Counted from the first letter of the stretch, positions 1-64,000 are shown. The stretch: 64,000 nucleotides of DNA from Alphaproteobacteria bacterium (GCA_038131655.1 JAYPPT010000002.1:52517-116516), one strand, 5' to 3'. The notes: generated by a model not told the origin, from the sequence alone. Program-made: numbers and translations.

Positions 1-423
1 GAAGCGATCAAGCGGATGTTCACGCCGGAGTTCCGCAACCGGTTGGATGCGGTCATCCCGTTCTCCGGCCTGTCGCCGGAAATCGTCGTCCGCGTTGTCG
101 ACAAGTTCGTGATCGAGCTGGAAGCCCAGCTGGGCGACCGCGCGGTCGAGATCGAGCTGAGCGACAAGGCGCGGACCTGGCTGGCCCGCAAGGGCTACGA
201 CCAGGCCTTCGGGGCCCGGCCGCTGGCCCGCGTCATCCAGGAAAACATCAAGCGCCCGCTGGCTGATGAGCTACTGTTCGGCAAGCTGGCCAAGGGTGGG
301 CTGGTTCGCATAGACGTCAAGGACGACGCGCTGACCTTCGATATCCGCTCGCGCCCGCCCAAGCGCAAGGAAGTAAAGCGCATCACCAAGAAGCCGCCCA
401 AGGTGCCGGCTCTTGTAGAGTAA
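1..423 (+). CDS. clpA: ATP-dependent Clp protease ATP-binding subunit ClpA, C-terminal fragment (5' end outside window)
   Basis: Frame is open from nt 1. The translation ...EAIKRMFTPEFRNRLDAVIPFSGLSPEIV...GARPLARVIQENIKRPLADELLFGKL matches the conserved ClpA C-terminal sensor domain. Confidence 0.85.
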   Translation, partial: EAIKRMFTPEFRNRLDAVIPFSGLSPEIVVRVVDKFVIELEAQLGDRAVEIELSDKARTWLARKGYDQAFGARPLARVIQENIKRPLADELLFGKLAKGGLVRIDVKDDALTFDIRSRPPKRKEVKRITKKPPKVPALVE

Positions 424-448
424 GCTTTCCGCGATCCGGGAATGCAGG

Positions 449-476
449 GGGCCGGTGGCGACACCGGCCCTTTTCC
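449..476. terminator. Rho-independent terminator between convergent clpA and the DUF482 gene
   Basis: GC stem gccggtg / caccggc followed by cttttcc. Confidence 0.45.
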
Positions 477-479
477 CGT

Positions 480-1679
480 TTAGAAGCCTTCTTCGTCGTC
501 TTCGTTGCGGGGCGCGTTGGCGGGGTTGCCCTCCTGGCGGAAGGGGCCGTGGGCGGTCAGGATTTCGCGTTCACGCCCGACCTCGGCGCGATCCATTTCT
601 AGGAAGCGGGCGACGGCATCGCGGAAGCCCTTGTTCTCGATCCAGTGCGCCGAATAGGTGGCGACGGGCAGGTAGCCGCGCGACAGCTTGTGATGACCCC
701 CGGCGCCGGCCTCGACCCGCTTGAGGCCGCGTTCTATGGCGAATTCCATCGCCTGGTAGTAACAGCACTCGAAGTGCAGGAAGGGGTGATCTTCCGAGCA
801 GCCCCAGTTGCGCCCGAAGATGGCATCGCCGGAAAACAGATTGAGCGCCGCCGCCACGGCGCGGCCGTCACGAAAGGCCATAACCAGCAGGATGCGGTCC
901 TTCAGGCGGGCGCCGATTTCATGGAAAAATTCCCGCGTGAGATACGGGCTGCCCCATTTGCGCGCCGCGGTATCGAGATAGAAATCGTAAAACGCATCCC
1001 AGTGTTCGGGCTGAAGGTCATCGCCGCTCAAGCGCCGGATGGTGACGTGCTCGGTGGCGCGCTCGCGTTCCTTGCGCAGGTTCTTGCGCTTGCGCGAAGA
1101 CAGGGCCGCCAGAAAGTCGTTGAAATCGGCGTAGCCTTCATTGTGCCAGTGAAACTGGCGGCCCTCGCGCAGCAGGAAGCCGGATTCGCCCGCCAGTTCC
1201 CATTCCTCGCGGGTGAGGAAGTTGAGATGCAGCGAGGAAACTTCCATGCGTCTTGCCGCCTCGACCAGGCCCGCCAGCAGCGTGGGCTGCACGGCACCGG
1301 CCCCCAGCAGTCGCGGTCCCGGCACCGGCGAGAACGGCACCCCGGCCAGAAGTTTGGGATAGTATTTGCCGCCGGCGCGTTCATAAGCGTCGGCCCAGGC
1401 CCAGTCGAAGACGTATTCGCCGTAGGAATGCCCCTTGACGTAAAGCGGCACCGCGCCGACCAGCTTGTCCGTGCCGTCGGTCAGGGTGAGGTGACGGGGC
1501 AGCCAGCCGGTCTTGGCGCCAACGCAGTTCGAGACCTCGAGCGTATTGAGGAAATCATAAGAGGGGAAGGGGTTGCACGCCGGGTCCGCGACGGCAAGCA
1601 GCGCATCCCAGTCGGCCGCGGCGACCTCGCCGATGCCTGAAATCACGTTGATCTTGTGGCTGTCCGATCCATCCGGCAT
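480..1679 (-). CDS. GNAT-family N-acyltransferase, DUF482/COG3146 (BioF2-like) family
   Basis: 399 aa ORF. Motifs HSYGEYVFDWAWADAY and LHFECCYYQAMEFAIERGLKRVEAGAGG are typical of the family. Confidence 0.65.
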   Translation of the reverse strand: MPDGSDSHKINVISGIGEVAAADWDALLAVADPACNPFPSYDFLNTLEVSNCVGAKTGWLPRHLTLTDGTDKLVGAVPLYVKGHSYGEYVFDWAWADAYERAGGKYYPKLLAGVPFSPVPGPRLLGAGAVQPTLLAGLVEAARRMEVSSLHLNFLTREEWELAGESGFLLREGRQFHWHNEGYADFNDFLAALSSRKRKNLRKERERATEHVTIRRLSGDDLQPEHWDAFYDFYLDTAARKWGSPYLTREFFHEIGARLKDRILLVMAFRDGRAVAAALNLFSGDAIFGRNWGCSEDHPFLHFECCYYQAMEFAIERGLKRVEAGAGGHHKLSRGYLPVATYSAHWIENKGFRDAVARFLEMDRAEVGREREILTAHGPFRQEGNPANAPRNEDDEEGF

Positions 1680-1706
1680 GACCGGATGGTAGCACCGGGC
1701 GGGGGA

Positions 1707-2171
1707 TCAGGCGAATTCGATAATGGCGTCGATTTCCACCGCGACGCCGAGCGGCAGGGTGTTGACCCCGACGGCGGCCCGCGCATGGCGACCCGCATCA
1801 CCGAACACCTCCACCATCAGGTCGGAGGCGCCGTTGACCACCTTGGGCTGGTCGGTGAAACGGTCGGCGCTGGCGACGAAGCCGCCGAGCCGCACGATGC
1901 GCGTAACCCGGTCGAGATCGCCGAGCGCGGCCTCGGCCTGGGCCAGGATATTGATGGCGCAGAGCCGTGCGGCACGCTGGCCGTCTTCAAGCGAAACGTT
2001 ATCGCCAAGCCGCCCGGCGACCGCGATTTTGCCGGCTTCCATCGGCAACTGGCCCGACACGAACACCTGGTTGCCGGAGATCACCCACGGCACGTAATTC
2101 GCTGCCGGCGCGGCCGCTTGCGGCAGGTCGATGCCGAGGCTCTTGAGCTTGCTGTCGATGGATCCGGTCAT
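1707..2171 (-). CDS. RidA/YjgF family reactive-intermediate deaminase
   Basis: 154 aa. RidA-like length and motifs (…GVAVEIDAIIEF C-terminus). Confidence 0.8.
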   Translation of the reverse strand: MTGSIDSKLKSLGIDLPQAAAPAANYVPWVISGNQVFVSGQLPMEAGKIAVAGRLGDNVSLEDGQRAARLCAINILAQAEAALGDLDRVTRIVRLGGFVASADRFTDQPKVVNGASDLMVEVFGDAGRHARAAVGVNTLPLGVAVEIDAIIEFA

Positions 2172-2272
2172 GATGCTTTCTTTCCCAGCGGTCGGTCTCC
2201 CCGAAAAGGAGGGGTGTCCAAGGACACCCCTCTAGTTTTCAGGGAGAACCTACACCACTAGGTACGTACTGA

Positions 2273-5200
2273 CTAGCTACAGCCGCTGGTGCTACCACAG
2301 GTGTTACACTTGAGGCAGGTCCCGTTTCGCACCAGGGTGAAATTGCCGCATTCACCGCAGGCATCGCCTTCGTAGCCTTTCAGACGCGCTTCGCGAATCT
2401 GATCCAGCTTCGTTGAGACGCTCGCCGTTACAGCGGCACTGACAGTGACGGAATTGGCGGGGCCGTCACCGGTCAGGGGTTGGGAGGCCGTGATGGCTTC
2501 GGCGATGGCTTCCATCGATTCTCCGACGGAAGTTTCCATGTCCTCGGCCATTTCCGCGACCGCCGCGACATTGCGTGCCGCCGCGCCGCCCCCTTGCAGT
2601 ACGTAGAGATTGGAGCGCACGTATCCGGTGCTGGCCAGCCTCTTCGTGACTTCGAGCTGGGCATCCGCTGCCGTTGCCGGCAGATCGCCCTCCTTGTCGC
2701 CCTTGCCAACCGCATCGGGCATCATGTCCGCCGGTTCCACATGGGCAAGATCGTTACGTCCGAGATACGACACCGCCAGCTCACGGAAGATGTAGTCGAG
2801 AATGGACGTCGCCATCTTGATGGCGTCGTTACCCTCGACGATGCCGGAAGGATCGAACCGGGTGAAGGTAAAGGCTTCGACGAATTCTTCCATTGGCACG
2901 CCGTATTGCAGCCCGATGGAAACCGCGATGGCGAAGTTGTTCATCAGCGACCGGAAGGCGGCGCCTTCCTTGTGCATGTCGATGAAGATTTCGCCGATGC
3001 GGCCGTCTTCGTATTCGCCGGTGCGGAGATATACCTTGTGACCGCCGACGATGGCCTTCTGGGTGTACCCCTTGCGCCGCGCCGGCAGGGTCTTGCGGCC
3101 GGACACGAACTTTTCGACGATGCGTTCGGCGATGACCTGGGCCTTTTCGCCCTGGGCCATGGAAGCGATTTCGGCGGCGACGTCCTCGGCGCTTTCGCCC
3201 TCGTCATCGTCGGACAGCAGCTGGGAATTCAGCGGCTGGCTGAGCTTGGAGCCGTCGCGGTAAAGCGCATTGGCCTTGAGCGCAAGCCGCCACGACATCA
3301 TGTAGGCTTCCTTGCACTCATCAACCGTGGCCTGGTTGGGCATGTTGATGGTCTTGGAAATGGCGCCGGAGATGAACGGCTGCGCCGCGGCCAGCATGTT
3401 GATGTGGCTTTGCCACGACAGGTAGCGCTTGCCGATCTTGCCGCAAGGATTGGCGCAGTCGAACACCGGCAGGTGCTCTTCTTTCAGATGCGGTGCCCCT
3501 TCCAGGGTCATGGCACCGGCGCAATAGGTGTTGGCCTCCTCGATCTCGCGCTTGCTGAAGCCGAGGGAGGTCAGCAGGTCAAAGCCCGGATCGTTCATCT
3601 GCGCGTCGGTAACATTCAGCGTATCGCGCAGGAAGTCGGCGCCCAGCGTGAAGCGGTTGAAGACGAAGCGTATATCGAAGGCGCTGGCAACGGCTTCCTC
3701 CACCTTTTGCAGGATGTCTTCGGTGAAGCCGCGTTCGGCCAGGCTCTGGTGGTTGACGTGGGGGGCATCCAGCAGGGTGCCGTGGCCCACCGCGTAGCGG
3801 GCGATGTCTTCAATCTGCGCTTCGCTGTAGCCGAGGGTACGCAGCCCCACGGGAACCGTGCGGTTGATGATCTTGAAGTAACCGCCGCCCGCCAGCTTCT
3901 TGAACTTGACCAGGGCGAAATCGGGTTCGATGCCGGTGGTATCGCAGTCCATCACCAGCCCGATGGTGCCGGTCGGCGCGATCACCGAGGCCTGGGCATT
4001 GCGATAGCCGAACTGTTCACCCAGTTCCAGCGCCCGGTCCCATGCCTTGGCGGCGGCAACGGCGAGGTTGACGTCGGGGCAGGCCTCGATATCGAGGGGC
4101 ACGGGGTTGATGGACAGGCCCTCGTAACCGTCGGTTTCGCCGTAGGCGGCGCGGCGATGGTTGCGGATGACGCGCAGCATCGCATCGCGGTTGCGGCTGT
4201 AATCGGGGAAGGGGCCCAGCTCTTCCGCCATTTCGGCGGAGGTCGCGTAGGACACGCCGGTCAGGATCGCGGTCAGCGCCCCGGCCATGGCCCGGCCCTC
4301 GCACGAATCGTAGCCCATGCCGCCGGCCATCAGCAGCCCGCCGATATTGGCGTAGCCGAGGCCGAGGGTGCGGTACTCGTAAGACAGTTGCGCGATTTCG
4401 CGAGATGGAAACTGGGCCATCAGTACGGAAATTTCCAGCGCGACCGTCCACAGCCGCACGGCGTATTCATAGGACTTGATGTCGAAGGTGCCTTCGGAAT
4501 CGCGGAAGGCCAGCAGGTTGATCGACGCCAGGTTGCACGCCGTGTCGTCGAGGAACATGTACTCTGAACACGGGTTCGAGGCATTGATGCGCCCCGCTTC
4601 CGGGCAGGTGTGCCATTCGTTGATAGTGGTGTCGAACTGCACGCCGGGATCGGCCGATGCCCAGGCGGCGAAACCGATCTGGTCCCACAATTCGCGCGCG
4701 CCGATGACCTTGTGGACCTTGCCGTCGACGCGGCGGGTCAGCTCCCAGTCGCTGTCGGCCAGCACGGCTTCGAGGAAGTCGTTGGTGATGCGGACAGAGT
4801 TGTTGGAATTCTGGCCCGAGACCGTCAGGTAGGCGTCCGAATCCCAATCCGTGTCGTAGGTCTTGAAGTCGATCGCCTCAAAGCCCTGGCGGGCGAATTC
4901 GATGACCCGCTGGACGTAGTTTTCCGGCAGCATCGCCTTGCGCGCGCCGATGATGGCCTTCTTCAGCGCCTTGTTCTTGCGCGGGTTGAAGGCATCTTCC
5001 GGCGATTCGAAGGTCTGGACGGATTCAGCGTCGCCGCGGCCGTGGCAGGCCTGCATGACGGCGTTCAGGTGCACGTTGGCGAGCTTGGACCCGGCGACCA
5101 GCGCCGCGACCTTCTGTTCCTCGATCACCTTCCAGTTGACGTATTGCTCGATGTCGGGATGGTCGACGTCGATGGTGACCATCTTGGCCGCGCGTCGCGT

Positions 5201-6019
5201 GGTGCCGCCCGACTTGATGGCGCTGGCCGCACGGTCGCCGATCTTCAGGAAGCTCATCAGCCCCGAAGACTTGCCGCCGCCCGAAAGCGATTCGTTCTCG
5301 CCGCGAATCCTGGAGAAGTTCGAGCCGGTGCCTGAGCCGTATTTGAACAGCCGTGCTTCACGCACCCAAAGGTCCATGATGCCGCCTTCGTTGACCAGGT
5401 CGTCGGCGACGGACTGGATGAAGCAGGCATGGGGCTGCGGATGTTCGTAGGAGGATTTCGACGTGACCAGTTCGCCGGTGCGGTAATCGACGTAGAAATG
5501 ACCCTGGCTCGGCCCGTCGATGCCGTAAGCCCAGTGCAGGCCGGTGTTGAACCATTGCGGCGAGTTGGGGGCGGCCATCTGGCGTGCCAGCATGTGGCGC
5601 ATTTCGTCGTAATAGGCGCGGGCATCGGCCTCGGTATCGAAGTAGCCGCCTTTCCAGCCCCAGTAGGTCCAGGTGCCGGCGAGCCGGCGGAACACCTGCT
5701 TGGCGCTGGTTTCGCCGCCCATGCGTTCGTCTTCGGGCAGCTCGGCGAGGGCCTCCTCATCGGCCTCATGACGCCACAGCCAGGCCGGGACATCCGTTTC
5801 CTCGACCGGCTTCAGGCGGGCGGGGACACCGGCCTTGCGAAAATACTTCTGCGCGATGACATCGGTGGCGACCTGAGAAAATGCCTTGGGCACATCGAAG
5901 CCGCGCAGGGAAAAGACGATCGAACCGTCCGGGTTCTTGATCTCGCTGACCGCTTCGCGGAACGGAATATCCTGATAAGCGGATTGGCCTTCGCTGGTGA
6001 AATGACGCGCAATGCGCAT
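2273..6019 (-). CDS. nrdJ: Vitamin B12-dependent ribonucleotide reductase (class II, NrdJ)
   Basis: 1248 aa uninterrupted ORF. N-terminus [22 protein letters not shown]... and the Cys-rich C-terminal tail ([22 protein letters not shown]) are typical of alphaproteobacterial NrdJ. Confidence 0.9.
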
Positions 6020-6165
6020 TGACTGCCCCCTAAATTATGCGAAACCGGCGCCCTGTGGTGCTTTCTGGCCCGCTTTTCCTTGCCCAAGCCCGTTCGCGTC
6101 CCCCAATTTCCAGTCTAGATTTAGGCGCCAACAGGAATGTTAACTCTAGATGTGGTATTGGAATT

Positions 6166-6213
6166 CCGTCAACAATAAATTGACGGTTTGGTGATATCAC
6201 CCACAATATGTGG
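6166..6213. promoter_or_regulatory. Two NrdR-box-like palindromes upstream of nrdJ
   Basis: ccgtcaa-caataaa-ttgacgg (6166-6186) and ccaca-ata-tgtgg (6201-6213). Centres are 31 bp apart, which is the usual tandem NrdR-box spacing. Confidence 0.35.
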
Positions 6214-6330
6214 TGCCGGCTCCGAGGGCGGTGAAATCGCCGCGGTGTCGGCAAAATCGCAAAGCAACTTGTCGCATCGGGCGGGCGGTGCCATATTCCG
6301 CCACGCATTGAACCGCGGGAGAGTGCCAAA

Positions 6331-6696
6331 GTGACCATCGGTACCCGGCTTTTGACATGGCTGCGAGGCCAGTTCGTCGGCGAGGACGAATACGGCAACC
6401 GCTACTATCGCGATCCCCGCCACAAGGATCCCAAGAACAATGGCCGCGAACGCCGCTGGGTGATCTATGCCGGCGACGCGGAAGGTTCCAAGGTGCCGCC
6501 GGTGTGGCACGCGTGGCTGCATCACAGCGTTGACGCGGTGCCCGACGCGGCGGCGCTGGCGCGCAAACCCTGGCAGAAACCGCATATGCCCAACATGACT
6601 GGCACCGATCTGGCTTACCGGCCGGCGGGGTCGCTCCTGCGCGGCGGTCACCGGGCCCGGGCGACGGGCGATTATGAACCCTGGACCCCCAGTTGA
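6331..6696 (+). CDS. NADH:ubiquinone oxidoreductase subunit NDUFA12-like protein
   Basis: 121 aa with a GTG start. The motif ...YGNRYYRD...ERRWVIY...VPPVWHAWLHH is characteristic of the NDUFA12 family that is common in alphaproteobacteria. Confidence 0.75.
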   Translation: MTIGTRLLTWLRGQFVGEDEYGNRYYRDPRHKDPKNNGRERRWVIYAGDAEGSKVPPVWHAWLHHSVDAVPDAAALARKPWQKPHMPNMTGTDLAYRPAGSLLRGGHRARATGDYEPWTPS

Positions 6697-6721
6697 TTAG
6701 CGGCGTCCCGGAGATTTGCCC

Positions 6722-7231
6722 ATGAAAAACAATATGATCGAAACCGTTTTGGGCGGGGTTGTGCTGCTGGTGGCGGGCGTGTTCGTCGTTTTTGCCTATA
6801 CCAATGCTTCGCTCAGGACCTCGACCGGTTATGAATTGACAGCCCGTTTTGACCGGGTCGGTGATCTCAAGCAGGGCGACGACGTCAAGCTCGCGGGGAT
6901 CAAGATCGGTTCGGTCACCGGCCAGGCGCTGGACCCCAAGACCTACCAGGCGGTCATCACCCTGACCATCGAGCCCCATGTCAAGCTGCCCACCGATACG
7001 GCGGCGGAAATCGCGTCCACGGGATTGCTCGGCGGCAGCGTCGTCTCGCTTAACCCGGGCGGTGCCGAATCCACCATCAAGCCGGGCGGGCAGATCACCA
7101 TCACCCAGGGTGCCGTCAACCTGGTGGACCTGATCGGCAAGGCGATTTTTTCAGCCAAGGGCGCAGTTGAAGCCAAGCCCGCCGCCGCCGCCGACCCGCT
7201 GATGGCCCCCATGCCGGGAGCCGGCAAATAA
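6722..7231 (+). CDS. mlaD: MlaD-like (Mce-domain) outer-membrane lipid asymmetry protein
   Basis: N-terminal TM segment, then an Mce domain (DVKLAGIKIGSVTGQALDP...). ATG at 6722 preferred over the upstream TTG. Confidence 0.7.
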   Translation: MKNNMIETVLGGVVLLVAGVFVVFAYTNASLRTSTGYELTARFDRVGDLKQGDDVKLAGIKIGSVTGQALDPKTYQAVITLTIEPHVKLPTDTAAEIASTGLLGGSVVSLNPGGAESTIKPGGQITITQGAVNLVDLIGKAIFSAKGAVEAKPAAAADPLMAPMPGAGK

Positions 7232-7246
7232 CATTCTGAACGGGCC

Positions 7247-7702
7247 GTGCTGTCGGTCGTGTCAGGGATGGGGTCACTTAAAGGGAGCCCGTTCGCCGTG
7301 TCGCCGAGGTCATTGTCCACTGTCTTCCTGTGTTGCGCCCTGGTCCTGTCCGGGGGCGCCGCCGCTGCTGATCTTGAAGGCGGCGGGGCGCTCATGCAGG
7401 GACTGGACAAGGTGACGGCCCGCATATCGCCGATCCATGCCCCCGTGGGCCAGGTGGTGCGTTTCGGAACACTGGAGATCATGGTGCGGCGCTGCCTCAA
7501 GCGCCCGCCGGAAGAGCCGCCGGAAAGCGCGGCGCTGGTGGACATCCGCGAGGTTCGGCCGGGGGAAGCACCGGTTGTGCTGTTCCAGGGCTGGATGTTC
7601 GCGTCGTCACCGGCGCTCAACGCGCTGGAGCATCCGGTTTACGACGTTTGGATCAAGGATTGCCTGAACGTCAAATCGGCGGTGGACAGCGCCCCCCGGT
7701 AG
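7247..7702 (+). CDS. DUF2155 domain protein (secreted)
   Basis: Signal peptide plus a conserved domain that commonly accompanies NDUFA12/mlaD in alphaproteobacteria. The 3' end overlaps the convergent aat gene. Confidence 0.6.
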
Positions 7703-8307
7703 AAGGACGCCTTGATCTCGAGCGCCGCGGCGAGGCGGGCATGATAATCGTCGCGCGAAATTTCGATGGCGCCGAACTGCATCAGATGCTCGGTGATGAA
7801 CTGGGTATCGAGCAGCGTATAGCCGCCACGGCGCAGCCGGGCCACGAGATGGCACAGCGCCACCTTCGAAGCATCGCGCATGGTTGAGAACATGCTTTCG
7901 CCAAAGAACGCGCCGCCGAGGGAAACCCCGTAAAGCCCGCCGACCAGCTCGCCCCGGCACCGGCATTCGACCGAATGGGCGTGTCCCAATTGATGCAGCG
8001 CGCCGGCAAGACGTCGAATTTCATCGTTGATCCAGGTGCTTGGGCGAACGGTCCGCGCCGCTGCGCAGGCGCTGACGGTGGCGTTGAAGGCGGTATCACA
8101 GGTCACGTCGAAGCGGTCCTGGCGCAAGGTGCGCTGGAGGCGGCGTGAAACGTGGAAACCATCGAGCGGCAGGATGCCGCGCATTTCCGGGTCGAGCCAG
8201 AACAGGGTCGGGTCGTCGGCGGATTCCGCCATCGGAAAAATGCCCGCGGCATAGATACGCAGCAGCAGTTCCGGGGTCGGTGGGGACAGGGCGTTTCCGG
8301 TATTCAT
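7639..8307 (-). CDS. aat: Leucyl/phenylalanyl-tRNA--protein transferase
   Basis: 222 aa with motifs [14 protein letters not shown] and GESMFS. Confidence 0.85.
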
Positions 8308-8320
8308 CCGGCGCCGGCCT

Positions 8321-9661
8321 TTATTTCAGCCCGACGAATCTTTCGAGCCAGTGGATATCGTAATCGCCGTTGACGAATTCCTGCGATTCGGTGAGCCGCA
8401 CATGCAGCGGAATGGTCGTATCCACGCCTTCGATCACATATTCATGGAGCGCGCGGCGCAGCCGCATCAGTGCTTCGTTGCGGGTCTTGCCGTGAACGAT
8501 CAGCTTGGAAATCAGGCTGTCGTAATGGGGCGGGACCGTGTAGCCGGCATAGATGGCCGAATCGACCCGCACCCCGAGCCCCCCCGGCGGATGATAGGTG
8601 CCGATCTGGCCCGGCGCGGGCATGAAGGTTTCCGAATTTTCGGCATTGATGCGGCACTCGATCGCATGACCGGAGAAGGAAACGTCGTCCTGGGAAATGG
8701 ACAGCGGCAAGCCGGTGGCAATGCGAATCTGTTCGCGCACGATGTCGACGCCGGTGATCATCTCGGTCACGGGGTGCTCGACCTGCACGCGGGTGTTCAT
8801 TTCAATGAAATAGAACTCGCCGTCCTCGTAGAGGAATTCCAGCGTGCCGGCGCCGAGGTAGCCGAGCTTGGCCAGCGCCTTGGTCACGGTTGCGCCGATA
8901 GCCGCGCGCTCGGCGGCATTGAGGGCCGGTGACGGAGCTTCTTCCAGCAGTTTCTGGTGGCGGCGCTGCAGCGAACAATCCCGGTCGCCCAGGTGAATGA
9001 CGTTGCCGTGGCTGTCGGCCAGGATCTGAATTTCGATGTGGCGCGGCCGGCCCAGGTACTTCTCGATATAGACTTCGTCGTTGCCGAAATTGGACTTGGC
9101 TTCCGAGCGCGCGGTCGAGAAAGCCTCGCCGATGGTTTCGGCGCTGTCGGCCACCTTCATGCCGCGTCCGCCGCCGCCGCTGGTGGCCTTGATCAGCACC
9201 GGGTAGCCGATGGCTTCCGCCGCCGCCCGCGCATGGGCTTCGTCGGGGACGCCGCCGTCGGAGCCGGGCACCACGGGCACGCCCAGGGATTTCATCGTGT
9301 CCTTGGCGGTGATCTTGTCGCCCATCATGCGCATATGATCGGCCGCCGGACCGATGAAGACGATGCCGTGGTCCTCGACCATCTGGGCGAAGTCGGCATT
9401 TTCCGACAACAGGCCATAGCCGGGATGGATGGCATCGGCATTGGTGATGGTCGCCGCCGAGATCAGCGCCGCGGCATTGAGATAGCTGCGCGCCGCCGGG
9501 GCTTCGCCGATGCAAACGCTTTCGTCCGCCAGGCGCACGTGCATGGCGTCGGCATCGACCGTGGAATGCACCGCGACCGTGGCGATGCCCATTTCCTTGC
9601 AGGCGCGGTGAATCCGGAGCGCGATTTCGCCGCGGTTGGCAATCAGAACCTTGTCAAACAT
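8321..9661 (-). CDS. accC: Acetyl-CoA carboxylase biotin carboxylase subunit
   Basis: 446 aa. [17 protein letters not shown]... with an ATP-grasp fold. Confidence 0.95.
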
Positions 9662-9678
9662 GGGGCGTTGTCCCGCCG

Positions 9679-10158
9679 CTACTCGATGATCAGGAGGACT
9701 TCGCCGAATTCAACCGGCGCGGCGTTGGTGGCAAGCATCTGGACCACCTTGCCGGATTTGGGCGCGCGGATCGGGTTCATTGTTTTCATCGCCTCGATCA
9801 GCAGCACGGTCTGGCCTTCCTTGACCGTATCGCCTTCCTTGACGAAGGGATTGGCGCCCGGTTCCGGGGCGACGTAAACCGTGCCCACCATCGGGGAAGT
9901 GACGGCGCCCGGATGCGCCTTGGCCGCTTCGCCGGCTGCGGGCGCGGCGGCGGGGGCCGGCGATGCGGCACCTGCGGGTGCCGCTGCCGGAGTGGGCGCC
10001 GGGGCCATCATGGCCGGTCCGGCCGCGACCGTCTGCGCGCGAGACAGCCGGATGCGATGGCGGCCTTCGCCGATCTCGATTTCAGTCAGGCCATGCTGGT
10101 CCAGTGCCTTGGCCAGTTGTTCGATCAGTTTTTCGTCTAGGTCGCGTTTGCCGATCAC
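9679..10158 (-). CDS. accB: Acetyl-CoA carboxylase biotin carboxyl carrier protein
   Basis: Ala/Pro-rich linker plus the biotinyl motif EAMKTMN. The 4-nt overlap with aroQ suggests translational coupling. Confidence 0.9.
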   Translation of the reverse strand: MIGKRDLDEKLIEQLAKALDQHGLTEIEIGEGRHRIRLSRAQTVAAGPAMMAPAPTPAAAPAGAASPAPAAAPAAGEAAKAHPGAVTSPMVGTVYVAPEPGANPFVKEGDTVKEGQTVLLIEAMKTMNPIRAPKSGKVVQMLATNAAPVEFGEVLLIIE

Positions 10159-10607
10159 TTGGAATTCCCTGCGCTGGTCATGTGGTGTATGGCGTCGAGA
10201 GCCAGAATATACCCTTTTGCGCCGAATCCGGCGATCATGCCGTCGGCGGCGCGCGATACATAGGATTCGGCGCGGAACGCCTCGCGCTTGAAGATGTTGG
10301 ACAAATGCACCTCGATCACCGGGACGTCAACCATGCGGAGCGCGTCGAGGATGGCGATGGAGGTGTGGGTATAGGCCCCGGCATTGACGATCAGGCCATC
10401 GGCCTCGCCACGGGCTTCCTGGATCCAGTTCACCATGTCGGATTCGCTGTTGGTCTGGCGAAAATCGATGCTCATGCCATTTTTTTGGGCATGGGCGCGG
10501 CACGCGGCCTCAATGTCGGAGAGGGTGTCGCGGCCATAGACCTCAACTTCGCGGGTTCCCAGCATATTGAGGTTAGGGCCATTTAAAATCAATACGTTAC
10601 AGCTCAT
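10155..10607 (-). CDS. aroQ: Type II 3-dehydroquinate dehydratase
   Basis: 150 aa. LILNGPNLNMLGTRE...VHLSNI signature. Confidence 0.9.
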   Translation of the reverse strand: MSCNVLILNGPNLNMLGTREVEVYGRDTLSDIEAACRAHAQKNGMSIDFRQTNSESDMVNWIQEARGEADGLIVNAGAYTHTSIAILDALRMVDVPVIEVHLSNIFKREAFRAESYVSRAADGMIAGFGAKGYILALDAIHHMTSAGNSK

Positions 10608-10755
10608 TCCTTCACCCCGACACGTGGACTTCGGCCCCTTCGGGCTGCTGTGCCGCCGCGGTTATAGCACGCAACTATCGTCCGGCGAAGGTCCGGAAAA
10701 CCGCGCTCTCGTTCCCCCCTTTACCATGAATTAACTCAAATTCGTCACAAATCAT

Positions 10756-11676
10756 GTGCAAGTACGGTTAATCCAGTTTGGAAGGAACGTCCCGTTGTCG
10801 GAATCGGAAGATCCCAGGGAAAGGCGATTGGTTCTTCGCCTGCTTGAACATTGGCGCGATCTCAGTGGAGATCGCGACATGCCCGCCGTTGCGGATATCA
10901 GCGGCGCGCAAATGTCCGACATGTGGGATTACTGCTTTCTTCTCGATCTTCGCGACGGCTCGCCCCGTTTCCTGCATTTCGGTGCCTGGCACGCGGAGTT
11001 CTACGGCAAGGACATGGCCGGGGCCTCGCTTGCGGATTTGACCAAGGATACGCTGGCGGAAAGATCCGCCCGTTATCTTGACGAGGTGCTGGCCCGCCGT
11101 GTTCCCATTACCTATGGTGCCGAAGCGGTCGAACCCGGCGGCCGCAAGATCCTGTACCGTTCGATCCTGATGCCCCTGTCCGAGGACGGTGACAAGATCA
11201 CCGGTATTCTCGGCGGCTCGAACTGCAAGCTCGTCGTCGACCCGGCGGTTGGTTGGGGGCTGATCATCATGGCAACGCTCAAGCTCTTTGAAATTCATAC
11301 CTTCCGTAACGGATCGTGGAAAATCGATTCGGTTTTCGATGACCGCGACCTAGCCTTGATGGAAGCCGACCGGATCGACCGGTCCAACCGGTATTCCGCC
11401 GTGCGTGTCATCGAGGAAACCTTTGACGAAGAAACGGAAAAGGGCGGCTCGCGCACCATCTTCCGTTCGACCAAGGCCGAGCGCATCAATGCGGCCAACA
11501 AGGCACGTCAGAGCCAGGGCATCAAGGTCGCGGCGCCACCACCGCCGGCCAAGCCGCCGAAGCGCAAGAAATCCATCACCAGCCAGCTGATCATCGGCTG
11601 TATCGTGATGTCGGTCATTGCGATTGGCGGCATCTTCCTGATCGATGTTCTCAACAGTCTCACCGGCGGGCGCTAA
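10756..11676 (+). CDS. Hypothetical protein with a PAS-like N-terminal region and a C-terminal Lys/Pro-rich segment plus TM anchor
   Basis: 306 aa ORF with coding-like composition. C-terminus is AAPPPPAKPPKRKKSITSQLIIGCIVMSVIAIGGIFLI. No confident family assignment; the true start may lie downstream of 10756. Confidence 0.5.
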   Translation: MQVRLIQFGRNVPLSESEDPRERRLVLRLLEHWRDLSGDRDMPAVADISGAQMSDMWDYCFLLDLRDGSPRFLHFGAWHAEFYGKDMAGASLADLTKDTLAERSARYLDEVLARRVPITYGAEAVEPGGRKILYRSILMPLSEDGDKITGILGGSNCKLVVDPAVGWGLIIMATLKLFEIHTFRNGSWKIDSVFDDRDLALMEADRIDRSNRYSAVRVIEETFDEETEKGGSRTIFRSTKAERINAANKARQSQGIKVAAPPPPAKPPKRKKSITSQLIIGCIVMSVIAIGGIFLIDVLNSLTGGR

Positions 11677-11795
11677 ACGTCGTATTCCGCCTCTTTCAGG
11701 CCCCCGCGAACCCTTGCACCCCGGGGTGCCACGCTCCATAATTGCGCCCCTGCATTGCGGCCAACCTGGCTTCGGGCCGCGTCTAAGGAGAGCGC

Positions 11796-12791
11796 ATGTC
11801 GGGCGAAATCACGATCAATGGCGAAACGCGCCCCCTGGTGGGTGCCGAGACGGTTTCCGCCGTACTTGAGGGCATGGGGCTCGACGGGCGCAAGGTCGCG
11901 GTCGAACTGAATCTTGAGATCGTGCCGAAGTCGGCTTACGGCGAGACCCGCGTGGCGCCGGGTGACAAGCTGGAAATCGTTCATTTTATCGGCGGCGGTG
12001 CCGACGATCTGGGCATGGCCGATCCCGATCCCCTCGAAATCGCTGGCGTCAGCTACCGCTCGCGCCTGCTGGTGGGAACCGGCAAGTACAAGGACTTCGA
12101 GGAAACCGCGCGGGCGATCGAGGCGTCCGGCGCGGAGATCGTTACCGTCGCCGTGCGGCGCGTCAACGTTACCGATCCGGGCCAGCCCATGCTGGTCGAT
12201 TACGTCGATCCCAAACGCTACACCTACCTGCCCAATACAGCGGGTTGCTATACCGCCGACGAGGCGGTGCGCACGCTGCGCCTGGCGCGGGAGGCCGGTG
12301 GATGGGATCTGGTCAAGCTCGAGGTGCTGGGCGACCAGAAAACGCTTTATCCCGACATGCCGGAAACGCTGCGCGCGGCCGAGATCCTGGTCAAGGAAGG
12401 CTTCAAGGTTATGGTCTACTGTGCCGACGACCCGATCCAGGCCAAGCGCCTGGAGGAACTGGGCTGCGTCGCCATCATGCCGCTGGCGGCGCCCATCGGC
12501 TCGGGCCTCGGAATCCAGAACCCGGTCACCATCCGCATCATCAAGGAAAATGCCTCGGTGCCGGTCCTGGTGGACGCGGGCGTGGGCACCGCTTCCGACG
12601 CGGCAGTGGCGATGGAACTGGGCTGTGACGGGGTCTTGATGAATACCGCCATCGCCGAGGCGGGCCAGCCGGTCGTCATGGCGCGGGCCATGAAGCTGGC
12701 GATCGAGGCGGGCCGGATGGCTTACCTGGCGGGCCGGATGCCAAAAAAACGCTATGCGGATCCGTCATCTCCGCTTGCGGGACTGATCTAG
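11796..12791 (+). CDS. thiG: ThiS-ThiG fusion (sulfur-carrier protein fused to thiazole synthase)
   Basis: Residues 1-68 end ...[10 protein letters not shown] (ThiS fold with Gly-Gly tail). They continue without a stop through the linker [11 protein letters not shown] into ThiG ([19 protein letters not shown]...). Confidence 0.8.
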
Positions 12792-12858
12792 AGGTCTTAT
12801 ATACGGCCCCCTCGCGGGATGACCGGCCCCGCGGCCCGCCCCCGGAGGGGCACCGCAG

Positions 12859-13989
12859 ATGACAGACAAGATCAAGCGCTTCCTGGCTGAGCAGTGTCCC
12901 GAGACGCCTTGCCTCGTGATCGACGTGGACAAGATCGTCGACAATTACCGTACCCTGAAGCGCCATTTGCCGGCGGCCGACATCTATTACGCGATGAAGG
13001 CGAACCCGGCCGTGGAGGTTCTGCGTCCGCTGGTGCAAGAGGGCGCCAACTTCGATGCCGCGTCGATCTACGAGATCGAGCACGTGATGAAGTGCGGGGC
13101 CAAGGCCGCCAATATTTCTTTCGGCAATACCATCAAGAAGGAAGAGCACATCGCTGCGGCTTACGCGCGCGGGGTGAGAATGTTTGCCTTCGACAGCGCG
13201 GCGGAACTGGAAAAACTTTCCCGTGCCGCGCCCGGCGCGCGCGTCTTTTGCCGTATCCTGATGACCAATCCCGGCGCGCTGTGGCCGACCTCGCGCAAGT
13301 TCGGCTGCGATGTGGAAATGGCCCGCGATCTTCTGATCCAGGCCCGCGATCTTGGTCTCGATCCTTACGGCGTGTCCTTCCATGTCGGTTCCCAGCAGGT
13401 TGACCTGGGCCAGTGGGATATCGCGGTGGCGCGCACGCGCCTTTTGTTCACCGCGCTTGAGGATGCGGGCATTCGTCTCGGCATGGTCAATGTCGGCGGC
13501 GGTATGCCGGTGCGCTATCGTACCGATGTGCCGAGCCCCAAGCAGATTGCCGACGCGATCATGGAGGCCATGCACAAGCATTTCGGCAACCGCCTGCCGC
13601 GCCTGGTTGTCGAACCGGGCCGGGGCATGGCCGGCGATGCGGGTATCATCCTAGCGACGGTGGTGCTGATTTCCACCAAGTCGTATCTGGATGAAAAGCG
13701 TTGGGTCTATCTCGATGTCGGCAAGTTCGGCGGTCTTCCCGAAACCATGGGTGAATGCATCCGCTATCAGATCGAAACCGACCGCGATGGCGGCCCCACG
13801 GGCCCCGTGGTGCTGGCGGGGCCGACCTGCGACGAGGTTGACGTGATCTACGATCAGGCCGGTTACGAATTGCCGCTCGATCTGCAGGTTGGCGACAAGG
13901 TTCGCATTCTCGCCACCGGGGCTTATACTTCGACCTATTCGTCGGTGGCTTTCAACGGCTTCCCGCCGCTGCGCGAAATCTGCATCTGA
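12859..13989 (+). CDS. Type III PLP-dependent ornithine/lysine decarboxylase (eukaryotic-type ODC fold)
   Basis: 376 aa. Contains YAMKAN, GVSFHVGSQ and GPTCDE motifs. Confidence 0.85.
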   Translation: MTDKIKRFLAEQCPETPCLVIDVDKIVDNYRTLKRHLPAADIYYAMKANPAVEVLRPLVQEGANFDAASIYEIEHVMKCGAKAANISFGNTIKKEEHIAAAYARGVRMFAFDSAAELEKLSRAAPGARVFCRILMTNPGALWPTSRKFGCDVEMARDLLIQARDLGLDPYGVSFHVGSQQVDLGQWDIAVARTRLLFTALEDAGIRLGMVNVGGGMPVRYRTDVPSPKQIADAIMEAMHKHFGNRLPRLVVEPGRGMAGDAGIILATVVLISTKSYLDEKRWVYLDVGKFGGLPETMGECIRYQIETDRDGGPTGPVVLAGPTCDEVDVIYDQAGYELPLDLQVGDKVRILATGAYTSTYSSVAFNGFPPLREICI

Positions 13990-14015
13990 CCGGGAAGCCC
14001 GGAGCAACCGCTCGA

Positions 14016-14659
14016 TGGAGCTTTACGACTACTTCCGGTCCTCTGCCAGTTATCGCGTTCGCATCGGTCTCAACCTCAAGGGCCTCTCGCCGGAACGTCA
14101 TTTCGTTCATCTGACGCGCGACGGCGGCGAGCAGTTTTCCGAGGGGTTTTCCAGACTCAACCCGCAGCATCTGGTGCCGGTGCTGGTCGATAACGGCAAT
14201 GCCATCAGCCAGTCCCTGGCTATTCTTGAATATCTCGACGAAACCCATCCCGAACCGCCGTTCCTGCCGGCCGCCGCCGCCGCCCGGGCGCGGGTCCGGG
14301 CCATGGCGCTGGCCATCGCCTGTGACATTCATCCTCTCGATAACTTGCGGGTCCTGTTTTATCTCAGGGATGCCCTGGGTCAGGACGAAGAGGCGCGCAA
14401 CACCTGGTATCGTCACTGGGTGGCGAAAGGGCTTGAGGCGCTGGAAGCCGCGCTCGCGGGCGACAGGGCGACGGGCAGATTCTGTCACGGCGATACGCCG
14501 GGCCTTGCCGATATCTGCCTGGTACCGCAGATCTTCAATGCCAAGCGCTTCGACTGCCCGCTCGGGGGCTACCCCACGGTGATGCGGATTTTCGATGCCT
14601 GCATGGCGCTTCCCGCTTTCGATGCGGCCCAACCCGCCAATCAGCCCGACGCCGAATAA
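14016..14659 (+). CDS. maiA: Maleylacetoacetate isomerase (GST zeta family)
   Basis: MELYDYFRSSASYRVRIGLNLKG...SQSLAILEYLDE is typical of GST zeta. Confidence 0.8.
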
Positions 14660-14671
14660 CTCCCGGCGACG

Positions 14672-16015
14672 TCAGTCGGGCAGCTTGGCGGCCCGCTTGA
14701 TATCCTGCAACCGCAGCCAGGCCGACGAGGCCTTGTCCAGCCGCTTTTCCGCCCGCGTGGCGTGGCTGAGCGCATCCTTCTTGCGCCCGCGCCGGAGCGC
14801 GGCCTCGGCCTGGGAGAGCGCAGCAAGGCCAAGCTGGCCGTCGCGCCCATAGGCCAGCGCCAACTGGTCCCAGCCGAAGGCGTAGTCGGGATCAGCCTGG
14901 GTGACGAGCAGGAGGTTGCGGATCGCTTCCTTGGTCAGGGCCGGATCGTTGAGTTCAAGTTGCGACCGGGCCAGCCCAAGGCGCAGCAACGGCTCTTCGG
15001 GGGCCAGGCGCGTTGCTTCAGCGTTGGGGCCGACGGAATCGAGAATGCGCCCGTTTTCAAACAGCATCTGGCCCTTCAATTCGTGAAAAAACGGGTTCTT
15101 CGGTTCCGATGCGATCAGGTCATCGATCAGCGGCAGCGCCTTGTCGAGCGCGGCAATACGATATTGCGCGATGGCCCGGGCATAGCGGCCCGAAATGCTG
15201 TTGTCCCCGGCGTAGGTGCGGAGCACGGTCGTCGGATGCTCGATAAAGGCATAGAGCTTGGCGATCATGCGCCGGTGACGTTCCTCCAGCGCGGCCGCGG
15301 GCAGGGCGGCCTTGTAAGGTGAAGCCTTGAGGTGATCCTCCATCAGGCGCAAGCGGTCACGGGTCAGCGGATGGGTGCGTACGTAAGGGTCCTGATTTGT
15401 GCTGCTCAGGAATTCCTGGTTTTCCATGGTGCGCAGGAAATTATACAGCCCGGCCGCCGATTGCCCGGTGCGGTCCAGCAGCGTCAGCGCGGCCTGATCG
15501 GCGGCGCTTTCCTGTCCCCGGCTATAGGCGAGGATATTGCCGAGCAGCAGCCCTTGCCCGCCCTGGACGATGGCGGCCCCGGCATCGCCGCGTCCGGTGG
15601 CGACGGCGGTCAGCACGCCGAGGATGGTGGTCAGCGTGGACAGCCTGTTGGCAGTGTTGATCTGGCTGGAAAAGCGCGCGATATGCCCGCCGGCCAGGTG
15701 CCCGGTTTCATGGGCGATGACGCCGATAACCTCGCTCGCCGACCGGGTCTTGAGCAAGAACCCGGTATTGAAGAACATGTTCAGACCGCCCGCGACGAAG
15801 GCGTTAAGGGTACGATTGTTGATGATGTAGATATGAACATCGCGGGGATTCAGCCCAGCCGTCTCAAACAGTGGCGTTGCATAGGTGCGGATGGTATTTT
15901 CCACCTCCGCATCGCGGATCAGGGAGGCCGCACGGGCGTCATGCCCGGAGCTGCTCCAGAGCACCAGGGCAAATGCCAGAAAGAATGCTGCGCGCGTTCG
16001 TATGAGGCTTTTCAT
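14672..16015 (-). CDS. M48-family metalloprotease with C-terminal TPR repeats (BepA-like)
   Basis: Signal peptide, HETGHL zinc motif, TPR-like C-terminus. Confidence 0.8.
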   Translation of the reverse strand: MKSLIRTRAAFFLAFALVLWSSSGHDARAASLIRDAEVENTIRTYATPLFETAGLNPRDVHIYIINNRTLNAFVAGGLNMFFNTGFLLKTRSASEVIGVIAHETGHLAGGHIARFSSQINTANRLSTLTTILGVLTAVATGRGDAGAAIVQGGQGLLLGNILAYSRGQESAADQAALTLLDRTGQSAAGLYNFLRTMENQEFLSSTNQDPYVRTHPLTRDRLRLMEDHLKASPYKAALPAAALEERHRRMIAKLYAFIEHPTTVLRTYAGDNSISGRYARAIAQYRIAALDKALPLIDDLIASEPKNPFFHELKGQMLFENGRILDSVGPNAEATRLAPEEPLLRLGLARSQLELNDPALTKEAIRNLLLVTQADPDYAFGWDQLALAYGRDGQLGLAALSQAEAALRRGRKKDALSHATRAEKRLDKASSAWLRLQDIKRAAKLPD

Positions 16016-16094
16016 GACATCAATCGTCGGACGTTCCGCTAAACCTAGGCGCGGGCAGGGGTCCCGTCAAATCGCGCGCCGCCGCGTTGCGGCG

Positions 16095-17672
16095 ATGACG
16101 ATGCTGGCCATGCTTCTGGCTACCGGCGGTTGTAGCTCGATTGAGCGCACATTCGGCGGCACATTCGGCGCCGCCAAGGGATACGTCGAAGGCTTCAATG
16201 GCGCCGTTGCCGGCGACGAGCCACGCGCTGCCCTGGCCGCGCGTGAAGTCCTTACCGGGGGCGGTAATGCCACCGATGCCATGGTGGCGGCATACTTTAC
16301 CCTGGCGGTGACGCTGCCGTCCTCGGCCTCGCTGGGTTCGGGCGGTGCTTGCCTGTTGTGGGACAGGAACCGCAAGGTTGTTGATGCCCTTGATTTTACC
16401 CATTTCTCATCCGGTTCGCGTGCAGCCATCCCGGTGCCGATGAGCCCGCGCGGCATGCTGGCGCTTCATGCCAAGTATGGCCTTCGCCCCTGGAACCAGG
16501 TGCTTGGTCCCGCCGAAACCCTGGCCCGTATCGGCCATCCCGTCAGCCGGGCCCTGGCCCGTGCCCTGGCGGCGGCACCCGCGGTGCGGACCGATGCAGG
16601 ACTGGCTGCGATCTTCGCCGACAAATCGGGCAATCCCGTGGCCGAGGGCAGCAATCTGCGCCAAATCGCCCTGGCCGCGACCCTGAGCCGGATCCGCCGC
16701 AACCCGACCCGCTATCTTCAGGGGTCGTTTCCCCGGCGACTGGCGGCGGATTACCGGCGCGCGGGCGTTCCGATGACCGTGGACGACCTGAAGGCCGGCG
16801 TGCCGCGTTTCGTCAAGCCGGTGCAAATTACGCGCGGCAACCAGCAGGCATTCTTCCCGCCGATGCCGGGCGGGCTGGTCACGGCACAGCTATGGGCGAT
16901 GATCTACCGCGAGCGCGGCTGGGACCGCTCCGACAACGCCACGCGGGCGGAAATGCTGGTTGCGGCATCCAGGCGCGCCTACGCCGATGCGGGCCGCTGG
17001 TTCCATGCCCCCGGACCCGTCACCGGGGATCCCCAGGCTCTTGTCGGCGACGCCCGTATCGAGACCCTGTGGAAGTCTTATCGAGCTGGCCGCATCAGTC
17101 CTGTGAATGTTGCCGGCGGCGCCCCCGTGGGTGAGCCGGTGGATCAGGGATCGACCACGATCGTCACCGCCGATGCCTACGGTCAGTCCGTAGCCTGCGG
17201 CTTCACCATGAACGGTCTCATGGGCGCGGGCCGGGTGGCGCCGGAAACCGGCATCGTCATCGCGGCGCCGCCCGATCCCGCCGGACGCGGCTACCCCATG
17301 CTGGCGATGATGGGAGTTCGCCTGGAAAGCCACGACCAGCTTGAATACATGGGGGCCGGTAGCGGCAGCGGTGCGGTCCCGGTGACCCTGGCGGCGGGGG
17401 CAGCACGGGTGATCTTGCAAGGCGGCACCGCCGAATCCATTCTGGCCGCACCCCGGTTTTACCATCCGGCCCAACCGAACCGGGTGGTGATTGAAAACGC
17501 GGGCCTCGCCGACGTGGGCGCGCGCTTGCGCAAGCTCGGTCACGCGGTCGTGGGCGCGCCGTCGCTCGGACGCATGAACCTGCTGGTTTGCCCCGCCGGG
17601 TTCAATGGGCCGGGCAGCCAGTGTGACGTGCGGACCGACAGGCGCGGCTTCGGCCTAGCGCAACAGAACTGA
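16095..17672 (+). CDS. ggt: Gamma-glutamyltransferase family lipoprotein
   Basis: Start at MTMLAMLLATGGCSS (lipobox-like). GGT-family core with the conserved T in ...DQGSTTIVTAD... Confidence 0.75.
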   Translation: MTMLAMLLATGGCSSIERTFGGTFGAAKGYVEGFNGAVAGDEPRAALAAREVLTGGGNATDAMVAAYFTLAVTLPSSASLGSGGACLLWDRNRKVVDALDFTHFSSGSRAAIPVPMSPRGMLALHAKYGLRPWNQVLGPAETLARIGHPVSRALARALAAAPAVRTDAGLAAIFADKSGNPVAEGSNLRQIALAATLSRIRRNPTRYLQGSFPRRLAADYRRAGVPMTVDDLKAGVPRFVKPVQITRGNQQAFFPPMPGGLVTAQLWAMIYRERGWDRSDNATRAEMLVAASRRAYADAGRWFHAPGPVTGDPQALVGDARIETLWKSYRAGRISPVNVAGGAPVGEPVDQGSTTIVTADAYGQSVACGFTMNGLMGAGRVAPETGIVIAAPPDPAGRGYPMLAMMGVRLESHDQLEYMGAGSGSGAVPVTLAAGAARVILQGGTAESILAAPRFYHPAQPNRVVIENAGLADVGARLRKLGHAVVGAPSLGRMNLLVCPAGFNGPGSQCDVRTDRRGFGLAQQN

Positions 17673-17683
17673 TCGGCGGGAGC

Positions 17684-18847
17684 GTGGCGCTCAAGGTTTC
17701 CAATCGCGGGCGGATCGCGCCGTTCATCGTCATGGAAGTGATGGCGCGGGCCAATGCGCGGGCGGCGGCCGGTCACGATGTCATCCATCTTGAGGTGGGC
17801 CAGCCCTCCACCGGGGCGCCGGCGGGGGTGTTGGCTGCGGCCCAGGCGCACCTGGATACCGACCGTCTTGGATATACCGATGCCTTCGGCGTGCTCGCGT
17901 TGCGCCGCCGCATCGCCGATCACTACCGGGATCGTTACGGCCTGGCCCTTGATCCGGCGCGCATTGCCGTGACCACCGGTTCGTCGGGCGCGTTCATATT
18001 GGCCTTTCTCGCGGCTTTCGATGCGGGCGACCGGGTGGCTTTCGCCGCGCCCGGTTATCCGGGGTATCGCAATATCCTGACGGCCCTGGATATCGAGCCT
18101 GTGGTGCTGGCCGCCGCGCGCGAAGACGGCTTCCAGCCCACGGTAGCCTTGCTGGAGGCGCTGGAGACACCCCCCGATGGTCTTATCATTGCTTCACCCG
18201 CCAATCCCACGGGTTCGATGCTGGACGCGGCGGCGCTAACGGAACTGGCCGCATGGTGTCGCGCCCACGGCGTGCGCATGATTTCCGACGAGATTTATCA
18301 TGGCATCACTTTCGGCAAGGCGGCGACGAGCCTGGCCTCGATCGAACCCGATGCCGTCGTCATCAACAGTTTTTCCAAGTATTATTCGATGACGGGTTGG
18401 CGGCTCGGCTGGATGGTGGTGCCCGAAGACTTGTGCCGGGCTTGCGAATGTCTCGCCCAGAATCTCTTTATCTCGCCGCCGACGCTGTCGCAATTCGCTG
18501 GCACCCATGTTTTTTCCTGCACCGAGGAACTGGAACGCAACGTGCGCCGCTACGGCGAAAACCGTGACATCTTGCTTGAAGGATTGCCGCGGGCCGGTTT
18601 CGGTCCTTTCGCTCCCGCCGATGGCGCCTTTTACATCTATGCCGGAATCGGCGCGCTGGGCGACGACAGCGTCGAACTGGCGCGGGAAATTCTCGATGTG
18701 GCCGGCGTCGCCGTGACACCGGGTACGGATTTCGATGAAACCGGAGGCACCGGATTTATGCGCTTTTCCTACGCGGGATCGAACTCGGAAATGCGCGATG
18801 CGGTGACGCGGCTGGAGCGCTGGTCGCGCGAACGTAACCGGGACTAG
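17684..18847 (+). CDS. PLP-dependent aminotransferase (class I/II, aspartate aminotransferase-like)
   Basis: 387 aa. Motifs SFSKYYSMTGWRLGW and NPTGS. Confidence 0.8.
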   Translation: MALKVSNRGRIAPFIVMEVMARANARAAAGHDVIHLEVGQPSTGAPAGVLAAAQAHLDTDRLGYTDAFGVLALRRRIADHYRDRYGLALDPARIAVTTGSSGAFILAFLAAFDAGDRVAFAAPGYPGYRNILTALDIEPVVLAAAREDGFQPTVALLEALETPPDGLIIASPANPTGSMLDAAALTELAAWCRAHGVRMISDEIYHGITFGKAATSLASIEPDAVVINSFSKYYSMTGWRLGWMVVPEDLCRACECLAQNLFISPPTLSQFAGTHVFSCTEELERNVRRYGENRDILLEGLPRAGFGPFAPADGAFYIYAGIGALGDDSVELAREILDVAGVAVTPGTDFDETGGTGFMRFSYAGSNSEMRDAVTRLERWSRERNRD

Positions 18848-18857
18848 TCGGTTCCGG

Positions 18858-21376
18858 TCAAGTGCCGAAGCGGTTCCACCAGCCCTTGCGCTGGGGCGCT
18901 TTGGGCTTTTCAGAATCTGCTTGCGAAGCCCCGGCGGTTTCGGGCTCGGCGCGAGCCTCGTCAACGGAGACGACCTCGACCTCTGGCTCGGTGGGGGCGG
19001 GGGCGTCGGTGAGTTCTTCGGTAGCGACGACCGTGACGTCTTCTTCTTCTTCTTTTCGGCTTTCGGTTTCTTCTGTCCGGGGCTCATCGGCGACGGCATC
19101 GCTGTCGGTGCCTTCGTCCTGGGCGGGCGCCGCTGTCGCGGCTTCACCCTCGTTGTTGGCGGCTTCGCCTTCGTCCTCGCGCTTGCGGCCACGGCGGCGG
19201 CCGCCGCGACGCCCACGGCGGCGGCGCTTGGGCTTCTCTTCTTCCTCGTCGCCAGCGGCGCTTTCCCCGTCACCGGCGGGGGCGGCGTCTTCGGCTTCGG
19301 TTTCGGACTTGGTTGCGGGGGCGGCTTCGGCGGCGCTGTCCTCGCCTTCGCCTTCGTCGTCACGCTTGCGGCCACGGCGGCGGCGGCGACGACGGCGACG
19401 GGGGCCTTGTTCATCATTGCCCTCGCCTTCGGTGCGGCTTTCGTCCGCGGAACCTTCGGACTCATCGGCGGCTTCGTCGGCCGTTTCGTCCTCATCGGGC
19501 TCATCGATCACGGGGGCCGGGGCCCCTGCCGGCGCCGCGGTCAACGGACGGCCCTCGACGCGCTCGATTTCATGGGCGGGCGGGATCAGCCTGTCGTCAC
19601 CGGTGATAAGCACGCGGAACCCGTAGCGGGCTTCGATCTCGTTCAGCCGGTCGCGTTTCTGGTTAAGGATGTATAGCGCCACATCCACGGAAACCTTGAC
19701 GCGCAATTCCGTCGAGCGGCGGCGAATGCCTTCGTCCTCGATCACGCGCAGCACATGCAGCGCCGCTGATTCGGTGGAGCGGATTAGCCCCGTGCCCTCG
19801 CAGTGCGGGCAGGGTTGGGTAGAGGCTTCCGCCAGGCTCGGACGCAGCCGCTGGCGTGACAGTTCAAGCAGGCCGAAGGCGCTGATGCGGCCGATCTGGA
19901 TGCGTGCGCGGTCATTGCGCATCGCTTCCTTCATGCGGCGTTCGACCGTGTGCTGGTTGCGGTTTTCCGACATGTCGATGAAGTCGATCACGATCAGTCC
20001 GGCGAGATCGCGGAGCTTGAGCTGGCGTGCAATTTCTTCCGCCGCTTCGAGGTTGGTCTTGTAGGCCGTTTCCTCGATGTTGCGTTCGCGCGTGGCGCGG
20101 CCGAGTTGACGTCGATCGACACCAGGGCTTCAGTCGGGTTGATGACGATGTAGCCGCCGGACTTCAACTGCACGGTGGCCGAGTGCATCGCGTCAAGCTG
20201 GGTTTCAACCTGATAGCGATGGAACAGCGGAATTTCAGGGTCCCTGTAGGGCTGAACCTTCTTCGCATGGCTAGGCATCAGCATGCGCATGAATTCCTTG
20301 GCCGTGCGGTAGCCTTCATCGCCCTCGACCAGCACTTCGTCGATGTCCTTGGTGTAAAGGTCGCGGATCGAACGCTTGATCAGGTTGGCTTCTTCGTACA
20401 CCAGTGTCGGCGCAATCGAACTGAGGGTCAGTTCACGCGCCGTGTCCCATGCGCGCATGAGGAATTCAAAGTCGCGTTTCAGTTCGGCCTTCGATCGTTC
20501 CACCGCCGCCGTGCGCAGGATGATGGCCATCCCGTCGGGAATTTCCAGGTCCGAGAGCAGGGACTTGAGCCGCTTGCGGTCGCCCGCGCTGGTGATCTTG
20601 CGCGAAATGCCGCCGCCCTTGGCCGTGTTCGGCATCAGGACGCAGTAGCGTCCTGCCAGCGAGAGGTAGGTGGTCAGTGCCGCGCCCTTGTTGCCGCGTT
20701 CTTCCTTGACGACCTGGATCAGCAGGATCTGGCGCCGCTTGATGACTTCCTGGATCTTGTAGCGCTGGCGCTTGTGGCGCACCCGACGGCGTTCGGCGTG
20801 CTGGTCGGTTTCATCCTCGCCGCCCACTTCCTCGACCGGGTGGGGGGCGGCTTCAATGATCTCACCTTCCGGCGCCGGGGCATCGTCGTGGGCTTCCTGG
20901 GAATCTGCGGTGCTTTCCGCCGTCACGTCGCCATCGGCGGCGTCGGTTTCGCCATCGCCTTTGGGGGCATCGCCGTCGCCATCGCCATCGTCAGCGGCCG
21001 CTTCGGCTTCGGGCTCGGGCGGTGTCTGCTCCGTCACCTCGATGTCGTCGTCGACCTCGGCATCTTCCTCTGCCGCTTCCGCGGCCAGGGCCTCCTCGTG
21101 CTCGCGTATCAGCGCGGCGCGGTCGGCAACCGGGATCTGGTAGTAGTCGGGATGAATTTCGCTGAAGGCGAGAAAGCCGTGGCGGTTGCCGCCGAACTCC
21201 ACGAACGCCGCCTGAAGCGACGGTTCCACCCGCGTCACCTTGGCGAGGTAGATGTTGCCCTTGAGCTGCTTTTTCGTGGAAGTTTCAAAATCAAATTCTT
21301 CAAGACGCTTGCCGTTAAGGGCAACCACCCGCGTTTCTTCGGGATGGGTGGCGTCAATCAACATGCGCTTCGTCAT
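18858..21376 (-). pseudogene. rne: Ribonuclease E, split into two ORFs by an apparent -1 frameshift near nt 20101 (likely sequence artefact)
   Basis: N-terminal ORF 19994..21376 (S1 and catalytic domain: MTKRMLIDATHPEETRVVAL...). C-terminal ORF 18858..19991 (…LAGLIVIDFIDM…, Arg-rich and acidic tail). Back-translation shows one missing G at the junction. Confidence 0.85.
19165..19410. repeat. Internal direct repeat within rne encoding two Arg-rich (RRRRRGRKR-DEGE) RNA-binding segments
   Basis: Near-identical DNA tcgtc(c/g)tc(g/a)cgcttgcggccacggcggcgg occurs at ~19170 and ~19356. Confidence 0.4.
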
Positions 21377-21860
21377 GTCTATGTCTCCGCGACGATGCCG
21401 CCAGGCCCATATGCGGGCGGCGCATCGCCGTTATGTTGTGCGAAGCCGTTGGCCTGAATCTCGACCCGCGCACAAGGCGGGGAGGGGGTCCGGCCCATCT
21501 TCCGACCGGCGCTTGCGCGCCGTCCGGCGGATCGGCTTCAATCTATTAATACCAACCTCCATTCCGTCTGAGCGCACCGTGGTTGTCCCTTGTCGGCACA
21601 AGAAGAAATCGCCGGGGGGACAAACGCTGCGCCGCTGGGTTCCGGGGCAAGGGCCCGAAATCAGCCGACCGGAGGCATGAACGTCGATTAACATAGGCGC
21701 CCTCTAGGTCTTCCACAATCATATTGTTCGCGCCTATCCCCTTGTGGCGGTGGGGATTTTGCTTTGCCGGGCGGGCTGCGGTGGTGCTGGAAACCTTGCC
21801 CAGCCTGGTATATCTTGCGGTTTGCGCTGGATTTTGCCCCAAGATCATGTGGTCCCTGAC
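21377..21860. promoter_or_regulatory. Long rne 5' leader (candidate autoregulatory UTR) plus the divergent amiC promoter region
   Basis: 484-bp non-coding gap upstream of rne with mixed GC/AT segments. Long structured rne leaders are typical. Confidence 0.3.
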
Positions 21861-23090
21861 GTGAGATTTTTTCGCCAAATCAGCCGTGTACTCCGCCTTT
21901 GCGCCGCCGTGGCGCTGTTTGCGGGGCTTTCGCCCCTGGCCGCGGGGGCGTCTTCAACGGTCAGCAATATCCGGATCGGTGTCCATCCCGACAAGCTGCG
22001 GGTCGTGCTAAAGACCGATGCCAAGTTGCCGGTGTCCGCCTTCGAGCTGGCCGATCCCTATCGTATCGTGGTGGATCTTCCCGACGTCACCTGGCGCATC
22101 GATCCCGCCGACGGCGAGCGCGCGACCGGGTTCATCAGCGGCTACCGCTTCGGCCTGTTCGTCCCCGGCAAGTCGCGCCTGGTGTTCGATCTCAAGCAGC
22201 CTGCCCTGGTCGACAAGGCCTTTCATATCCCGCCGACCGGGGGCCGTCCGTGGCGCCTCGTCATCGATATCAAGGCGGTTGCCGGTACCGTCTTCGCGGC
22301 GCGCGCGGCCAAGCCCCCGCCTGCGCCCGAGCAATCTTCCGGTGCGCGCGCGGCGGTCTTCGTGCCGCCGCCCCGGCCCAAGCCCGAAGGCGCCCAGCGC
22401 AAGCGCGTGGTGGTGCTGGATCCCGGCCATGGCGGCATTGATCCGGGTGCCCTGTCGCGTGGGCGGGGGGTGCGGGAAAAGGACATCACCCTGGCCATGG
22501 CCCGCCAGCTTCGCGACGAACTGGTCCGGCGCGGGCGTTATCACGTCGTGCTGACCCGCGATCACGATATCTTCATTCGACTGCGTGAACGGATCAGCAT
22601 GGCCCGCGCGGCGGGAGCCGATGTGTTCATCAGCCTGCATGCCGATTCCATCCGCAACCGCAAGGTGCGCGGCGCTTCTGTCTATACGCTGTCGGAACGC
22701 GCCTCGGACCGCGAGGCCGCCGACCTGGCGGCCAAGGAAAACAAGTCCGACGTTATCGCGGGCGTGGACCTGACCGGCGAATCGGCCGAGGTGACCAATA
22801 TCCTGATTGATCTTGCCCAGCGTGAAACAATGAACCATTCGGCGGAATTCGCCCGTATCCTGGTGCATGAAATGAGCCGCAATACCAAGTTCCTGCGAAA
22901 ATCCCACCGCTTCGCCGGATTTGCCGTGCTCAAGGCGCCCGATGTGCCGTCGGTGCTGGTGGAGATGGGCTATCTGTCCAATAGCCGCGATGTCAGCCAG
23001 CTTACCAGCCGGACCTACCGTGCCGGCCTTGCCGCGGCCATTGCCGACGGCGTGGATGGCTATTTCGCGAGCCTTCGCGATGGCCGTTAG
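21861..23090 (+). CDS. amiC: N-acetylmuramoyl-L-alanine amidase (AMIN domain + Amidase_3)
   Basis: GTG start, signal peptide, AMIN-like N-terminal domain, Amidase_3 motifs (VVLDPGHGGIDPGA...). Confidence 0.8.
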   Translation: MRFFRQISRVLRLCAAVALFAGLSPLAAGASSTVSNIRIGVHPDKLRVVLKTDAKLPVSAFELADPYRIVVDLPDVTWRIDPADGERATGFISGYRFGLFVPGKSRLVFDLKQPALVDKAFHIPPTGGRPWRLVIDIKAVAGTVFAARAAKPPPAPEQSSGARAAVFVPPPRPKPEGAQRKRVVVLDPGHGGIDPGALSRGRGVREKDITLAMARQLRDELVRRGRYHVVLTRDHDIFIRLRERISMARAAGADVFISLHADSIRNRKVRGASVYTLSERASDREAADLAAKENKSDVIAGVDLTGESAEVTNILIDLAQRETMNHSAEFARILVHEMSRNTKFLRKSHRFAGFAVLKAPDVPSVLVEMGYLSNSRDVSQLTSRTYRAGLAAAIADGVDGYFASLRDGR

Positions 23091-23231
23091 CGCCATACCG
23101 TCGCCACTTTCCGCCGTTAAGGGAAAGGCAGTGAATCCGGCACAACATCAGTCTAGATTTGGGACATCGGGCGTTCCGCCACGGCCCGTGCGGGCGGTGC
23201 GCAGAACTCGGCCGGGCAACGACAGGGCAAT

Positions 23232-25649
23232 ATGCGTTTTCTGACCATCACCTTTGGCGGTCTCCTGATTGCGGCGATTTTTGCGGCGGTGGGGGTGCTT
23301 GGCCTGTTTTTCTATTTCGGCAGGGGACTGCCGGACTACAACCAGCTCGCGGTTTACGAGCCGCCGGTGATGACCCGCGTGCACGCGGGCGACGGCAGCC
23401 TGATTACCGAATACGCGACCCAGAAGCGCGTTTTCGTGCCTATCGGCGCGATGCCCAAGCTGGTGATCAAGGCTTTCCTCGCGGCCGAAGACAAGAATTT
23501 CTATTCCCATCCCGGCGTTGATTTTCTGGGTGTGGCGCGCGCCGCGGTTACCAATCTTCTGCAATTCGCCACGGGCCGCCGTCCGGTGGGGGCCAGCACG
23601 ATCACGCAGCAGGTGGCGAAAAATTTCCTGCTGACCAACGAGGTTTCGATCGAACGCAAGATCAAGGAAGCGATCCTGGCGTTCCGTATCGAGCGCGCCT
23701 TCACCAAGGACCGTATTCTCGAGCTTTACATGAACGAGATTTATCTCGGTTTCGGTTCTTACGGCGTTGCGGCGGCGGCGCTCAACTATTTCAACAAGCC
23801 GCTCGATGAACTGAGCATCGCCGAGGCAGCGTATCTGGCGGCACTGCCCAAGGCGCCGAGCAACTATCATCCAATCCGCAATCACGGCGCGGCCAAGGGG
23901 CGGCGCAACTGGGTGGTGGAGCGGATGCTCGAGGAAGGGTTTATTTCCGCGTCCCAGGCGGCGGCGGCGAAAGCCGTGCCGCTGGTCGTGCGTGAGCGCG
24001 AGGCGACGCTGCTGACCCGCGCCGAGTATTTCGCCGAGGAAGTGCGCCGCGAACTGTTCGAGCGATATGGCGAGAGCCAGCTTTATCGCGGTGGGCTTTC
24101 GGTGCGTACGACGCTGGAGCCGCGCCTTCAGGCCCTTGCCGACCGCGTGTTGCGCGACGGCCTTGTCGCCTATGATCGCCGTCACGGCTGGCGCGGGCCG
24201 CTGGCCCGCCTGGAAGGCGAGGCGGGGACCCCGGCGCCGGGCACGGACTGGGCACGCAAGCTGGCCGCCCGGCAAATCAAGATACCCGATAACTGGCGCC
24301 GCGCCGTGGTGCTGCTGTCCGGACCGGCGGAGGCCGTCATCGGATTTACCGATGCGAGCCGTGGCCGCATTCCGCTGGCCGATCTTGCCTGGGCCCGGAC
24401 TGCCCTGAAAAAGGGCCGGCGCGGCCCCGCGGTGAAATCGGCGGCCCAGGTGCTGATGCCGGGGGATGTCATCGCCGTGGAGCCGGTCGCGGGTGATGTC
24501 TACAGCCTGCGCCAGGTGCCGGAAATAGAAGGCGGCATCGTCGCGCTCGATCCCCACACCGGGCGGGTGCTGGCGATGTCGGGCGGCTTCGCCTTTGCCG
24601 AATCACAGTTCAACCGCGCCACCCAGGCCGAACGCCAGCCCGGTTCGGCCTTCAAGCCTTTCGTTTACCTGGCGGCGCTGGATTCGGGGTTCACGCCCGC
24701 GTCGCGCATTCTCGATGCCCCCTTCGTCATCGATCAGGGGGCGGGCCTTGGCTTGTGGAAACCGCAGAACTATGCAGCGCGGTTCTACGGACCTTCGACC
24801 ATGCGCCTTGGAATCGAGAAATCGCGCAATCTGATGACCGTGCGTCTGGCGCAAACCATCGGCATGGAAAAGGTCGTGGCCTACGCCAGGAAATTCGGCA
24901 TCAACGACAAGATGAAGCCGAACCTGGCGATGGCCCTGGGGGCGGGGGAAACCACCTTGCTGCGCCTGACCGCCGCTTACGGCATGCTGGTCAACGGCGG
25001 CAAGCGTATTGAGCCGACGTTCATCGACCGCATCCAGGATCGCCACGGGCGGACCATCTTCCGTCATGACGAGCGCGATTGCCCGGCGTGCAAGACTCCG
25101 GGCCTCACGCCCACGGAATTGCCGGGAATGCCGGAAATTCCCGATAATCGCGATCAGGTCGCCGATCCCGGTTCCGCCTTTCAGGTGGTCTCCATGCTGC
25201 AAGGCGTGGTCCAGCGCGGCACCGGGCGGCGTATCGCCGCCGTGGGCAAACCGCTCGCGGGCAAGACCGGGACGACCAATGACAGTTTCGATACCTGGTT
25301 CGTCGGTTTTTCGCCCGACCTTGCGGTGGGTGTGTTCATGGGCTTCGACAAGCCCCGGACGCTCGGCCGCGGGGAAACCGGCTCGTCGGTTGCGGCGCCG
25401 GTGTTCAAGGCTTTCATGGAAACTGCACTCAAGGATCAGCCCGCGATTCCCTTCCGTATTCCGCCGGGCATCCGCATGGTGCGGGCCAACCCGGTGACCG
25501 GGCTGCCCGCGCGTCCCGGCGAACGGCGCACCATTCTCGAAGCCTTCAAGCCCGGCACCGAGCCCACCGGCGACGAAGGCGTGATCGACGGTTCGGGACC
25601 CCTGTCCATGGATGGAAAAGGGGCGCCGGGAACGCGTGGTCTGTATTGA
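23232..25649 (+). CDS. mrcA: Class A penicillin-binding protein 1A (glycosyltransferase + transpeptidase)
   Basis: 805 aa. GT51 motifs (EDKNFYSHPG, RKIKE) and transpeptidase motifs SAFKP and KTGTTND. Confidence 0.9.
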   Translation: MRFLTITFGGLLIAAIFAAVGVLGLFFYFGRGLPDYNQLAVYEPPVMTRVHAGDGSLITEYATQKRVFVPIGAMPKLVIKAFLAAEDKNFYSHPGVDFLGVARAAVTNLLQFATGRRPVGASTITQQVAKNFLLTNEVSIERKIKEAILAFRIERAFTKDRILELYMNEIYLGFGSYGVAAAALNYFNKPLDELSIAEAAYLAALPKAPSNYHPIRNHGAAKGRRNWVVERMLEEGFISASQAAAAKAVPLVVREREATLLTRAEYFAEEVRRELFERYGESQLYRGGLSVRTTLEPRLQALADRVLRDGLVAYDRRHGWRGPLARLEGEAGTPAPGTDWARKLAARQIKIPDNWRRAVVLLSGPAEAVIGFTDASRGRIPLADLAWARTALKKGRRGPAVKSAAQVLMPGDVIAVEPVAGDVYSLRQVPEIEGGIVALDPHTGRVLAMSGGFAFAESQFNRATQAERQPGSAFKPFVYLAALDSGFTPASRILDAPFVIDQGAGLGLWKPQNYAARFYGPSTMRLGIEKSRNLMTVRLAQTIGMEKVVAYARKFGINDKMKPNLAMALGAGETTLLRLTAAYGMLVNGGKRIEPTFIDRIQDRHGRTIFRHDERDCPACKTPGLTPTELPGMPEIPDNRDQVADPGSAFQVVSMLQGVVQRGTGRRIAAVGKPLAGKTGTTNDSFDTWFVGFSPDLAVGVFMGFDKPRTLGRGETGSSVAAPVFKAFMETALKDQPAIPFRIPPGIRMVRANPVTGLPARPGERRTILEAFKPGTEPTGDEGVIDGSGPLSMDGKGAPGTRGLY

Positions 25650-25730
25650 TCCGCAATCCGGTGCTTGTCGGCGCCGCCGTCTTCGTGATTTGATGCGCGC
25701 CCAAATTCCCCGCTTCGGAAGAGAGTTACA

Positions 25731-26857
25731 ATGCGTGCCGAAATAGCAACCGTCGCCGATGAAATCAGGCAGTCCCTCGCGCTGCTGAAGGTATCTTTGA
25801 CTACGATAACGCGGTCAAGGAACTCGAGATCCCTGAACTTCAAGGCGGAAGATCCCCCTTTGGTCCGACCAGGCTGAAGCCCAGCGCGTCATGCGCGCGC
25901 GCACGCAACGGCTGGAGCAGGGCTCGGCCGTTTTGATGAGCTGGAGCGCGGGTTCAACGACAGTCTCGAACTGCTTGAGATGGCGGAAGCCGAAAAATGA
26001 TGCCACCGTCACGGCGGACGCGGAAAAAAACCCTGTTTGATATTCGCGACCGCGCCGGAAAAGCTGGAAATCGAAAGCCTGCTGTCGGCGAGGCCGATCC
26101 AACAATTGTTTCCTCGAAGTTCATGCCGGTGCGGGCGGCACGGAATCAGGACTGGGCGGAAATGCTGTTGCGTATGTACACGCGCTGGGCCGAAGCGCAC
26201 GACTACAAGGTGTCCTGGGTGGAAGAAAGCCCCGGCGAGGAGGCCGGGATCAAATCCGCGACGGTAAAGGTCACCGGCGATAATGCCTACGGCTGGCTCA
26301 AGTCCGAAAGCGGCGTGCATCGCCTGGTGCGCATTTCGCCTTACGATTCGGCGGCGCGGCGCCATACCAGCTTCGCCAGTGTCTGGGTTTACCCGGAAGT
26401 GGACGATTCGATCGAGATCGAGATCAACGACAAGGATTTGCGCATAGATACCTACCGGGCGTCGGGCGCCGGTGGTCAGCACGTCAACAAGACCGATTCG
26501 GCGATCCGCATCACCCATTTGCCGACGAATATCGTCGTGCAGTGCCAGACCGACCGTTCCCAGCACCGCAACCGCGCGGCGGCTTTCGCCATGTTGCGCG
26601 CAAGACTGTACGAGCGTGAGTTGCAGATGCGCGAAGAAGCGGCCGAGGCAACCCGAGGGGCAAAATCCGATATCGGCTGGGGCAGTCAGATTCGGTCCAC
26701 CGTGTTGCAGCCCTACCAGATGGTCAAGGACCTGCGCACCGGGGTGGAAAAAGGCAATGCCCAGGGCGTGCTTGACGGCGATCTCGATGATTTCATGGCG
26801 GCGTCGCTGGCGCAGCGCGTCAGCGGCGAGACCAAGACGGTCGAGGATATCGACTAG
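25731..26857 (+). pseudogene. prfB: Peptide chain release factor 2, with at least 7 frame disruptions in the first ~400 nt; C-terminal 240 codons intact
   Basis: MRAEIATVADEIRQSLALLK at 25731. RF2 segments DYDNAVKELE / LNFKAEDP / LWSDQAEAQRVMRARTQRLEQGSAV / [21 protein letters not shown] / [11 protein letters not shown] / [10 protein letters not shown] / [16 protein letters not shown] appear in alternating frames. The frame is then continuous from [11 protein letters not shown] to the end ([21 protein letters not shown]). Confidence 0.8.
25792..25801 (+). promoter_or_regulatory. Canonical RF2 programmed +1 frameshift site (TAT CTT TGA C)
   Basis: tatctttgac is followed by DYDNAV in the +1 frame, as in autoregulated prfB. 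The upstream SD-like AGGGGG is not intact. Confidence 0.6.
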
Positions 26858-27669
26858 CCATTTTTGCCCGGCGCACGCAGGTCGCGATACCAGTCCGGCG
26901 TCAGCCCAGCCTGGGCGCGGGCGGTTTCGTTGAACGGGGCTTTCAGCGCGCCCCTGAACCGCTGGCCGGCCAGTTGGCGCCAGGCTGCGCGCGGTGTCAT
27001 GCCGCGCTCGCGGGCGACGCGTTCGAACCATTTGTGGCCGATGGCGACATGGCCGATTTCATCACGATACACAACGCCGAGCAGGTCCGCCGTTGCGTCA
27101 TCGCCGAAGCGGCGCATACGTGCGATCATCGTCGGCGTGACGTCGAGCCCGCGCGCTTCCAGCACCAGTGGCACGATGGCAAGCCGTGCCAGGATGTCGT
27201 CGGTGGTGGCGGCGGCTGCTTCCCACAGGCCGTCATGGGCGGACAGGTCGCCGTATGCCGCGCCGCATTCCAGCAGGCGGGCGTGGATCATCTCGAAGTG
27301 CCGCGCTTCTTCTGCCGCGACGCGGAGCCAGTCGGTAATGAATTCCGGCGCGATACGGTCATGGGCGAACCGGGCGACGATGTCGGCGGCAAGATCGATG
27401 GCATTCAGTTCGATATGGGCGAGCGCGTGCAGCAGCGCGATGCGTGTCTGGGCCGATTTGCCGGCGCGGCGCTTGGGCATGTCGCGGGGTGCGCGTAGCT
27501 CCGGCCGTGCCGGGCGGGATGGCCGCTCCGGGGCGCCGGGCTCGCCGATGTCGATGATCGCGCCCGAGATCCAGTCCTCTGCCAGCACCCGTGCGGTGCT
27601 GGCCTTGGCCAGCGGGTCGGCGGTCTCCAGGACGGCACGCGCCCGCCGGATCAGGGTCGGCGCGCTCAT
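26854..27669 (-). CDS. Ferritin-like DUF455 family protein
   Basis: 271 aa. The conserved pattern [10 protein letters not shown]...EEARHF is typical of DUF455. Confidence 0.7.
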
Positions 27670-27752
27670 GTCCGATCCCGGGCGCAGGCTTCTTGGGCTG
27701 TCATGGCGGGTTCTGTATCATGCCGGTGTAGCAACAGGTGGGGGAGGCCGAT

Positions 27753-28136
27753 ATGCACAAGCAGTTGAAACCCGCGGGTCTGCGGAGCAATCCCAATTAC
27801 AGCCAGGGGATCGTGGTGGCGCCGGGCCAGCGGCTCCTCGCCGTCGCCGGACAGACAGGCCAGCGCGCCGACGGTTCCGTGCCCGACGGCATCGCGGCCC
27901 AGGCCGAGCTGGCCTGGGGCAATGTCATGACGGTTCTGCGCGAAGCGGGAATGGGACCCGAACATATCGTGCATTACACCTCCTACCTGGTGGCGGGCAC
28001 GGACACGGTGCCCTATGACGAGGCGCGCCTGCGTCATCTCGGGGCGGCGCGTCCGGCCTCGACCAAGATCTACGTTGCCGGACTTGCCCGGCCCGCGCTC
28101 CTGTGCGAGGTGCAGGCCTTCGCCGCCGCGCCCTGA
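27753..28136 (+). CDS. RidA-family protein (second copy)
   Basis: ATG at 27753 is preceded by GGGGGAGG. Sequence is YjgF/RidA-like. Confidence 0.7.
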   Translation: MHKQLKPAGLRSNPNYSQGIVVAPGQRLLAVAGQTGQRADGSVPDGIAAQAELAWGNVMTVLREAGMGPEHIVHYTSYLVAGTDTVPYDEARLRHLGAARPASTKIYVAGLARPALLCEVQAFAAAP

Positions 28137-28142
28137 AAGAGA

Positions 28143-28607
28143 CTAGATTTCCTTCGCCGCCTTGAGCACTTCGTCGGCGTGGCCGTCGACGGAGACCTTG
28201 CGCCAGGCCTTGGCGATCTTGCCCTTTTCGTCGATCAGGAAGGTGGAGCGTTCCACGCCCATCGTCTTCTTGCCGTACATGTTCTTTTCCTTCCACACCT
28301 CATAGGCCTTGATCGCCTTGAGGTCGGGATCGGCAGCGAGGGTGAAGTTAAGTTCGTACTTGGCCTTGAACTTGTCGTGGCTTTCAGCGGAATCCTTGGA
28401 GATGCCGATGATCTCGACGCCTTCCTTCTTGAACTTGGGATGGCTGTCGCGGAAATCGCAGCTTTCCCGGGTACAGCCCGGCGTGTCGTCCTTGGGGTAG
28501 AAATAAAGCACCACCTTCTTGCCCTTCAGTGCCGACAGCTTGACCTTGCCGCCGCCATCGGTCGCCAGGTTGAAATCGGGGGCCTTGTCGCCTTCGTTGA
28601 GTGCCAT
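28143..28607 (-). CDS. bcp: Thiol peroxidase / peroxiredoxin Bcp
   Basis: 154 aa with the FYPKDDTPGCT peroxidatic Cys motif. Confidence 0.85.
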   Translation of the reverse strand: MALNEGDKAPDFNLATDGGGKVKLSALKGKKVVLYFYPKDDTPGCTRESCDFRDSHPKFKKEGVEIIGISKDSAESHDKFKAKYELNFTLAADPDLKAIKAYEVWKEKNMYGKKTMGVERSTFLIDEKGKIAKAWRKVSVDGHADEVLKAAKEI

Positions 28608-28649
28608 GGTGTGTCTCCTTCTTTCTCTCTGTGTGTCGGCGCCGGTGGC

Positions 28650-31600
28650 TTATGCCGCCGGTGCCTGTTCAGGATCGCCGATCAATTCGATGAAAATGGC
28701 GCGAACATCGCGCGCGGTTCTTTCCATCACTGACTTCAGCGACTCGAAATCGTCCACGCCCGCCGCCTTCGCCAGTGCCTGCTTGAGACCGGCGGGAGCC
28801 GCATCCTCGTTAAAGGCGCCGTCATAGGTGAAGCGCAGCATGCCCTGGATTGTACGCCAAAGACGGGCGGCATGGAGCAGGGAATTCGCCGCGCTTGCCG
28901 TCAGCAGCCCGGCTTCCAGCAGCCGGGCGAGCGCCCCGCAGGTGTTGGGATCGAGAACGTTCGGGTTTTCATGGGCGTGGCGCAATTGCAGGTACTGGGC
29001 GATGAATTCCACGTCGATCAGGCCACCGTCGGTATATTTCACATCCCAGATGGGGCTTGCCTTGTGCGCCCGCGCCATGCGTCCACGCATGTCGCGCACA
29101 TCGGTGCGCAGCTTGTCCACATCGCGGGCGCGCGTCAGCACGGCGCGGATGGCGGCTGTGGCGCGCTCGCGCAGATGCCCGGGTCCGGCGATGACGCGTG
29201 CGCGGGTCAGGGCCATGTGCTCCCATGTCCAGGCGGAGGCTGCCTGGTACTGTTCGAACGCGGAAAGCGAGGTGGCGATGGGGCCGGCATTACCCGACGG
29301 GCGCAGGCGCATGTCCACCTCGTACAGCTTGCCTTCGGCGGTGGGGGCGGAAATGGCACTGATCAACTGTTGCGACAGGCGGGCGAAATACTGGCTCGGC
29401 GCCAGTGGCCGCTTGCCGTCCGAAGGGCCATCGGCTTTTTCGCCGCTGCCCTCGGCAGGGTCGTCATACATGAACAGGAGGTCGAGATCCGAGTTTTCCG
29501 TGATCTCGCGGCCACCCAGCTTGCCCAGGGCGACCACGCACATCGCCCGGCCTTCGTCCGCGCCGCGCCCGCCGCCGACGCGGCCATGCTTGCTTTCGAT
29601 ATCGGTGCGCGCAACATCGAACAGCGCCGCAACGACGACTTCCGCCAACTCGCTCAGCGCCAGAACCGCCGCGTCGCAATCCAGCCTGCCGTTAAGCACC
29701 TGCATGCCGATCTTGAACTTCTGGTCATTGGCATAGCGGCGGGACCGGTCCAGGGTTTCTTCGAAATATTCCGCCCGCGCCAGTTCCGCCGCCAGTTCCC
29801 GAGCGAGGGTTTCGCGGGTTTCCAGCGCGCCGTTGAAGTCGCCCGCCAGCACGCCGTCGAGCAGCGATGGATTGGCGGCCAGGTGCAGCGCCAGCTTGGG
29901 CGCCGAGCCCATGATCTCGGCCATCATCGTTAGCAATCCCGGGTTGGCGTGAAACAGCGAGAAAAGCTGGACGCCGGCGGGCAGCCCCGCGAGGAACTGG
30001 TCGAAATTGCGAAACGCCGCGTCGGGGTTGGCGGTCTTGGATAGCGCATCGAGCAGCGTCGGCACCAACTCGGTCAGCAATTCCCGCGCCCGTGCGCTAC
30101 GGGTCGCGCGCCAGCGTCCCCGGTGCCAGGTGCGCACCCTTTCGGAAATCATCGAAGGATCGGAAAAGCCCATGCCTGAAAGTGTCTTCAGGGTTTCGGG
30201 ATCGTCTTCGCCGCCGGTGAAAACCAGGTTGCCGGTGGTGGCCAGGCTCGGGGCTTCCTCGAACAGGTGTGCGTAATATTGTTCGACCCGTGTCAGGTGG
30301 CGGGTCAGTTCGGCGGCGAAGGCGTCGCGTCCGTCGAAGCCGAGAAAAATGGCGAAGCGGTTCAGGGTTTCGTCGTCTTCGGGCAGGCTGTGGGTCTGTC
30401 GATCATCTACCATTTGCAGTCGATGTTCGACCCGGCGCAGGAATTCGTAACTTTCGCGCAGTTCCGCCGCGGCCTTTTCAGTGATGCGGCCCTCCCGCGC
30501 CAGTGCGTCGAGCGTGTCACAGGTCGCCTGGGTGCGTAATCCCGGCACGCGCCCGCCCCAGATCAGTTGCTGGGTCTGGCCGAAGAATTCGATCTCGCGG
30601 ATGCCGCCACGCCCAAGCTTGACGTTGTGCCCATTGACGGCGATCTGGCCGCCGCCGCGATGTGCGTTGATCTGGCGCTTGATCGAATGAATGTCCTCGA
30701 TGGCGGCGAAGTCCAGGTTCTTGCGCCATAGGAAGGGCAGCAGGATATGCAGGAAATCCGCGCCCGCCTCATGGTCACCGGCGATGACGCGGGTCTTGAT
30801 CATCGCGGCGCGTTCCCAGTTTTGGCCCGCGCTTTCGTAGTAGGCCTCGGCAGCGCGCATGGAAACCGCGACGGGGGTCGAGCCGGGATCGGGACGCAGC
30901 CGCAGGTCGGTGCGGAAGACGTAGCCGTCGCGGGTGCGGCTTTCGAGCAGCTTGACGAATCCCTGCACGACGCGAATGTAGAACTGGGGCGGCGACTGGC
31001 GCCCGATGTAGTTGAGCCGTTCGGCGTCGTAAAACGCGATCAGGTCTATATCGCTGGAATAATTCAGCTCATGAGCGCCGAGCTTGCCGAGACCGAGAAT
31101 GAACAGGCCCGCGGTTCGCGACGGCGCCGCGTCGTCGGCAAGTTCGATTTCGTTATCGCGCGCGCCGCGCCACATCATCGTGTCCAGCGCCGTTGTCGCC
31201 GCACGGTCGGCAAAACGCGACAACGCGCCGGTGACCTTGAAAACGTCCCAGGCGCCGGCGATGTCGGCGATGGCGGTGGCGAGCGCGACATCGCGCTTGG
31301 CCAGGCGCAGGGCGGTCATGGTATCGGCCTCGGATCGCTCGCGCTCGGAACCGGCGGCGGCAACCGCCTGGTCGAGCACCGCCTCGGGGCCATCGTGGAC
31401 CAGCCGTCGCAGGGTATCCGGGGCGGCCAGCGCCGCCTGGGTCAAAAACGGGCTGTTGCCGAAAATCGCGTTCAGAAGGGCATGACCGGCGGAATCGGCG
31501 GCAAAATCGCGGGCAAAGGCGCCGATCGCCGTATCGTCGCCGCGCGCGGCGATCTCGGCCCAGCGGGTAAAGCCGGTTTCGGCGGCGCCGGCGTCGGAAG

Positions 31601-31673
31601 CGGCCGGCAACCTTTTGGGATCCGGTAAAAATGTCACCAGTCGGCTTCCTTGTGCTCTGGATTTGCCGCACAC
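28650..31673 (-). CDS. glnE: Bifunctional glutamine synthetase adenylyltransferase/adenylyl-removing enzyme
   Basis: 1007 aa with two nucleotidyltransferase domains (…GKLGGRELNYSSDIDLI… and …GKLGGREITENSDLDLLF…). Confidence 0.9.
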   Translation of the reverse strand: MCGKSRAQGSRLVTFLPDPKRLPAASDAGAAETGFTRWAEIAARGDDTAIGAFARDFAADSAGHALLNAIFGNSPFLTQAALAAPDTLRRLVHDGPEAVLDQAVAAAGSERERSEADTMTALRLAKRDVALATAIADIAGAWDVFKVTGALSRFADRAATTALDTMMWRGARDNEIELADDAAPSRTAGLFILGLGKLGAHELNYSSDIDLIAFYDAERLNYIGRQSPPQFYIRVVQGFVKLLESRTRDGYVFRTDLRLRPDPGSTPVAVSMRAAEAYYESAGQNWERAAMIKTRVIAGDHEAGADFLHILLPFLWRKNLDFAAIEDIHSIKRQINAHRGGGQIAVNGHNVKLGRGGIREIEFFGQTQQLIWGGRVPGLRTQATCDTLDALAREGRITEKAAAELRESYEFLRRVEHRLQMVDDRQTHSLPEDDETLNRFAIFLGFDGRDAFAAELTRHLTRVEQYYAHLFEEAPSLATTGNLVFTGGEDDPETLKTLSGMGFSDPSMISERVRTWHRGRWRATRSARARELLTELVPTLLDALSKTANPDAAFRNFDQFLAGLPAGVQLFSLFHANPGLLTMMAEIMGSAPKLALHLAANPSLLDGVLAGDFNGALETRETLARELAAELARAEYFEETLDRSRRYANDQKFKIGMQVLNGRLDCDAAVLALSELAEVVVAALFDVARTDIESKHGRVGGGRGADEGRAMCVVALGKLGGREITENSDLDLLFMYDDPAEGSGEKADGPSDGKRPLAPSQYFARLSQQLISAISAPTAEGKLYEVDMRLRPSGNAGPIATSLSAFEQYQAASAWTWEHMALTRARVIAGPGHLRERATAAIRAVLTRARDVDKLRTDVRDMRGRMARAHKASPIWDVKYTDGGLIDVEFIAQYLQLRHAHENPNVLDPNTCGALARLLEAGLLTASAANSLLHAARLWRTIQGMLRFTYDGAFNEDAAPAGLKQALAKAAGVDDFESLKSVMERTARDVRAIFIELIGDPEQAPAA

Positions 31674-31740
31674 TGAGGCGTATGTGAACGGCGGTTAAGC
31701 TCCGGAATGGATACTAGCTTTGGTAAGGCGTAGCGCAAAG

Positions 31741-34700
31741 ATGCTCTTAAAATTCTGCGGTGTCATGGTGGCGGGGCTCGCCGTGCTCATGATCCTTGCC
31801 GTGGCGCGCCTGAGTTTCGGCCCGGTTGCCCTCGATTTCCTGACGCCCTATGTCGAGCGCGGCTTATCGGCGGAGGACGGCAGCTACAAGGTGACCGTTC
31901 AAAAAACGGTGCTAACCTGGGGCGGCTGGGAACGCACCATAGATATTCAGCTTTCGGGGCTGAGGGTGGTGGATGCAGCCGGGGCGGAGCAGGCGGCGGT
32001 ACCCAGTCTTGCCGTCGGGTTCTCCCTGCGGGCCCTGGCGTTCGGCCGCGTGGCGCCGGCGCGACTTGAACTGTTTCATCCCAGACTGACCGTGGTACGG
32101 CGGGCCGATGGTGGTTTCGCCTTTGGCGATGGTGTGCCGGGGGCGGCGACGGATGGTGAAACCGCGCGTCTTGGGGGCGACTTGACGGGTACCGTGATCG
32201 CCCATCTGGTGGGACCGCCGAGCCATGACGGACCGCTCGGATACCTGCGGCGGGTGAGCCTGTTCGATGCGGATCTTGTCTTCGACGACAAGCGCACGGG
32301 TGTCGTGCTGCGCGCACCGGGTAGCCAGCTTGTGCTGTCGCGTGACAGTGGCGGGCTCGGCATCAGTGCACGCGTCAATATTGATGGTGGCCAGCATCAG
32401 GCAAAGCTTGAATTGGCTGGTGGTTACAACGCGGCGGAAAAAGCCCTCGATATAGAGACCCGTCTGGCCGGTCTGGTACCTGCGGAATTCGCCGGTATCG
32501 CGCCGGTGCTGGCACCGCTCGGCCAGGCGAAGCTGCCCCTGTCGGGAAAGGTGCTGGCCCGTATCAATCTCGATGGCGCTATCGGCGCCATCGCCGTGGA
32601 CATGGAGGCGGGGTCGGGGACGCTCGATGCACCGGCCTATTTCGATGCGCCGGTAACGGTGCGGGCCGCCGGGCTTAAGGGGCAGTTGGCTGCCGGCGGA
32701 AACAGCTTCGTGCTGGAGGCTTTCACGGCGGATTTCAACGGTCCCCGCATCGCGCTCTCGGGCAAGGGAGGGCGCGCCGATGGCCGGGTCAATATGACCT
32801 TCGAGGCAGGCGCGCGGAACGTTTCCAGCGCCGATCTGCGGCGCCTGTGGCCCAAGGGCGTTGCCGATAACGGACGGACATGGGTACTGGAGAACATAGA
32901 GGACGGCGGCGTCAGCGAATTGAATCTCACCGCCGCAATTTCGGGCCGCGCCGATGCGTCGGGCGTCATTTCGGGGCTGAAGCTGGACAAGCTGGATGGC
33001 GGTTTCGACATAGACGGGGTCACCTTGCATTACCTGCGTCCGCTACCGCCGCTCACCGGTCTTCGCGGCCGCGCGACGCTGGCGCCGGGCGCGCTGAACT
33101 TCACCGTGTCGCAGGGACGCATGGGCCGATTGCGGGTCGGTGACGGGAAAGTAAAAATCTACGATCTGGATACCGATATTGAACGGTTGGACCTGGAAGC
33201 GGTCGCGGGCGGTCCGATTGCCGATGTGGTGAAGGTGCTCAATCACCCACGCCTGAACCTGGTGAAGGCCCTGGGGATCAGCCCAGCGGCGATCAAGGGC
33301 GACGGCGCGACGCGGCTGGTGATGAAATTTCCGCTGCGCAAGGATCTTAAGTTCGACCATATCGAAATCGCCGCCGCATCCAACCTGACCGGTGTGGCGC
33401 TGCCCGCCGTTGCGATGGGCAACGACCTGACCGATGGCGATCTGGTTCTGCATCTCGACAAGCGTGGCATGGATATTGCCGGCAAGGTCAAGCTGGGGGG
33501 CGTGCCCGCCGATCTGAAGTGGACGGAGAATTTTTATTCCGGCGCCCTGTTCCGTTCGCGCTACCACATCAAGGGGACGGCGGATGACGCGGCGCGGAAC
33601 CGTTTCGGTCTCGACTTCCTGGGCCCCCACGTCAACGGGCCTGTGCTGGCCGATCTCATCATCACTCGCTACGACGCCAAGCGGATGACGCTTACCGGCG
33701 CGTTCAACGTCAAGGACGCGGGGCTAATTTTTGGCGAACTGGGGTGGCGCAAGCTGCCCGGCGTTGCCGGTTTTGCGCGGGTCAACCTTACAATTGAAAA
33801 TGATCGCGCCAAGGCGATTGAGCGGCTGACACTGCGTGCCGGTGATCTTTCCGCGTCGGGATCGATTGCGTTGCGTCCCGATGGCAAGTCCATTTCCGCA
33901 TTTGATTTCAGCGAACTGAAATACGGCGAAAGCGATTACCACGTGCGTGGTCGTTTTCGTGACGACGGCGGAATGGTGATCGATGTTGCCGGAACGCGGG
34001 CGGATATCCGCTCGTTCCTCAAGCAGCGCGGCGACGGCAAGCCTAAGGTGCCGCTGGACGTTACCGTTGATCTGGGTGCTGTGCGGGCCGCGCCGGGCGC
34101 GGTGATCAGCAACGTCAAGGGCCGGCTGGTGCGCGACACCGTGGACTGGAATGCCATGGACATTGCCGGCACGGTCGGCAAGGGTACGCCGCTGACCCTG
34201 CGGATCGCGCCTGACAAAGGCCAGTTGCGCCTGGCGGTTGTCAGCGCCGATGCCGGGGCAACGCTCAAGGCCTTTGATATCAGCGACAAGGTTGTGGGCG
34301 GCACCCTCAATATCGGCGGTCAGTATGATCTGTCCAAGGCGAGCCGTCCGCTTACCGGACATTTTGCCATGCGCGACTTTCACATGGTGAAGGCGCCGTT
34401 CCTAGCCAAGCTGTTGTCGGTGGCTTCGTTGACGGGTCTGCTGGATACGCTGACCGGGCAGGGCATTTCCCTCAAGCGGGCCGATGTGCCTTTCGTCAAG
34501 GACCGCGACAGGATCACGCTCAAGGAATCGCGTGCGCACGGCGCCGCGATCGGGTTTACGGCCCAGGGTTCGATCGACCTGGAAAAGGACACACTGGACC
34601 TGAAGGGCACGCTGGTGCCGGCCTATACGCTGAATTCGGTGTTCGGCAGCATCCCGCTGATCGGGCGCATTCTGGTGCCGGAAAAGGGCTCGGGCCTGTT

Positions 34701-34947
34701 CGCCGCGACCTATACCATGCGCGGGCCGATCGAGGCCCCGGCGGTTTCGGTGAACCCGCTGGCGACGTTGGCGCCGGGTTTCCTGCGCGGCCTGTTCGAT
34801 ATTTTCGATGAGCCGGCCAAGGATGCGGTCCCGTCCACGGCGCCCAAGGCGTCGCCGCCGCCCGTGGTTTCGAGCCCGGCGGGGCCTGTCGGGCCAGTGA
34901 CGCCGGCACCGGTGCCCACGGCGCCGGCGCCCGCATCGCGGAGATAG
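31741..34947 (+). CDS. AsmA-like/YhdP-family (DUF3971) large envelope protein with a Pro-rich C-terminus
   Basis: N-terminal TM helix, long beta-rich body, C-terminal PSTAPKASPPPVVSSPAGPVGPVTPAPVPTAPAPA. ATG at 31741 preferred. Confidence 0.65.
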   Translation: MLLKFCGVMVAGLAVLMILAVARLSFGPVALDFLTPYVERGLSAEDGSYKVTVQKTVLTWGGWERTIDIQLSGLRVVDAAGAEQAAVPSLAVGFSLRALAFGRVAPARLELFHPRLTVVRRADGGFAFGDGVPGAATDGETARLGGDLTGTVIAHLVGPPSHDGPLGYLRRVSLFDADLVFDDKRTGVVLRAPGSQLVLSRDSGGLGISARVNIDGGQHQAKLELAGGYNAAEKALDIETRLAGLVPAEFAGIAPVLAPLGQAKLPLSGKVLARINLDGAIGAIAVDMEAGSGTLDAPAYFDAPVTVRAAGLKGQLAAGGNSFVLEAFTADFNGPRIALSGKGGRADGRVNMTFEAGARNVSSADLRRLWPKGVADNGRTWVLENIEDGGVSELNLTAAISGRADASGVISGLKLDKLDGGFDIDGVTLHYLRPLPPLTGLRGRATLAPGALNFTVSQGRMGRLRVGDGKVKIYDLDTDIERLDLEAVAGGPIADVVKVLNHPRLNLVKALGISPAAIKGDGATRLVMKFPLRKDLKFDHIEIAAASNLTGVALPAVAMGNDLTDGDLVLHLDKRGMDIAGKVKLGGVPADLKWTENFYSGALFRSRYHIKGTADDAARNRFGLDFLGPHVNGPVLADLIITRYDAKRMTLTGAFNVKDAGLIFGELGWRKLPGVAGFARVNLTIENDRAKAIERLTLRAGDLSASGSIALRPDGKSISAFDFSELKYGESDYHVRGRFRDDGGMVIDVAGTRADIRSFLKQRGDGKPKVPLDVTVDLGAVRAAPGAVISNVKGRLVRDTVDWNAMDIAGTVGKGTPLTLRIAPDKGQLRLAVVSADAGATLKAFDISDKVVGGTLNIGGQYDLSKASRPLTGHFAMRDFHMVKAPFLAKLLSVASLTGLLDTLTGQGISLKRADVPFVKDRDRITLKESRAHGAAIGFTAQGSIDLEKDTLDLKGTLVPAYTLNSVFGSIPLIGRILVPEKGSGLFAATYTMRGPIEAPAVSVNPLATLAPGFLRGLFDIFDEPAKDAVPSTAPKASPPPVVSSPAGPVGPVTPAPVPTAPAPASRR

Positions 34948-34951
34948 CGCC

Positions 34952-36185
34952 CTAGGTTCTGGAGACCAGGCGGGCGATTTTCTTTTTGCCCACCGTCAGC
35001 CGCTGTTCGCCCGCCTGGGGCATGACAGTCAGGTTCATGTCCGTGATCTTTTCACCGTCGATGGACACCGCGCCTTGCTGCACCAAGCGGCGGGCTTCGC
35101 TGTTCGATTTGGCGAAACCGGCGGACGTGATCGCGGCGATGACTGACAGTCCCGCAGCATCGCTGATTTCTATGGTCGGCAGATCGCCGCCCAGCGTGCC
35201 TTCCTCGAAGGTCTTGCGCGCCGTTTCATTGGCGGCTTCGGCGGCGGCCCGGCCGTGGACCATGGCGGTCGCGTGATCGGCGAGGATTTTCTTGGCCTCG
35301 TTGATCTCCGCCCCTTGCAGTTGTTCCAGCCGGGCGATCTCGTCCAGGGGCAGTTCGGTGAACAGGCGCAGGAAGCGGCCCACGTCGGCATCTTCCGTGT
35401 TGCGCCAGAACTGCCAGTAGGCGTAGGCGGGCAACCGGGCTTCCGACAACCACACCGCGCCGCGCGCGGTCTTGCCCATTTTTTCGCCCGAGGCCGTGGT
35501 GATCAGCGGGCTGGTGAGGCCGAACACCTCGCGCTCGGCGGCGCGGCGCGTCAGTTCGACGCCGTTGACGATATTGCCCCACTGGTCCGATCCGCCCATT
35601 TGCAGCACGCAATCGTGCCGCCGCGCCAGTTCCAGGAAGTCATAGGCTTGCAGGATCATGTAGTTGAATTCGAGAAAGCTGAGGGGCTGTTCGCGTTCAA
35701 GGCGCAGCTTGACCGATCTGAATCCGAGCATCCGGTTGACGGAAAAATGCCGCCCGTAATCGCGCAGGAATGAAATGTAGTTCAGCCGGTCGAGCCATTC
35801 GGCGTTGTCCAGTATGACCGCATCGTTGGTGCCGTCGCCGAAGCTGACAAAGCGGTCGAAGATACGCTGGATGCCGGCTTTGTTTTCTCCGATGACCGCT
35901 TCGGACAGAAGCTGGCGGCTTTCGTCCTTGCCCGACGGATCGCCCACTGGTGGTGCCGCCGCCCATCAGGACGATGGGCTTGTGGCCGGATTTCTGCAAA
36001 TGACGCAGCAGCATGATCGGCACCAGGGAGCCGACGTGAAGGCTGGATGCCGTGCAGTCGAAGCCGATGTAAGCCGTGGTGACGCCCTTCATCAGGCGCG
36101 CATCGAGCGCGTCCATGTCCGTGCACTGGTGCACGAATCCGCGTTCGATCAGGGTATTGAGGAATTCGCTCTTGACCGTAGCCAT
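34952..36185 (-). pseudogene. tyrS: Tyrosine--tRNA ligase, interrupted by an apparent 2-nt deletion near 35950 (likely artefact)
   Basis: N-terminal ORF ends …[11 protein letters not shown] then goes out of frame. The next ORF begins [14 protein letters not shown] (class I KMSKS: [10 protein letters not shown]). Expected accaccaaggtgggc is observed as accaccagtgggc. Confidence 0.85.
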
Positions 36186-36307
36186 GGCCTGAAGTCTGTT
36201 GCACAAGGGTGAATGCTTGGTTGCGGCGTCATGTAGCATGATCGGAGAGGCGGCACAAATTGAACGGTGAAGGGCCCTATAATATTGATCGCGGCCCGGC
36301 GGCTGGC

Positions 36308-37411
36308 GTGCCGGTCTGGGCCGTGGGCCTGATGAGCGGAACCTCCTCGACGGTGTCGACGTGGCCCTGGTTCGCACCGACGGCGAGACCCTGACCGAGG
36401 TGGGACCGGCCCTGATGCTGGCCTATGACGATGTCTTTCGCAAACGTCTGCATGCGCTGATCCGGGGCCGGGCCGACGACGCCGAGCGCGCCGATATCGA
36501 GCGCGATCTGACCGCGCGCCACTGGAAGGCGGTGGGCGCCCTGGTGCGGCGCTGGTACGACGGTGATCCCCGCGATGTCCGGGTGATCGGTTTCACGGCC
36601 AGACCCTGTGGCACCGCCCGGAAAGCCACGAGACCTGCCAGATCGGGGACGGCGCCCTGCTGGCCCAATTGTCGGCGGCGCCGGTCATCAATGATTTTCG
36701 CAGCGCCGACATGGCGGCGGGCGGCGAAGGCCCCCGTTGGCGCCGCTTTACCACCTGGCCCGCGTCGCGGCCTGCGGTATCGCGGCGCCGGTGGCGGTCC
36801 TGAACATCGGCGGCGTCGCCAACGTCACCTGGATCGGACCCGATGACTTGGCCCTGGAAGATCGTCTGCTGGCCTTCGACACCGGTCCCGGCGGCGCGCT
36901 GATCGACGATTGGGCGCTGATGCATACGGGCCGAGCCTGCGACGTGGACGGACGGCTGGCGGTGGCGGGACGGTGGACGCGGCGGCGGTGGCGCAAATGA
37001 TGGCGCATCCCTTTTGATCGGGCGCCGCCCAAGTCCCTCGACCGGCTGGCGTTCGAGACTCCGCTCGGCGGGCTTGGGGTCGAGAACGGGACGGCCACCC
37101 TGACCGCCTTTACCGTGCGTTCCATCGCGCGCGCGGCGGATTTCTTCCCGCAGCCGGTGACGCGCTGGCTGGTCACCGGCGGTGGTCGCCATAACCCGGT
37201 GCTGATGGCGGGGCTGGCGGCGGCGCTGGGCGTGCCGGTGGAGCCGGTGGAAGATGTGGGCTGGAACGGCGATGCGATCGAGGCGGAGGCGTTTGCCTAT
37301 CTCGCGGTGCGGTCGCTTCGGGGCTTGCCGCTGAGCCTCCCCAAAACGACTGGCGCCCGCCGTGCGATGACGGGCGGGCGCCTGTACATGCCGGAAGGGT
37401 CCGTCGCCTAG
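36308..37411 (+). pseudogene. anmK: Anhydro-N-acetylmuramic acid kinase, at least 4 frame disruptions
   Basis: AnmK segments [11 protein letters not shown] / [28 protein letters not shown] / APLYHLARVAACGIAAPVAVLNIGGVANVTWIGP / SIARAADFFPQPVTRWLVTGGGRHNPVLMAGL occur in three different frames. The first lesion is tccctcgac observed as tcctcgac. Confidence 0.7.
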
Positions 37412-38073
37412 CTAGCTTCGCGCACCGCGTCGAGGGCCTTGCGCGCCTCATCGACATAGGTGCCGACGGCCTGGCTCATTTCCTCGAGCTTGTCCTGGAA
37501 GAAGTGGTTGGCACCGGGAATATTGGTGTGCTGCACCACGATGTCGCGCTGGGCCGACAGCTTGGTCGCCAGCGCCTTGACCGAATCGGCGGGCACCAGG
37601 TCATCGGCGTCGCCGTGGACGATCAGTCCCGACGCCGGGCAGGGCGCGAGGAAGGTGAAGTCGTAGAGGTTGGCCGGCGGGGCGACGGAAATGAAGCCCT
37701 CGATCTCGGGGCGGCGCATCAGCAGTTGCATGCCGATCCAGGCGCCGAAGGAAAAGCCCGCGATCCAGCAGCCGGCGGCATCCGGGTTCTGGGTCTGGAT
37801 CCAGTCCAGCGCCGCGGCCGCGTCGGCCAGTTCGCCCTGGCCCTGGTCGAAACGTCCCTGGGAGCGTCCGACACCGCGAAAATTGAAGCGTAGCGCCGAA
37901 AAGCCTCGCTGAACGAAGGTATTGTACAGGTTGTACACGACCTTGTTGTTCATCGTGCCGCCGCCCTGGGGATGGGGATGCAGCAGCAGCACCATCGGTG
38001 CATTTTCGGTTTTACTCTGAAAGTAACGGCCTTCAAGACGCCCATCGGGCCCATTAAAGATGATTTCCGGCAT
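37408..38073 (-). CDS. Alpha/beta-fold hydrolase (dienelactone-hydrolase-like)
   Basis: 221 aa with the GFSFGAW nucleophile elbow. Confidence 0.7.
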   Translation of the reverse strand: MPEIIFNGPDGRLEGRYFQSKTENAPMVLLLHPHPQGGGTMNNKVVYNLYNTFVQRGFSALRFNFRGVGRSQGRFDQGQGELADAAAALDWIQTQNPDAAGCWIAGFSFGAWIGMQLLMRRPEIEGFISVAPPANLYDFTFLAPCPASGLIVHGDADDLVPADSVKALATKLSAQRDIVVQHTNIPGANHFFQDKLEEMSQAVGTYVDEARKALDAVREAS

Positions 38074-38255
38074 TCCTCACCTTGAATTCCCGCGGAATCC
38101 CGCGATTTAAACGCTCGCCCATGGAAAAATTGCGGGTATAAAGGCCAGCCAGCCTTCCGGATTTTCCCAATACCTGATATAATTTGTGGGTTTTATCAAG
38201 TCCGTTACCGCGCGTTGCGGAGGGCAGGGCGGCGCAACATAGCACAAAGGGCACC

Positions 38256-38978
38256 ATGTTTTTCAAGAGCCTGATAGAAGACATTGATGCTGTCCTCGTC
38301 CGGGACCCGGCTGCAAAAAGCCGATTCGATGTCATTTTCAGCTACCCCGGCTTCCATGCCCTGATGTTTTACCGCCTGTCCCACCGCCTGTGGGGTTGGG
38401 GGGCGCGCTTTTTCGCCCGCTGGGTTTCGCACCTGGCGCGGTGGCTGACGGGGATCGAGATTCACCCCGGTGCCCAAATCGGCCAGCGCTTTTTCATCGA
38501 CCACGGCATGGGAGTCGTGATCGGTGAGACAGCAGAGATAGGCAACGACGTGACCATTTACCAGGGGGTGACCCTTGGCGGCACTTCCTTGCACGACGGC
38601 AAGCGCCACCCCACCTTGGGCAACGGTGTCGTTGTCGGTTCTGGGGCCCAGGTCCTGGGACCGCTGACCGTGGGTAAGGGCGCGCGGATCGGCGCCAACG
38701 CGGTGGTGCTGCGCGATGTGCCGGAAGGCGTCACCATGGTTGGCATTCCCGCCCGCCCGGTGCAGCCCAAGCCCAAGGTCGTCGATACCGACAAGGCGGT
38801 GCCGCTGGAATTTTGCGCCTATGGAACCCAGAACGGCGACATGCCCGATCCGGTTGCCCGCGCCCTTGATCAGCTATGCGAGCATGTCACGAACAGCCAG
38901 AAGCGGATTGAGGAACTGGAGCGGCGGCTGGCGGAACGTGACCCGGAAGAAAACGCGCCGCGCTTGGCCAAAAACTAA
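38256..38978 (+). CDS. cysE: Serine O-acetyltransferase
   Basis: [13 protein letters not shown]..., hexapeptide repeats, [15 protein letters not shown]. Confidence 0.85.
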
Positions 38979-39042
38979 GACCTGACAGTCCGGCAGCTTG
39001 CGGCATGGGTCGCACCCGGGCGCATCCGAGCGGAGACGGATC

Positions 39043-39498
39043 ATGAAACTGACAACCAAGGGCCGCTACGCGGTGATGGCGATGGCGGATCTGGCCCGCA
39101 ATGGCGGCGAAAAGCCGTTGTCGCTGGCCGATATTGCCGAGCGCCAGGAAATTTCCCTGTCCTACCTGGAACAGCTTTTCGCCAAGCTGCGTAAGGGCGG
39201 GCTGGTGCGTTCGGTGCGCGGGCCGGGCGGCGGCTACCTGTTGTCGCGCCCTGCCAGCGCAGTGCGGGTTTCCGACATCATTTTTGCCGTGGATGAGCCC
39301 ATCCGCGCCACGCGCTGCACTCCCGGTTCGCCGATCAGTTGCCAGGGCGCCAAGGGCCGATGCCTGACCCATGACCTCTGGGAGGAACTGTCCAATCACA
39401 TTCACCTATTCCTGAGTGCGGTAACACTCGACGATGTGAGCAGTCAGAAGGTGCTGGGCATGTCCGGCGTCGTGTATCGCAACAGCGCCGTCCAATAG
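39043..39498 (+). CDS. Rrf2-family transcriptional regulator (IscR-like)
   Basis: [18 protein letters not shown]... wHTH and Cys residues ([16 protein letters not shown]). Confidence 0.8.
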
Positions 39499-39544
39499 AC
39501 AAAGCCCAGGTCTTGATCCGAACCGCCGCGAGAGAGCCCATCCC

Positions 39545-40687
39545 GTGAGTTGCCGTCATTACATGGATTACAACGCGACCGCGCCGCACCGCGCCGAAGT
39601 GCGTGCCGCAATTAGCGATGCGCTGGCAATGACCGGCAATCCGTCGTCAGTTCATGCCGAGGGCCGTGCCGCCCGCGCCGCCGTTGAGACGGCCCGGCGC
39701 GATGTTGCGGCGCTGGTCGGGGCCCAACCGACGCAAGTGGTGTTCACCGGTTCGGGATCGGAGGCGAACAATCTTGCTCTTTCCGGCCTCCGACCGGCGC
39801 GGGTCATGGTGTCGGCGGTAGAGCACGCCTCGGTCCTGCGTCCGGCGGCGGAACGCTCGGGCGCCTTCGTGCTGCTGGCGGTGGACGGTGATGGGGTGGT
39901 GAACCTGGGTGGCCTGGAACGCGCCCTCGACGAATCTTCCGCTACCGGGCCGACGCTGGTTTCGGTAATGCTCGCCAATAACGAGACCGGCGTCATCCAG
40001 CCGACGGCCGATGTGGTGCGTCTGGCCAGGGATGCAGGCGCCTTGGTGCATATCGATGCGGTGCAGGGTGTGGGCCGTATCGCCATTGATTTTGCCGCGC
40101 TCGGTTGCGATTTGATGAGCCTGTCGGCGCACAAGCTCGGTGGTCCCAAGGGCGTAGGTGCGCTAGTGGTGCGCAACGGACTAGCGCTGGCGCCGCTGGT
40201 GGCCGGTGGCGGGCAGGAGCGCAGCCTGCGCGCGGGCACGGAAAATGTCGCCGGTATTGTCGGTTTTGCCGCTGCGGCGCGCGTGGCGCGGGCCGAGGTC
40301 GCGGCGGGAACGGAGCTTGCCCGCCAGCGGGCGATGCGTGACCGTATCGAGGCGGCGGTCCTGGCCAGCCGCAATGACGCGATCATTCTGGGCACGGCCG
40401 CCGAACGGCTGGTCAATACCAGTTGCATTGCGTTGCCTGGCGCGCGGTCCGATGTTCAGGTCATGGCCTTCGACCTGGCCGGGATCGCGCTCAGTGCGGG
40501 TTCGGCCTGCTCGTCGGGTAAGGTGGAACCGTCCCACGTTCTCGAAGCGATGGGACTGGCGCCGGAAATCGCGGGCAGTGTCGTGCGCGTCAGTGTCGGC
40601 TACGGCACAACCGATGCCGATGCCGATGCCTTCATAGATGCGTGGCAGAGGATTTGCGGTGCTGGGGGCACGCGCCGCACAGCGTAG
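39545..40687 (+). CDS. Cysteine desulfurase (NifS/IscS family)
   Basis: 380 aa with motifs [19 protein letters not shown] and the active-site loop SAGSACSSG. Confidence 0.85.
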
Positions 40688-40734
40688 TTTTTTTCAATTG
40701 TGTGTTCCAAGAGCAAGAAAGGTGGTTCGGCGCG

Positions 40735-41064
40735 ATGCCCAAAATGACATTCATCAATAAGGATGGTTCCAAGAAGGAAGTGGAAGCGCCGATCGGCCAG
40801 TCGGTGCTGGAAATTGCCCATGCCAACGGCATAGACATCGAAGGCGCGTGCGAGGGATCGCTGGCCTGTTCCACCTGCCATGTCATCGTCGCGCCGGAGG
40901 ATTACGAGCGCCTGTCGGAAGCGACCGAGGACGAAGAAGACATGCTCGATCTCGCCTTCGGGTTGACGGCGACCTCGCGGCTCGGCTGCCAGATCATCAT
41001 GAGCGAGGAGCTCGAGGGCCTGACCGTGAACCTGCCCCAGGAAACCCACAACATGCAGGGCTAG
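40735..41064 (+). CDS. 2Fe-2S ferredoxin (adrenodoxin/Fdx type)
   Basis: Motifs [11 protein letters not shown]...C are typical of adrenodoxin-type ferredoxins. Confidence 0.8.
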
Positions 41065-41070
41065 CCGGGA

Positions 41071-42237
41071 ATGAGCGTCGTGCTGGACCAAGCCGATGTG
41101 CTGCCCGTTCTTGCTCCCCTGGTGGCGGGCAAGGCGCCTGCGGACACGCGTGTGGTCGTCGCTATGTCGGGCGGCGTCGATTCGTCGGCGACGGCGGCGT
41201 GGCTGCACGCGCTCGGCTACGATGTGATCGGCATCACGCTTCAGCTTTACGATCATGGTCAGGCGGTGGGGCGCAAGGGTGCTTGCTGCGCCGGGCAGGA
41301 TATCCACGATGCCCGTGACGTTGCCGCTGGGCTTGGTATTCCGCATTACGTGCTCGACTACGAAAGCCGTTTCCGCGATCAGGTGATGGACGATTTCGCT
41401 GATGCCTACCTGCGCGGGGAAACACCGATCCCCTGCGTGCGCTGTAACCAGACGGTGAAGTTCCGCGACCTGCTGGCGACGGCCCGCGAACTGGGCGCGG
41501 ATGTCTTGGCCACCGGCCATTATGCGCGCCGCGAGGAAGGTGCCGCCGGCCCCGAACTGCGCCGCGCCGCCGATGACGGGCGCGACCAGAGCTATTTCCT
41601 GTTCACCACCACCCGCGACCAGCTCGATCTGCTGCGCTTCCCCCTGGGCGGGCTGCCGGACAAGGCCGCGACCCGGGCGCTGGCCCAGCGCTTCGGCCTG
41701 CGCGTCGCCGACAAGCCCGACAGCCAGGACATCTGCTTCGTGCCCGATGGCGATTACGCGCGGGTGATCGAAAAGCTGCGCCCCGGCGCGGCGGAGCCGG
41801 GCGATATCGTGGATATGGAGGGCAATGTCCTGGGCCGCCACAAGGGCATCATTCATTACACCATCGGCCAGCGCCGGGGGCTCGGCATCGGCGGGCGCAC
41901 GGGCGGGGAGGACGATGCGCTTTATGTCATCCGCCTCGATGCCGATAGGCGCCGCGTCATCGTCGGCCCGCGTGCGGCGCTCGGCGTCGGCGCGATCACC
42001 CTGCGCGAGGTGAACTGGCTCGGCGATGCGCCCCTCGGCGCCCGGCCGGTGCCGGTCATGGTCAAGGTGCGCTCGACCCATCGCCCGGTGGCGGTGACCC
42101 TCGCGGCCACCGAAGATGGCGGCGCCCGGCTGGTGTTCGATCAGCCCGAGCCCGGCGTTTCGCCGGGCCAGGCGGCGGTTTTCTACGATGGTGACCGGGT
42201 ACTTGGCGGCGGCTGGATCGCGGCCACGGGCGGTTAA
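41071..42237 (+). CDS. mnmA: tRNA-specific 2-thiouridylase
   Basis: [13 protein letters not shown]-loop; C-terminus [13 protein letters not shown]. Confidence 0.9.
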
Positions 42238-42285
42238 CTTGACAGGGTGGGGCAGCCCGGCCTATACGCCTGTTTCCCGATTTAA

Positions 42286-42361
42286 GGCGGAGTAGCTCAG
42301 CTGGTTAGAGCAGTGGAATCATAATCCATGTGTCGGGGTTCAAATCCCTCCTCCGCTACCA
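42286..42361 (+). tRNA. tRNA-Met (anticodon CAT; elongator type, tRNA-Ile2 not excluded)
   Basis: 76-nt cloverleaf: acceptor GGCGGAG/CTCCGCT, D-arm GCTC..GAGC, anticodon stem GTGGA/TCCAT with loop ATCATAA, T-loop TTCAAAT, encoded CCA. Confidence 0.85.
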
Positions 42362-42368
42362 AATCAAG

Positions 42369-42397
42369 CCCCGCAGCCCCCGGTTGCGGGGCTTTAT
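42369..42397 (+). terminator. Rho-independent terminator after the tRNA
   Basis: gccccgca-N9-tgcggggc followed by tttat. Confidence 0.55.
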
Positions 42398-42587
42398 GGT
42401 CAGGGGACACGAAGCCCATTTTTTGAAAATTATTTTTAAAAATAAAGGGCTAATCTAATGAATAATAAATTCCGCTATTCGTCTAGAATCTATTAACTTT
42501 CGAGCTATCCTGCCATTTACAAGCAGGGAGAAAAGCAAGATTTCTATGTCTGGTGTTTCCCCTTGCATTCTGGCCTGATGTCAGGTG

Positions 42588-43010
42588 CTAGAGCGCGACC
42601 TGCTGCTGGCGGTCCTTCGTGAAGTAATCGCGATTATTCAATTGGCCCTTGCCGGCGATGACGATCTCGTCGCCCGGCTTCTTCACCTGGTAAAGCAGGG
42701 CGGGCGCTTCGCTTTCATTGTGCAGCTGATAATACTGCCCACCGGGAATCAGCACGCACATACCTTCTTCAAGGTGATGAACCTCCGGCTCCGCATCCTC
42801 GCTTTTCTTGGTTCGAACTGTCAGCTTACCTTTCAGGCATAAGAACGATTGTGACGTTCCCTTGTGGTAATGGAACTCGTTACGTCCGCCCGGTGAGTAA
42901 AGGTTAAGTGCGATCAGAAGATCCTCCTCCTTCGACAGCAGCTTGCGCTGGCGCGGGCGGTCTGGGTTCTGCATATCGATCGAATCGAAAATCCTGGTAA
43001 CCTGAGCCAT
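42588..43010 (-). CDS. Small cupin-domain protein
   Basis: Start MAQVTRIFDSIDM at 43010. Cupin motif ...NEFHYHKG...QSF. GC is lower than surrounding genes. Confidence 0.55.
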   Translation of the reverse strand: MAQVTRIFDSIDMQNPDRPRQRKLLSKEEDLLIALNLYSPGGRNEFHYHKGTSQSFLCLKGKLTVRTKKSEDAEPEVHHLEEGMCVLIPGGQYYQLHNESEAPALLYQVKKPGDEIVIAGKGQLNNRDYFTKDRQQQVAL

Positions 43011-43137
43011 GTCTGTTCCTCCATCGTTGGCGGCCTTTGCGGACTGTTGGTTGGAAGTGTAGCCGAATATACTCCCCTGAAAGGGCAAAAAGAAGGGGAG
43101 GGCTAGGCCCTCCCCATGATTGGTGCCATGGCTTGGG

Positions 43138-44391
43138 TTATTTGCAGTTGACTTCCTTTGCCTCGGCGCCGACGCGCAAGTAGACAAAAGTACAGGTCAT
43201 GCCTGGCTTGATATTCTTACGCTTGTTTTTTTTGCCGCCAATGGTGACCTTGGTGCGCGAACCGGAAACCTTGGCTGATACTTCCTTGCCCTCGTGCATC
43301 AGTGAGATCTTGCGACCACCTCTTTCGGTCTTGGTGACCTTGCCGGTGTGGTTGAGTATAGTGACTTTGGTCGTGACTTTGTTGGCATCGATGATCAGCT
43401 GCTTGACCTTAGGAGAAACATTCAGGGCCTCCTGGAATGCCTTGTCGACTTCCTCGCCGTAGCCCGCTTCGATGTCCCGGCCCTGGGCCTTGGCAGCCTT
43501 GCGTGCTTCCGGGTTTCCCAGTGCATACTTGTAGGCGGCACGGAGCGCCTCAAGACGGTCCGCCTTGATGCCCGGAGGTGCACCGGTCACCCGCCAGAAT
43601 TCACCGGCGAGGGTGGTCAGCTTGGCCAGTTGCAGGCCGTCTGGATCCTTTATCAGTTCATAGGCCGTGGGCACGTTCGGCAGGTCCGGATCCCGCTTGG
43701 TTGAATAGGTGGTGAGAATGCGGCCGCGGCCCTGCTTGTGGAAGTCGATATTGCTTTCGATCGACCCCATCATTACGTCGATTTCGCCGCGCATCATGGC
43801 AAGATGCGCGTCCGGTCCATCATAGCCCGGAATCATGCGGAACTTCAGGTTCATCGCGGCTTCCGACATCTTGGCGAAGACCCAGCGTCCCGAGCCCGGT
43901 CCACCGGTTGCCATTTTCAACGCCTTGCCCGCCGCGCGCATCTCGTCGATGCTTTTGTAAGGCAGCTTGCCGTTAACCATGATCAGCTGTGGCGAGCTCG
44001 AGGCCTTACCAAGGAAGTTCATTTTAGCGAGATCGTACTTGACGCCCTTCTTTTTCAGGATCTGGTTGAAGAACATCGCCGTGTTGAACGTGCCCATGGT
44101 TAGGCCGTCGGGCTTCGAATTGTAAATGAAGTTAGTGCCGATGATGTGGCCGGCGCCAGGCATATTGCGGACCACGAAGGTTGAGCCCTTCAGGTATTGG
44201 GACATGTACTTGGCAACCAGTCGGCCATAGAAGTCGAAACCGCCGCCGGCGCCGGTCGCGACGATATAGGTCGCGGTCTTTCCCTTGAAATAGGCGACGT
44301 CTTCCTTGGCTTTGGCGCTGTTCACTCCACCGAATCCGACCGCCGCGGCGAGTGTCACCGCGATGGCGATGGATGTCTTGCTGGGGTACAT
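43138..44391 (-). CDS. TctC/Bug-family periplasmic solute-binding protein with a conserved Cys-pair C-terminal extension (paralog A1)
   Basis: AGGAGG SD then MYPSKTSIAIAV signal peptide. Bug-type motifs ATGAGGGFDFYGR and FVVRNMPGAGHIIG. C-terminus ...SGSRTKVTIGGKKNKRKNIKPGMTCTFVYLRVGAEAKEVNCK. Confidence 0.7.
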   Translation of the reverse strand: MYPSKTSIAIAVTLAAAVGFGGVNSAKAKEDVAYFKGKTATYIVATGAGGGFDFYGRLVAKYMSQYLKGSTFVVRNMPGAGHIIGTNFIYNSKPDGLTMGTFNTAMFFNQILKKKGVKYDLAKMNFLGKASSSPQLIMVNGKLPYKSIDEMRAAGKALKMATGGPGSGRWVFAKMSEAAMNLKFRMIPGYDGPDAHLAMMRGEIDVMMGSIESNIDFHKQGRGRILTTYSTKRDPDLPNVPTAYELIKDPDGLQLAKLTTLAGEFWRVTGAPPGIKADRLEALRAAYKYALGNPEARKAAKAQGRDIEAGYGEEVDKAFQEALNVSPKVKQLIIDANKVTTKVTILNHTGKVTKTERGGRKISLMHEGKEVSAKVSGSRTKVTIGGKKNKRKNIKPGMTCTFVYLRVGAEAKEVNCK

Positions 44392-44588
44392 ACTGATGCC
44401 TCCTTTGACAGATGATTTGGGGATAGCGCCGGACCGGTCTTTGGACCGATTGTGGGCAGCAATTGACAGCCCGCGTCCTACTCGCCAAATTCTTTCGACG
44501 GTAACACGGGAGCAAACGGTGAGGCAAACCGTCCGTATCCCGCGGGAATTCTGTGAACAACCCGGCAAAAATAAAACAGGGGAAAAAA

Positions 44589-45830
44589 ATGAAAAAACGC
44601 CTTCAGGTAGAACGACGCACGCAGCGGTGGCAGGAACAGCGCTGGATTCTCGATGCGGTGATCGCCACCGTAGGTCCCGAATGGGACCAGGGCCGCATGT
44701 CCAAGGGCGCGCGAGCCGGATCAGAAGGTGCGGCGGCTTTCCGCACTGCATCATCGCGGATGAAGAGATTCAACGATATCGGTCCCGAATTTACCCGTCA
44801 GGGCCGGAAGGCGGAAGCTCGCGCAAAACAGTACGAGAAAGAAAAGCGCATGGTATCAGCGCGCGAGCAATATTTTATCGCCTCGCTTCTTTATGCATCG
44901 GCCCAGTGGCCTTATTTCGATTTCGACGACACCGTGGCAGAACTGGAAGAACGGATGAATGCGACGTTCGCCAAGTACTGTAAATACGCACCGCAGCCGA
45001 CACGCCGCGTCGAGATACCATTTGGTAAGGGCAAGACCCTTCCTGCGTATCTGCATTTGCCACGCAAGCCGGTAAGGGGTGAGCGCTTTCCGGTGACCCT
45101 GGTGACCGGCGGCATGGACGGCTCCAAGGAAAGCATGGTGTCAATGTACGGCGATCCGGCGTTGCAGCGCGGCTTCGCGGTATTGGCGCTGGACGGGCCG
45201 GGGCAGGGCGAATGCCCTGGCCGGGGTATCTACCTGACCCCGACCAACTTCGGCGATGCTGGTGCAGCTTGTGTTGATTGGCTGTGCGACCAGCCGGAGA
45301 TAGATCCGGACGGCGTCGTTATCCGCGGCTCCTCCTTCGGCACCTACTTCGGGACCCAGGCTGCAGCGGGGCTCGGCAACCGTATCAAGGGTGTCTGTGC
45401 CACTGGCATTTGCCAGGAACCGGGTGCGCATACCATCTTCAACATGGCGTCGCCCACCTTCAAGGTGCGCTTCATGTTCATGTGCGGCTTCGAGGACGAA
45501 GCCAAGTTCGACAAGTTCGTCCAAGGCTTCGACCTACGCAAGGTCGCAGCCAAGGTCAAATGTCCGTACATGATCGTGGCCGGTGAGGACGATCAGCTTT
45601 CCCCGGTGGAGCACACCTACAAGCTATTCGAGAAGATCAAGGCGCCGCGTCGCCTGGTGGTTTACGAAAGTGCGAACCATTCAATCAAGGGGGGACCAGC
45701 GGCTGCCAATGGCGAGAACCGGGAAACCATGATGATGGATTGGATGCTCGACCGGGTGACGGGCAAATCGATGAAATCCGAGCTCTGGTATATCGATTCT
45801 GCCGGGAAGGCCAACATTACCAGGTATTAG
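44589..45830 (+). CDS. Alpha/beta-hydrolase (DHPON-hydrolase/FrsA-like family)
   Basis: ~414 aa with the GSSFGTY nucleophile elbow. Family members include C-C bond hydrolases. Confidence 0.65.
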   Translation: MKKRLQVERRTQRWQEQRWILDAVIATVGPEWDQGRMSKGARAGSEGAAAFRTASSRMKRFNDIGPEFTRQGRKAEARAKQYEKEKRMVSAREQYFIASLLYASAQWPYFDFDDTVAELEERMNATFAKYCKYAPQPTRRVEIPFGKGKTLPAYLHLPRKPVRGERFPVTLVTGGMDGSKESMVSMYGDPALQRGFAVLALDGPGQGECPGRGIYLTPTNFGDAGAACVDWLCDQPEIDPDGVVIRGSSFGTYFGTQAAAGLGNRIKGVCATGICQEPGAHTIFNMASPTFKVRFMFMCGFEDEAKFDKFVQGFDLRKVAAKVKCPYMIVAGEDDQLSPVEHTYKLFEKIKAPRRLVVYESANHSIKGGPAAANGENRETMMMDWMLDRVTGKSMKSELWYIDSAGKANITRY

Positions 45831-45871
45831 GTAGTTGAAACCGGGGGCGAGCCTCCTGTTGGCGAAGCCGA

Positions 45872-46063
45872 TTGCAGAGGTGGGGCCGGGTGATCGTGAT
45901 CAGCAATGCAGGACGGGCGGTTTCGGCCAATGCCTTTGAGCCGCGCACCAAGGTTACCGTCGGCGGCAAACCGGCTAAGCGTTCGGCCCTCAAGCAGGGC
46001 GTGACCTGTACTTTCCACTATCCGAGCCCCGGCGCTGAGGCTGAGCAGATCATTTCCAAATAG
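45872..46063 (+). pseudogene. Stand-alone degenerate copy of the TctC-paralog C-terminal extension
   Basis: Encodes ...EPRTKVTVGGKPAKRSALKQGVTCTFHYPSPGAEAEQIISK. Nucleotide-level similarity to the 3' ends of the A-type paralogs; no upstream TctC domain; second Cys lost. Confidence 0.5.
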
Positions 46064-46092
46064 CCCGGTATCTATTAATTTTAGCGACTTAG

Positions 46093-46120
46093 GCGGGCCC
46101 GAAAGGCCCGCCCATCTTTC
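46093..46120 (+). terminator. Candidate terminator hairpin
   Basis: ggcgggcc-cgaaa-ggcccgcc followed by catctttc. Confidence 0.35.
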
Positions 46121-46257
46121 TGTCGGTCTCTGTCGCCTTGCGGCAGGAAGAGCTAGCGGTTAGTTTTTTGCCTTAGCCAGGGGTCCTAGCGCGCGAGATC
46201 AAGCAATAAAATGCGCGCAGTTGACGGGCGCTTGCCTCGATAAACAGGGAGCCAAGC

Positions 46258-47496
46258 ATGCACAGCATAAACACCAAGAGAATAGTATTGGGCCTCGCGG
46301 CCGGCATGGCCATGTCGTTGGCGGGGACCGCGGGGGCCACCGACAAAGGCAAGGCCTATTTCAACGGCAAGACGGTGGAATGGATCGTCGCCACGGCGCC
46401 CGGCGGCGGCCACGATTTCTGGGGGCGGCTGGTGGCGGGCTCGATGCAGAAGCATCTTCCCGGCTCGACCTTCGTGGTAAAGAACCGGCCCGGTGCCGGC
46501 CATGTTATCGGCGCCAACCTGATCTACAACGCCAAGCCCAACGGGCTGACCCTGGGCAATTTCACCACGGGATTGCTCTATTCGTCGCTGCTCAAGACCA
46601 AGGGTATCCGCTTCGACTTGGCCAAGATGTCGTGGCTCGGCAAGGTAACGTCCGAACGCCGCGTCCTGTCCGTGGGACAGAAATCCGAATTCAAGTCCTT
46701 TCAGGACATGATCGATTCCAAGCGGATCATTAAGTTCTCGGCCACCGGGGTGGGCTCCAACACCCATACGGAAGCCTTCCTGCTGGGCACGGCCTTCAAG
46801 ATCCCGTTCAGGATCATCACCGGCTACACCAGTTCTTCGGCGGCGCTGGCCATCCTGCGGGGTGAGATAGACGCCATGACCGGGGGCGAGGATTCGGCCG
46901 CGTCCTATGAGAAGGCCGGGCATATCCGCAACGTCATGATGATCGGCGCGGGCAAGCCCGGCGTTGTCGATGCCGCCGATTACGCCAAGACGCCGCTGGC
47001 CAAGTCCGTGGTCAGGCTGATGGGGGCCATGGGCACGTTGTCGCGCATCATGGCCGGCCCCCCGGCCATCCCGGCGGACCGCCTGGCGGCGCTGCGCACG
47101 GCGTTCCGCGAATCGCTCGAAAGCCCGTCGCTGCAGGCGGCGGCAAAAAAGGCGGGCCGCGGGATCGAGCCGGCCTATGGCGATGATGTCGGCCGCCTTG
47201 TCGCGGAACTGATGGACCAGCCGCCGGAGGTGGTGGCGATGCTCAATGAGCTGTCCAAGGTCCGGGTTGCAATGGTCAAGCACGAGGGCAAGGTCACCCA
47301 GACCAAGCGGGGCGGGAGGCAGGTATTCATCAGCCACAAGGGCAAGGAGGTCTGGGCCAAGATCTCCGGTTCGCGCACCAAGGTGACGGTCAATGGCAAG
47401 CCCGCCAAGCGCAAGGCGATCAAGGTGGGCATGACCTGCGCGTTTTCCTACCCGCGCGCCAATGCCGAGGCCAAGAAGGTTGACTGTAGAAAATAA
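46258..47496 (+). CDS. TctC/Bug-family binding protein with Cys-pair C-terminal extension (paralog A2)
   Basis: Signal peptide. Motifs ATAPGGGHDFWGR and FVVKNRPGAGHVIG. C-terminus ...SGSRTKVTVNGKPAKRKAIKVGMTCAFSYPRANAEAKKVDCRK. Confidence 0.75.
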   Translation: MHSINTKRIVLGLAAGMAMSLAGTAGATDKGKAYFNGKTVEWIVATAPGGGHDFWGRLVAGSMQKHLPGSTFVVKNRPGAGHVIGANLIYNAKPNGLTLGNFTTGLLYSSLLKTKGIRFDLAKMSWLGKVTSERRVLSVGQKSEFKSFQDMIDSKRIIKFSATGVGSNTHTEAFLLGTAFKIPFRIITGYTSSSAALAILRGEIDAMTGGEDSAASYEKAGHIRNVMMIGAGKPGVVDAADYAKTPLAKSVVRLMGAMGTLSRIMAGPPAIPADRLAALRTAFRESLESPSLQAAAKKAGRGIEPAYGDDVGRLVAELMDQPPEVVAMLNELSKVRVAMVKHEGKVTQTKRGGRQVFISHKGKEVWAKISGSRTKVTVNGKPAKRKAIKVGMTCAFSYPRANAEAKKVDCRK

Positions 47497-47699
47497 AATA
47501 AAATCATAACAGTTGGTTACATTCAACTTCTAAAGTTAATTCTTTGGATGAGCCGGGCCGGGTTTCCGGGGTTGAACCGACCCGGCCCAGCGGCTAGCCT
47601 TGGGCTCAATACAGGGAAAGACCTCGAATAATATAATATGCAACTGCGGTTTAAACGCATGTGTCAGGGGTCTTTCGGCACAAGAACTGGGAGACGAAA

Positions 47700-48938
47700 A
47701 TGAAACATCCTTCACAGAACTGGGCCGGCTACGCGATCGCGGCGGCGGCAGGACTGGCGCTTGCCGCGCCGGCGGTGGCGGCCGAAAAGGGCGCGGCTTA
47801 TTTCAAGGGCAAGACGGTCGAATGGATCGTTACCACGGCGCCGGGCGGTGGCCACGATTTCTGGGGCCGGTTGCTGTCCAACACCATGGAAAAGAAGCTG
47901 CCGGGCTCGACCTTCGTGGTCAAGAACCGGCCGGGTGCCGGGCATATCATCGGCGTCAACCTGATCTACAGTTCCACCCCCAACGGGCTGACGATGGGTA
48001 ATTTCACCACCGGTCTGGCCTATTCCCAGGTGTTGAAGAAGAAGGGCATCCGCTTCGATCTGGCCAAGATGTCGTGGCTCGGCAAGCTGGCGTCGGAGCC
48101 GCGCACCATGTCGGTGGCGAAGAATTCGCCCTTCAAGAATTTCGAAGACATTCTCAAGTCCAAGCGGGTGCTGAAGTTCTCGGCTTCCGGCGTGGGGTCC
48201 GGCTCCTATACGGACAGTTTCATGGTCGGCCAGGCTTTCGGCCTGCCGTACCGGATCATTACCGGCTATTCCGGCTCCCAGTCGGCGCTGGCGATGCTGC
48301 GCGGCGAAGTGGACATTCTCATGGGTAGCGAGGATTCGGCGCTGGCCTACCAGCGTGCCGGTCAGCTGCGCATCGTCATGCAGGTCGGTGGCGGCGTGAA
48401 AGGCGTGCAGGACGGCCGGGATTACGCCAACAACCCGCAGGCCAAGGCGGTGATGCGGCTGCTGTCGCAGATGGGGGCGCTGTCGCGCATTGCCGCCGGT
48501 CCGCCGAATATCCCCGCTGATCGCCTTGCGGCGCTGCGGGCCGCGTTCAAGGCTTCGACCGAGGATGCGGAATTCCGCGCCGCGGCCAAGCGCGCGGGGC
48601 GTTCGATCGAGCCCGCCTTCGGCGAGGACGTTCAGAAAATGATCGTCGCACTGATGGATCAGCCGCCGGAAATCGTGGACCTGCTCAAGAAGCTGTCCAC
48701 GGTCAAGGTGGACATGATCCAGCACGTCGGTCCGGTGACCCAGATCAAGCGGGGTGGGCGCCAGGTGTACATCTCCAACAAGGGCAAAGAGGTGTTCGCC
48801 AAGATTTCCGGTTCGCGCACCCGAGTGACCGTTGACAACAAGAAGGCCAAGAGAAAGGCCATCAAAAAAGGGATGACCTGCACCTTCACCTATCCTCGGG
48901 CGAATGCCGAGGCGAAGAAGGTGGATTGCAAGAGCTAG
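47700..48938 (+). CDS. TctC/Bug-family binding protein with Cys-pair C-terminal extension (paralog A3)
   Basis: ~75% identical to A2. C-terminus ...SGSRTRVTVDNKKAKRKAIKKGMTCTFTYPRANAEAKKVDCKS. Confidence 0.75.
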   Translation: MKHPSQNWAGYAIAAAAGLALAAPAVAAEKGAAYFKGKTVEWIVTTAPGGGHDFWGRLLSNTMEKKLPGSTFVVKNRPGAGHIIGVNLIYSSTPNGLTMGNFTTGLAYSQVLKKKGIRFDLAKMSWLGKLASEPRTMSVAKNSPFKNFEDILKSKRVLKFSASGVGSGSYTDSFMVGQAFGLPYRIITGYSGSQSALAMLRGEVDILMGSEDSALAYQRAGQLRIVMQVGGGVKGVQDGRDYANNPQAKAVMRLLSQMGALSRIAAGPPNIPADRLAALRAAFKASTEDAEFRAAAKRAGRSIEPAFGEDVQKMIVALMDQPPEIVDLLKKLSTVKVDMIQHVGPVTQIKRGGRQVYISNKGKEVFAKISGSRTRVTVDNKKAKRKAIKKGMTCTFTYPRANAEAKKVDCKS

Positions 48939-48974
48939 GTAGCTTGCGCGCTACCGCTTGGCGGGTTCCGCTTC

Positions 48975-48993
48975 GGCGGGCCCGCCTTTTTCT
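48975..48993 (+). terminator. Rho-independent terminator
   Basis: ggcggg/cccgcc followed by ttttt. Confidence 0.55.
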
Positions 48994-49125
48994 TTGCCAG
49001 GAGCCCGGAATCCGCCGGGCGGCGGGATCGCGGTTGATCGGGCACGGGGGCTCGGCTAGCATCCGGAGGCTAACTCGCGCCCTCGCAACCAAAAAAAACA
49101 AGCGCGGAAACTATGGGGAGATTTC

Positions 49126-49524
49126 ATGGCCAAGATTCGCCATTTTGCTATCGTTTCCACGGACCCGGGCAAGCTCGCGGATTTTTACGAGCGGGTCTTC
49201 GAGATGGAGGTCCTGCACCGCGCCGATAACGGCAGCGTGTTCATGACCGACGGTTATCTCAACCTCGCCATCTTGCTCAACAAGGCCGAGGGCAAGCCCA
49301 GTGGCCTGAATCATTTCGGCTTTCATGTCGAGGATTCGGCGGAAATCGCGCGCCGGCTTGAAAGCGAAGGCCTGCCGGGACCGGCGAAGCGCCCCGCCGA
49401 TCGCCATTACGCGCAGTTCCGGGCCTTTGACCCGGACGGCAACAATTTCGATCTTTCAGAAAACGGGTACGAAACCGTACGGCCCGATCGCATGTCGTCG
49501 GTCAAGGCAAAAACGCCGGCCTGA
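49126..49524 (+). CDS. VOC/glyoxalase-family protein
   Basis: 132 aa: MAKIRHFAIVSTDPGKLADFYERVFEM...LNHFGFHVED. Confidence 0.75.
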   Translation: MAKIRHFAIVSTDPGKLADFYERVFEMEVLHRADNGSVFMTDGYLNLAILLNKAEGKPSGLNHFGFHVEDSAEIARRLESEGLPGPAKRPADRHYAQFRAFDPDGNNFDLSENGYETVRPDRMSSVKAKTPA

Positions 49525-49559
49525 CGCATCCCACTTATTCCACGAACAGGGAGAGAGAT

Positions 49560-50855
49560 ATGAGCATCATTCAAAAACTGGCTTTCGCTGGTGTCGCGGC
49601 AGGAGCGTTCGCTATTGCCGCGCAGGCACCGGTGCAGGCTGCGGATTTTTATAAGGGCAAGACCATCAAGGTTGTCATCGGCTATAGCGCTGGCGGTGGT
49701 TACGATATCTACGCCCGCGCCGTTGCGCGTTATCTCGGTCGCTATGTGCCGGGCAATCCAAACGTCATTTCCCAGAATATGACCGGCGCGGGCAGTGTGC
49801 GCGCCGCCAATTATCTTTACGTTCAGGCGCCGAAGGACGGCACCCAGTTCGGTACGTTCTCTCGCGGGTTGCCCCTCCTGGCACTGACCGGTGCGGACAA
49901 GAACGTGCGTTTCGATCCGACCAAGTTCAAATGGATTGGCAGTACGTCGAGCTATGCCGATGACGCCTATGTGTTTACCGTGCGGCGCGACAAGGGCATC
50001 ACGTCGGTGCGTGAGTTGATGGGCAAGAATGCCAAGCTGGTTACCTTCGGTTCGACCAACTACGGTTCCACCGGGTTCGATGTTCCGCTGGTGCTGAAGG
50101 ATACGTTGGGCCTCAACATCAAGCTGGTTCATGGTTATCCCGGCGGTAGTGCCATCAACCTGGCGATCGAGCGCAAGGAAATGGATGGCCGTACCCAGGG
50201 CCTGTCGTCACTGAGTTCAATGGGCGGCGACTGGAAAAAGGACCGTATTGGGCTGGTGCAGTTCGCCCGCGGAAATGTCCGTCACCCGGACCTGGCTGAC
50301 GTGCCAACGGCGCGTGAACTTGCGACCCGCGAAGACGACCGCAGGCTGATCGACATGCTGGAAACGGCGTTCTTCATGGCGCGTCCGTTTGCCGCCCCTC
50401 CGGGGGTTCCCGTGGACCGCATCAAGGTCCTGCGTACCGCTTTCATGGCGGCCCAGAAAGATCCGAAGTACGTCAAGGACATGGGTAAGCTGGGCATGGA
50501 CATAAGCCCTAAAAGCGGCGAAGAGGTTGAACAGATCGTCGCCCGAATTATGAGCACGCCCAAGCCCTTGCTCGCGCGCTACAAGTCGATCATTGAAAAT
50601 CCTAAGGCGGAGCCACGCAAGGTCAACTGGATCCTGTCCGAAGGCACGATCAGCAAGGTCGGCAAGAAGGGCCGCATCCAGATCAAGGTCGCGGGCAAGT
50701 CCAAGGCCTTCAAGACCCGGATGCGCAAGGGCTATACCAAGATCACGGTCAACGGCAAGAAGGCCAAGATCAAGTCGGTCAAGGAAGGTATGACCTGTAA
50801 GATCTGGCACGAAGGGCCTAAGTCCACTGCCGGCAAGGCTGAATGCACCAAATAG
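49560..50855 (+). CDS. TctC/Bug-family binding protein with Cys-pair C-terminal extension (paralog B1)
   Basis: Signal peptide. Motifs GYSAGGGYDIYAR and NMTGAGSVRAANY. C-terminus ...KITVNGKKAKIKSVKEGMTCKIWHEGPKSTAGKAECTK. Confidence 0.75.
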   Translation: MSIIQKLAFAGVAAGAFAIAAQAPVQAADFYKGKTIKVVIGYSAGGGYDIYARAVARYLGRYVPGNPNVISQNMTGAGSVRAANYLYVQAPKDGTQFGTFSRGLPLLALTGADKNVRFDPTKFKWIGSTSSYADDAYVFTVRRDKGITSVRELMGKNAKLVTFGSTNYGSTGFDVPLVLKDTLGLNIKLVHGYPGGSAINLAIERKEMDGRTQGLSSLSSMGGDWKKDRIGLVQFARGNVRHPDLADVPTARELATREDDRRLIDMLETAFFMARPFAAPPGVPVDRIKVLRTAFMAAQKDPKYVKDMGKLGMDISPKSGEEVEQIVARIMSTPKPLLARYKSIIENPKAEPRKVNWILSEGTISKVGKKGRIQIKVAGKSKAFKTRMRKGYTKITVNGKKAKIKSVKEGMTCKIWHEGPKSTAGKAECTK

Positions 50856-50874
50856 ATTCGGTTCAGGGGCGAAG

Positions 50875-50899
50875 AGGCGGGACCGTGTTCCCGCCTTTT
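50875..50899 (+). terminator. Rho-independent terminator
   Basis: ggcggg-N8-cccgcc followed by ttttt. Confidence 0.55.
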
Positions 50900-51041
50900 T
50901 GTGCCCAAGGTGCGGTAAATATGCAACATTTTGTTGTATTGATCCCACATCCACAAGTCGTTAGCATCCGCCCAAGAAATCAAGAAAGGCCGCTGAACCT
51001 CACCCAAGAGGGCGGCGTTGATATTTGAAAGGCAGGGAAAT

Positions 51042-52340
51042 ATGTCAACCCATCTCCATTTGGGGCGAGTTTCGCTCGCCCTCGTGTTCGGGCTCGGGGT
51101 TGCCGCTCATGGCGCGGCGCAGGTCGGGGCCGCTGAATTGTACGAAGGCAAGACCGTCAAGGTGATGATCGGTTACGGGGCCGGCGGCGGCTACGATACT
51201 TATGGTCGCTTCGTCGCACGCAATATCGGCAGGCATTTGCCGGGCAAGCCCAGCACCATCACCCAGAACATGCCCGGCGCCGGTTCGATCGCCGTGGTCA
51301 ACTATATCTACAAGCAGGGTGCCAAGAATGGCACCGAGTTCGCCATTTTCGCCCGCTCCGCGCCGATTCTCGCGCTGGCCGGAAAAAGCAAGCAGGCCCG
51401 GTTCGATCCGCTGAAGCTCACCTGGGTCGGCAGCTCGTCGAGCTACAAGGGCGAGGCCTACATGATGATGGTGCGCAAGGACACGGGCATCACTTCCATC
51501 AACGACTTGCGCAAGGCCAAGAAGGAGCTTCGTTTCGCCGCAACCTCGTTTGGCTCCGACGGCACCGACGTGCCGATCGTGCTGCGCGAAGTCCTTGGCC
51601 TCAACATCGTGCCGCTGCGCGGTTATCCGGGCGGCAATTCGCTTTATCTCGCGGTCGAGCGCGGTGAAGCGCAGGGCCGCATGACGGGCTTTGCCTCAAT
51701 GAAGACGGCGCAGCCGGGATGGCTCAAGCCGGACGCCCCGGTGCGGCCGATCCTTCAGTTCGCCACCCAGACCCGCCTGCCGGAATTTCCCGACGTGCCG
51801 ACCGCACGCGAGATTGCGACCAAGGCGGATGACCTGGCCCTGATCGAGATGCTGGAAGCGCCGTTCTACATGGCCCGGCCTTTTGCCGCGCCGCCGGACC
51901 TGCCCGCGGAGATCACCAAGGCCCTGCGTACGGGCTTCATGAAGGCGCACCAGGATCCGGTCGCATTGAAGGAAGCGAAGAAGCTGCGTCTCGACCTGTC
52001 CCCCGCTGACGGTGCCGAAGTGCATAAGGTCATCGAGCGCCTGGCGGCGATGCCGAAGTCGCTTTACGACCGCTATAACGACATCCTGAAGGACCCGAAG
52101 TCGCCGATCCGCCAGGTCAAGTGGCAGATCGTGGAGGGTGAGCTTTCCAAGATTGCGAAGAAGGGCCGGGTCGAACTGGTCTCCGGCGGCAAGACCCACA
52201 AGGTCCGGGTCACCGGCGGCTACACCGAGCTTACGATCAAGGGCAAGGCCGCGAAGGACAAGGCCCTGAAGACCGGCATGACCTGCAAGGTCTGGTACGA
52301 AGGCAACGGCTCCGCCGCCGGCAAGATGGAATGCAAATAA
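51042..52340 (+). CDS. TctC/Bug-family binding protein with Cys-pair C-terminal extension (paralog B2)
   Basis: MSTHLHLGRVSLALVFG... Motifs GYGAGGGYDTYGR and NMPGAGSIAVVNY. C-terminus ...LTIKGKAAKDKALKTGMTCKVWYEGNGSAAGKMECK. Confidence 0.75.
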   Translation: MSTHLHLGRVSLALVFGLGVAAHGAAQVGAAELYEGKTVKVMIGYGAGGGYDTYGRFVARNIGRHLPGKPSTITQNMPGAGSIAVVNYIYKQGAKNGTEFAIFARSAPILALAGKSKQARFDPLKLTWVGSSSSYKGEAYMMMVRKDTGITSINDLRKAKKELRFAATSFGSDGTDVPIVLREVLGLNIVPLRGYPGGNSLYLAVERGEAQGRMTGFASMKTAQPGWLKPDAPVRPILQFATQTRLPEFPDVPTAREIATKADDLALIEMLEAPFYMARPFAAPPDLPAEITKALRTGFMKAHQDPVALKEAKKLRLDLSPADGAEVHKVIERLAAMPKSLYDRYNDILKDPKSPIRQVKWQIVEGELSKIAKKGRVELVSGGKTHKVRVTGGYTELTIKGKAAKDKALKTGMTCKVWYEGNGSAAGKMECK

Positions 52341-52373
52341 CCTTCTGATCGGCGATCGCCGAAACGACTGCTG

Positions 52374-52405
52374 GGGCGCGAATCTTCGGATTCGCGCTCT
52401 TTTTT
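52374..52405 (+). terminator. Rho-independent terminator
   Basis: gcgcgaatc-ttcg-gattcgcgc followed by tctttttt. Confidence 0.6.
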
Positions 52406-52594
52406 GGCCGAAAAGCCACTTTATAAAATATATGTTTTTGATAACCCATTGAAATTAAATAATCTTAAGTTCTTAAGACGCTCCATGCGTTGCCCCGGCC
52501 CAAGAAAGCTTGTTAGCATCTTCTTATTCATGGCGGAGGCGACAAGGCGCTGAAGAAACCCGGCCCCGCCGCACAGAAGAACTGGGAGACTGAA

Positions 52595-53908
52595 ATGAGT
52601 AAATTCCATCATCTGGCCCGCATTCCTGCCTTTGCGGGTGTCGCGGCCCTTGTCGGGGCTGCTGCCCTGGCGCTTCCCTCAAATCCGGCATCGGCGGAAA
52701 TGTTTTCCGGCAAGACCGTTCGCGTGCTTATCGGCTACGCCGCCGGTGGCGGCTACGACCGTTACGGTCGCCAGGTCGCGCGCCATATCGGCAAGTACCT
52801 GCCGGGCAAGCCCAATGTCGTCGCCGTGAATATGCCGGGCGCGGGCAGTTACAAGGTGGTCAACTACATCTACAACACTGCGCCGAAGGACGGCACGGAG
52901 TTCGCGATTTTTGCCCGCTCCGTGCCCATTCTTGCGTTTTCGGGCAAGTTCGACAAAACCCGCTTTGATCCGCTGAAGCTGACCTGGATCGGCACGTCGT
53001 CCAGCTACAAGGGCGAAGCCTATCTTGTGGTGGTGCGCAAGGACACCGGCGTGAAAAATATCGAGGATCTTCGCAAGATCAAGAAGACGGTAATGTTCTC
53101 GGCCACGGCTTTCGGTTCCGACGGTACCGACGTGCCGATCGTGCTGCGTGAAGTGCTTGGCCTCAATGTTCAGGCGTTGCGCGGTTACCCTGGCGGCAAC
53201 TCGCTTTACCTTGCGGTGGACCGTGGCGAGACCCAGGGACGCATGGTCGGCTACGCCTCGGTCAAGACGGCGCATCCCGAATGGCTGAAGCCGGACAGCC
53301 CGATCAATGTCGTGCTGCAATTCGCCACGCGCGAGCGTCTGCCCGCCTTCCCCAATGCGCCGACGGCTTACGAGCTTGCCCGCAACGACGCGGACCGTGC
53401 GTTGATCGACATGCTGGAAGCGCCGTTCTACATGGCGCGCCCGTTCGCGGGCCCGCCTGGCATGCCGGCGGCGAATACCTCGGCGGTGCGCGCGGCCTTC
53501 ATGGCGGCGCATGAGGACCCGGTGTACAAGAAGGAAGCGAAGAAGTTGCGCTTGCTCACCAGTCCCCAGGACGGTGCCACCGTGCAGAACCTGGTGGCCA
53601 AGCTCGGCAAGATGTCGCCGGACCTTTATGCGCGTTACACGCGAATCCTGAAGAACCCGGATTCCCCGGTCCGCGTCATCAAGTGGGTCAAGTTTTCCGG
53701 CAAGATCTCGAAAACCGGCAAGAAGGGCCGCTTCGTGGTCAAGACCGCCGAGGGCAAGAGCCACAAGCTGCGTGCCCGCGGCAGCTACACCAAGATCAAG
53801 ATCAACGGCAAGAAAGCCAAGTCAAAGGCGCTCAAGAAGGGCATGGAGTGCAATGTCTGGTGGGAAGGTCCGAAGACCACGCCCGGCCGGGTAGAGTGCA
53901 CGAAGTAA
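52595..53908 (+). CDS. TctC/Bug-family binding protein with Cys-pair C-terminal extension (paralog B3)
   Basis: Motifs GYAAGGGYDRYGR and NMPGAGSYKVVNY. C-terminus ...KIKINGKKAKSKALKKGMECNVWWEGPKTTPGRVECTK. Confidence 0.75.
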   Translation: MSKFHHLARIPAFAGVAALVGAAALALPSNPASAEMFSGKTVRVLIGYAAGGGYDRYGRQVARHIGKYLPGKPNVVAVNMPGAGSYKVVNYIYNTAPKDGTEFAIFARSVPILAFSGKFDKTRFDPLKLTWIGTSSSYKGEAYLVVVRKDTGVKNIEDLRKIKKTVMFSATAFGSDGTDVPIVLREVLGLNVQALRGYPGGNSLYLAVDRGETQGRMVGYASVKTAHPEWLKPDSPINVVLQFATRERLPAFPNAPTAYELARNDADRALIDMLEAPFYMARPFAGPPGMPAANTSAVRAAFMAAHEDPVYKKEAKKLRLLTSPQDGATVQNLVAKLGKMSPDLYARYTRILKNPDSPVRVIKWVKFSGKISKTGKKGRFVVKTAEGKSHKLRARGSYTKIKINGKKAKSKALKKGMECNVWWEGPKTTPGRVECTK

Positions 53909-53931
53909 CGTTCTGCGCTTGAAGTCATTGA

Positions 53932-53962
53932 GGGCGCGGGTTTTGGCCCGCGCCCTTTTTTT
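53932..53962. terminator. Bidirectional Rho-independent terminator between paralog B3 and the convergent UbiD-family gene
   Basis: gggcgcggg-ttttgg-cccgcgccc followed by ttttttt. Confidence 0.6.
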
Positions 53963-53964
53963 GC

Positions 53965-55416
53965 CTAGAGCCCGAACTTGTCGCGCACCTTGGCGCGCAT
54001 GTCGTCGGAGAACACGTTGACGGCCGGGAATTCGTCGCGCCAGCGGTAGGGGCGGCAGGCATCGATCAGGACCCGGTCCATGGTGTAGCCGTGGGGCGAG
54101 CGGTCATCGGGGGCGATGGCCGGATCGGCGGGCGATGTCCAGACGCTCTTGACGATATCCACGCCTTCACGCGGATTGCAGCGGGTGGCGACGGCCCAGA
54201 TGACATCGTTGATGTTCGACGCCTCGACATCGTCGTCGACGACGATGACGAACTTGCCGCCGTAGGCCCCGGCGCGGGCCGAAGTCGCGGCCAGCGCGGT
54301 CTGCTTGGCGTGCCCGGCATAGGACTGGCGGATGGAGACCACGGTGAAGGGACCGGATTGCCCGCCGTAGATATGACCCCAGACGCCGGTGATGCCGGGA
54401 ATGCCGGCGGCCTCAAGCTGGTCCCACAGTTGCGCCGCGCCCAGCGGCACGGAAATGTAATTGTTGGGCGGCTTCAGCGGCGGCACGCCGAGGATGATCG
54501 GCTCATCCCGCCAATAGGCCGCCTTGACGTGCATCAGCGGCACTTCGCCGGTGGTGGTGTCGGCGAAATAGCCGGGCCATTCGCCGAAGGGGCCTTCCTT
54601 GGGCAGCACCTCGTCGCTCGGCGGCGGCACCTCGCCCTCGATCACGATCTCGGCGCTGGCGGGAATAGGCAGGCCATAAAGCGGGCTGGCGACGGTTTCC
54701 ACCGGCGCGCCCTGCAGCCAGCCGGCGATTTCATATTCCTTCTCGCCGGGCGCGACGGGCAGTTGCGCGGCCAGGAAGATCGAGGTCGCGTGGCCGAAGC
54801 TGATGGCCACGGGGCAGGCTTCGCCCCGCGCGTGGTAGGCGTCCATCGCCAGGCGCCCGTGCTTGCCCTTGTTCATCTTGACGCTGATGCGGTCCTTGCC
54901 CTGCACCATGCAGCGGTAGGTGCCGATATTGACCTGGCCGCTGTCGGGGTCGCGGGTGATGACCGCCGATCCGGTGCCGAGATAGCGTCCGCCGTCGTGT
55001 TCGTGCCAGATGGGGGCGGGAAAGATGCCGAGATCAAGCGCCGCACCCTCGGCGCGGTTCTCGAACACCGGGCCGTCCTTGACCATCACCGGGGCGATGG
55101 GTTTCTTCTCGCGGATACGCTGGCGCCAGGCGTTGAGCAGGCCAACCCCGGAAAGCGTGTCCGGCAGTCCCAGGCTGGCGGCGGCGCGGGCGTGGGTGCG
55201 AAAGACGTTGGAAAAGACCCGGAAGCCCTTGGGGTAATCCTTGATCTCGTCGAACAGGAGGGCAGGGCCTTCTTCCTCGCCCAGGATTTCGGTCACGGCG
55301 CCGATTTCAAGTTTCCAGTCGGCGCCCTTGATTTCCCGCAGGTCGCCGCTCTCGCGCAGTTCCGCGATAAAGGCGCGCAGGTCGCTTTGCCGGTTGCTTC
55401 GGTTGTTCGCGCTCAT
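53965..55416 (-). CDS. UbiD-family (prFMN-dependent) decarboxylase
   Basis: Start at MSANNRS. ~483 aa. UbiD-type body (…PGYFADTTTGEVPLMHV…, …FVIVVDDDVE…). Confidence 0.8.
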   Translation of the reverse strand: MSANNRSNRQSDLRAFIAELRESGDLREIKGADWKLEIGAVTEILGEEEGPALLFDEIKDYPKGFRVFSNVFRTHARAAASLGLPDTLSGVGLLNAWRQRIREKKPIAPVMVKDGPVFENRAEGAALDLGIFPAPIWHEHDGGRYLGTGSAVITRDPDSGQVNIGTYRCMVQGKDRISVKMNKGKHGRLAMDAYHARGEACPVAISFGHATSIFLAAQLPVAPGEKEYEIAGWLQGAPVETVASPLYGLPIPASAEIVIEGEVPPPSDEVLPKEGPFGEWPGYFADTTTGEVPLMHVKAAYWRDEPIILGVPPLKPPNNYISVPLGAAQLWDQLEAAGIPGITGVWGHIYGGQSGPFTVVSIRQSYAGHAKQTALAATSARAGAYGGKFVIVVDDDVEASNINDVIWAVATRCNPREGVDIVKSVWTSPADPAIAPDDRSPHGYTMDRVLIDACRPYRWRDEFPAVNVFSDDMRAKVRDKFGL

Positions 55417-55447
55417 TGCATCCCCCCTGCACCGGCGCGTTCCCGCC

Positions 55448-56929
55448 TCAGCTCGAGGCGGGAAACACCAGCGATTTGATGACCACGGGTACCGCACCGG
55501 ACGAAGGAATAAGTTCGCCGATGTCGATGTAGTCGAATTCCTTGAGCTCGATCCCATCAATGGACACGACAGCATCGTCGAGCTGAATTTCCTCGGTCAT
55601 GTGCAGCCCGAGAAGGCCGCCGATATCGCTGTCGTTGACCATGATCAACGGATGGCCCTTTTCGCAATGCTTCTTCAGTCCGGCGACGACGCCGGTGCAG
55701 AAATCGTGCAGCCGCTTGAAGGTTGCCGAGCCGCCCCACTTGAACGAAACCGCCACCGGCTGCTCCGCGTCCGTCAGGTCTAGGCGTGTCAGCGATGCCT
55801 CGATTTCCTGGGCGACCTTGGCCGGGTCGATTTCCTCGGCCGTGAGGTCGATATCGGGCGCGATCACCGGCACGTTGCGAATAGGCACGGCGCTGGTCGG
55901 GTTGATGAAGATCGTGTTGCCCGACACCTGCACGGTGTATTGCGATGCGCCGATGACGGTCGCGCGAATGGTGGCCTTGGGTTCGTGAATCTTGATGCCG
56001 AGCGCATCCACCGCCTTGCGGATGGCCTTGGCTACGAAGGGGCCGAGGTCGCCAAAAGCTGTCGTCGCCTTGTCGTAGATGAATTCCGAAACCCCGCCGG
56101 AAAACGTGATCGCATCCACCTTGCCACGGTAGGTAAGCGGCGGCAGGCGCAGAAGCTTGATGGCTTCGGGCGTCATGTCTTTCAGGGTCACGACCTCCAT
56201 CAGACGCGCGATCATGCGATCGACAAATGCCTGAAGTTGGGTGTCCGTCGGCTTGACGCCGAATCCGATTTCAATGCCCGCTTCCTTGGCATAGGTATGG
56301 GCGGCGTCTTCGATGCGGTTGATCTTGCCGTCGTCGTCCATGGCCAGAAGCCGGGCGCCGACGTCAATGGCGGTGACTTCGTGAACCTTGCCGCCTTCAC
56401 AGATAGCGACCTTGGAGGTGCCGCCGCCGATATCGATGTTCATCACCACGCCATCGAGCGACGCAGACAACGCCACCGCGCCGGAACCATGGGCCGCCAT
56501 GGTGGTTTCCAGCCCGTCACCGGCCGAAACCGCGACGAACTTTCCGGCATCGGCCGCGAACAGGTCGGCAATGGCGCGGGCATTGCTGCGGCGCACGGCA
56601 ACGCCGGTGAGGATCAGGGCGCCGGTGTCGATATCCGACCGCTTGAGGCCGCTTTTCGTATAGCAGCCGTCAATGAATGATCCCAGCGCGTCCGAATCGA
56701 TCACCTCGCCGTCCACATAGGGGGTGAGCAGGATGTCGGATTCGGCCAGAATTTCGCGCTCTACGATCTTGTAGCGCGAGCCGATGCATTCCATGTGCAG
56801 GCGCGAGAAAACCAGGTGCGACGTGGACGAACCGATGTCCACGCCGACGCTGGTCAGGTCGAATTCACCTTCGTCAACGATGTGCCGCTCGGCGCTGGTG
56901 AACGCCGCGCGAATCTCTCTCTGTGCCAT
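55448..56929 (-). CDS. EutA-family ASKHA ATPase (ethanolamine ammonia-lyase reactivase-like)
   Basis: 493 aa. SVGVDIGSSTSHLVFSRL and NIDIGGGTSKVAI are collinear with EutA phosphate-binding motifs. Confidence 0.7.
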   Translation of the reverse strand: MAQREIRAAFTSAERHIVDEGEFDLTSVGVDIGSSTSHLVFSRLHMECIGSRYKIVEREILAESDILLTPYVDGEVIDSDALGSFIDGCYTKSGLKRSDIDTGALILTGVAVRRSNARAIADLFAADAGKFVAVSAGDGLETTMAAHGSGAVALSASLDGVVMNIDIGGGTSKVAICEGGKVHEVTAIDVGARLLAMDDDGKINRIEDAAHTYAKEAGIEIGFGVKPTDTQLQAFVDRMIARLMEVVTLKDMTPEAIKLLRLPPLTYRGKVDAITFSGGVSEFIYDKATTAFGDLGPFVAKAIRKAVDALGIKIHEPKATIRATVIGASQYTVQVSGNTIFINPTSAVPIRNVPVIAPDIDLTAEEIDPAKVAQEIEASLTRLDLTDAEQPVAVSFKWGGSATFKRLHDFCTGVVAGLKKHCEKGHPLIMVNDSDIGGLLGLHMTEEIQLDDAVVSIDGIELKEFDYIDIGELIPSSGAVPVVIKSLVFPASS

Positions 56930-56932
56930 ACG

Positions 56933-58162
56933 CTACTCGGCGGCTTTGTTCGGCGCGACGTAGAGCTCCGGCTCCATGCGGGACTTGCCGCCGTCTTCCG
57001 CGAGGGTCGATTCGAATTCCTTGCGGAGATACGGGTCTTCCATGTCGTAGGGAATGGCCGTGCCGCCGTCGCGGATATCGATGGCGCCGTAGTCGTTCAT
57101 CTGGCTGCCGGGCGCACCGGAGCGGGAGTTCTTGCCCGGATGGACGGGGCCGAACCACGCGGTCAGGCGCAGCGGGCCGGACGACACGCCGAAGTGCTGG
57201 TGATACCACTCGCCGCCCATGGGCGCGGCGGTGACCATGCCCACCGGCTCGTAATCCTGGCGCATAACCTCGGCGGCCTTGCCGTCCTTCCATGGCGTCG
57301 GGCCAAGGCGGTCGGGCCAAGTGTAAGTGTAGCCCTTGCCCTTGAGGCAGATCAGCACCGCCGCCGAACCGTGGGCGTGGGCCTTCGAATAGCGGCCGGT
57401 TTCATGCTGGGCGATCCACAGGTAGAAATTCTGGCGCGCCATGTGCGGCTCGATCCGGCGATAGCCCGGCGAGCGACGGTTATCCAGCGGCAGTTCGCAG
57501 TTGATGACATCGGGCAGGATGTTGGTCTGCTTCATCGCCAGGCCGCGAATGGGATCGGCGAAGATGTCGTCGTTGGGCTTGTAGTAGTCCTCGGCGTTCG
57601 GATCGAAGCGGTCGCGGAAGGCGTAGGGGCAGTTGAAGATGAAATCCGCGTTGCGGTAGGTGTTGAACGCTTCCGGCGCGAGCGAGCCGCCGAGCAGCTT
57701 TGCCGGCTGCGACGACGCGTTGATCAGGCGGTACTTGGCGTTCAGCGGAATGGCGAACATCGAACCGGCCTGCCATTCGAACACGTGCTTTTTCGTTTCG
57801 TCGCCGTCTTCCCAGACCTCGGTGGTGCCGCGGCCTTCGATCACCAGGAACTGCTGTTCGTAGATGTGCTTGACCGCGTTGGTCGCCCCGGCACCGGGAA
57901 CTTCCAGCACGAACGATCCCCACAGGCCTTCGGTGCCCCAAAGCTGGATGAAAGTGCCGCGCCCGCCGTAGAACTTCCAGTCGCCGAGCGGCAGATCCTG
58001 GCAGCGCTGCACGCCGAGGCCGCGGAAGCACGGGATGCACTGGGCTTCCATCCAGTCGTCATAAGGCAGATTGGGCCGTTCGAAGGTGCCGAAGCCGGAC
58101 TTCTTCTTGTTGTCCGTCGGTTCGGTCCAGTGGATGTGTTCATCGGGCATGTCGTGCGGCAT
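56933..58162 (-). CDS. Bicupin protein (gentisate/ring-cleaving dioxygenase-like)
   Basis: 409 aa with two cupin modules (…HAHGSAAVLICLKGKGYT… and …EWYHQHFG…). It lies 3 nt upstream of the EutA-like gene, suggesting an operon. Confidence 0.55.
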   Translation of the reverse strand: MPHDMPDEHIHWTEPTDNKKKSGFGTFERPNLPYDDWMEAQCIPCFRGLGVQRCQDLPLGDWKFYGGRGTFIQLWGTEGLWGSFVLEVPGAGATNAVKHIYEQQFLVIEGRGTTEVWEDGDETKKHVFEWQAGSMFAIPLNAKYRLINASSQPAKLLGGSLAPEAFNTYRNADFIFNCPYAFRDRFDPNAEDYYKPNDDIFADPIRGLAMKQTNILPDVINCELPLDNRRSPGYRRIEPHMARQNFYLWIAQHETGRYSKAHAHGSAAVLICLKGKGYTYTWPDRLGPTPWKDGKAAEVMRQDYEPVGMVTAAPMGGEWYHQHFGVSSGPLRLTAWFGPVHPGKNSRSGAPGSQMNDYGAIDIRDGGTAIPYDMEDPYLRKEFESTLAEDGGKSRMEPELYVAPNKAAE

Positions 58163-58356
58163 TGCAATCTCCTAGGGAGCCCCGTTTCGGGGTGGATGGA
58201 CTGAGTCGTGAAAAGGCGGGGCGGCGCCGCATTGGGGCGCCGCCGGTGGCGCGATTTTAGCCCCCGGATGGCCCGCCCGCAACCGCGCCCCTGCGGGTGC
58301 GGTTTGCGTTGCCGCCGCCATGGGCCATAATCGGCCAAAATCGGCAGGGGGCACCG

Positions 58357-59511
58357 GTGAGCTTCGAATTACCCGAGGAATTGCGCATTCTCAAAGCCAG
58401 TGTCCGGCGTTTCGTGGACGAGGAAATGATTCCCCTCGAAGGCAAGACGCTGGAGGCGGGCCGTCTGCGTCCCGGTTACCTGGAACATTTCTGCGACAAG
58501 GCCAAGGCGCTGGGCCTGTGGCTGATCGACGTGCCGGAGGAATTCGGCGGTCAGGGCCTCGGCCTTCTTGCCCGCGCGGTGGTATGGGAAGAACTGGGCC
58601 GCACGGTGGCCCTGCCGACGCGGGGCGTCAGCATCCTTGGCCCTGATGTGCGCCCGATCCTCTATGCCCTTGATGCGGAAATGCGTGAACGCTATCTGTT
58701 TCCCGTCATTCGCGGCGAAAAAACCTGCTGCTTTGTCCAGACGGAGCCCGATTCCGGCTCCGACCCCGGTTCGATGCGGACCACCGCGGTGCGCGATGGC
58801 GACGATTACGTCATCAACGGCGTCAAGCGATTCATCACCGGCGCCGATCACGCCGATTTCGCCCAGGTCATGGCGGCAACGGAGCGGGAGAAGGGGTCGC
58901 GCGGCGGGATTTCGTGTTTCCTGGTGGACATGGATACGCCCGGCATCCGGCTTTCGGCCCAGTACCACACCATGACCGAGGAAGGCCCGTGGGAAATCGT
59001 TTTCGACGACGTGCGCGTGCCCGCGCGCAATCTCGTCGGCGAGGAGGGCAAGGGCTTTGCCTTGGGACAGAAGTGGCTCAGCGTCGGACGCATCAAGCAG
59101 GGCGCGCGGGCGCTCGGCGTCACGGAACGCTGTCTTGAACTCGGCACGGCTTACGCCAAGCAGCGCGTGACCTTTGGCCGGCCCCTGGCGGATCGCCAGG
59201 GCATCCAGTGGATGCTGGCGGAAACGGCGGTCAAGCTGACGGCGGCGCGGCTGATGATTTACCGCGCGGCGGCGCGCGCGGACGCCGGGGTCGAGGACCG
59301 GGTTGAGCCCTATATGGCCAAGCTGTTCGGGACCGAAATGGCTTACCGCGCGGCGGACGAATGCCTGCAAATCCACGGCGGCATCGGCCTGACCAAGGAT
59401 CTGCCGGTGGAACGCCTGTTCCGCGACCAGCGCAGCCACCTCATTACCGAAGGCACCCCGGAAATGATGCGGATGGTGATCGCCCGTCAGGTCCTGCGGG
59501 CTTCGTCCTAG
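58357..59511 (+). CDS. Acyl-CoA dehydrogenase family protein
   Basis: GTG start after AGGGGG. ACAD motifs including a C-terminal catalytic-Glu region (…QIHGGIGLTKDLPVERLFRD…). Confidence 0.85.
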   Translation: MSFELPEELRILKASVRRFVDEEMIPLEGKTLEAGRLRPGYLEHFCDKAKALGLWLIDVPEEFGGQGLGLLARAVVWEELGRTVALPTRGVSILGPDVRPILYALDAEMRERYLFPVIRGEKTCCFVQTEPDSGSDPGSMRTTAVRDGDDYVINGVKRFITGADHADFAQVMAATEREKGSRGGISCFLVDMDTPGIRLSAQYHTMTEEGPWEIVFDDVRVPARNLVGEEGKGFALGQKWLSVGRIKQGARALGVTERCLELGTAYAKQRVTFGRPLADRQGIQWMLAETAVKLTAARLMIYRAAARADAGVEDRVEPYMAKLFGTEMAYRAADECLQIHGGIGLTKDLPVERLFRDQRSHLITEGTPEMMRMVIARQVLRASS

Positions 59512-60149
59512 AAGCGGTAGCCGAACCCGACCGAAAACACCTAGGGATTGAGATCGACGCCCGGCGCGTTGATGCCACCGTTGTTCACGGTGATATCGGT
59601 ATCGACGTAAATCTTCTTGATGTCGAAGTTGAGCGACCAGCGGTCGTCCAGGGCGACATCAAGACCTGCCTGAAAAGCGTAGCCGAGCGAATCCTTGTAT
59701 TTCACGGCTGTCAGTCCGGGGCCCTTGTCCACGTCATAGAACATGACATAGCTGAGTCCGGCGCCGATATAGGGGCTGAACTTGGCCTTGGGCGTGAAGT
59801 GGTATTGCAGCGTCAGCACGGGCGGCAACAGCGAAACCTCGCCCAGGTCCACGTCGCCGGAGGTGCTGTTCAAAACCGAAGCGCGATGGCGCGTGGTCGC
59901 CAGGATCAGTTCGGCGGCGATGTTGTCGGTTAAGAAGTAGGTGAAGTCCACCTCGGGCACGGTGTCCTGGTTGACCTTGGCGGCGCCGCCGATTTCGCGC
60001 GTCGTGCCGTTTGTTTCAGGCGCCAGGCTCGCCATGCGCAGGCGTACCAGGAAATCACCGGCCTCCTTGGCAAGGACAGCGCCGGGTGCGGCGAACAGGG
60101 TTGCGGAAACGACGGCGGCGCCCAGCAGGGCGGTAATTTGGCGTGGCAT
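59508..60149 (-). pseudogene. ompW: OmpW-family outer-membrane protein with an in-frame TAG where TGG (Trp) is expected, 12 codons from the end
   Basis: Signal peptide plus OmpW beta-barrel. The ORF stops at ...GVDLNP*. The next codons in the same frame encode VFSVGFGYRF*, the canonical OmpW C-terminal strand. Confidence 0.65.
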
Positions 60150-60361
60150 GAATATCCCTCCGGTAAATGGCCCGCAGAGAATATCATAAGAACTCTAACT
60201 ATTCGATATAAAAGTAATTATATTGATAATAGTTCGCGGGCCTTTATGCCGGTTTTGAGCCCCGACAGGGGCCGGAAAACCCGGTGCCTGTCTCCGGGAT
60301 GTCACGCAACCGTGTTAGGGGAGGCAGGCTGAATATCCTCACGAATCAGGGTGTGTGCTTC

Positions 60362-60889
60362 ATGCAAAATGAGAAGGAAGTGAAATCTCAGGAAATCCCC
60401 ATTCTGCTAGCTTCCCTGCAGGATGTTCGCAATACGATACGTGGTTACGATACCAAGGCACAGATTATCAGTATCGGTTTCATCTTTTCACTGGGATTGA
60501 TCACGACGGTCGGTTCGCTGGCTCCCAAGGCCCCGCAATTTACCCTGGCCCTGGTCATCCTTTCGTGGGTGCTCGGGGTCGTGCCGATCATTATGTTCGG
60601 TTATGTGCTCTATCCATCCCGCAGCATGGCGCCGAAGCTCGGGACGCATATCGATAACCTTCAACGTAGCTATTACCTGCTGGAAGAACGCTATCCCATT
60701 CTTGATGACTTCATCGCTGCATTGAACAGAAGCGATTGGAAGATTGAACTAGCCTACGAAATCCAGAAAAATTCCCTGTTGCGCGACATGAAGCGTCGCC
60801 GTTTCGTGTGGGCGCTGAGGATAGCCGGGGTTTCCTACAGCCTGATGTTCTTGATTCAACTCCTGCGCTCGGAAACCCTGATTTCCTGA
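60362..60889 (+). CDS. Hypothetical small membrane protein (about 3 predicted TM helices) in a low-GC islet
   Basis: MQNEKEVKSQEIPILL... Hydrophobic segments IISIGFIFSLGLITTVGSL, LALVILSWVLGVVPIIMFGYVL and FVWALRIAGVSYSLMFLIQLL. Local GC is far below the window average. No family recognised. Confidence 0.45.
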   Translation: MQNEKEVKSQEIPILLASLQDVRNTIRGYDTKAQIISIGFIFSLGLITTVGSLAPKAPQFTLALVILSWVLGVVPIIMFGYVLYPSRSMAPKLGTHIDNLQRSYYLLEERYPILDDFIAALNRSDWKIELAYEIQKNSLLRDMKRRRFVWALRIAGVSYSLMFLIQLLRSETLIS

Positions 60890-60895
60890 GGGGAT

Positions 60896-63070
60896 TCAGG
60901 ATCCGGTGCCGGACAGAACCACCAGCGCATCCAGCGCCAGCGCGCCCCGGCCTTCGGGCAGGGCGACCAGGGGATTGATATCCACCGCCTCGATAATGTC
61001 GCCGGAATGGGCGGCCAGCGCGCCGAGCGCGACGATGGCGTCGATCACGGCTTCGCGGTCGAGCGCAGGTGCCCCGCGCCAGCCCGCCAGCAATTTTCCG
61101 GCGCGGGTGGCGTCGATCATCGCGGCGGCTTCCGCCCGGTTCAGCCCGGCGCGGCCGAAGGCCACGTCCTTGTATAGCTCCAGCATGACGCCACCCATGC
61201 CGAACATGACCACCGGGCCCATTTCCGCATCGCGGGAAATGCCGAGCGCCAGTTCCGCCCCGCCGGTCACCTGCTCGGCGACCAGGAATCCTTCCAGCTT
61301 TGTGCCCGGCGCGTAGGCTTCGACATTACCGGCAATGGTCGCGCAGGCGGCTTTTACAGCTGCCGCGTCGGCGAGGTTCAGCATCACCGCGCCCGCTTCG
61401 GTCTTGTGGGCCAGCGTCGGGGCCACGCCCTTGATGACGACGGGATAGCCCATCGCGTCCGCGGCCCCGGCGGCGGACTGCGGATCGTTGGCGAGGGTTT
61501 CGCGTGCCGCCCGGAGACCCCAGGGCGGCAGCAGCGCCTTGGATTGCGCTTCGCTCAGGGTGCGCGGGCCATCGCCGCGGGCCTCGGCCAGTTCGCGCAA
61601 GCGCGCCAGTGCCTCGGCACCGGCCTTGGGACCGGGGCCTGCTTCGGCGCGGGTGCGCCGGGCGATCTGGTCGTTGAACCGCTGGACGACGCGAAAGGCG
61701 CGGTCGGGCTCACTGAGGTAGGGCAGATGCGCGAGGCCGGCCCGCAGGCTTTTCGCGTGGGCGCTGGGGCTGACATTGACCGGCGTGAACAGCGCGAGCG
61801 GCGGGCGGTTCTCGCGCTCCTTGGTCCATTTCGCGACCCCGCGCAGGTTGGATTCTTTTCGTTCAATACCGGGGACTTGCGGGATTTCCTCGCCAAGAAG
61901 AATCAACCCGACTTCCGGGTCATCGGCGAGCGCGTCGAGACAGGCGAGATAGTTTTCGGTACGGATCGTCTGCTTGGTATCCACCGGGTTTCCGCGCGGC
62001 GCATCGGCGGCAAGCTGTTCGGAAATGCGGGCCTGGGTGGTTTCGGAAAACCGGGCCAGCGGCACACCGGCGCGGGCCGCGGATTCGGAAACCAGGCTTT
62101 TCAGCGCGCCGGAATTGCTGACCACCGCGACGGCGGGGCCGCGTGGTGGCGCGGCGCGCACTGCGTATTCCAGCGCCTCGACCGCGTCTTCCAGGCAATC
62201 GAACCGGGTCACCCCGGCGGCGCCGGCAACCGCATCGAAAGCTTCGACCGCACCCGCCAGCGATCCCGTATGGGCGAGCGCTGCCGCCCGGCCCGCGTCC
62301 GAACCGCCGATCTTGACCGCGAGCACGGCCTTGCCCGCGGCCTGCGCCGTGCGGCAGGCGTCGAGGAAGTCGTCCACCCGCGCCACCTGTTCGAGGTAGA
62401 GCAGGATGGCGCGAACCTGGGGTTCACCGGCCATGAAGCGAATGTAGTCGCCGGCGGCGAGACCCACCTGGTTACCGCAGGAAATCAGGTAGGAGGGCAT
62501 CATAGCGCGTTCGGCGAGAATGCGGTTCAGCGCCACGCAAAGACCGCCCGACTGGGCGATGACGGCGACGGGGCCGGGTTCGATCCCGCCCAACCCGTCG
62601 TCGGGCAGGGTGACGGCGCGCGACGGCGCCGCGACGTTGCCGAGGCAATTGGGGCCGCACAGCGCGATCCCGGTTTCCTCGACAACCTTGGCCAGTTCGC
62701 GGGCGCGTTCGCGCCCCTTGGGATCATTGCCTTCGCCGAAGCCGCCGGCGAAAACAAGCGCCGAGCGCGCACCCGCCGCCGCCGCTTTGCGCAACAGGCC
62801 GGGGACAAGATCCGCGGGCAGGAACGACAGAATGTGATCGGGTGCTTCGGGCAGGGCGGCGACATTGGGGAAGCAGGGCACGTCCCAGATCGTCTCGCGC
62901 TTGGGATTGACGGGATAGACCCCACCGGGGAAACCGAAACGGCGAAGGTTCTCGTAAACGCGTCCGGACCAGTGGCGGGGGCGGTCGGAAGCGCCGACCA
63001 GGACGATATTGCGGGGGCGTAGAAGCGCGCCGGCGTCGTGATGCACGACAGGCGGGGTACGGGTAGTCAC
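60896..63070 (-). CDS. Acyl-CoA synthetase (NDP-forming): CoA-binding plus ATP-grasp fused subunits
   Basis: GTG start after GAGGAT. N-terminal CoA-binding / succinyl-CoA-synthetase-like alpha domains (NIVLVGASDRP..., GPNCLG). C-terminal ATP-grasp (GYPVVIKGVAPTLAHKTEAGAV). Confidence 0.75.
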   Translation of the reverse strand: MTTRTPPVVHHDAGALLRPRNIVLVGASDRPRHWSGRVYENLRRFGFPGGVYPVNPKRETIWDVPCFPNVAALPEAPDHILSFLPADLVPGLLRKAAAAGARSALVFAGGFGEGNDPKGRERARELAKVVEETGIALCGPNCLGNVAAPSRAVTLPDDGLGGIEPGPVAVIAQSGGLCVALNRILAERAMMPSYLISCGNQVGLAAGDYIRFMAGEPQVRAILLYLEQVARVDDFLDACRTAQAAGKAVLAVKIGGSDAGRAAALAHTGSLAGAVEAFDAVAGAAGVTRFDCLEDAVEALEYAVRAAPPRGPAVAVVSNSGALKSLVSESAARAGVPLARFSETTQARISEQLAADAPRGNPVDTKQTIRTENYLACLDALADDPEVGLILLGEEIPQVPGIERKESNLRGVAKWTKERENRPPLALFTPVNVSPSAHAKSLRAGLAHLPYLSEPDRAFRVVQRFNDQIARRTRAEAGPGPKAGAEALARLRELAEARGDGPRTLSEAQSKALLPPWGLRAARETLANDPQSAAGAADAMGYPVVIKGVAPTLAHKTEAGAVMLNLADAAAVKAACATIAGNVEAYAPGTKLEGFLVAEQVTGGAELALGISRDAEMGPVVMFGMGGVMLELYKDVAFGRAGLNRAEAAAMIDATRAGKLLAGWRGAPALDREAVIDAIVALGALAAHSGDIIEAVDINPLVALPEGRGALALDALVVLSGTGS

Positions 63071-63083
63071 GGTAATCCTCGGG

Positions 63084-64000
63084 TCAGGGCTGCATGAACA
63101 GGCAGCTCGCGTTGCCGCCGCTGGTGCGGGCGATGTGGGGTCGGTCCTCGAACAGGCCGGGCAGAACCTTGCGGATGCGCCGGGAATTGGCGTGGTCGGG
63201 GAAACGGGCGAGGTAGGCTTCGGTCCAGGCCATGTGATGCCAGCGTCCACGCGGCTCGGTAAAGCGCAGGTCCTGTTCGCGCCAGTCGAGTCCGGGACCC
63301 GGTGCGCGGTTCACCTTGGCATAAGGGTGAACGATGACCGGCCGCTCAATGCCGTCGAGCAGGAAACGGATGGCGCGGTGCAACGACCGTCCCTCGATTT
63401 CCATGCCGTAGAGGTCGTGCCCCTGGCGTGCCGCGGTTTCGGCGATGGTGGTCAGCATGCCGACGGCATAATTCTGATACCAAAGCGCCCGCGAACCGCG
63501 CTGGGTTTCGAGCGGCAGGGAGCCATCGGCGCGCATCTGGCGCAGGGCCACGCGGAAACGCTGGATCCCCTTGCGGTAGCGCGTGTCATCACCGCTGGCC
63601 GTGCCCCACATGATGTTCACGGCATCGCGCAAGTAGCGATGATTGTTGCAATTGCTGGTGTCCTGGTTGGCGGGGCAGTTGAGGATGCGCTTCGCGCGAT
63701 TGCGCCCGCCGGTGTTGGTGTCGGCCAGGTTCACCATTTTTTCGACCCAGCCATTCACCTTGGCGCGCTGGTCGGGGGGCACGCGGGCATCGTCGCGAAT
63801 CGCCACCCAGTTGGGGATCAGGGCGGCAAGCGAACGCTTGAGGCCGAAGGTCACGGATGTGTTGGAGCCGGCGACATCATCGATCAATTGTGTCATCGCC
63901 CCGGCATCGGCCCAACGCGTAAGCAGGCTCATGAAGGTATCGAGCGCGGGGCGGGAGTTGGTGCCGAAGGCATTTGCACTGTGGACGACCACGGCCCAGT
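63084..64000 (-). CDS. Alginate-lyase-like (PL5-type) polysaccharide lyase, 5' end beyond the window
   Basis: Motifs NNHRY and WYQNYA match the PL5 NNHSYW / WLEPYCALY signatures loosely. The ORF runs to the window edge. Confidence 0.5.
   Translation of the reverse strand, partial: WAVVVHSANAFGTNSRPALDTFMSLLTRWADAGAMTQLIDDVAGSNTSVTFGLKRSLAALIPNWVAIRDDARVPPDQRAKVNGWVEKMVNLADTNTGGRNRAKRILNCPANQDTSNCNNHRYLRDAVNIMWGTASGDDTRYRKGIQRFRVALRQMRADGSLPLETQRGSRALWYQNYAVGMLTTIAETAARQGHDLYGMEIEGRSLHRAIRFLLDGIERPVIVHPYAKVNRAPGPGLDWREQDLRFTEPRGRWHHMAWTEAYLARFPDHANSRRIRKVLPGLFEDRPHIARTSGGNASCLFMQP

Follow-up and report, generated by a model that had tools for sequence, protein, structure and literature searches.

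The EutA-like ATPase encoded in the window (the whole 64,000-nt stretch of DNA that was analysed) very probably has as its conserved partner a bicupin, encoded immediately upstream, and not the UbiD-family decarboxylase encoded downstream. This conserved pairing points to an undescribed, vitamin-B12-independent role of the EutA-like ATPase family. The genes concerned and their surroundings are:

46258-53908, plus strand: five TctC-like solute-binding protein genes, an array convergent on the operon
53930-53957, no strand: GC-rich hairpin of 12 bp with a T-run, between the convergent stops of a TctC-like gene (53908) and the UbiD gene (53965)
53965-55416, minus strand: UbiD-family (prFMN-type) decarboxylase, 483 aa, with UbiD_N, UbiD and UbiD_C Pfam domains; lineage-specific third gene of the operon
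55448-56929, minus strand: ASKHA ATPase of the EutA family, non-eut subfamily, 493 aa (PF06277, E=1e-122)
56933-58162, minus strand: bicupin, 409 aa (Cupin_2, 31.5 bits in Pfam); it opens the operon, and AGGAG stands 8 nt ahead of its ATG
58163-58296, no strand: divergent intergenic region of 134 nt between the bicupin and acyl-CoA dehydrogenase genes
58297-59511, plus strand: acyl-CoA dehydrogenase, divergent from the operon
60896-63250, minus strand: ADP-forming acyl-CoA synthetase (CoA_binding_2, Succ_CoA_lig, ATP-grasp_5)

Genes were called with a GC3-aware caller, the DNA being GC-rich, and the three minus-strand genes, the divergent acyl-CoA dehydrogenase and the adjoining TctC array lay where an earlier note on this DNA had placed them. 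In the ORF scan the third gene extended over 53965-55575; we set its start to the ATG at 55416, which agrees with the homologues, is preceded by GGGGGA and is consistent with an alignment to PhdA that begins at residue 12. The intergenic gaps are therefore 3 nt between the bicupin and EutA-like genes and 31 nt between the EutA-like and UbiD genes. The hairpin is likely the terminator that ends the operon, and the divergent intergenic region presumably serves as its promoter or regulatory region; neither a sigma-70 consensus nor a riboswitch was found in these 134 nt, and a search of the whole window for Rfam riboswitches (B12 or other) found none. At least 13 independent contigs show the order bicupin-EutA-UbiD, which places the arrangement beyond chance. 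The divergent acyl-CoA dehydrogenase is kept in alphaproteobacterial clade B (L063, L090, L103; 78% identity), and in the relatives L001, L006, L007, L008 and L063 the acyl-CoA synthetase gene immediately precedes the bicupin gene in the same orientation. The TctC-like array is syntenic in relatives both with and without UbiD, and the three TctC-like genes nearest UbiD are paralogues that cluster together.

To count co-occurrence we used 80 species-level genomes carrying the EutA-like subfamily, in which 78 loci were assessable for the bicupin and 76 for UbiD. The bicupin lay directly upstream of the EutA-like gene, on the same strand, at 53 of the 78, mostly with gaps of 11-177 nt. These pairs came from Alphaproteobacteria, Binatia, Deltaproteobacteria, Chloroflexota and Verrucomicrobia, and the same order was present on a Zixibacteria contig (L003). 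Paralogous copies are paired as well: at L169 the order is bicupin (26% identity), EutA (40% identity), bicupin, and L066 carries a second EutA with a 30%-identical bicupin. The EutA-like loci without an adjacent bicupin (25/78) belong mainly to Dehalococcoidia and one alphaproteobacterial clade, and have aldo-keto reductase, His-phosphatase and amidase genes downstream instead. Some bicupins of the same subfamily likewise have no adjacent EutA; one of them adjoins a CobW-type GTPase, a single-case hint at metals.

Seen from the UbiD side, the EutA-UbiD association on which the earlier note had built holds, as all 10 assessable UbiD orthologues with at least 75% identity lie just downstream of an EutA-like gene, with a spacing of 33-44 nt in L007, L033, L063 and L090. 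Seen from the EutA-like side it fails: UbiD was found downstream at only 3 of the 76 assessable species-level loci. None of the roughly 69 UbiD homologues with 41-67% identity follows an EutA-like gene. Because the close orthologues always follow the pair and so few EutA-like loci carry UbiD, the gene order indicates that UbiD is an add-on gene in two alphaproteobacterial clades. In the nearest syntenic relatives (L001, L006 and L008, with EutA-like proteins 75-81% identical) UbiD is cleanly absent, and the EutA stop is separated from the convergent TctC array by 73-150 nt with nothing between. Where the contig reaches far enough, we found no EutA-UbiD locus without the bicupin.

The 493-aa protein belongs, as had been proposed, to the EutA family over its full length. 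It scored 410.9 bits against PF06277 (cut-off 27), over profile positions 3-474 of 475, and is 32% identical to E. coli EutA (b2451) and colinear with it, including the C-terminal domain. All four cut-offs of the NCBIfam EutA equivalogs (NF007991-NF007994) were missed, the best score being 350.4 against 598 and the others 249 against 769, 221 against 952 and 196 against 799; the members of the subfamily cluster tightly, as a clade well apart from E. coli EutA. The ASKHA motifs D31-I-G-S-S-T, D166-I-G-G-G-T and G278-G279 are intact, and the residues D31/G33/S34/S35/T36 (phosphate-1), D166/G168/G169/G170/T171 (phosphate-2) and G278/G279 (adenosine) are invariant in 20 subfamily members. Both this protein and the bicupin are 60-70% identical across phyla, and PDB sequence and profile searches with either gave nothing useful. 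A reading of the ATPase as a [4Fe-4S] 'archerase' (BcrAD/HgdC-like) was rejected because C177 is its only invariant Cys. Congruently with the earlier note, E. coli EutB and EutC used as tblastn queries matched nothing in the window or in about 165 fetched loci, and an authentic E. coli UbiX query was equally without a match, in the window and in all loci fetched.

The earlier note had treated the bicupin as a bystander. Its single chain holds two double-stranded beta-helix barrels, of which the N-terminal one is without a conserved metal site. In the C-terminal cupin all 53 sequences compared, paralogues included, keep H262, H264, H321 and H323, and the canonical Glu position is occupied by A268, leaving no carboxylate there. 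AF2 gave a pLDDT of 51 with 22 close homologues alone and of 89.9 once paralogues had been added, and the fold predicted by the latter model is nearest to gentisate/salicylate-type ring-cleaving dioxygenases.

The third gene product carries the three UbiD domains expected from its earlier assignment. It scored 245.7 against TIGR00148 (cut-off 244.85) and contains the motif EGPFGE, which we take to be catalytic; its best NCBIfam match was phenylphosphate carboxylase beta (TIGR02724), with 301.7, below the cut-off of 468.95. The closest solved relative is PhdA (PDB 7PDA; E=3e-125), aligned in full length over residues 12-481.

The earlier proposal of an aromatic-acid (de)carboxylation setting was backed by the neighbourhoods. 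A Rieske oxygenase, a ferredoxin and an FAD ring hydroxylase lie near the pair in cultured rhizobia; Deltaproteobacteria and Zixibacteria loci carry CoxSML-type Mo-hydroxylase, Amidohydro_2, VOC and Rieske genes; and in clade B the genes that come after UbiD encode a VOC protein and a methyltransferase. This gene content, with its ring hydroxylases, Mo-hydroxylases, Amidohydro_2 and UbiD decarboxylases, suggests aerobic aromatic catabolism, and we consider an aromatic-catabolic role of the module somewhat probable. In Phyllobacterium HoxN and NikR adjoin the pair, as they do in no other locus, a hint of metal handling only. The threonine-synthase-like (PALP) neighbour in Binatia and AddAB in Deltaproteobacteria look like housekeeping genes and were not used for inference.

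Our preferred reading, put tentatively at a little under even chances, is that a ring-cleaving bicupin works with an ATP-dependent EutA-type activase or reactivase, UbiD being optional. The core is a two-gene module conserved across phyla, in which a gene for a bicupin metalloenzyme of ~400 aa, with His residues alone in the metal site of its C-terminal barrel, precedes that for the EutA-family ASKHA ATPase. We infer that the two proteins interact physically and that the bicupin, not UbiD, is the most likely target of the ATPase. If the ATPase resembles EutA, which reactivates ethanolamine ammonia-lyase at the expense of ATP, it might spend ATP to load, exchange or restore a labile, oxidation-prone metal centre of the bicupin, or to free a dead-end complex; this mechanism, taken on its own, is possible yet doubtful. 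In two alphaproteobacterial lineages, including that of the window, a PhdA-like UbiD has been added as a co-transcribed third gene. This enzyme probably interconverts the substrate of the bicupin and an aromatic or heteroaromatic carboxylic acid, in one direction or the other, and its prFMN would be supplied by a ubiX elsewhere in the genome.

The EutA-like protein could alternatively be an ASKHA small-molecule kinase and the bicupin an isomerase or lyase acting on a phosphorylated or neighbouring intermediate, together forming a kinase-isomerase-aldolase type unit for a sugar-like or enolic substrate. We regard this as unlikely. ASKHA proteins are typically kinases, and weak profile matches to BcrAD_BadFG, Ppx-GppA and acetate kinase were obtained; in Phyllobacterium and Sinorhizobium the gene immediately ahead of the pair encodes a class II aldolase/adducin, in Dehalococcoidia the genes that come straight after the EutA-like one encode a His-phosphatase and an aldo-keto reductase, and the JGI annotation calls the bicupin 'mannose-6-phosphate isomerase-like'. 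However, the aldolase and phosphatase are lineage-specific neighbours, the colinearity with EutA, a protein-directed reactivase, extends through the C-terminal domain, and the bicupin site is without the carboxylate of the His/His/Glu/His site that cupin sugar isomerases normally have.

More improbable is the suggestion of the earlier note that the ATPase is a maturation or reactivation chaperone of UbiD (prFMN loading or repair) or an ATP-dependent partner in its carboxylation. The tight gap, the constant company of the closest orthologues, the lack of a UbiX nearby and the TIGR02724 match would all fit it, but that match reached only 301.7 of the 469 required and PhdA, a plain decarboxylase, is a much better one. 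The rarity of UbiD beside EutA-like genes and its clean absence from the nearest relatives make a UbiD-dedicated ATPase unlikely; it is the bicupin that is conserved, UbiD never follows without it, and the more distant UbiD homologues are never near an EutA-like gene. Finally, an ordinary EutA acting in trans on ethanolamine ammonia-lyase or another AdoCbl enzyme, with the bicupin adjacent by accident, is very unlikely: full-length PF06277 membership, the EutA label in the source databases and a B12-dependent class II ribonucleotide reductase in the window (2273-6019) agree with it, but the reductase is 50 kb off and not syntenic with the module, EutB and EutC were missing from every locus searched, the equivalog cut-offs were missed, and the bicupin adjacency spans five or six phyla and arises again in paralogous pairs.

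Databases have propagated the EutA name to thousands of environmental proteins, and here a large, highly conserved EutA-like subfamily, spread over at least five phyla, has no ethanolamine ammonia-lyase nearby and is paired with an uncharacterised bicupin. If the ATPase services the bicupin, this would be a new kind of helper system, serving non-heme metal enzymes, would correct a widespread mis-annotation and would open a way to understanding abundant genes, implicated in the breakdown of aromatic organic matter, that belong to uncultured Binatia, to SAR202-type Chloroflexota and to Alphaproteobacteria of soil and sea. In its boldest form, which we offer as a speculative possibility, the EutA family would have a second, B12-independent client class: a widespread environmental subfamily would serve, by loading or repairing the metal centre, as the dedicated ATP-dependent activase or reactivase of a hitherto unrecognised family of His-only bicupin oxygenases, in a portable two-gene module of aromatic catabolism reaching from Alphaproteobacteria to Binatia and Chloroflexota. 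This would then be the first known case of a cupin enzyme with an ATP-driven helper. The pair is also present in the cultured rhizobia Phyllobacterium zundukense A18/3m and Sinorhizobium mexicanum ITTG R7, so the hypothesis is directly testable. For UbiD biology less follows: the members of one PhdA-like clade invariably accompany the module, a hint at the class of their physiological substrate. Literature searches on EutA with UbiD, cupin, ASKHA, gentisate, SAR202 or Binatia returned nothing relevant, nor did those on EutA-like/PF06277 or bicupin reactivases, the 'eutA' matches being an unrelated ectoine gene.

Among known systems, the gentisate/salicylate 1,2-dioxygenases (3BU7, 2PHD, 2D40) are bicupin, 3-His Fe(II), ring-cleaving enzymes, a class marked by a metal site that is free of carboxylate. 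In the bicupin described here HxH...HxH is invariant and Ala stands at the canonical Glu position. Its identity to these dioxygenases is 10-14%, a likeness that is undetectable by sequence and gives no sequence-level class membership. It is ~50 residues longer, has one extra invariant His and bears its His cluster in the C-terminal barrel, whereas the catalytic iron of known gentisate dioxygenases sits in the N-terminal cupin. To our knowledge no member of that class has an ATPase partner, and we know of no ATP-dependent helper of a cupin dioxygenase.

PhdA, the phenazine-1-carboxylic acid decarboxylase of Mycobacterium fortuitum, has the same three-domain architecture as the UbiD described here, which differs in its operon context and has no adjacent UbiX/PhdB-type prenyltransferase. 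PpcABCD of Thauera, an ATP-linked UbiD-type carboxylation system, has in common with the EutA-like/UbiD pair the concept of ATP-activated phenol carboxylation, and its beta subunit model is the one that UbiD matched best; in contrast, the window is without a second UbiD-like subunit, HAD phosphatase or phenylphosphate synthase genes.

With E. coli EutA the EutA-like protein shares the Pfam family over its full length, the ASKHA phosphate and adenosine motifs and the C-terminal DYIDIG...KSL.FP motifs. The one role known for EutA is to reactivate B12-dependent ethanolamine ammonia-lyase, whereas the subfamily has neither eutBC nor other eut genes nearby and its conserved neighbour is the bicupin, not a B12 enzyme. 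DdrAB/GdrAB, the reactivases of diol/glycerol dehydratase, and the XylT-type ferredoxins that reactivate catechol 2,3-dioxygenase are likened here by function only. The clients of DdrAB are B12 enzymes, XylT works as a [2Fe-2S] reductant instead of an ATPase, and neither is known to be paired with a cupin; the analogy lies in a dedicated, co-transcribed helper that restores the cofactor or metal of a self-inactivating enzyme.

The three ORFs of the operon lie exactly where the earlier note had placed them, intergenic gaps included:

56933-58162, minus strand, gene 1, bicupin (409 aa; Cupin_2)
55448-56929, minus strand, gene 2, EutA-like ATPase (493 aa; full-length PF06277, EutA)
start ATG at 55416, minus strand, gene 3, UbiD-family protein (three UbiD-family domains)
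53930-53957, strong hairpin between the operon end and the convergent TctC-like array

The start of gene 3 was chosen by agreement with its homologues and is preceded by GGGGGA; it leaves gaps of 3 and 31 nt between the genes. The hairpin is predicted to close the operon on the side facing the TctC-like array. According to the window annotation the operon is flanked by an acyl-CoA dehydrogenase gene, divergent as previously described, and an upstream ADP-forming acyl-CoA synthetase gene. The sole Pfam match of the bicupin was a weak one to Cupin_2 (31.5 bits), and it matched none of the NCBIfam models. The 493-aa protein, on the other hand, was rightly assigned to the EutA family, since it covers positions 3-474 of the 475 of PF06277 (E=1e-122).

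Relatives of the EutA-like protein were very numerous (at least 8000 candidates in the search), and every one of the best 120 matches was at least 60% identical; their source labels included Alphaproteobacteria, Deltaproteobacteria, Binatia, Zixibacteria and Terriglobales. We sampled 80 loci, with a single genome per species and MAGs throughout, and called their neighbourhoods by tblastn and GC3-aware ORF clustering. In 53 of the 78 assessable loci a same-strand bicupin gene directly preceded the EutA-like gene, mostly with gaps of 11-177 nt, and we consider the bicupin well supported as the partner of the EutA-like gene. This pairing is frequent, not obligate: 25 EutA-like loci, chiefly from Dehalococcoidia, have no adjoining bicupin, and some bicupins have no adjoining EutA. 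In the Dehalococcoidia loci (L011-L083) an OsmC or MFS gene takes the place of the bicupin before the EutA-like gene, and a conserved set of aldo-keto reductase, His-phosphatase and amidase genes comes after it. A bicupin paralogue of 27% identity was observed ~8 kb from the EutA-like gene in three of them (L011, L014 and L015).

The bicupin superfamily comprises 225 clusters (50% clustering, E<=1e-30), with paralogous families at 25-33% identity. At locus L066 a second EutA (PF06277, E=1.5e-117) lies near a bicupin 30% identical to that of the window, and locus L169 has the order bicupin-EutA-bicupin, where the EutA shares only 40% identity with that of the window. Among the comparative evidence, such co-diversified pairs argue most strongly that the bicupin and the EutA-like protein work together. 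Separately, loci L175 (3650-8505) and L176 carry a bicupin of the window's subfamily (67% identical) without EutA. A gene for a CobW/COG0523 GTPase metallochaperone, a possible alternative NTPase helper, converges on it, and a second bicupin and a TctC gene lie nearby.

A shallow alignment alone gave a useless model of the bicupin, and the structure was predicted from an alignment that included the paralogues (pLDDT 89.9, pTM 0.88). Foldseek returned generic bicupins at TM ~0.43. Residues H262, H264, H321 and H323 are invariant across 53 sequences, paralogues included, as are Y258, K260, R230, E375 and R380; an Ala occupies the canonical cupin Glu position, and conserved metal ligands are missing from the N-terminal barrel. 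Cupin dioxygenases typically have a His-only site without a carboxylate. One example is 2,4'-dihydroxyacetophenone dioxygenase with its 3-His iron site (PMC4219425).

We propose that the bicupin would be a non-heme-metal oxygenase of aromatic catabolism, that the EutA-like ATPase would act as its ATP-dependent activase or reactivase, and that in the window's lineage a PhdA-like UbiD would feed or drain the bicupin substrate. The aromatic role has moderate support and is somewhat favoured; the activase or reactivase mechanism, drawn by analogy with EutA, is tentative. It is rather unlikely that the EutA-like protein is instead a small-molecule kinase and the bicupin a cupin isomerase or lyase: aldolase and phosphatase neighbours speak for it, but the bicupin metal site is His-only and the EutA-like protein is colinear over its full length with a protein-directed reactivase.

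The aromatic role of the bicupin-EutA pair also agrees with its surroundings. In cultured rhizobia the pair was found on two megaplasmids, each of which bears a second EutA-like copy:

L170, Phyllobacterium zundukense A18/3m NZ_CP104971.1, 7723-12105, megaplasmid, bicupin-EutA-like pair (WP_262291220.1 and WP_262291219.1)
L171, Sinorhizobium mexicanum ITTG R7 NZ_CP041241.1, megaplasmid, bicupin-EutA-like pair

Its neighbours there encode a Rieske ring-hydroxylating oxygenase with the matching ferredoxin, as well as a class II aldolase and regulators of the LysR/IclR types. The bicupins of the two are 95% identical, whereas the EutA-like proteins are only 77% identical; downstream of EutA, Sinorhizobium has an FAD aromatic-ring hydroxylase gene where Phyllobacterium has a HoxN Ni/Co transporter and NikR. 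Neighbours in Deltaproteobacteria, Zixibacteria and Verrucomicrobia include Mo-hydroxylases, VOC proteins, Rieske oxygenases and Amidohydro_2, a family of non-oxidative aromatic-acid decarboxylases that also recurs near the loci with pair and UbiD. Thus, two unrelated decarboxylase families recur beside the module, which fits a decarboxylation step next to a ring-cleavage or oxygenation step.

The best solved relative of the window UbiD is 7PDA (E=3e-125 over residues 12-481), the phenazine-1-carboxylate decarboxylase PhdA of Mycobacterium fortuitum (PMC10850782). As the earlier note had it, UbiD has no adjacent UbiX; tblastn with authentic E. coli UbiX as query found none in the window. That note had also proposed the EutA-like ATPase as a UbiD chaperone or a partner in UbiD carboxylation, a reading we now regard as improbable. 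In a metagenome scan with the window UbiD as query, all 10 orthologues of at least 75% identity with upstream DNA followed an EutA-like gene, with the bicupin also present wherever the contig extends far enough; none did among 19 loci at 56-67% or 50 loci at 41-45% identity. From the side of EutA, UbiD was directly downstream in only 3 of 76 assessable loci, and wherever the contig extends far enough no locus had EutA-like and UbiD genes without a bicupin. The specific idea of an EutA-UbiD partnership is largely not borne out. The closest syntenic relatives (L001, L006 and L008; EutA-like proteins 75-81% identical to the window's) keep the acyl-CoA synthetase, the alginate-lyase-like gene and the TctC array. 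Their EutA and convergent TctC stop codons are 73-150 nt apart, which leaves UbiD cleanly missing. When the EutA-like proteins are arranged by neighbour joining, UbiD-bearing loci fall into two alphaproteobacterial clades: A, which includes the window and where UbiD is patchy, and B, whose operon continues with genes for a protein of VOC/glyoxalase type and for a UbiE-like methyltransferase. Presence/absence and tree together indicate that UbiD is a lineage-specific accessory faithful to the module, and the module is independent of UbiD. The 41-45% homologues (L116-L165, PhdA-like clade) often adjoin the three subunit genes (FAD, 2Fe-2S and MoCo) of a molybdenum hydroxylase of CoxSML type, a hint that N-heteroaromatic or aromatic acids may be processed by hydroxylation and decarboxylation.

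Other features of the window are:

2273-6019, minus strand, class II (B12-dependent) ribonucleotide reductase, TSCPD domain
18858-21376, minus strand, split RNase E/G gene (ORFs 19994-21376 and 18858-19991, different frames)
25997-26857, plus strand, RF-2 ORF beginning at Pfam PCRF position 116
34952-36377, minus strand, split tyrosyl-tRNA synthetase gene (overlapping ORFs 35697-36377 and 34952-35947)
42286-42361, plus strand, tRNA-Met (CAT)
42588-43187, minus strand, small monocupin (Cupin_2, E=6e-10), just downstream of tRNA-Met
43138-44754, minus strand, TctC-family receptor gene adjoining the monocupin

Beyond the operon region, 1-42 kb holds alphaproteobacterial housekeeping genes. At the tRNA-Met, GC drops from ~0.65 to 0.57-0.61 across 42-54 kb, and the block past it (small cupin, TctC genes, esterase, TctC array) is possibly flexible or island-like. 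RNase E/G, which lacks Pfam profile positions ~190-222 at the junction, shows an apparent frameshift, from assembly error or a pseudogene; that of tyrosyl-tRNA synthetase is likewise apparent, and the two suggest some assembly indel errors. prfB has a well-known programmed +1 frameshift, with which the RF-2 start is consistent.

No B12-linked enzyme other than the ribonucleotide reductase was seen in the window, and the reductase gene is 50 kb away from that of the EutA-like protein and non-syntenic with it. Searches found neither EutB nor EutC, in agreement with the earlier note, nor a riboswitch in the window. The EutA-like protein is colinear with E. coli EutA at 32% identity. It falls well short of each of the four NCBIfam equivalog cut-offs for EutA (best, 350 versus 598), and it is highly improbable that it is a canonical EutA acting in trans.

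We found no paper tying EutA-family proteins to cupins or to UbiD and, by sequence, no solved structure for the bicupin or EutA-like families. The bicupin-EutA pair matters because it is abundant, strongly conserved, mis-annotated and open to test in cultured rhizobia. What would be new with respect to known EutA systems is an EutA-family ATPase with a non-B12 partner.
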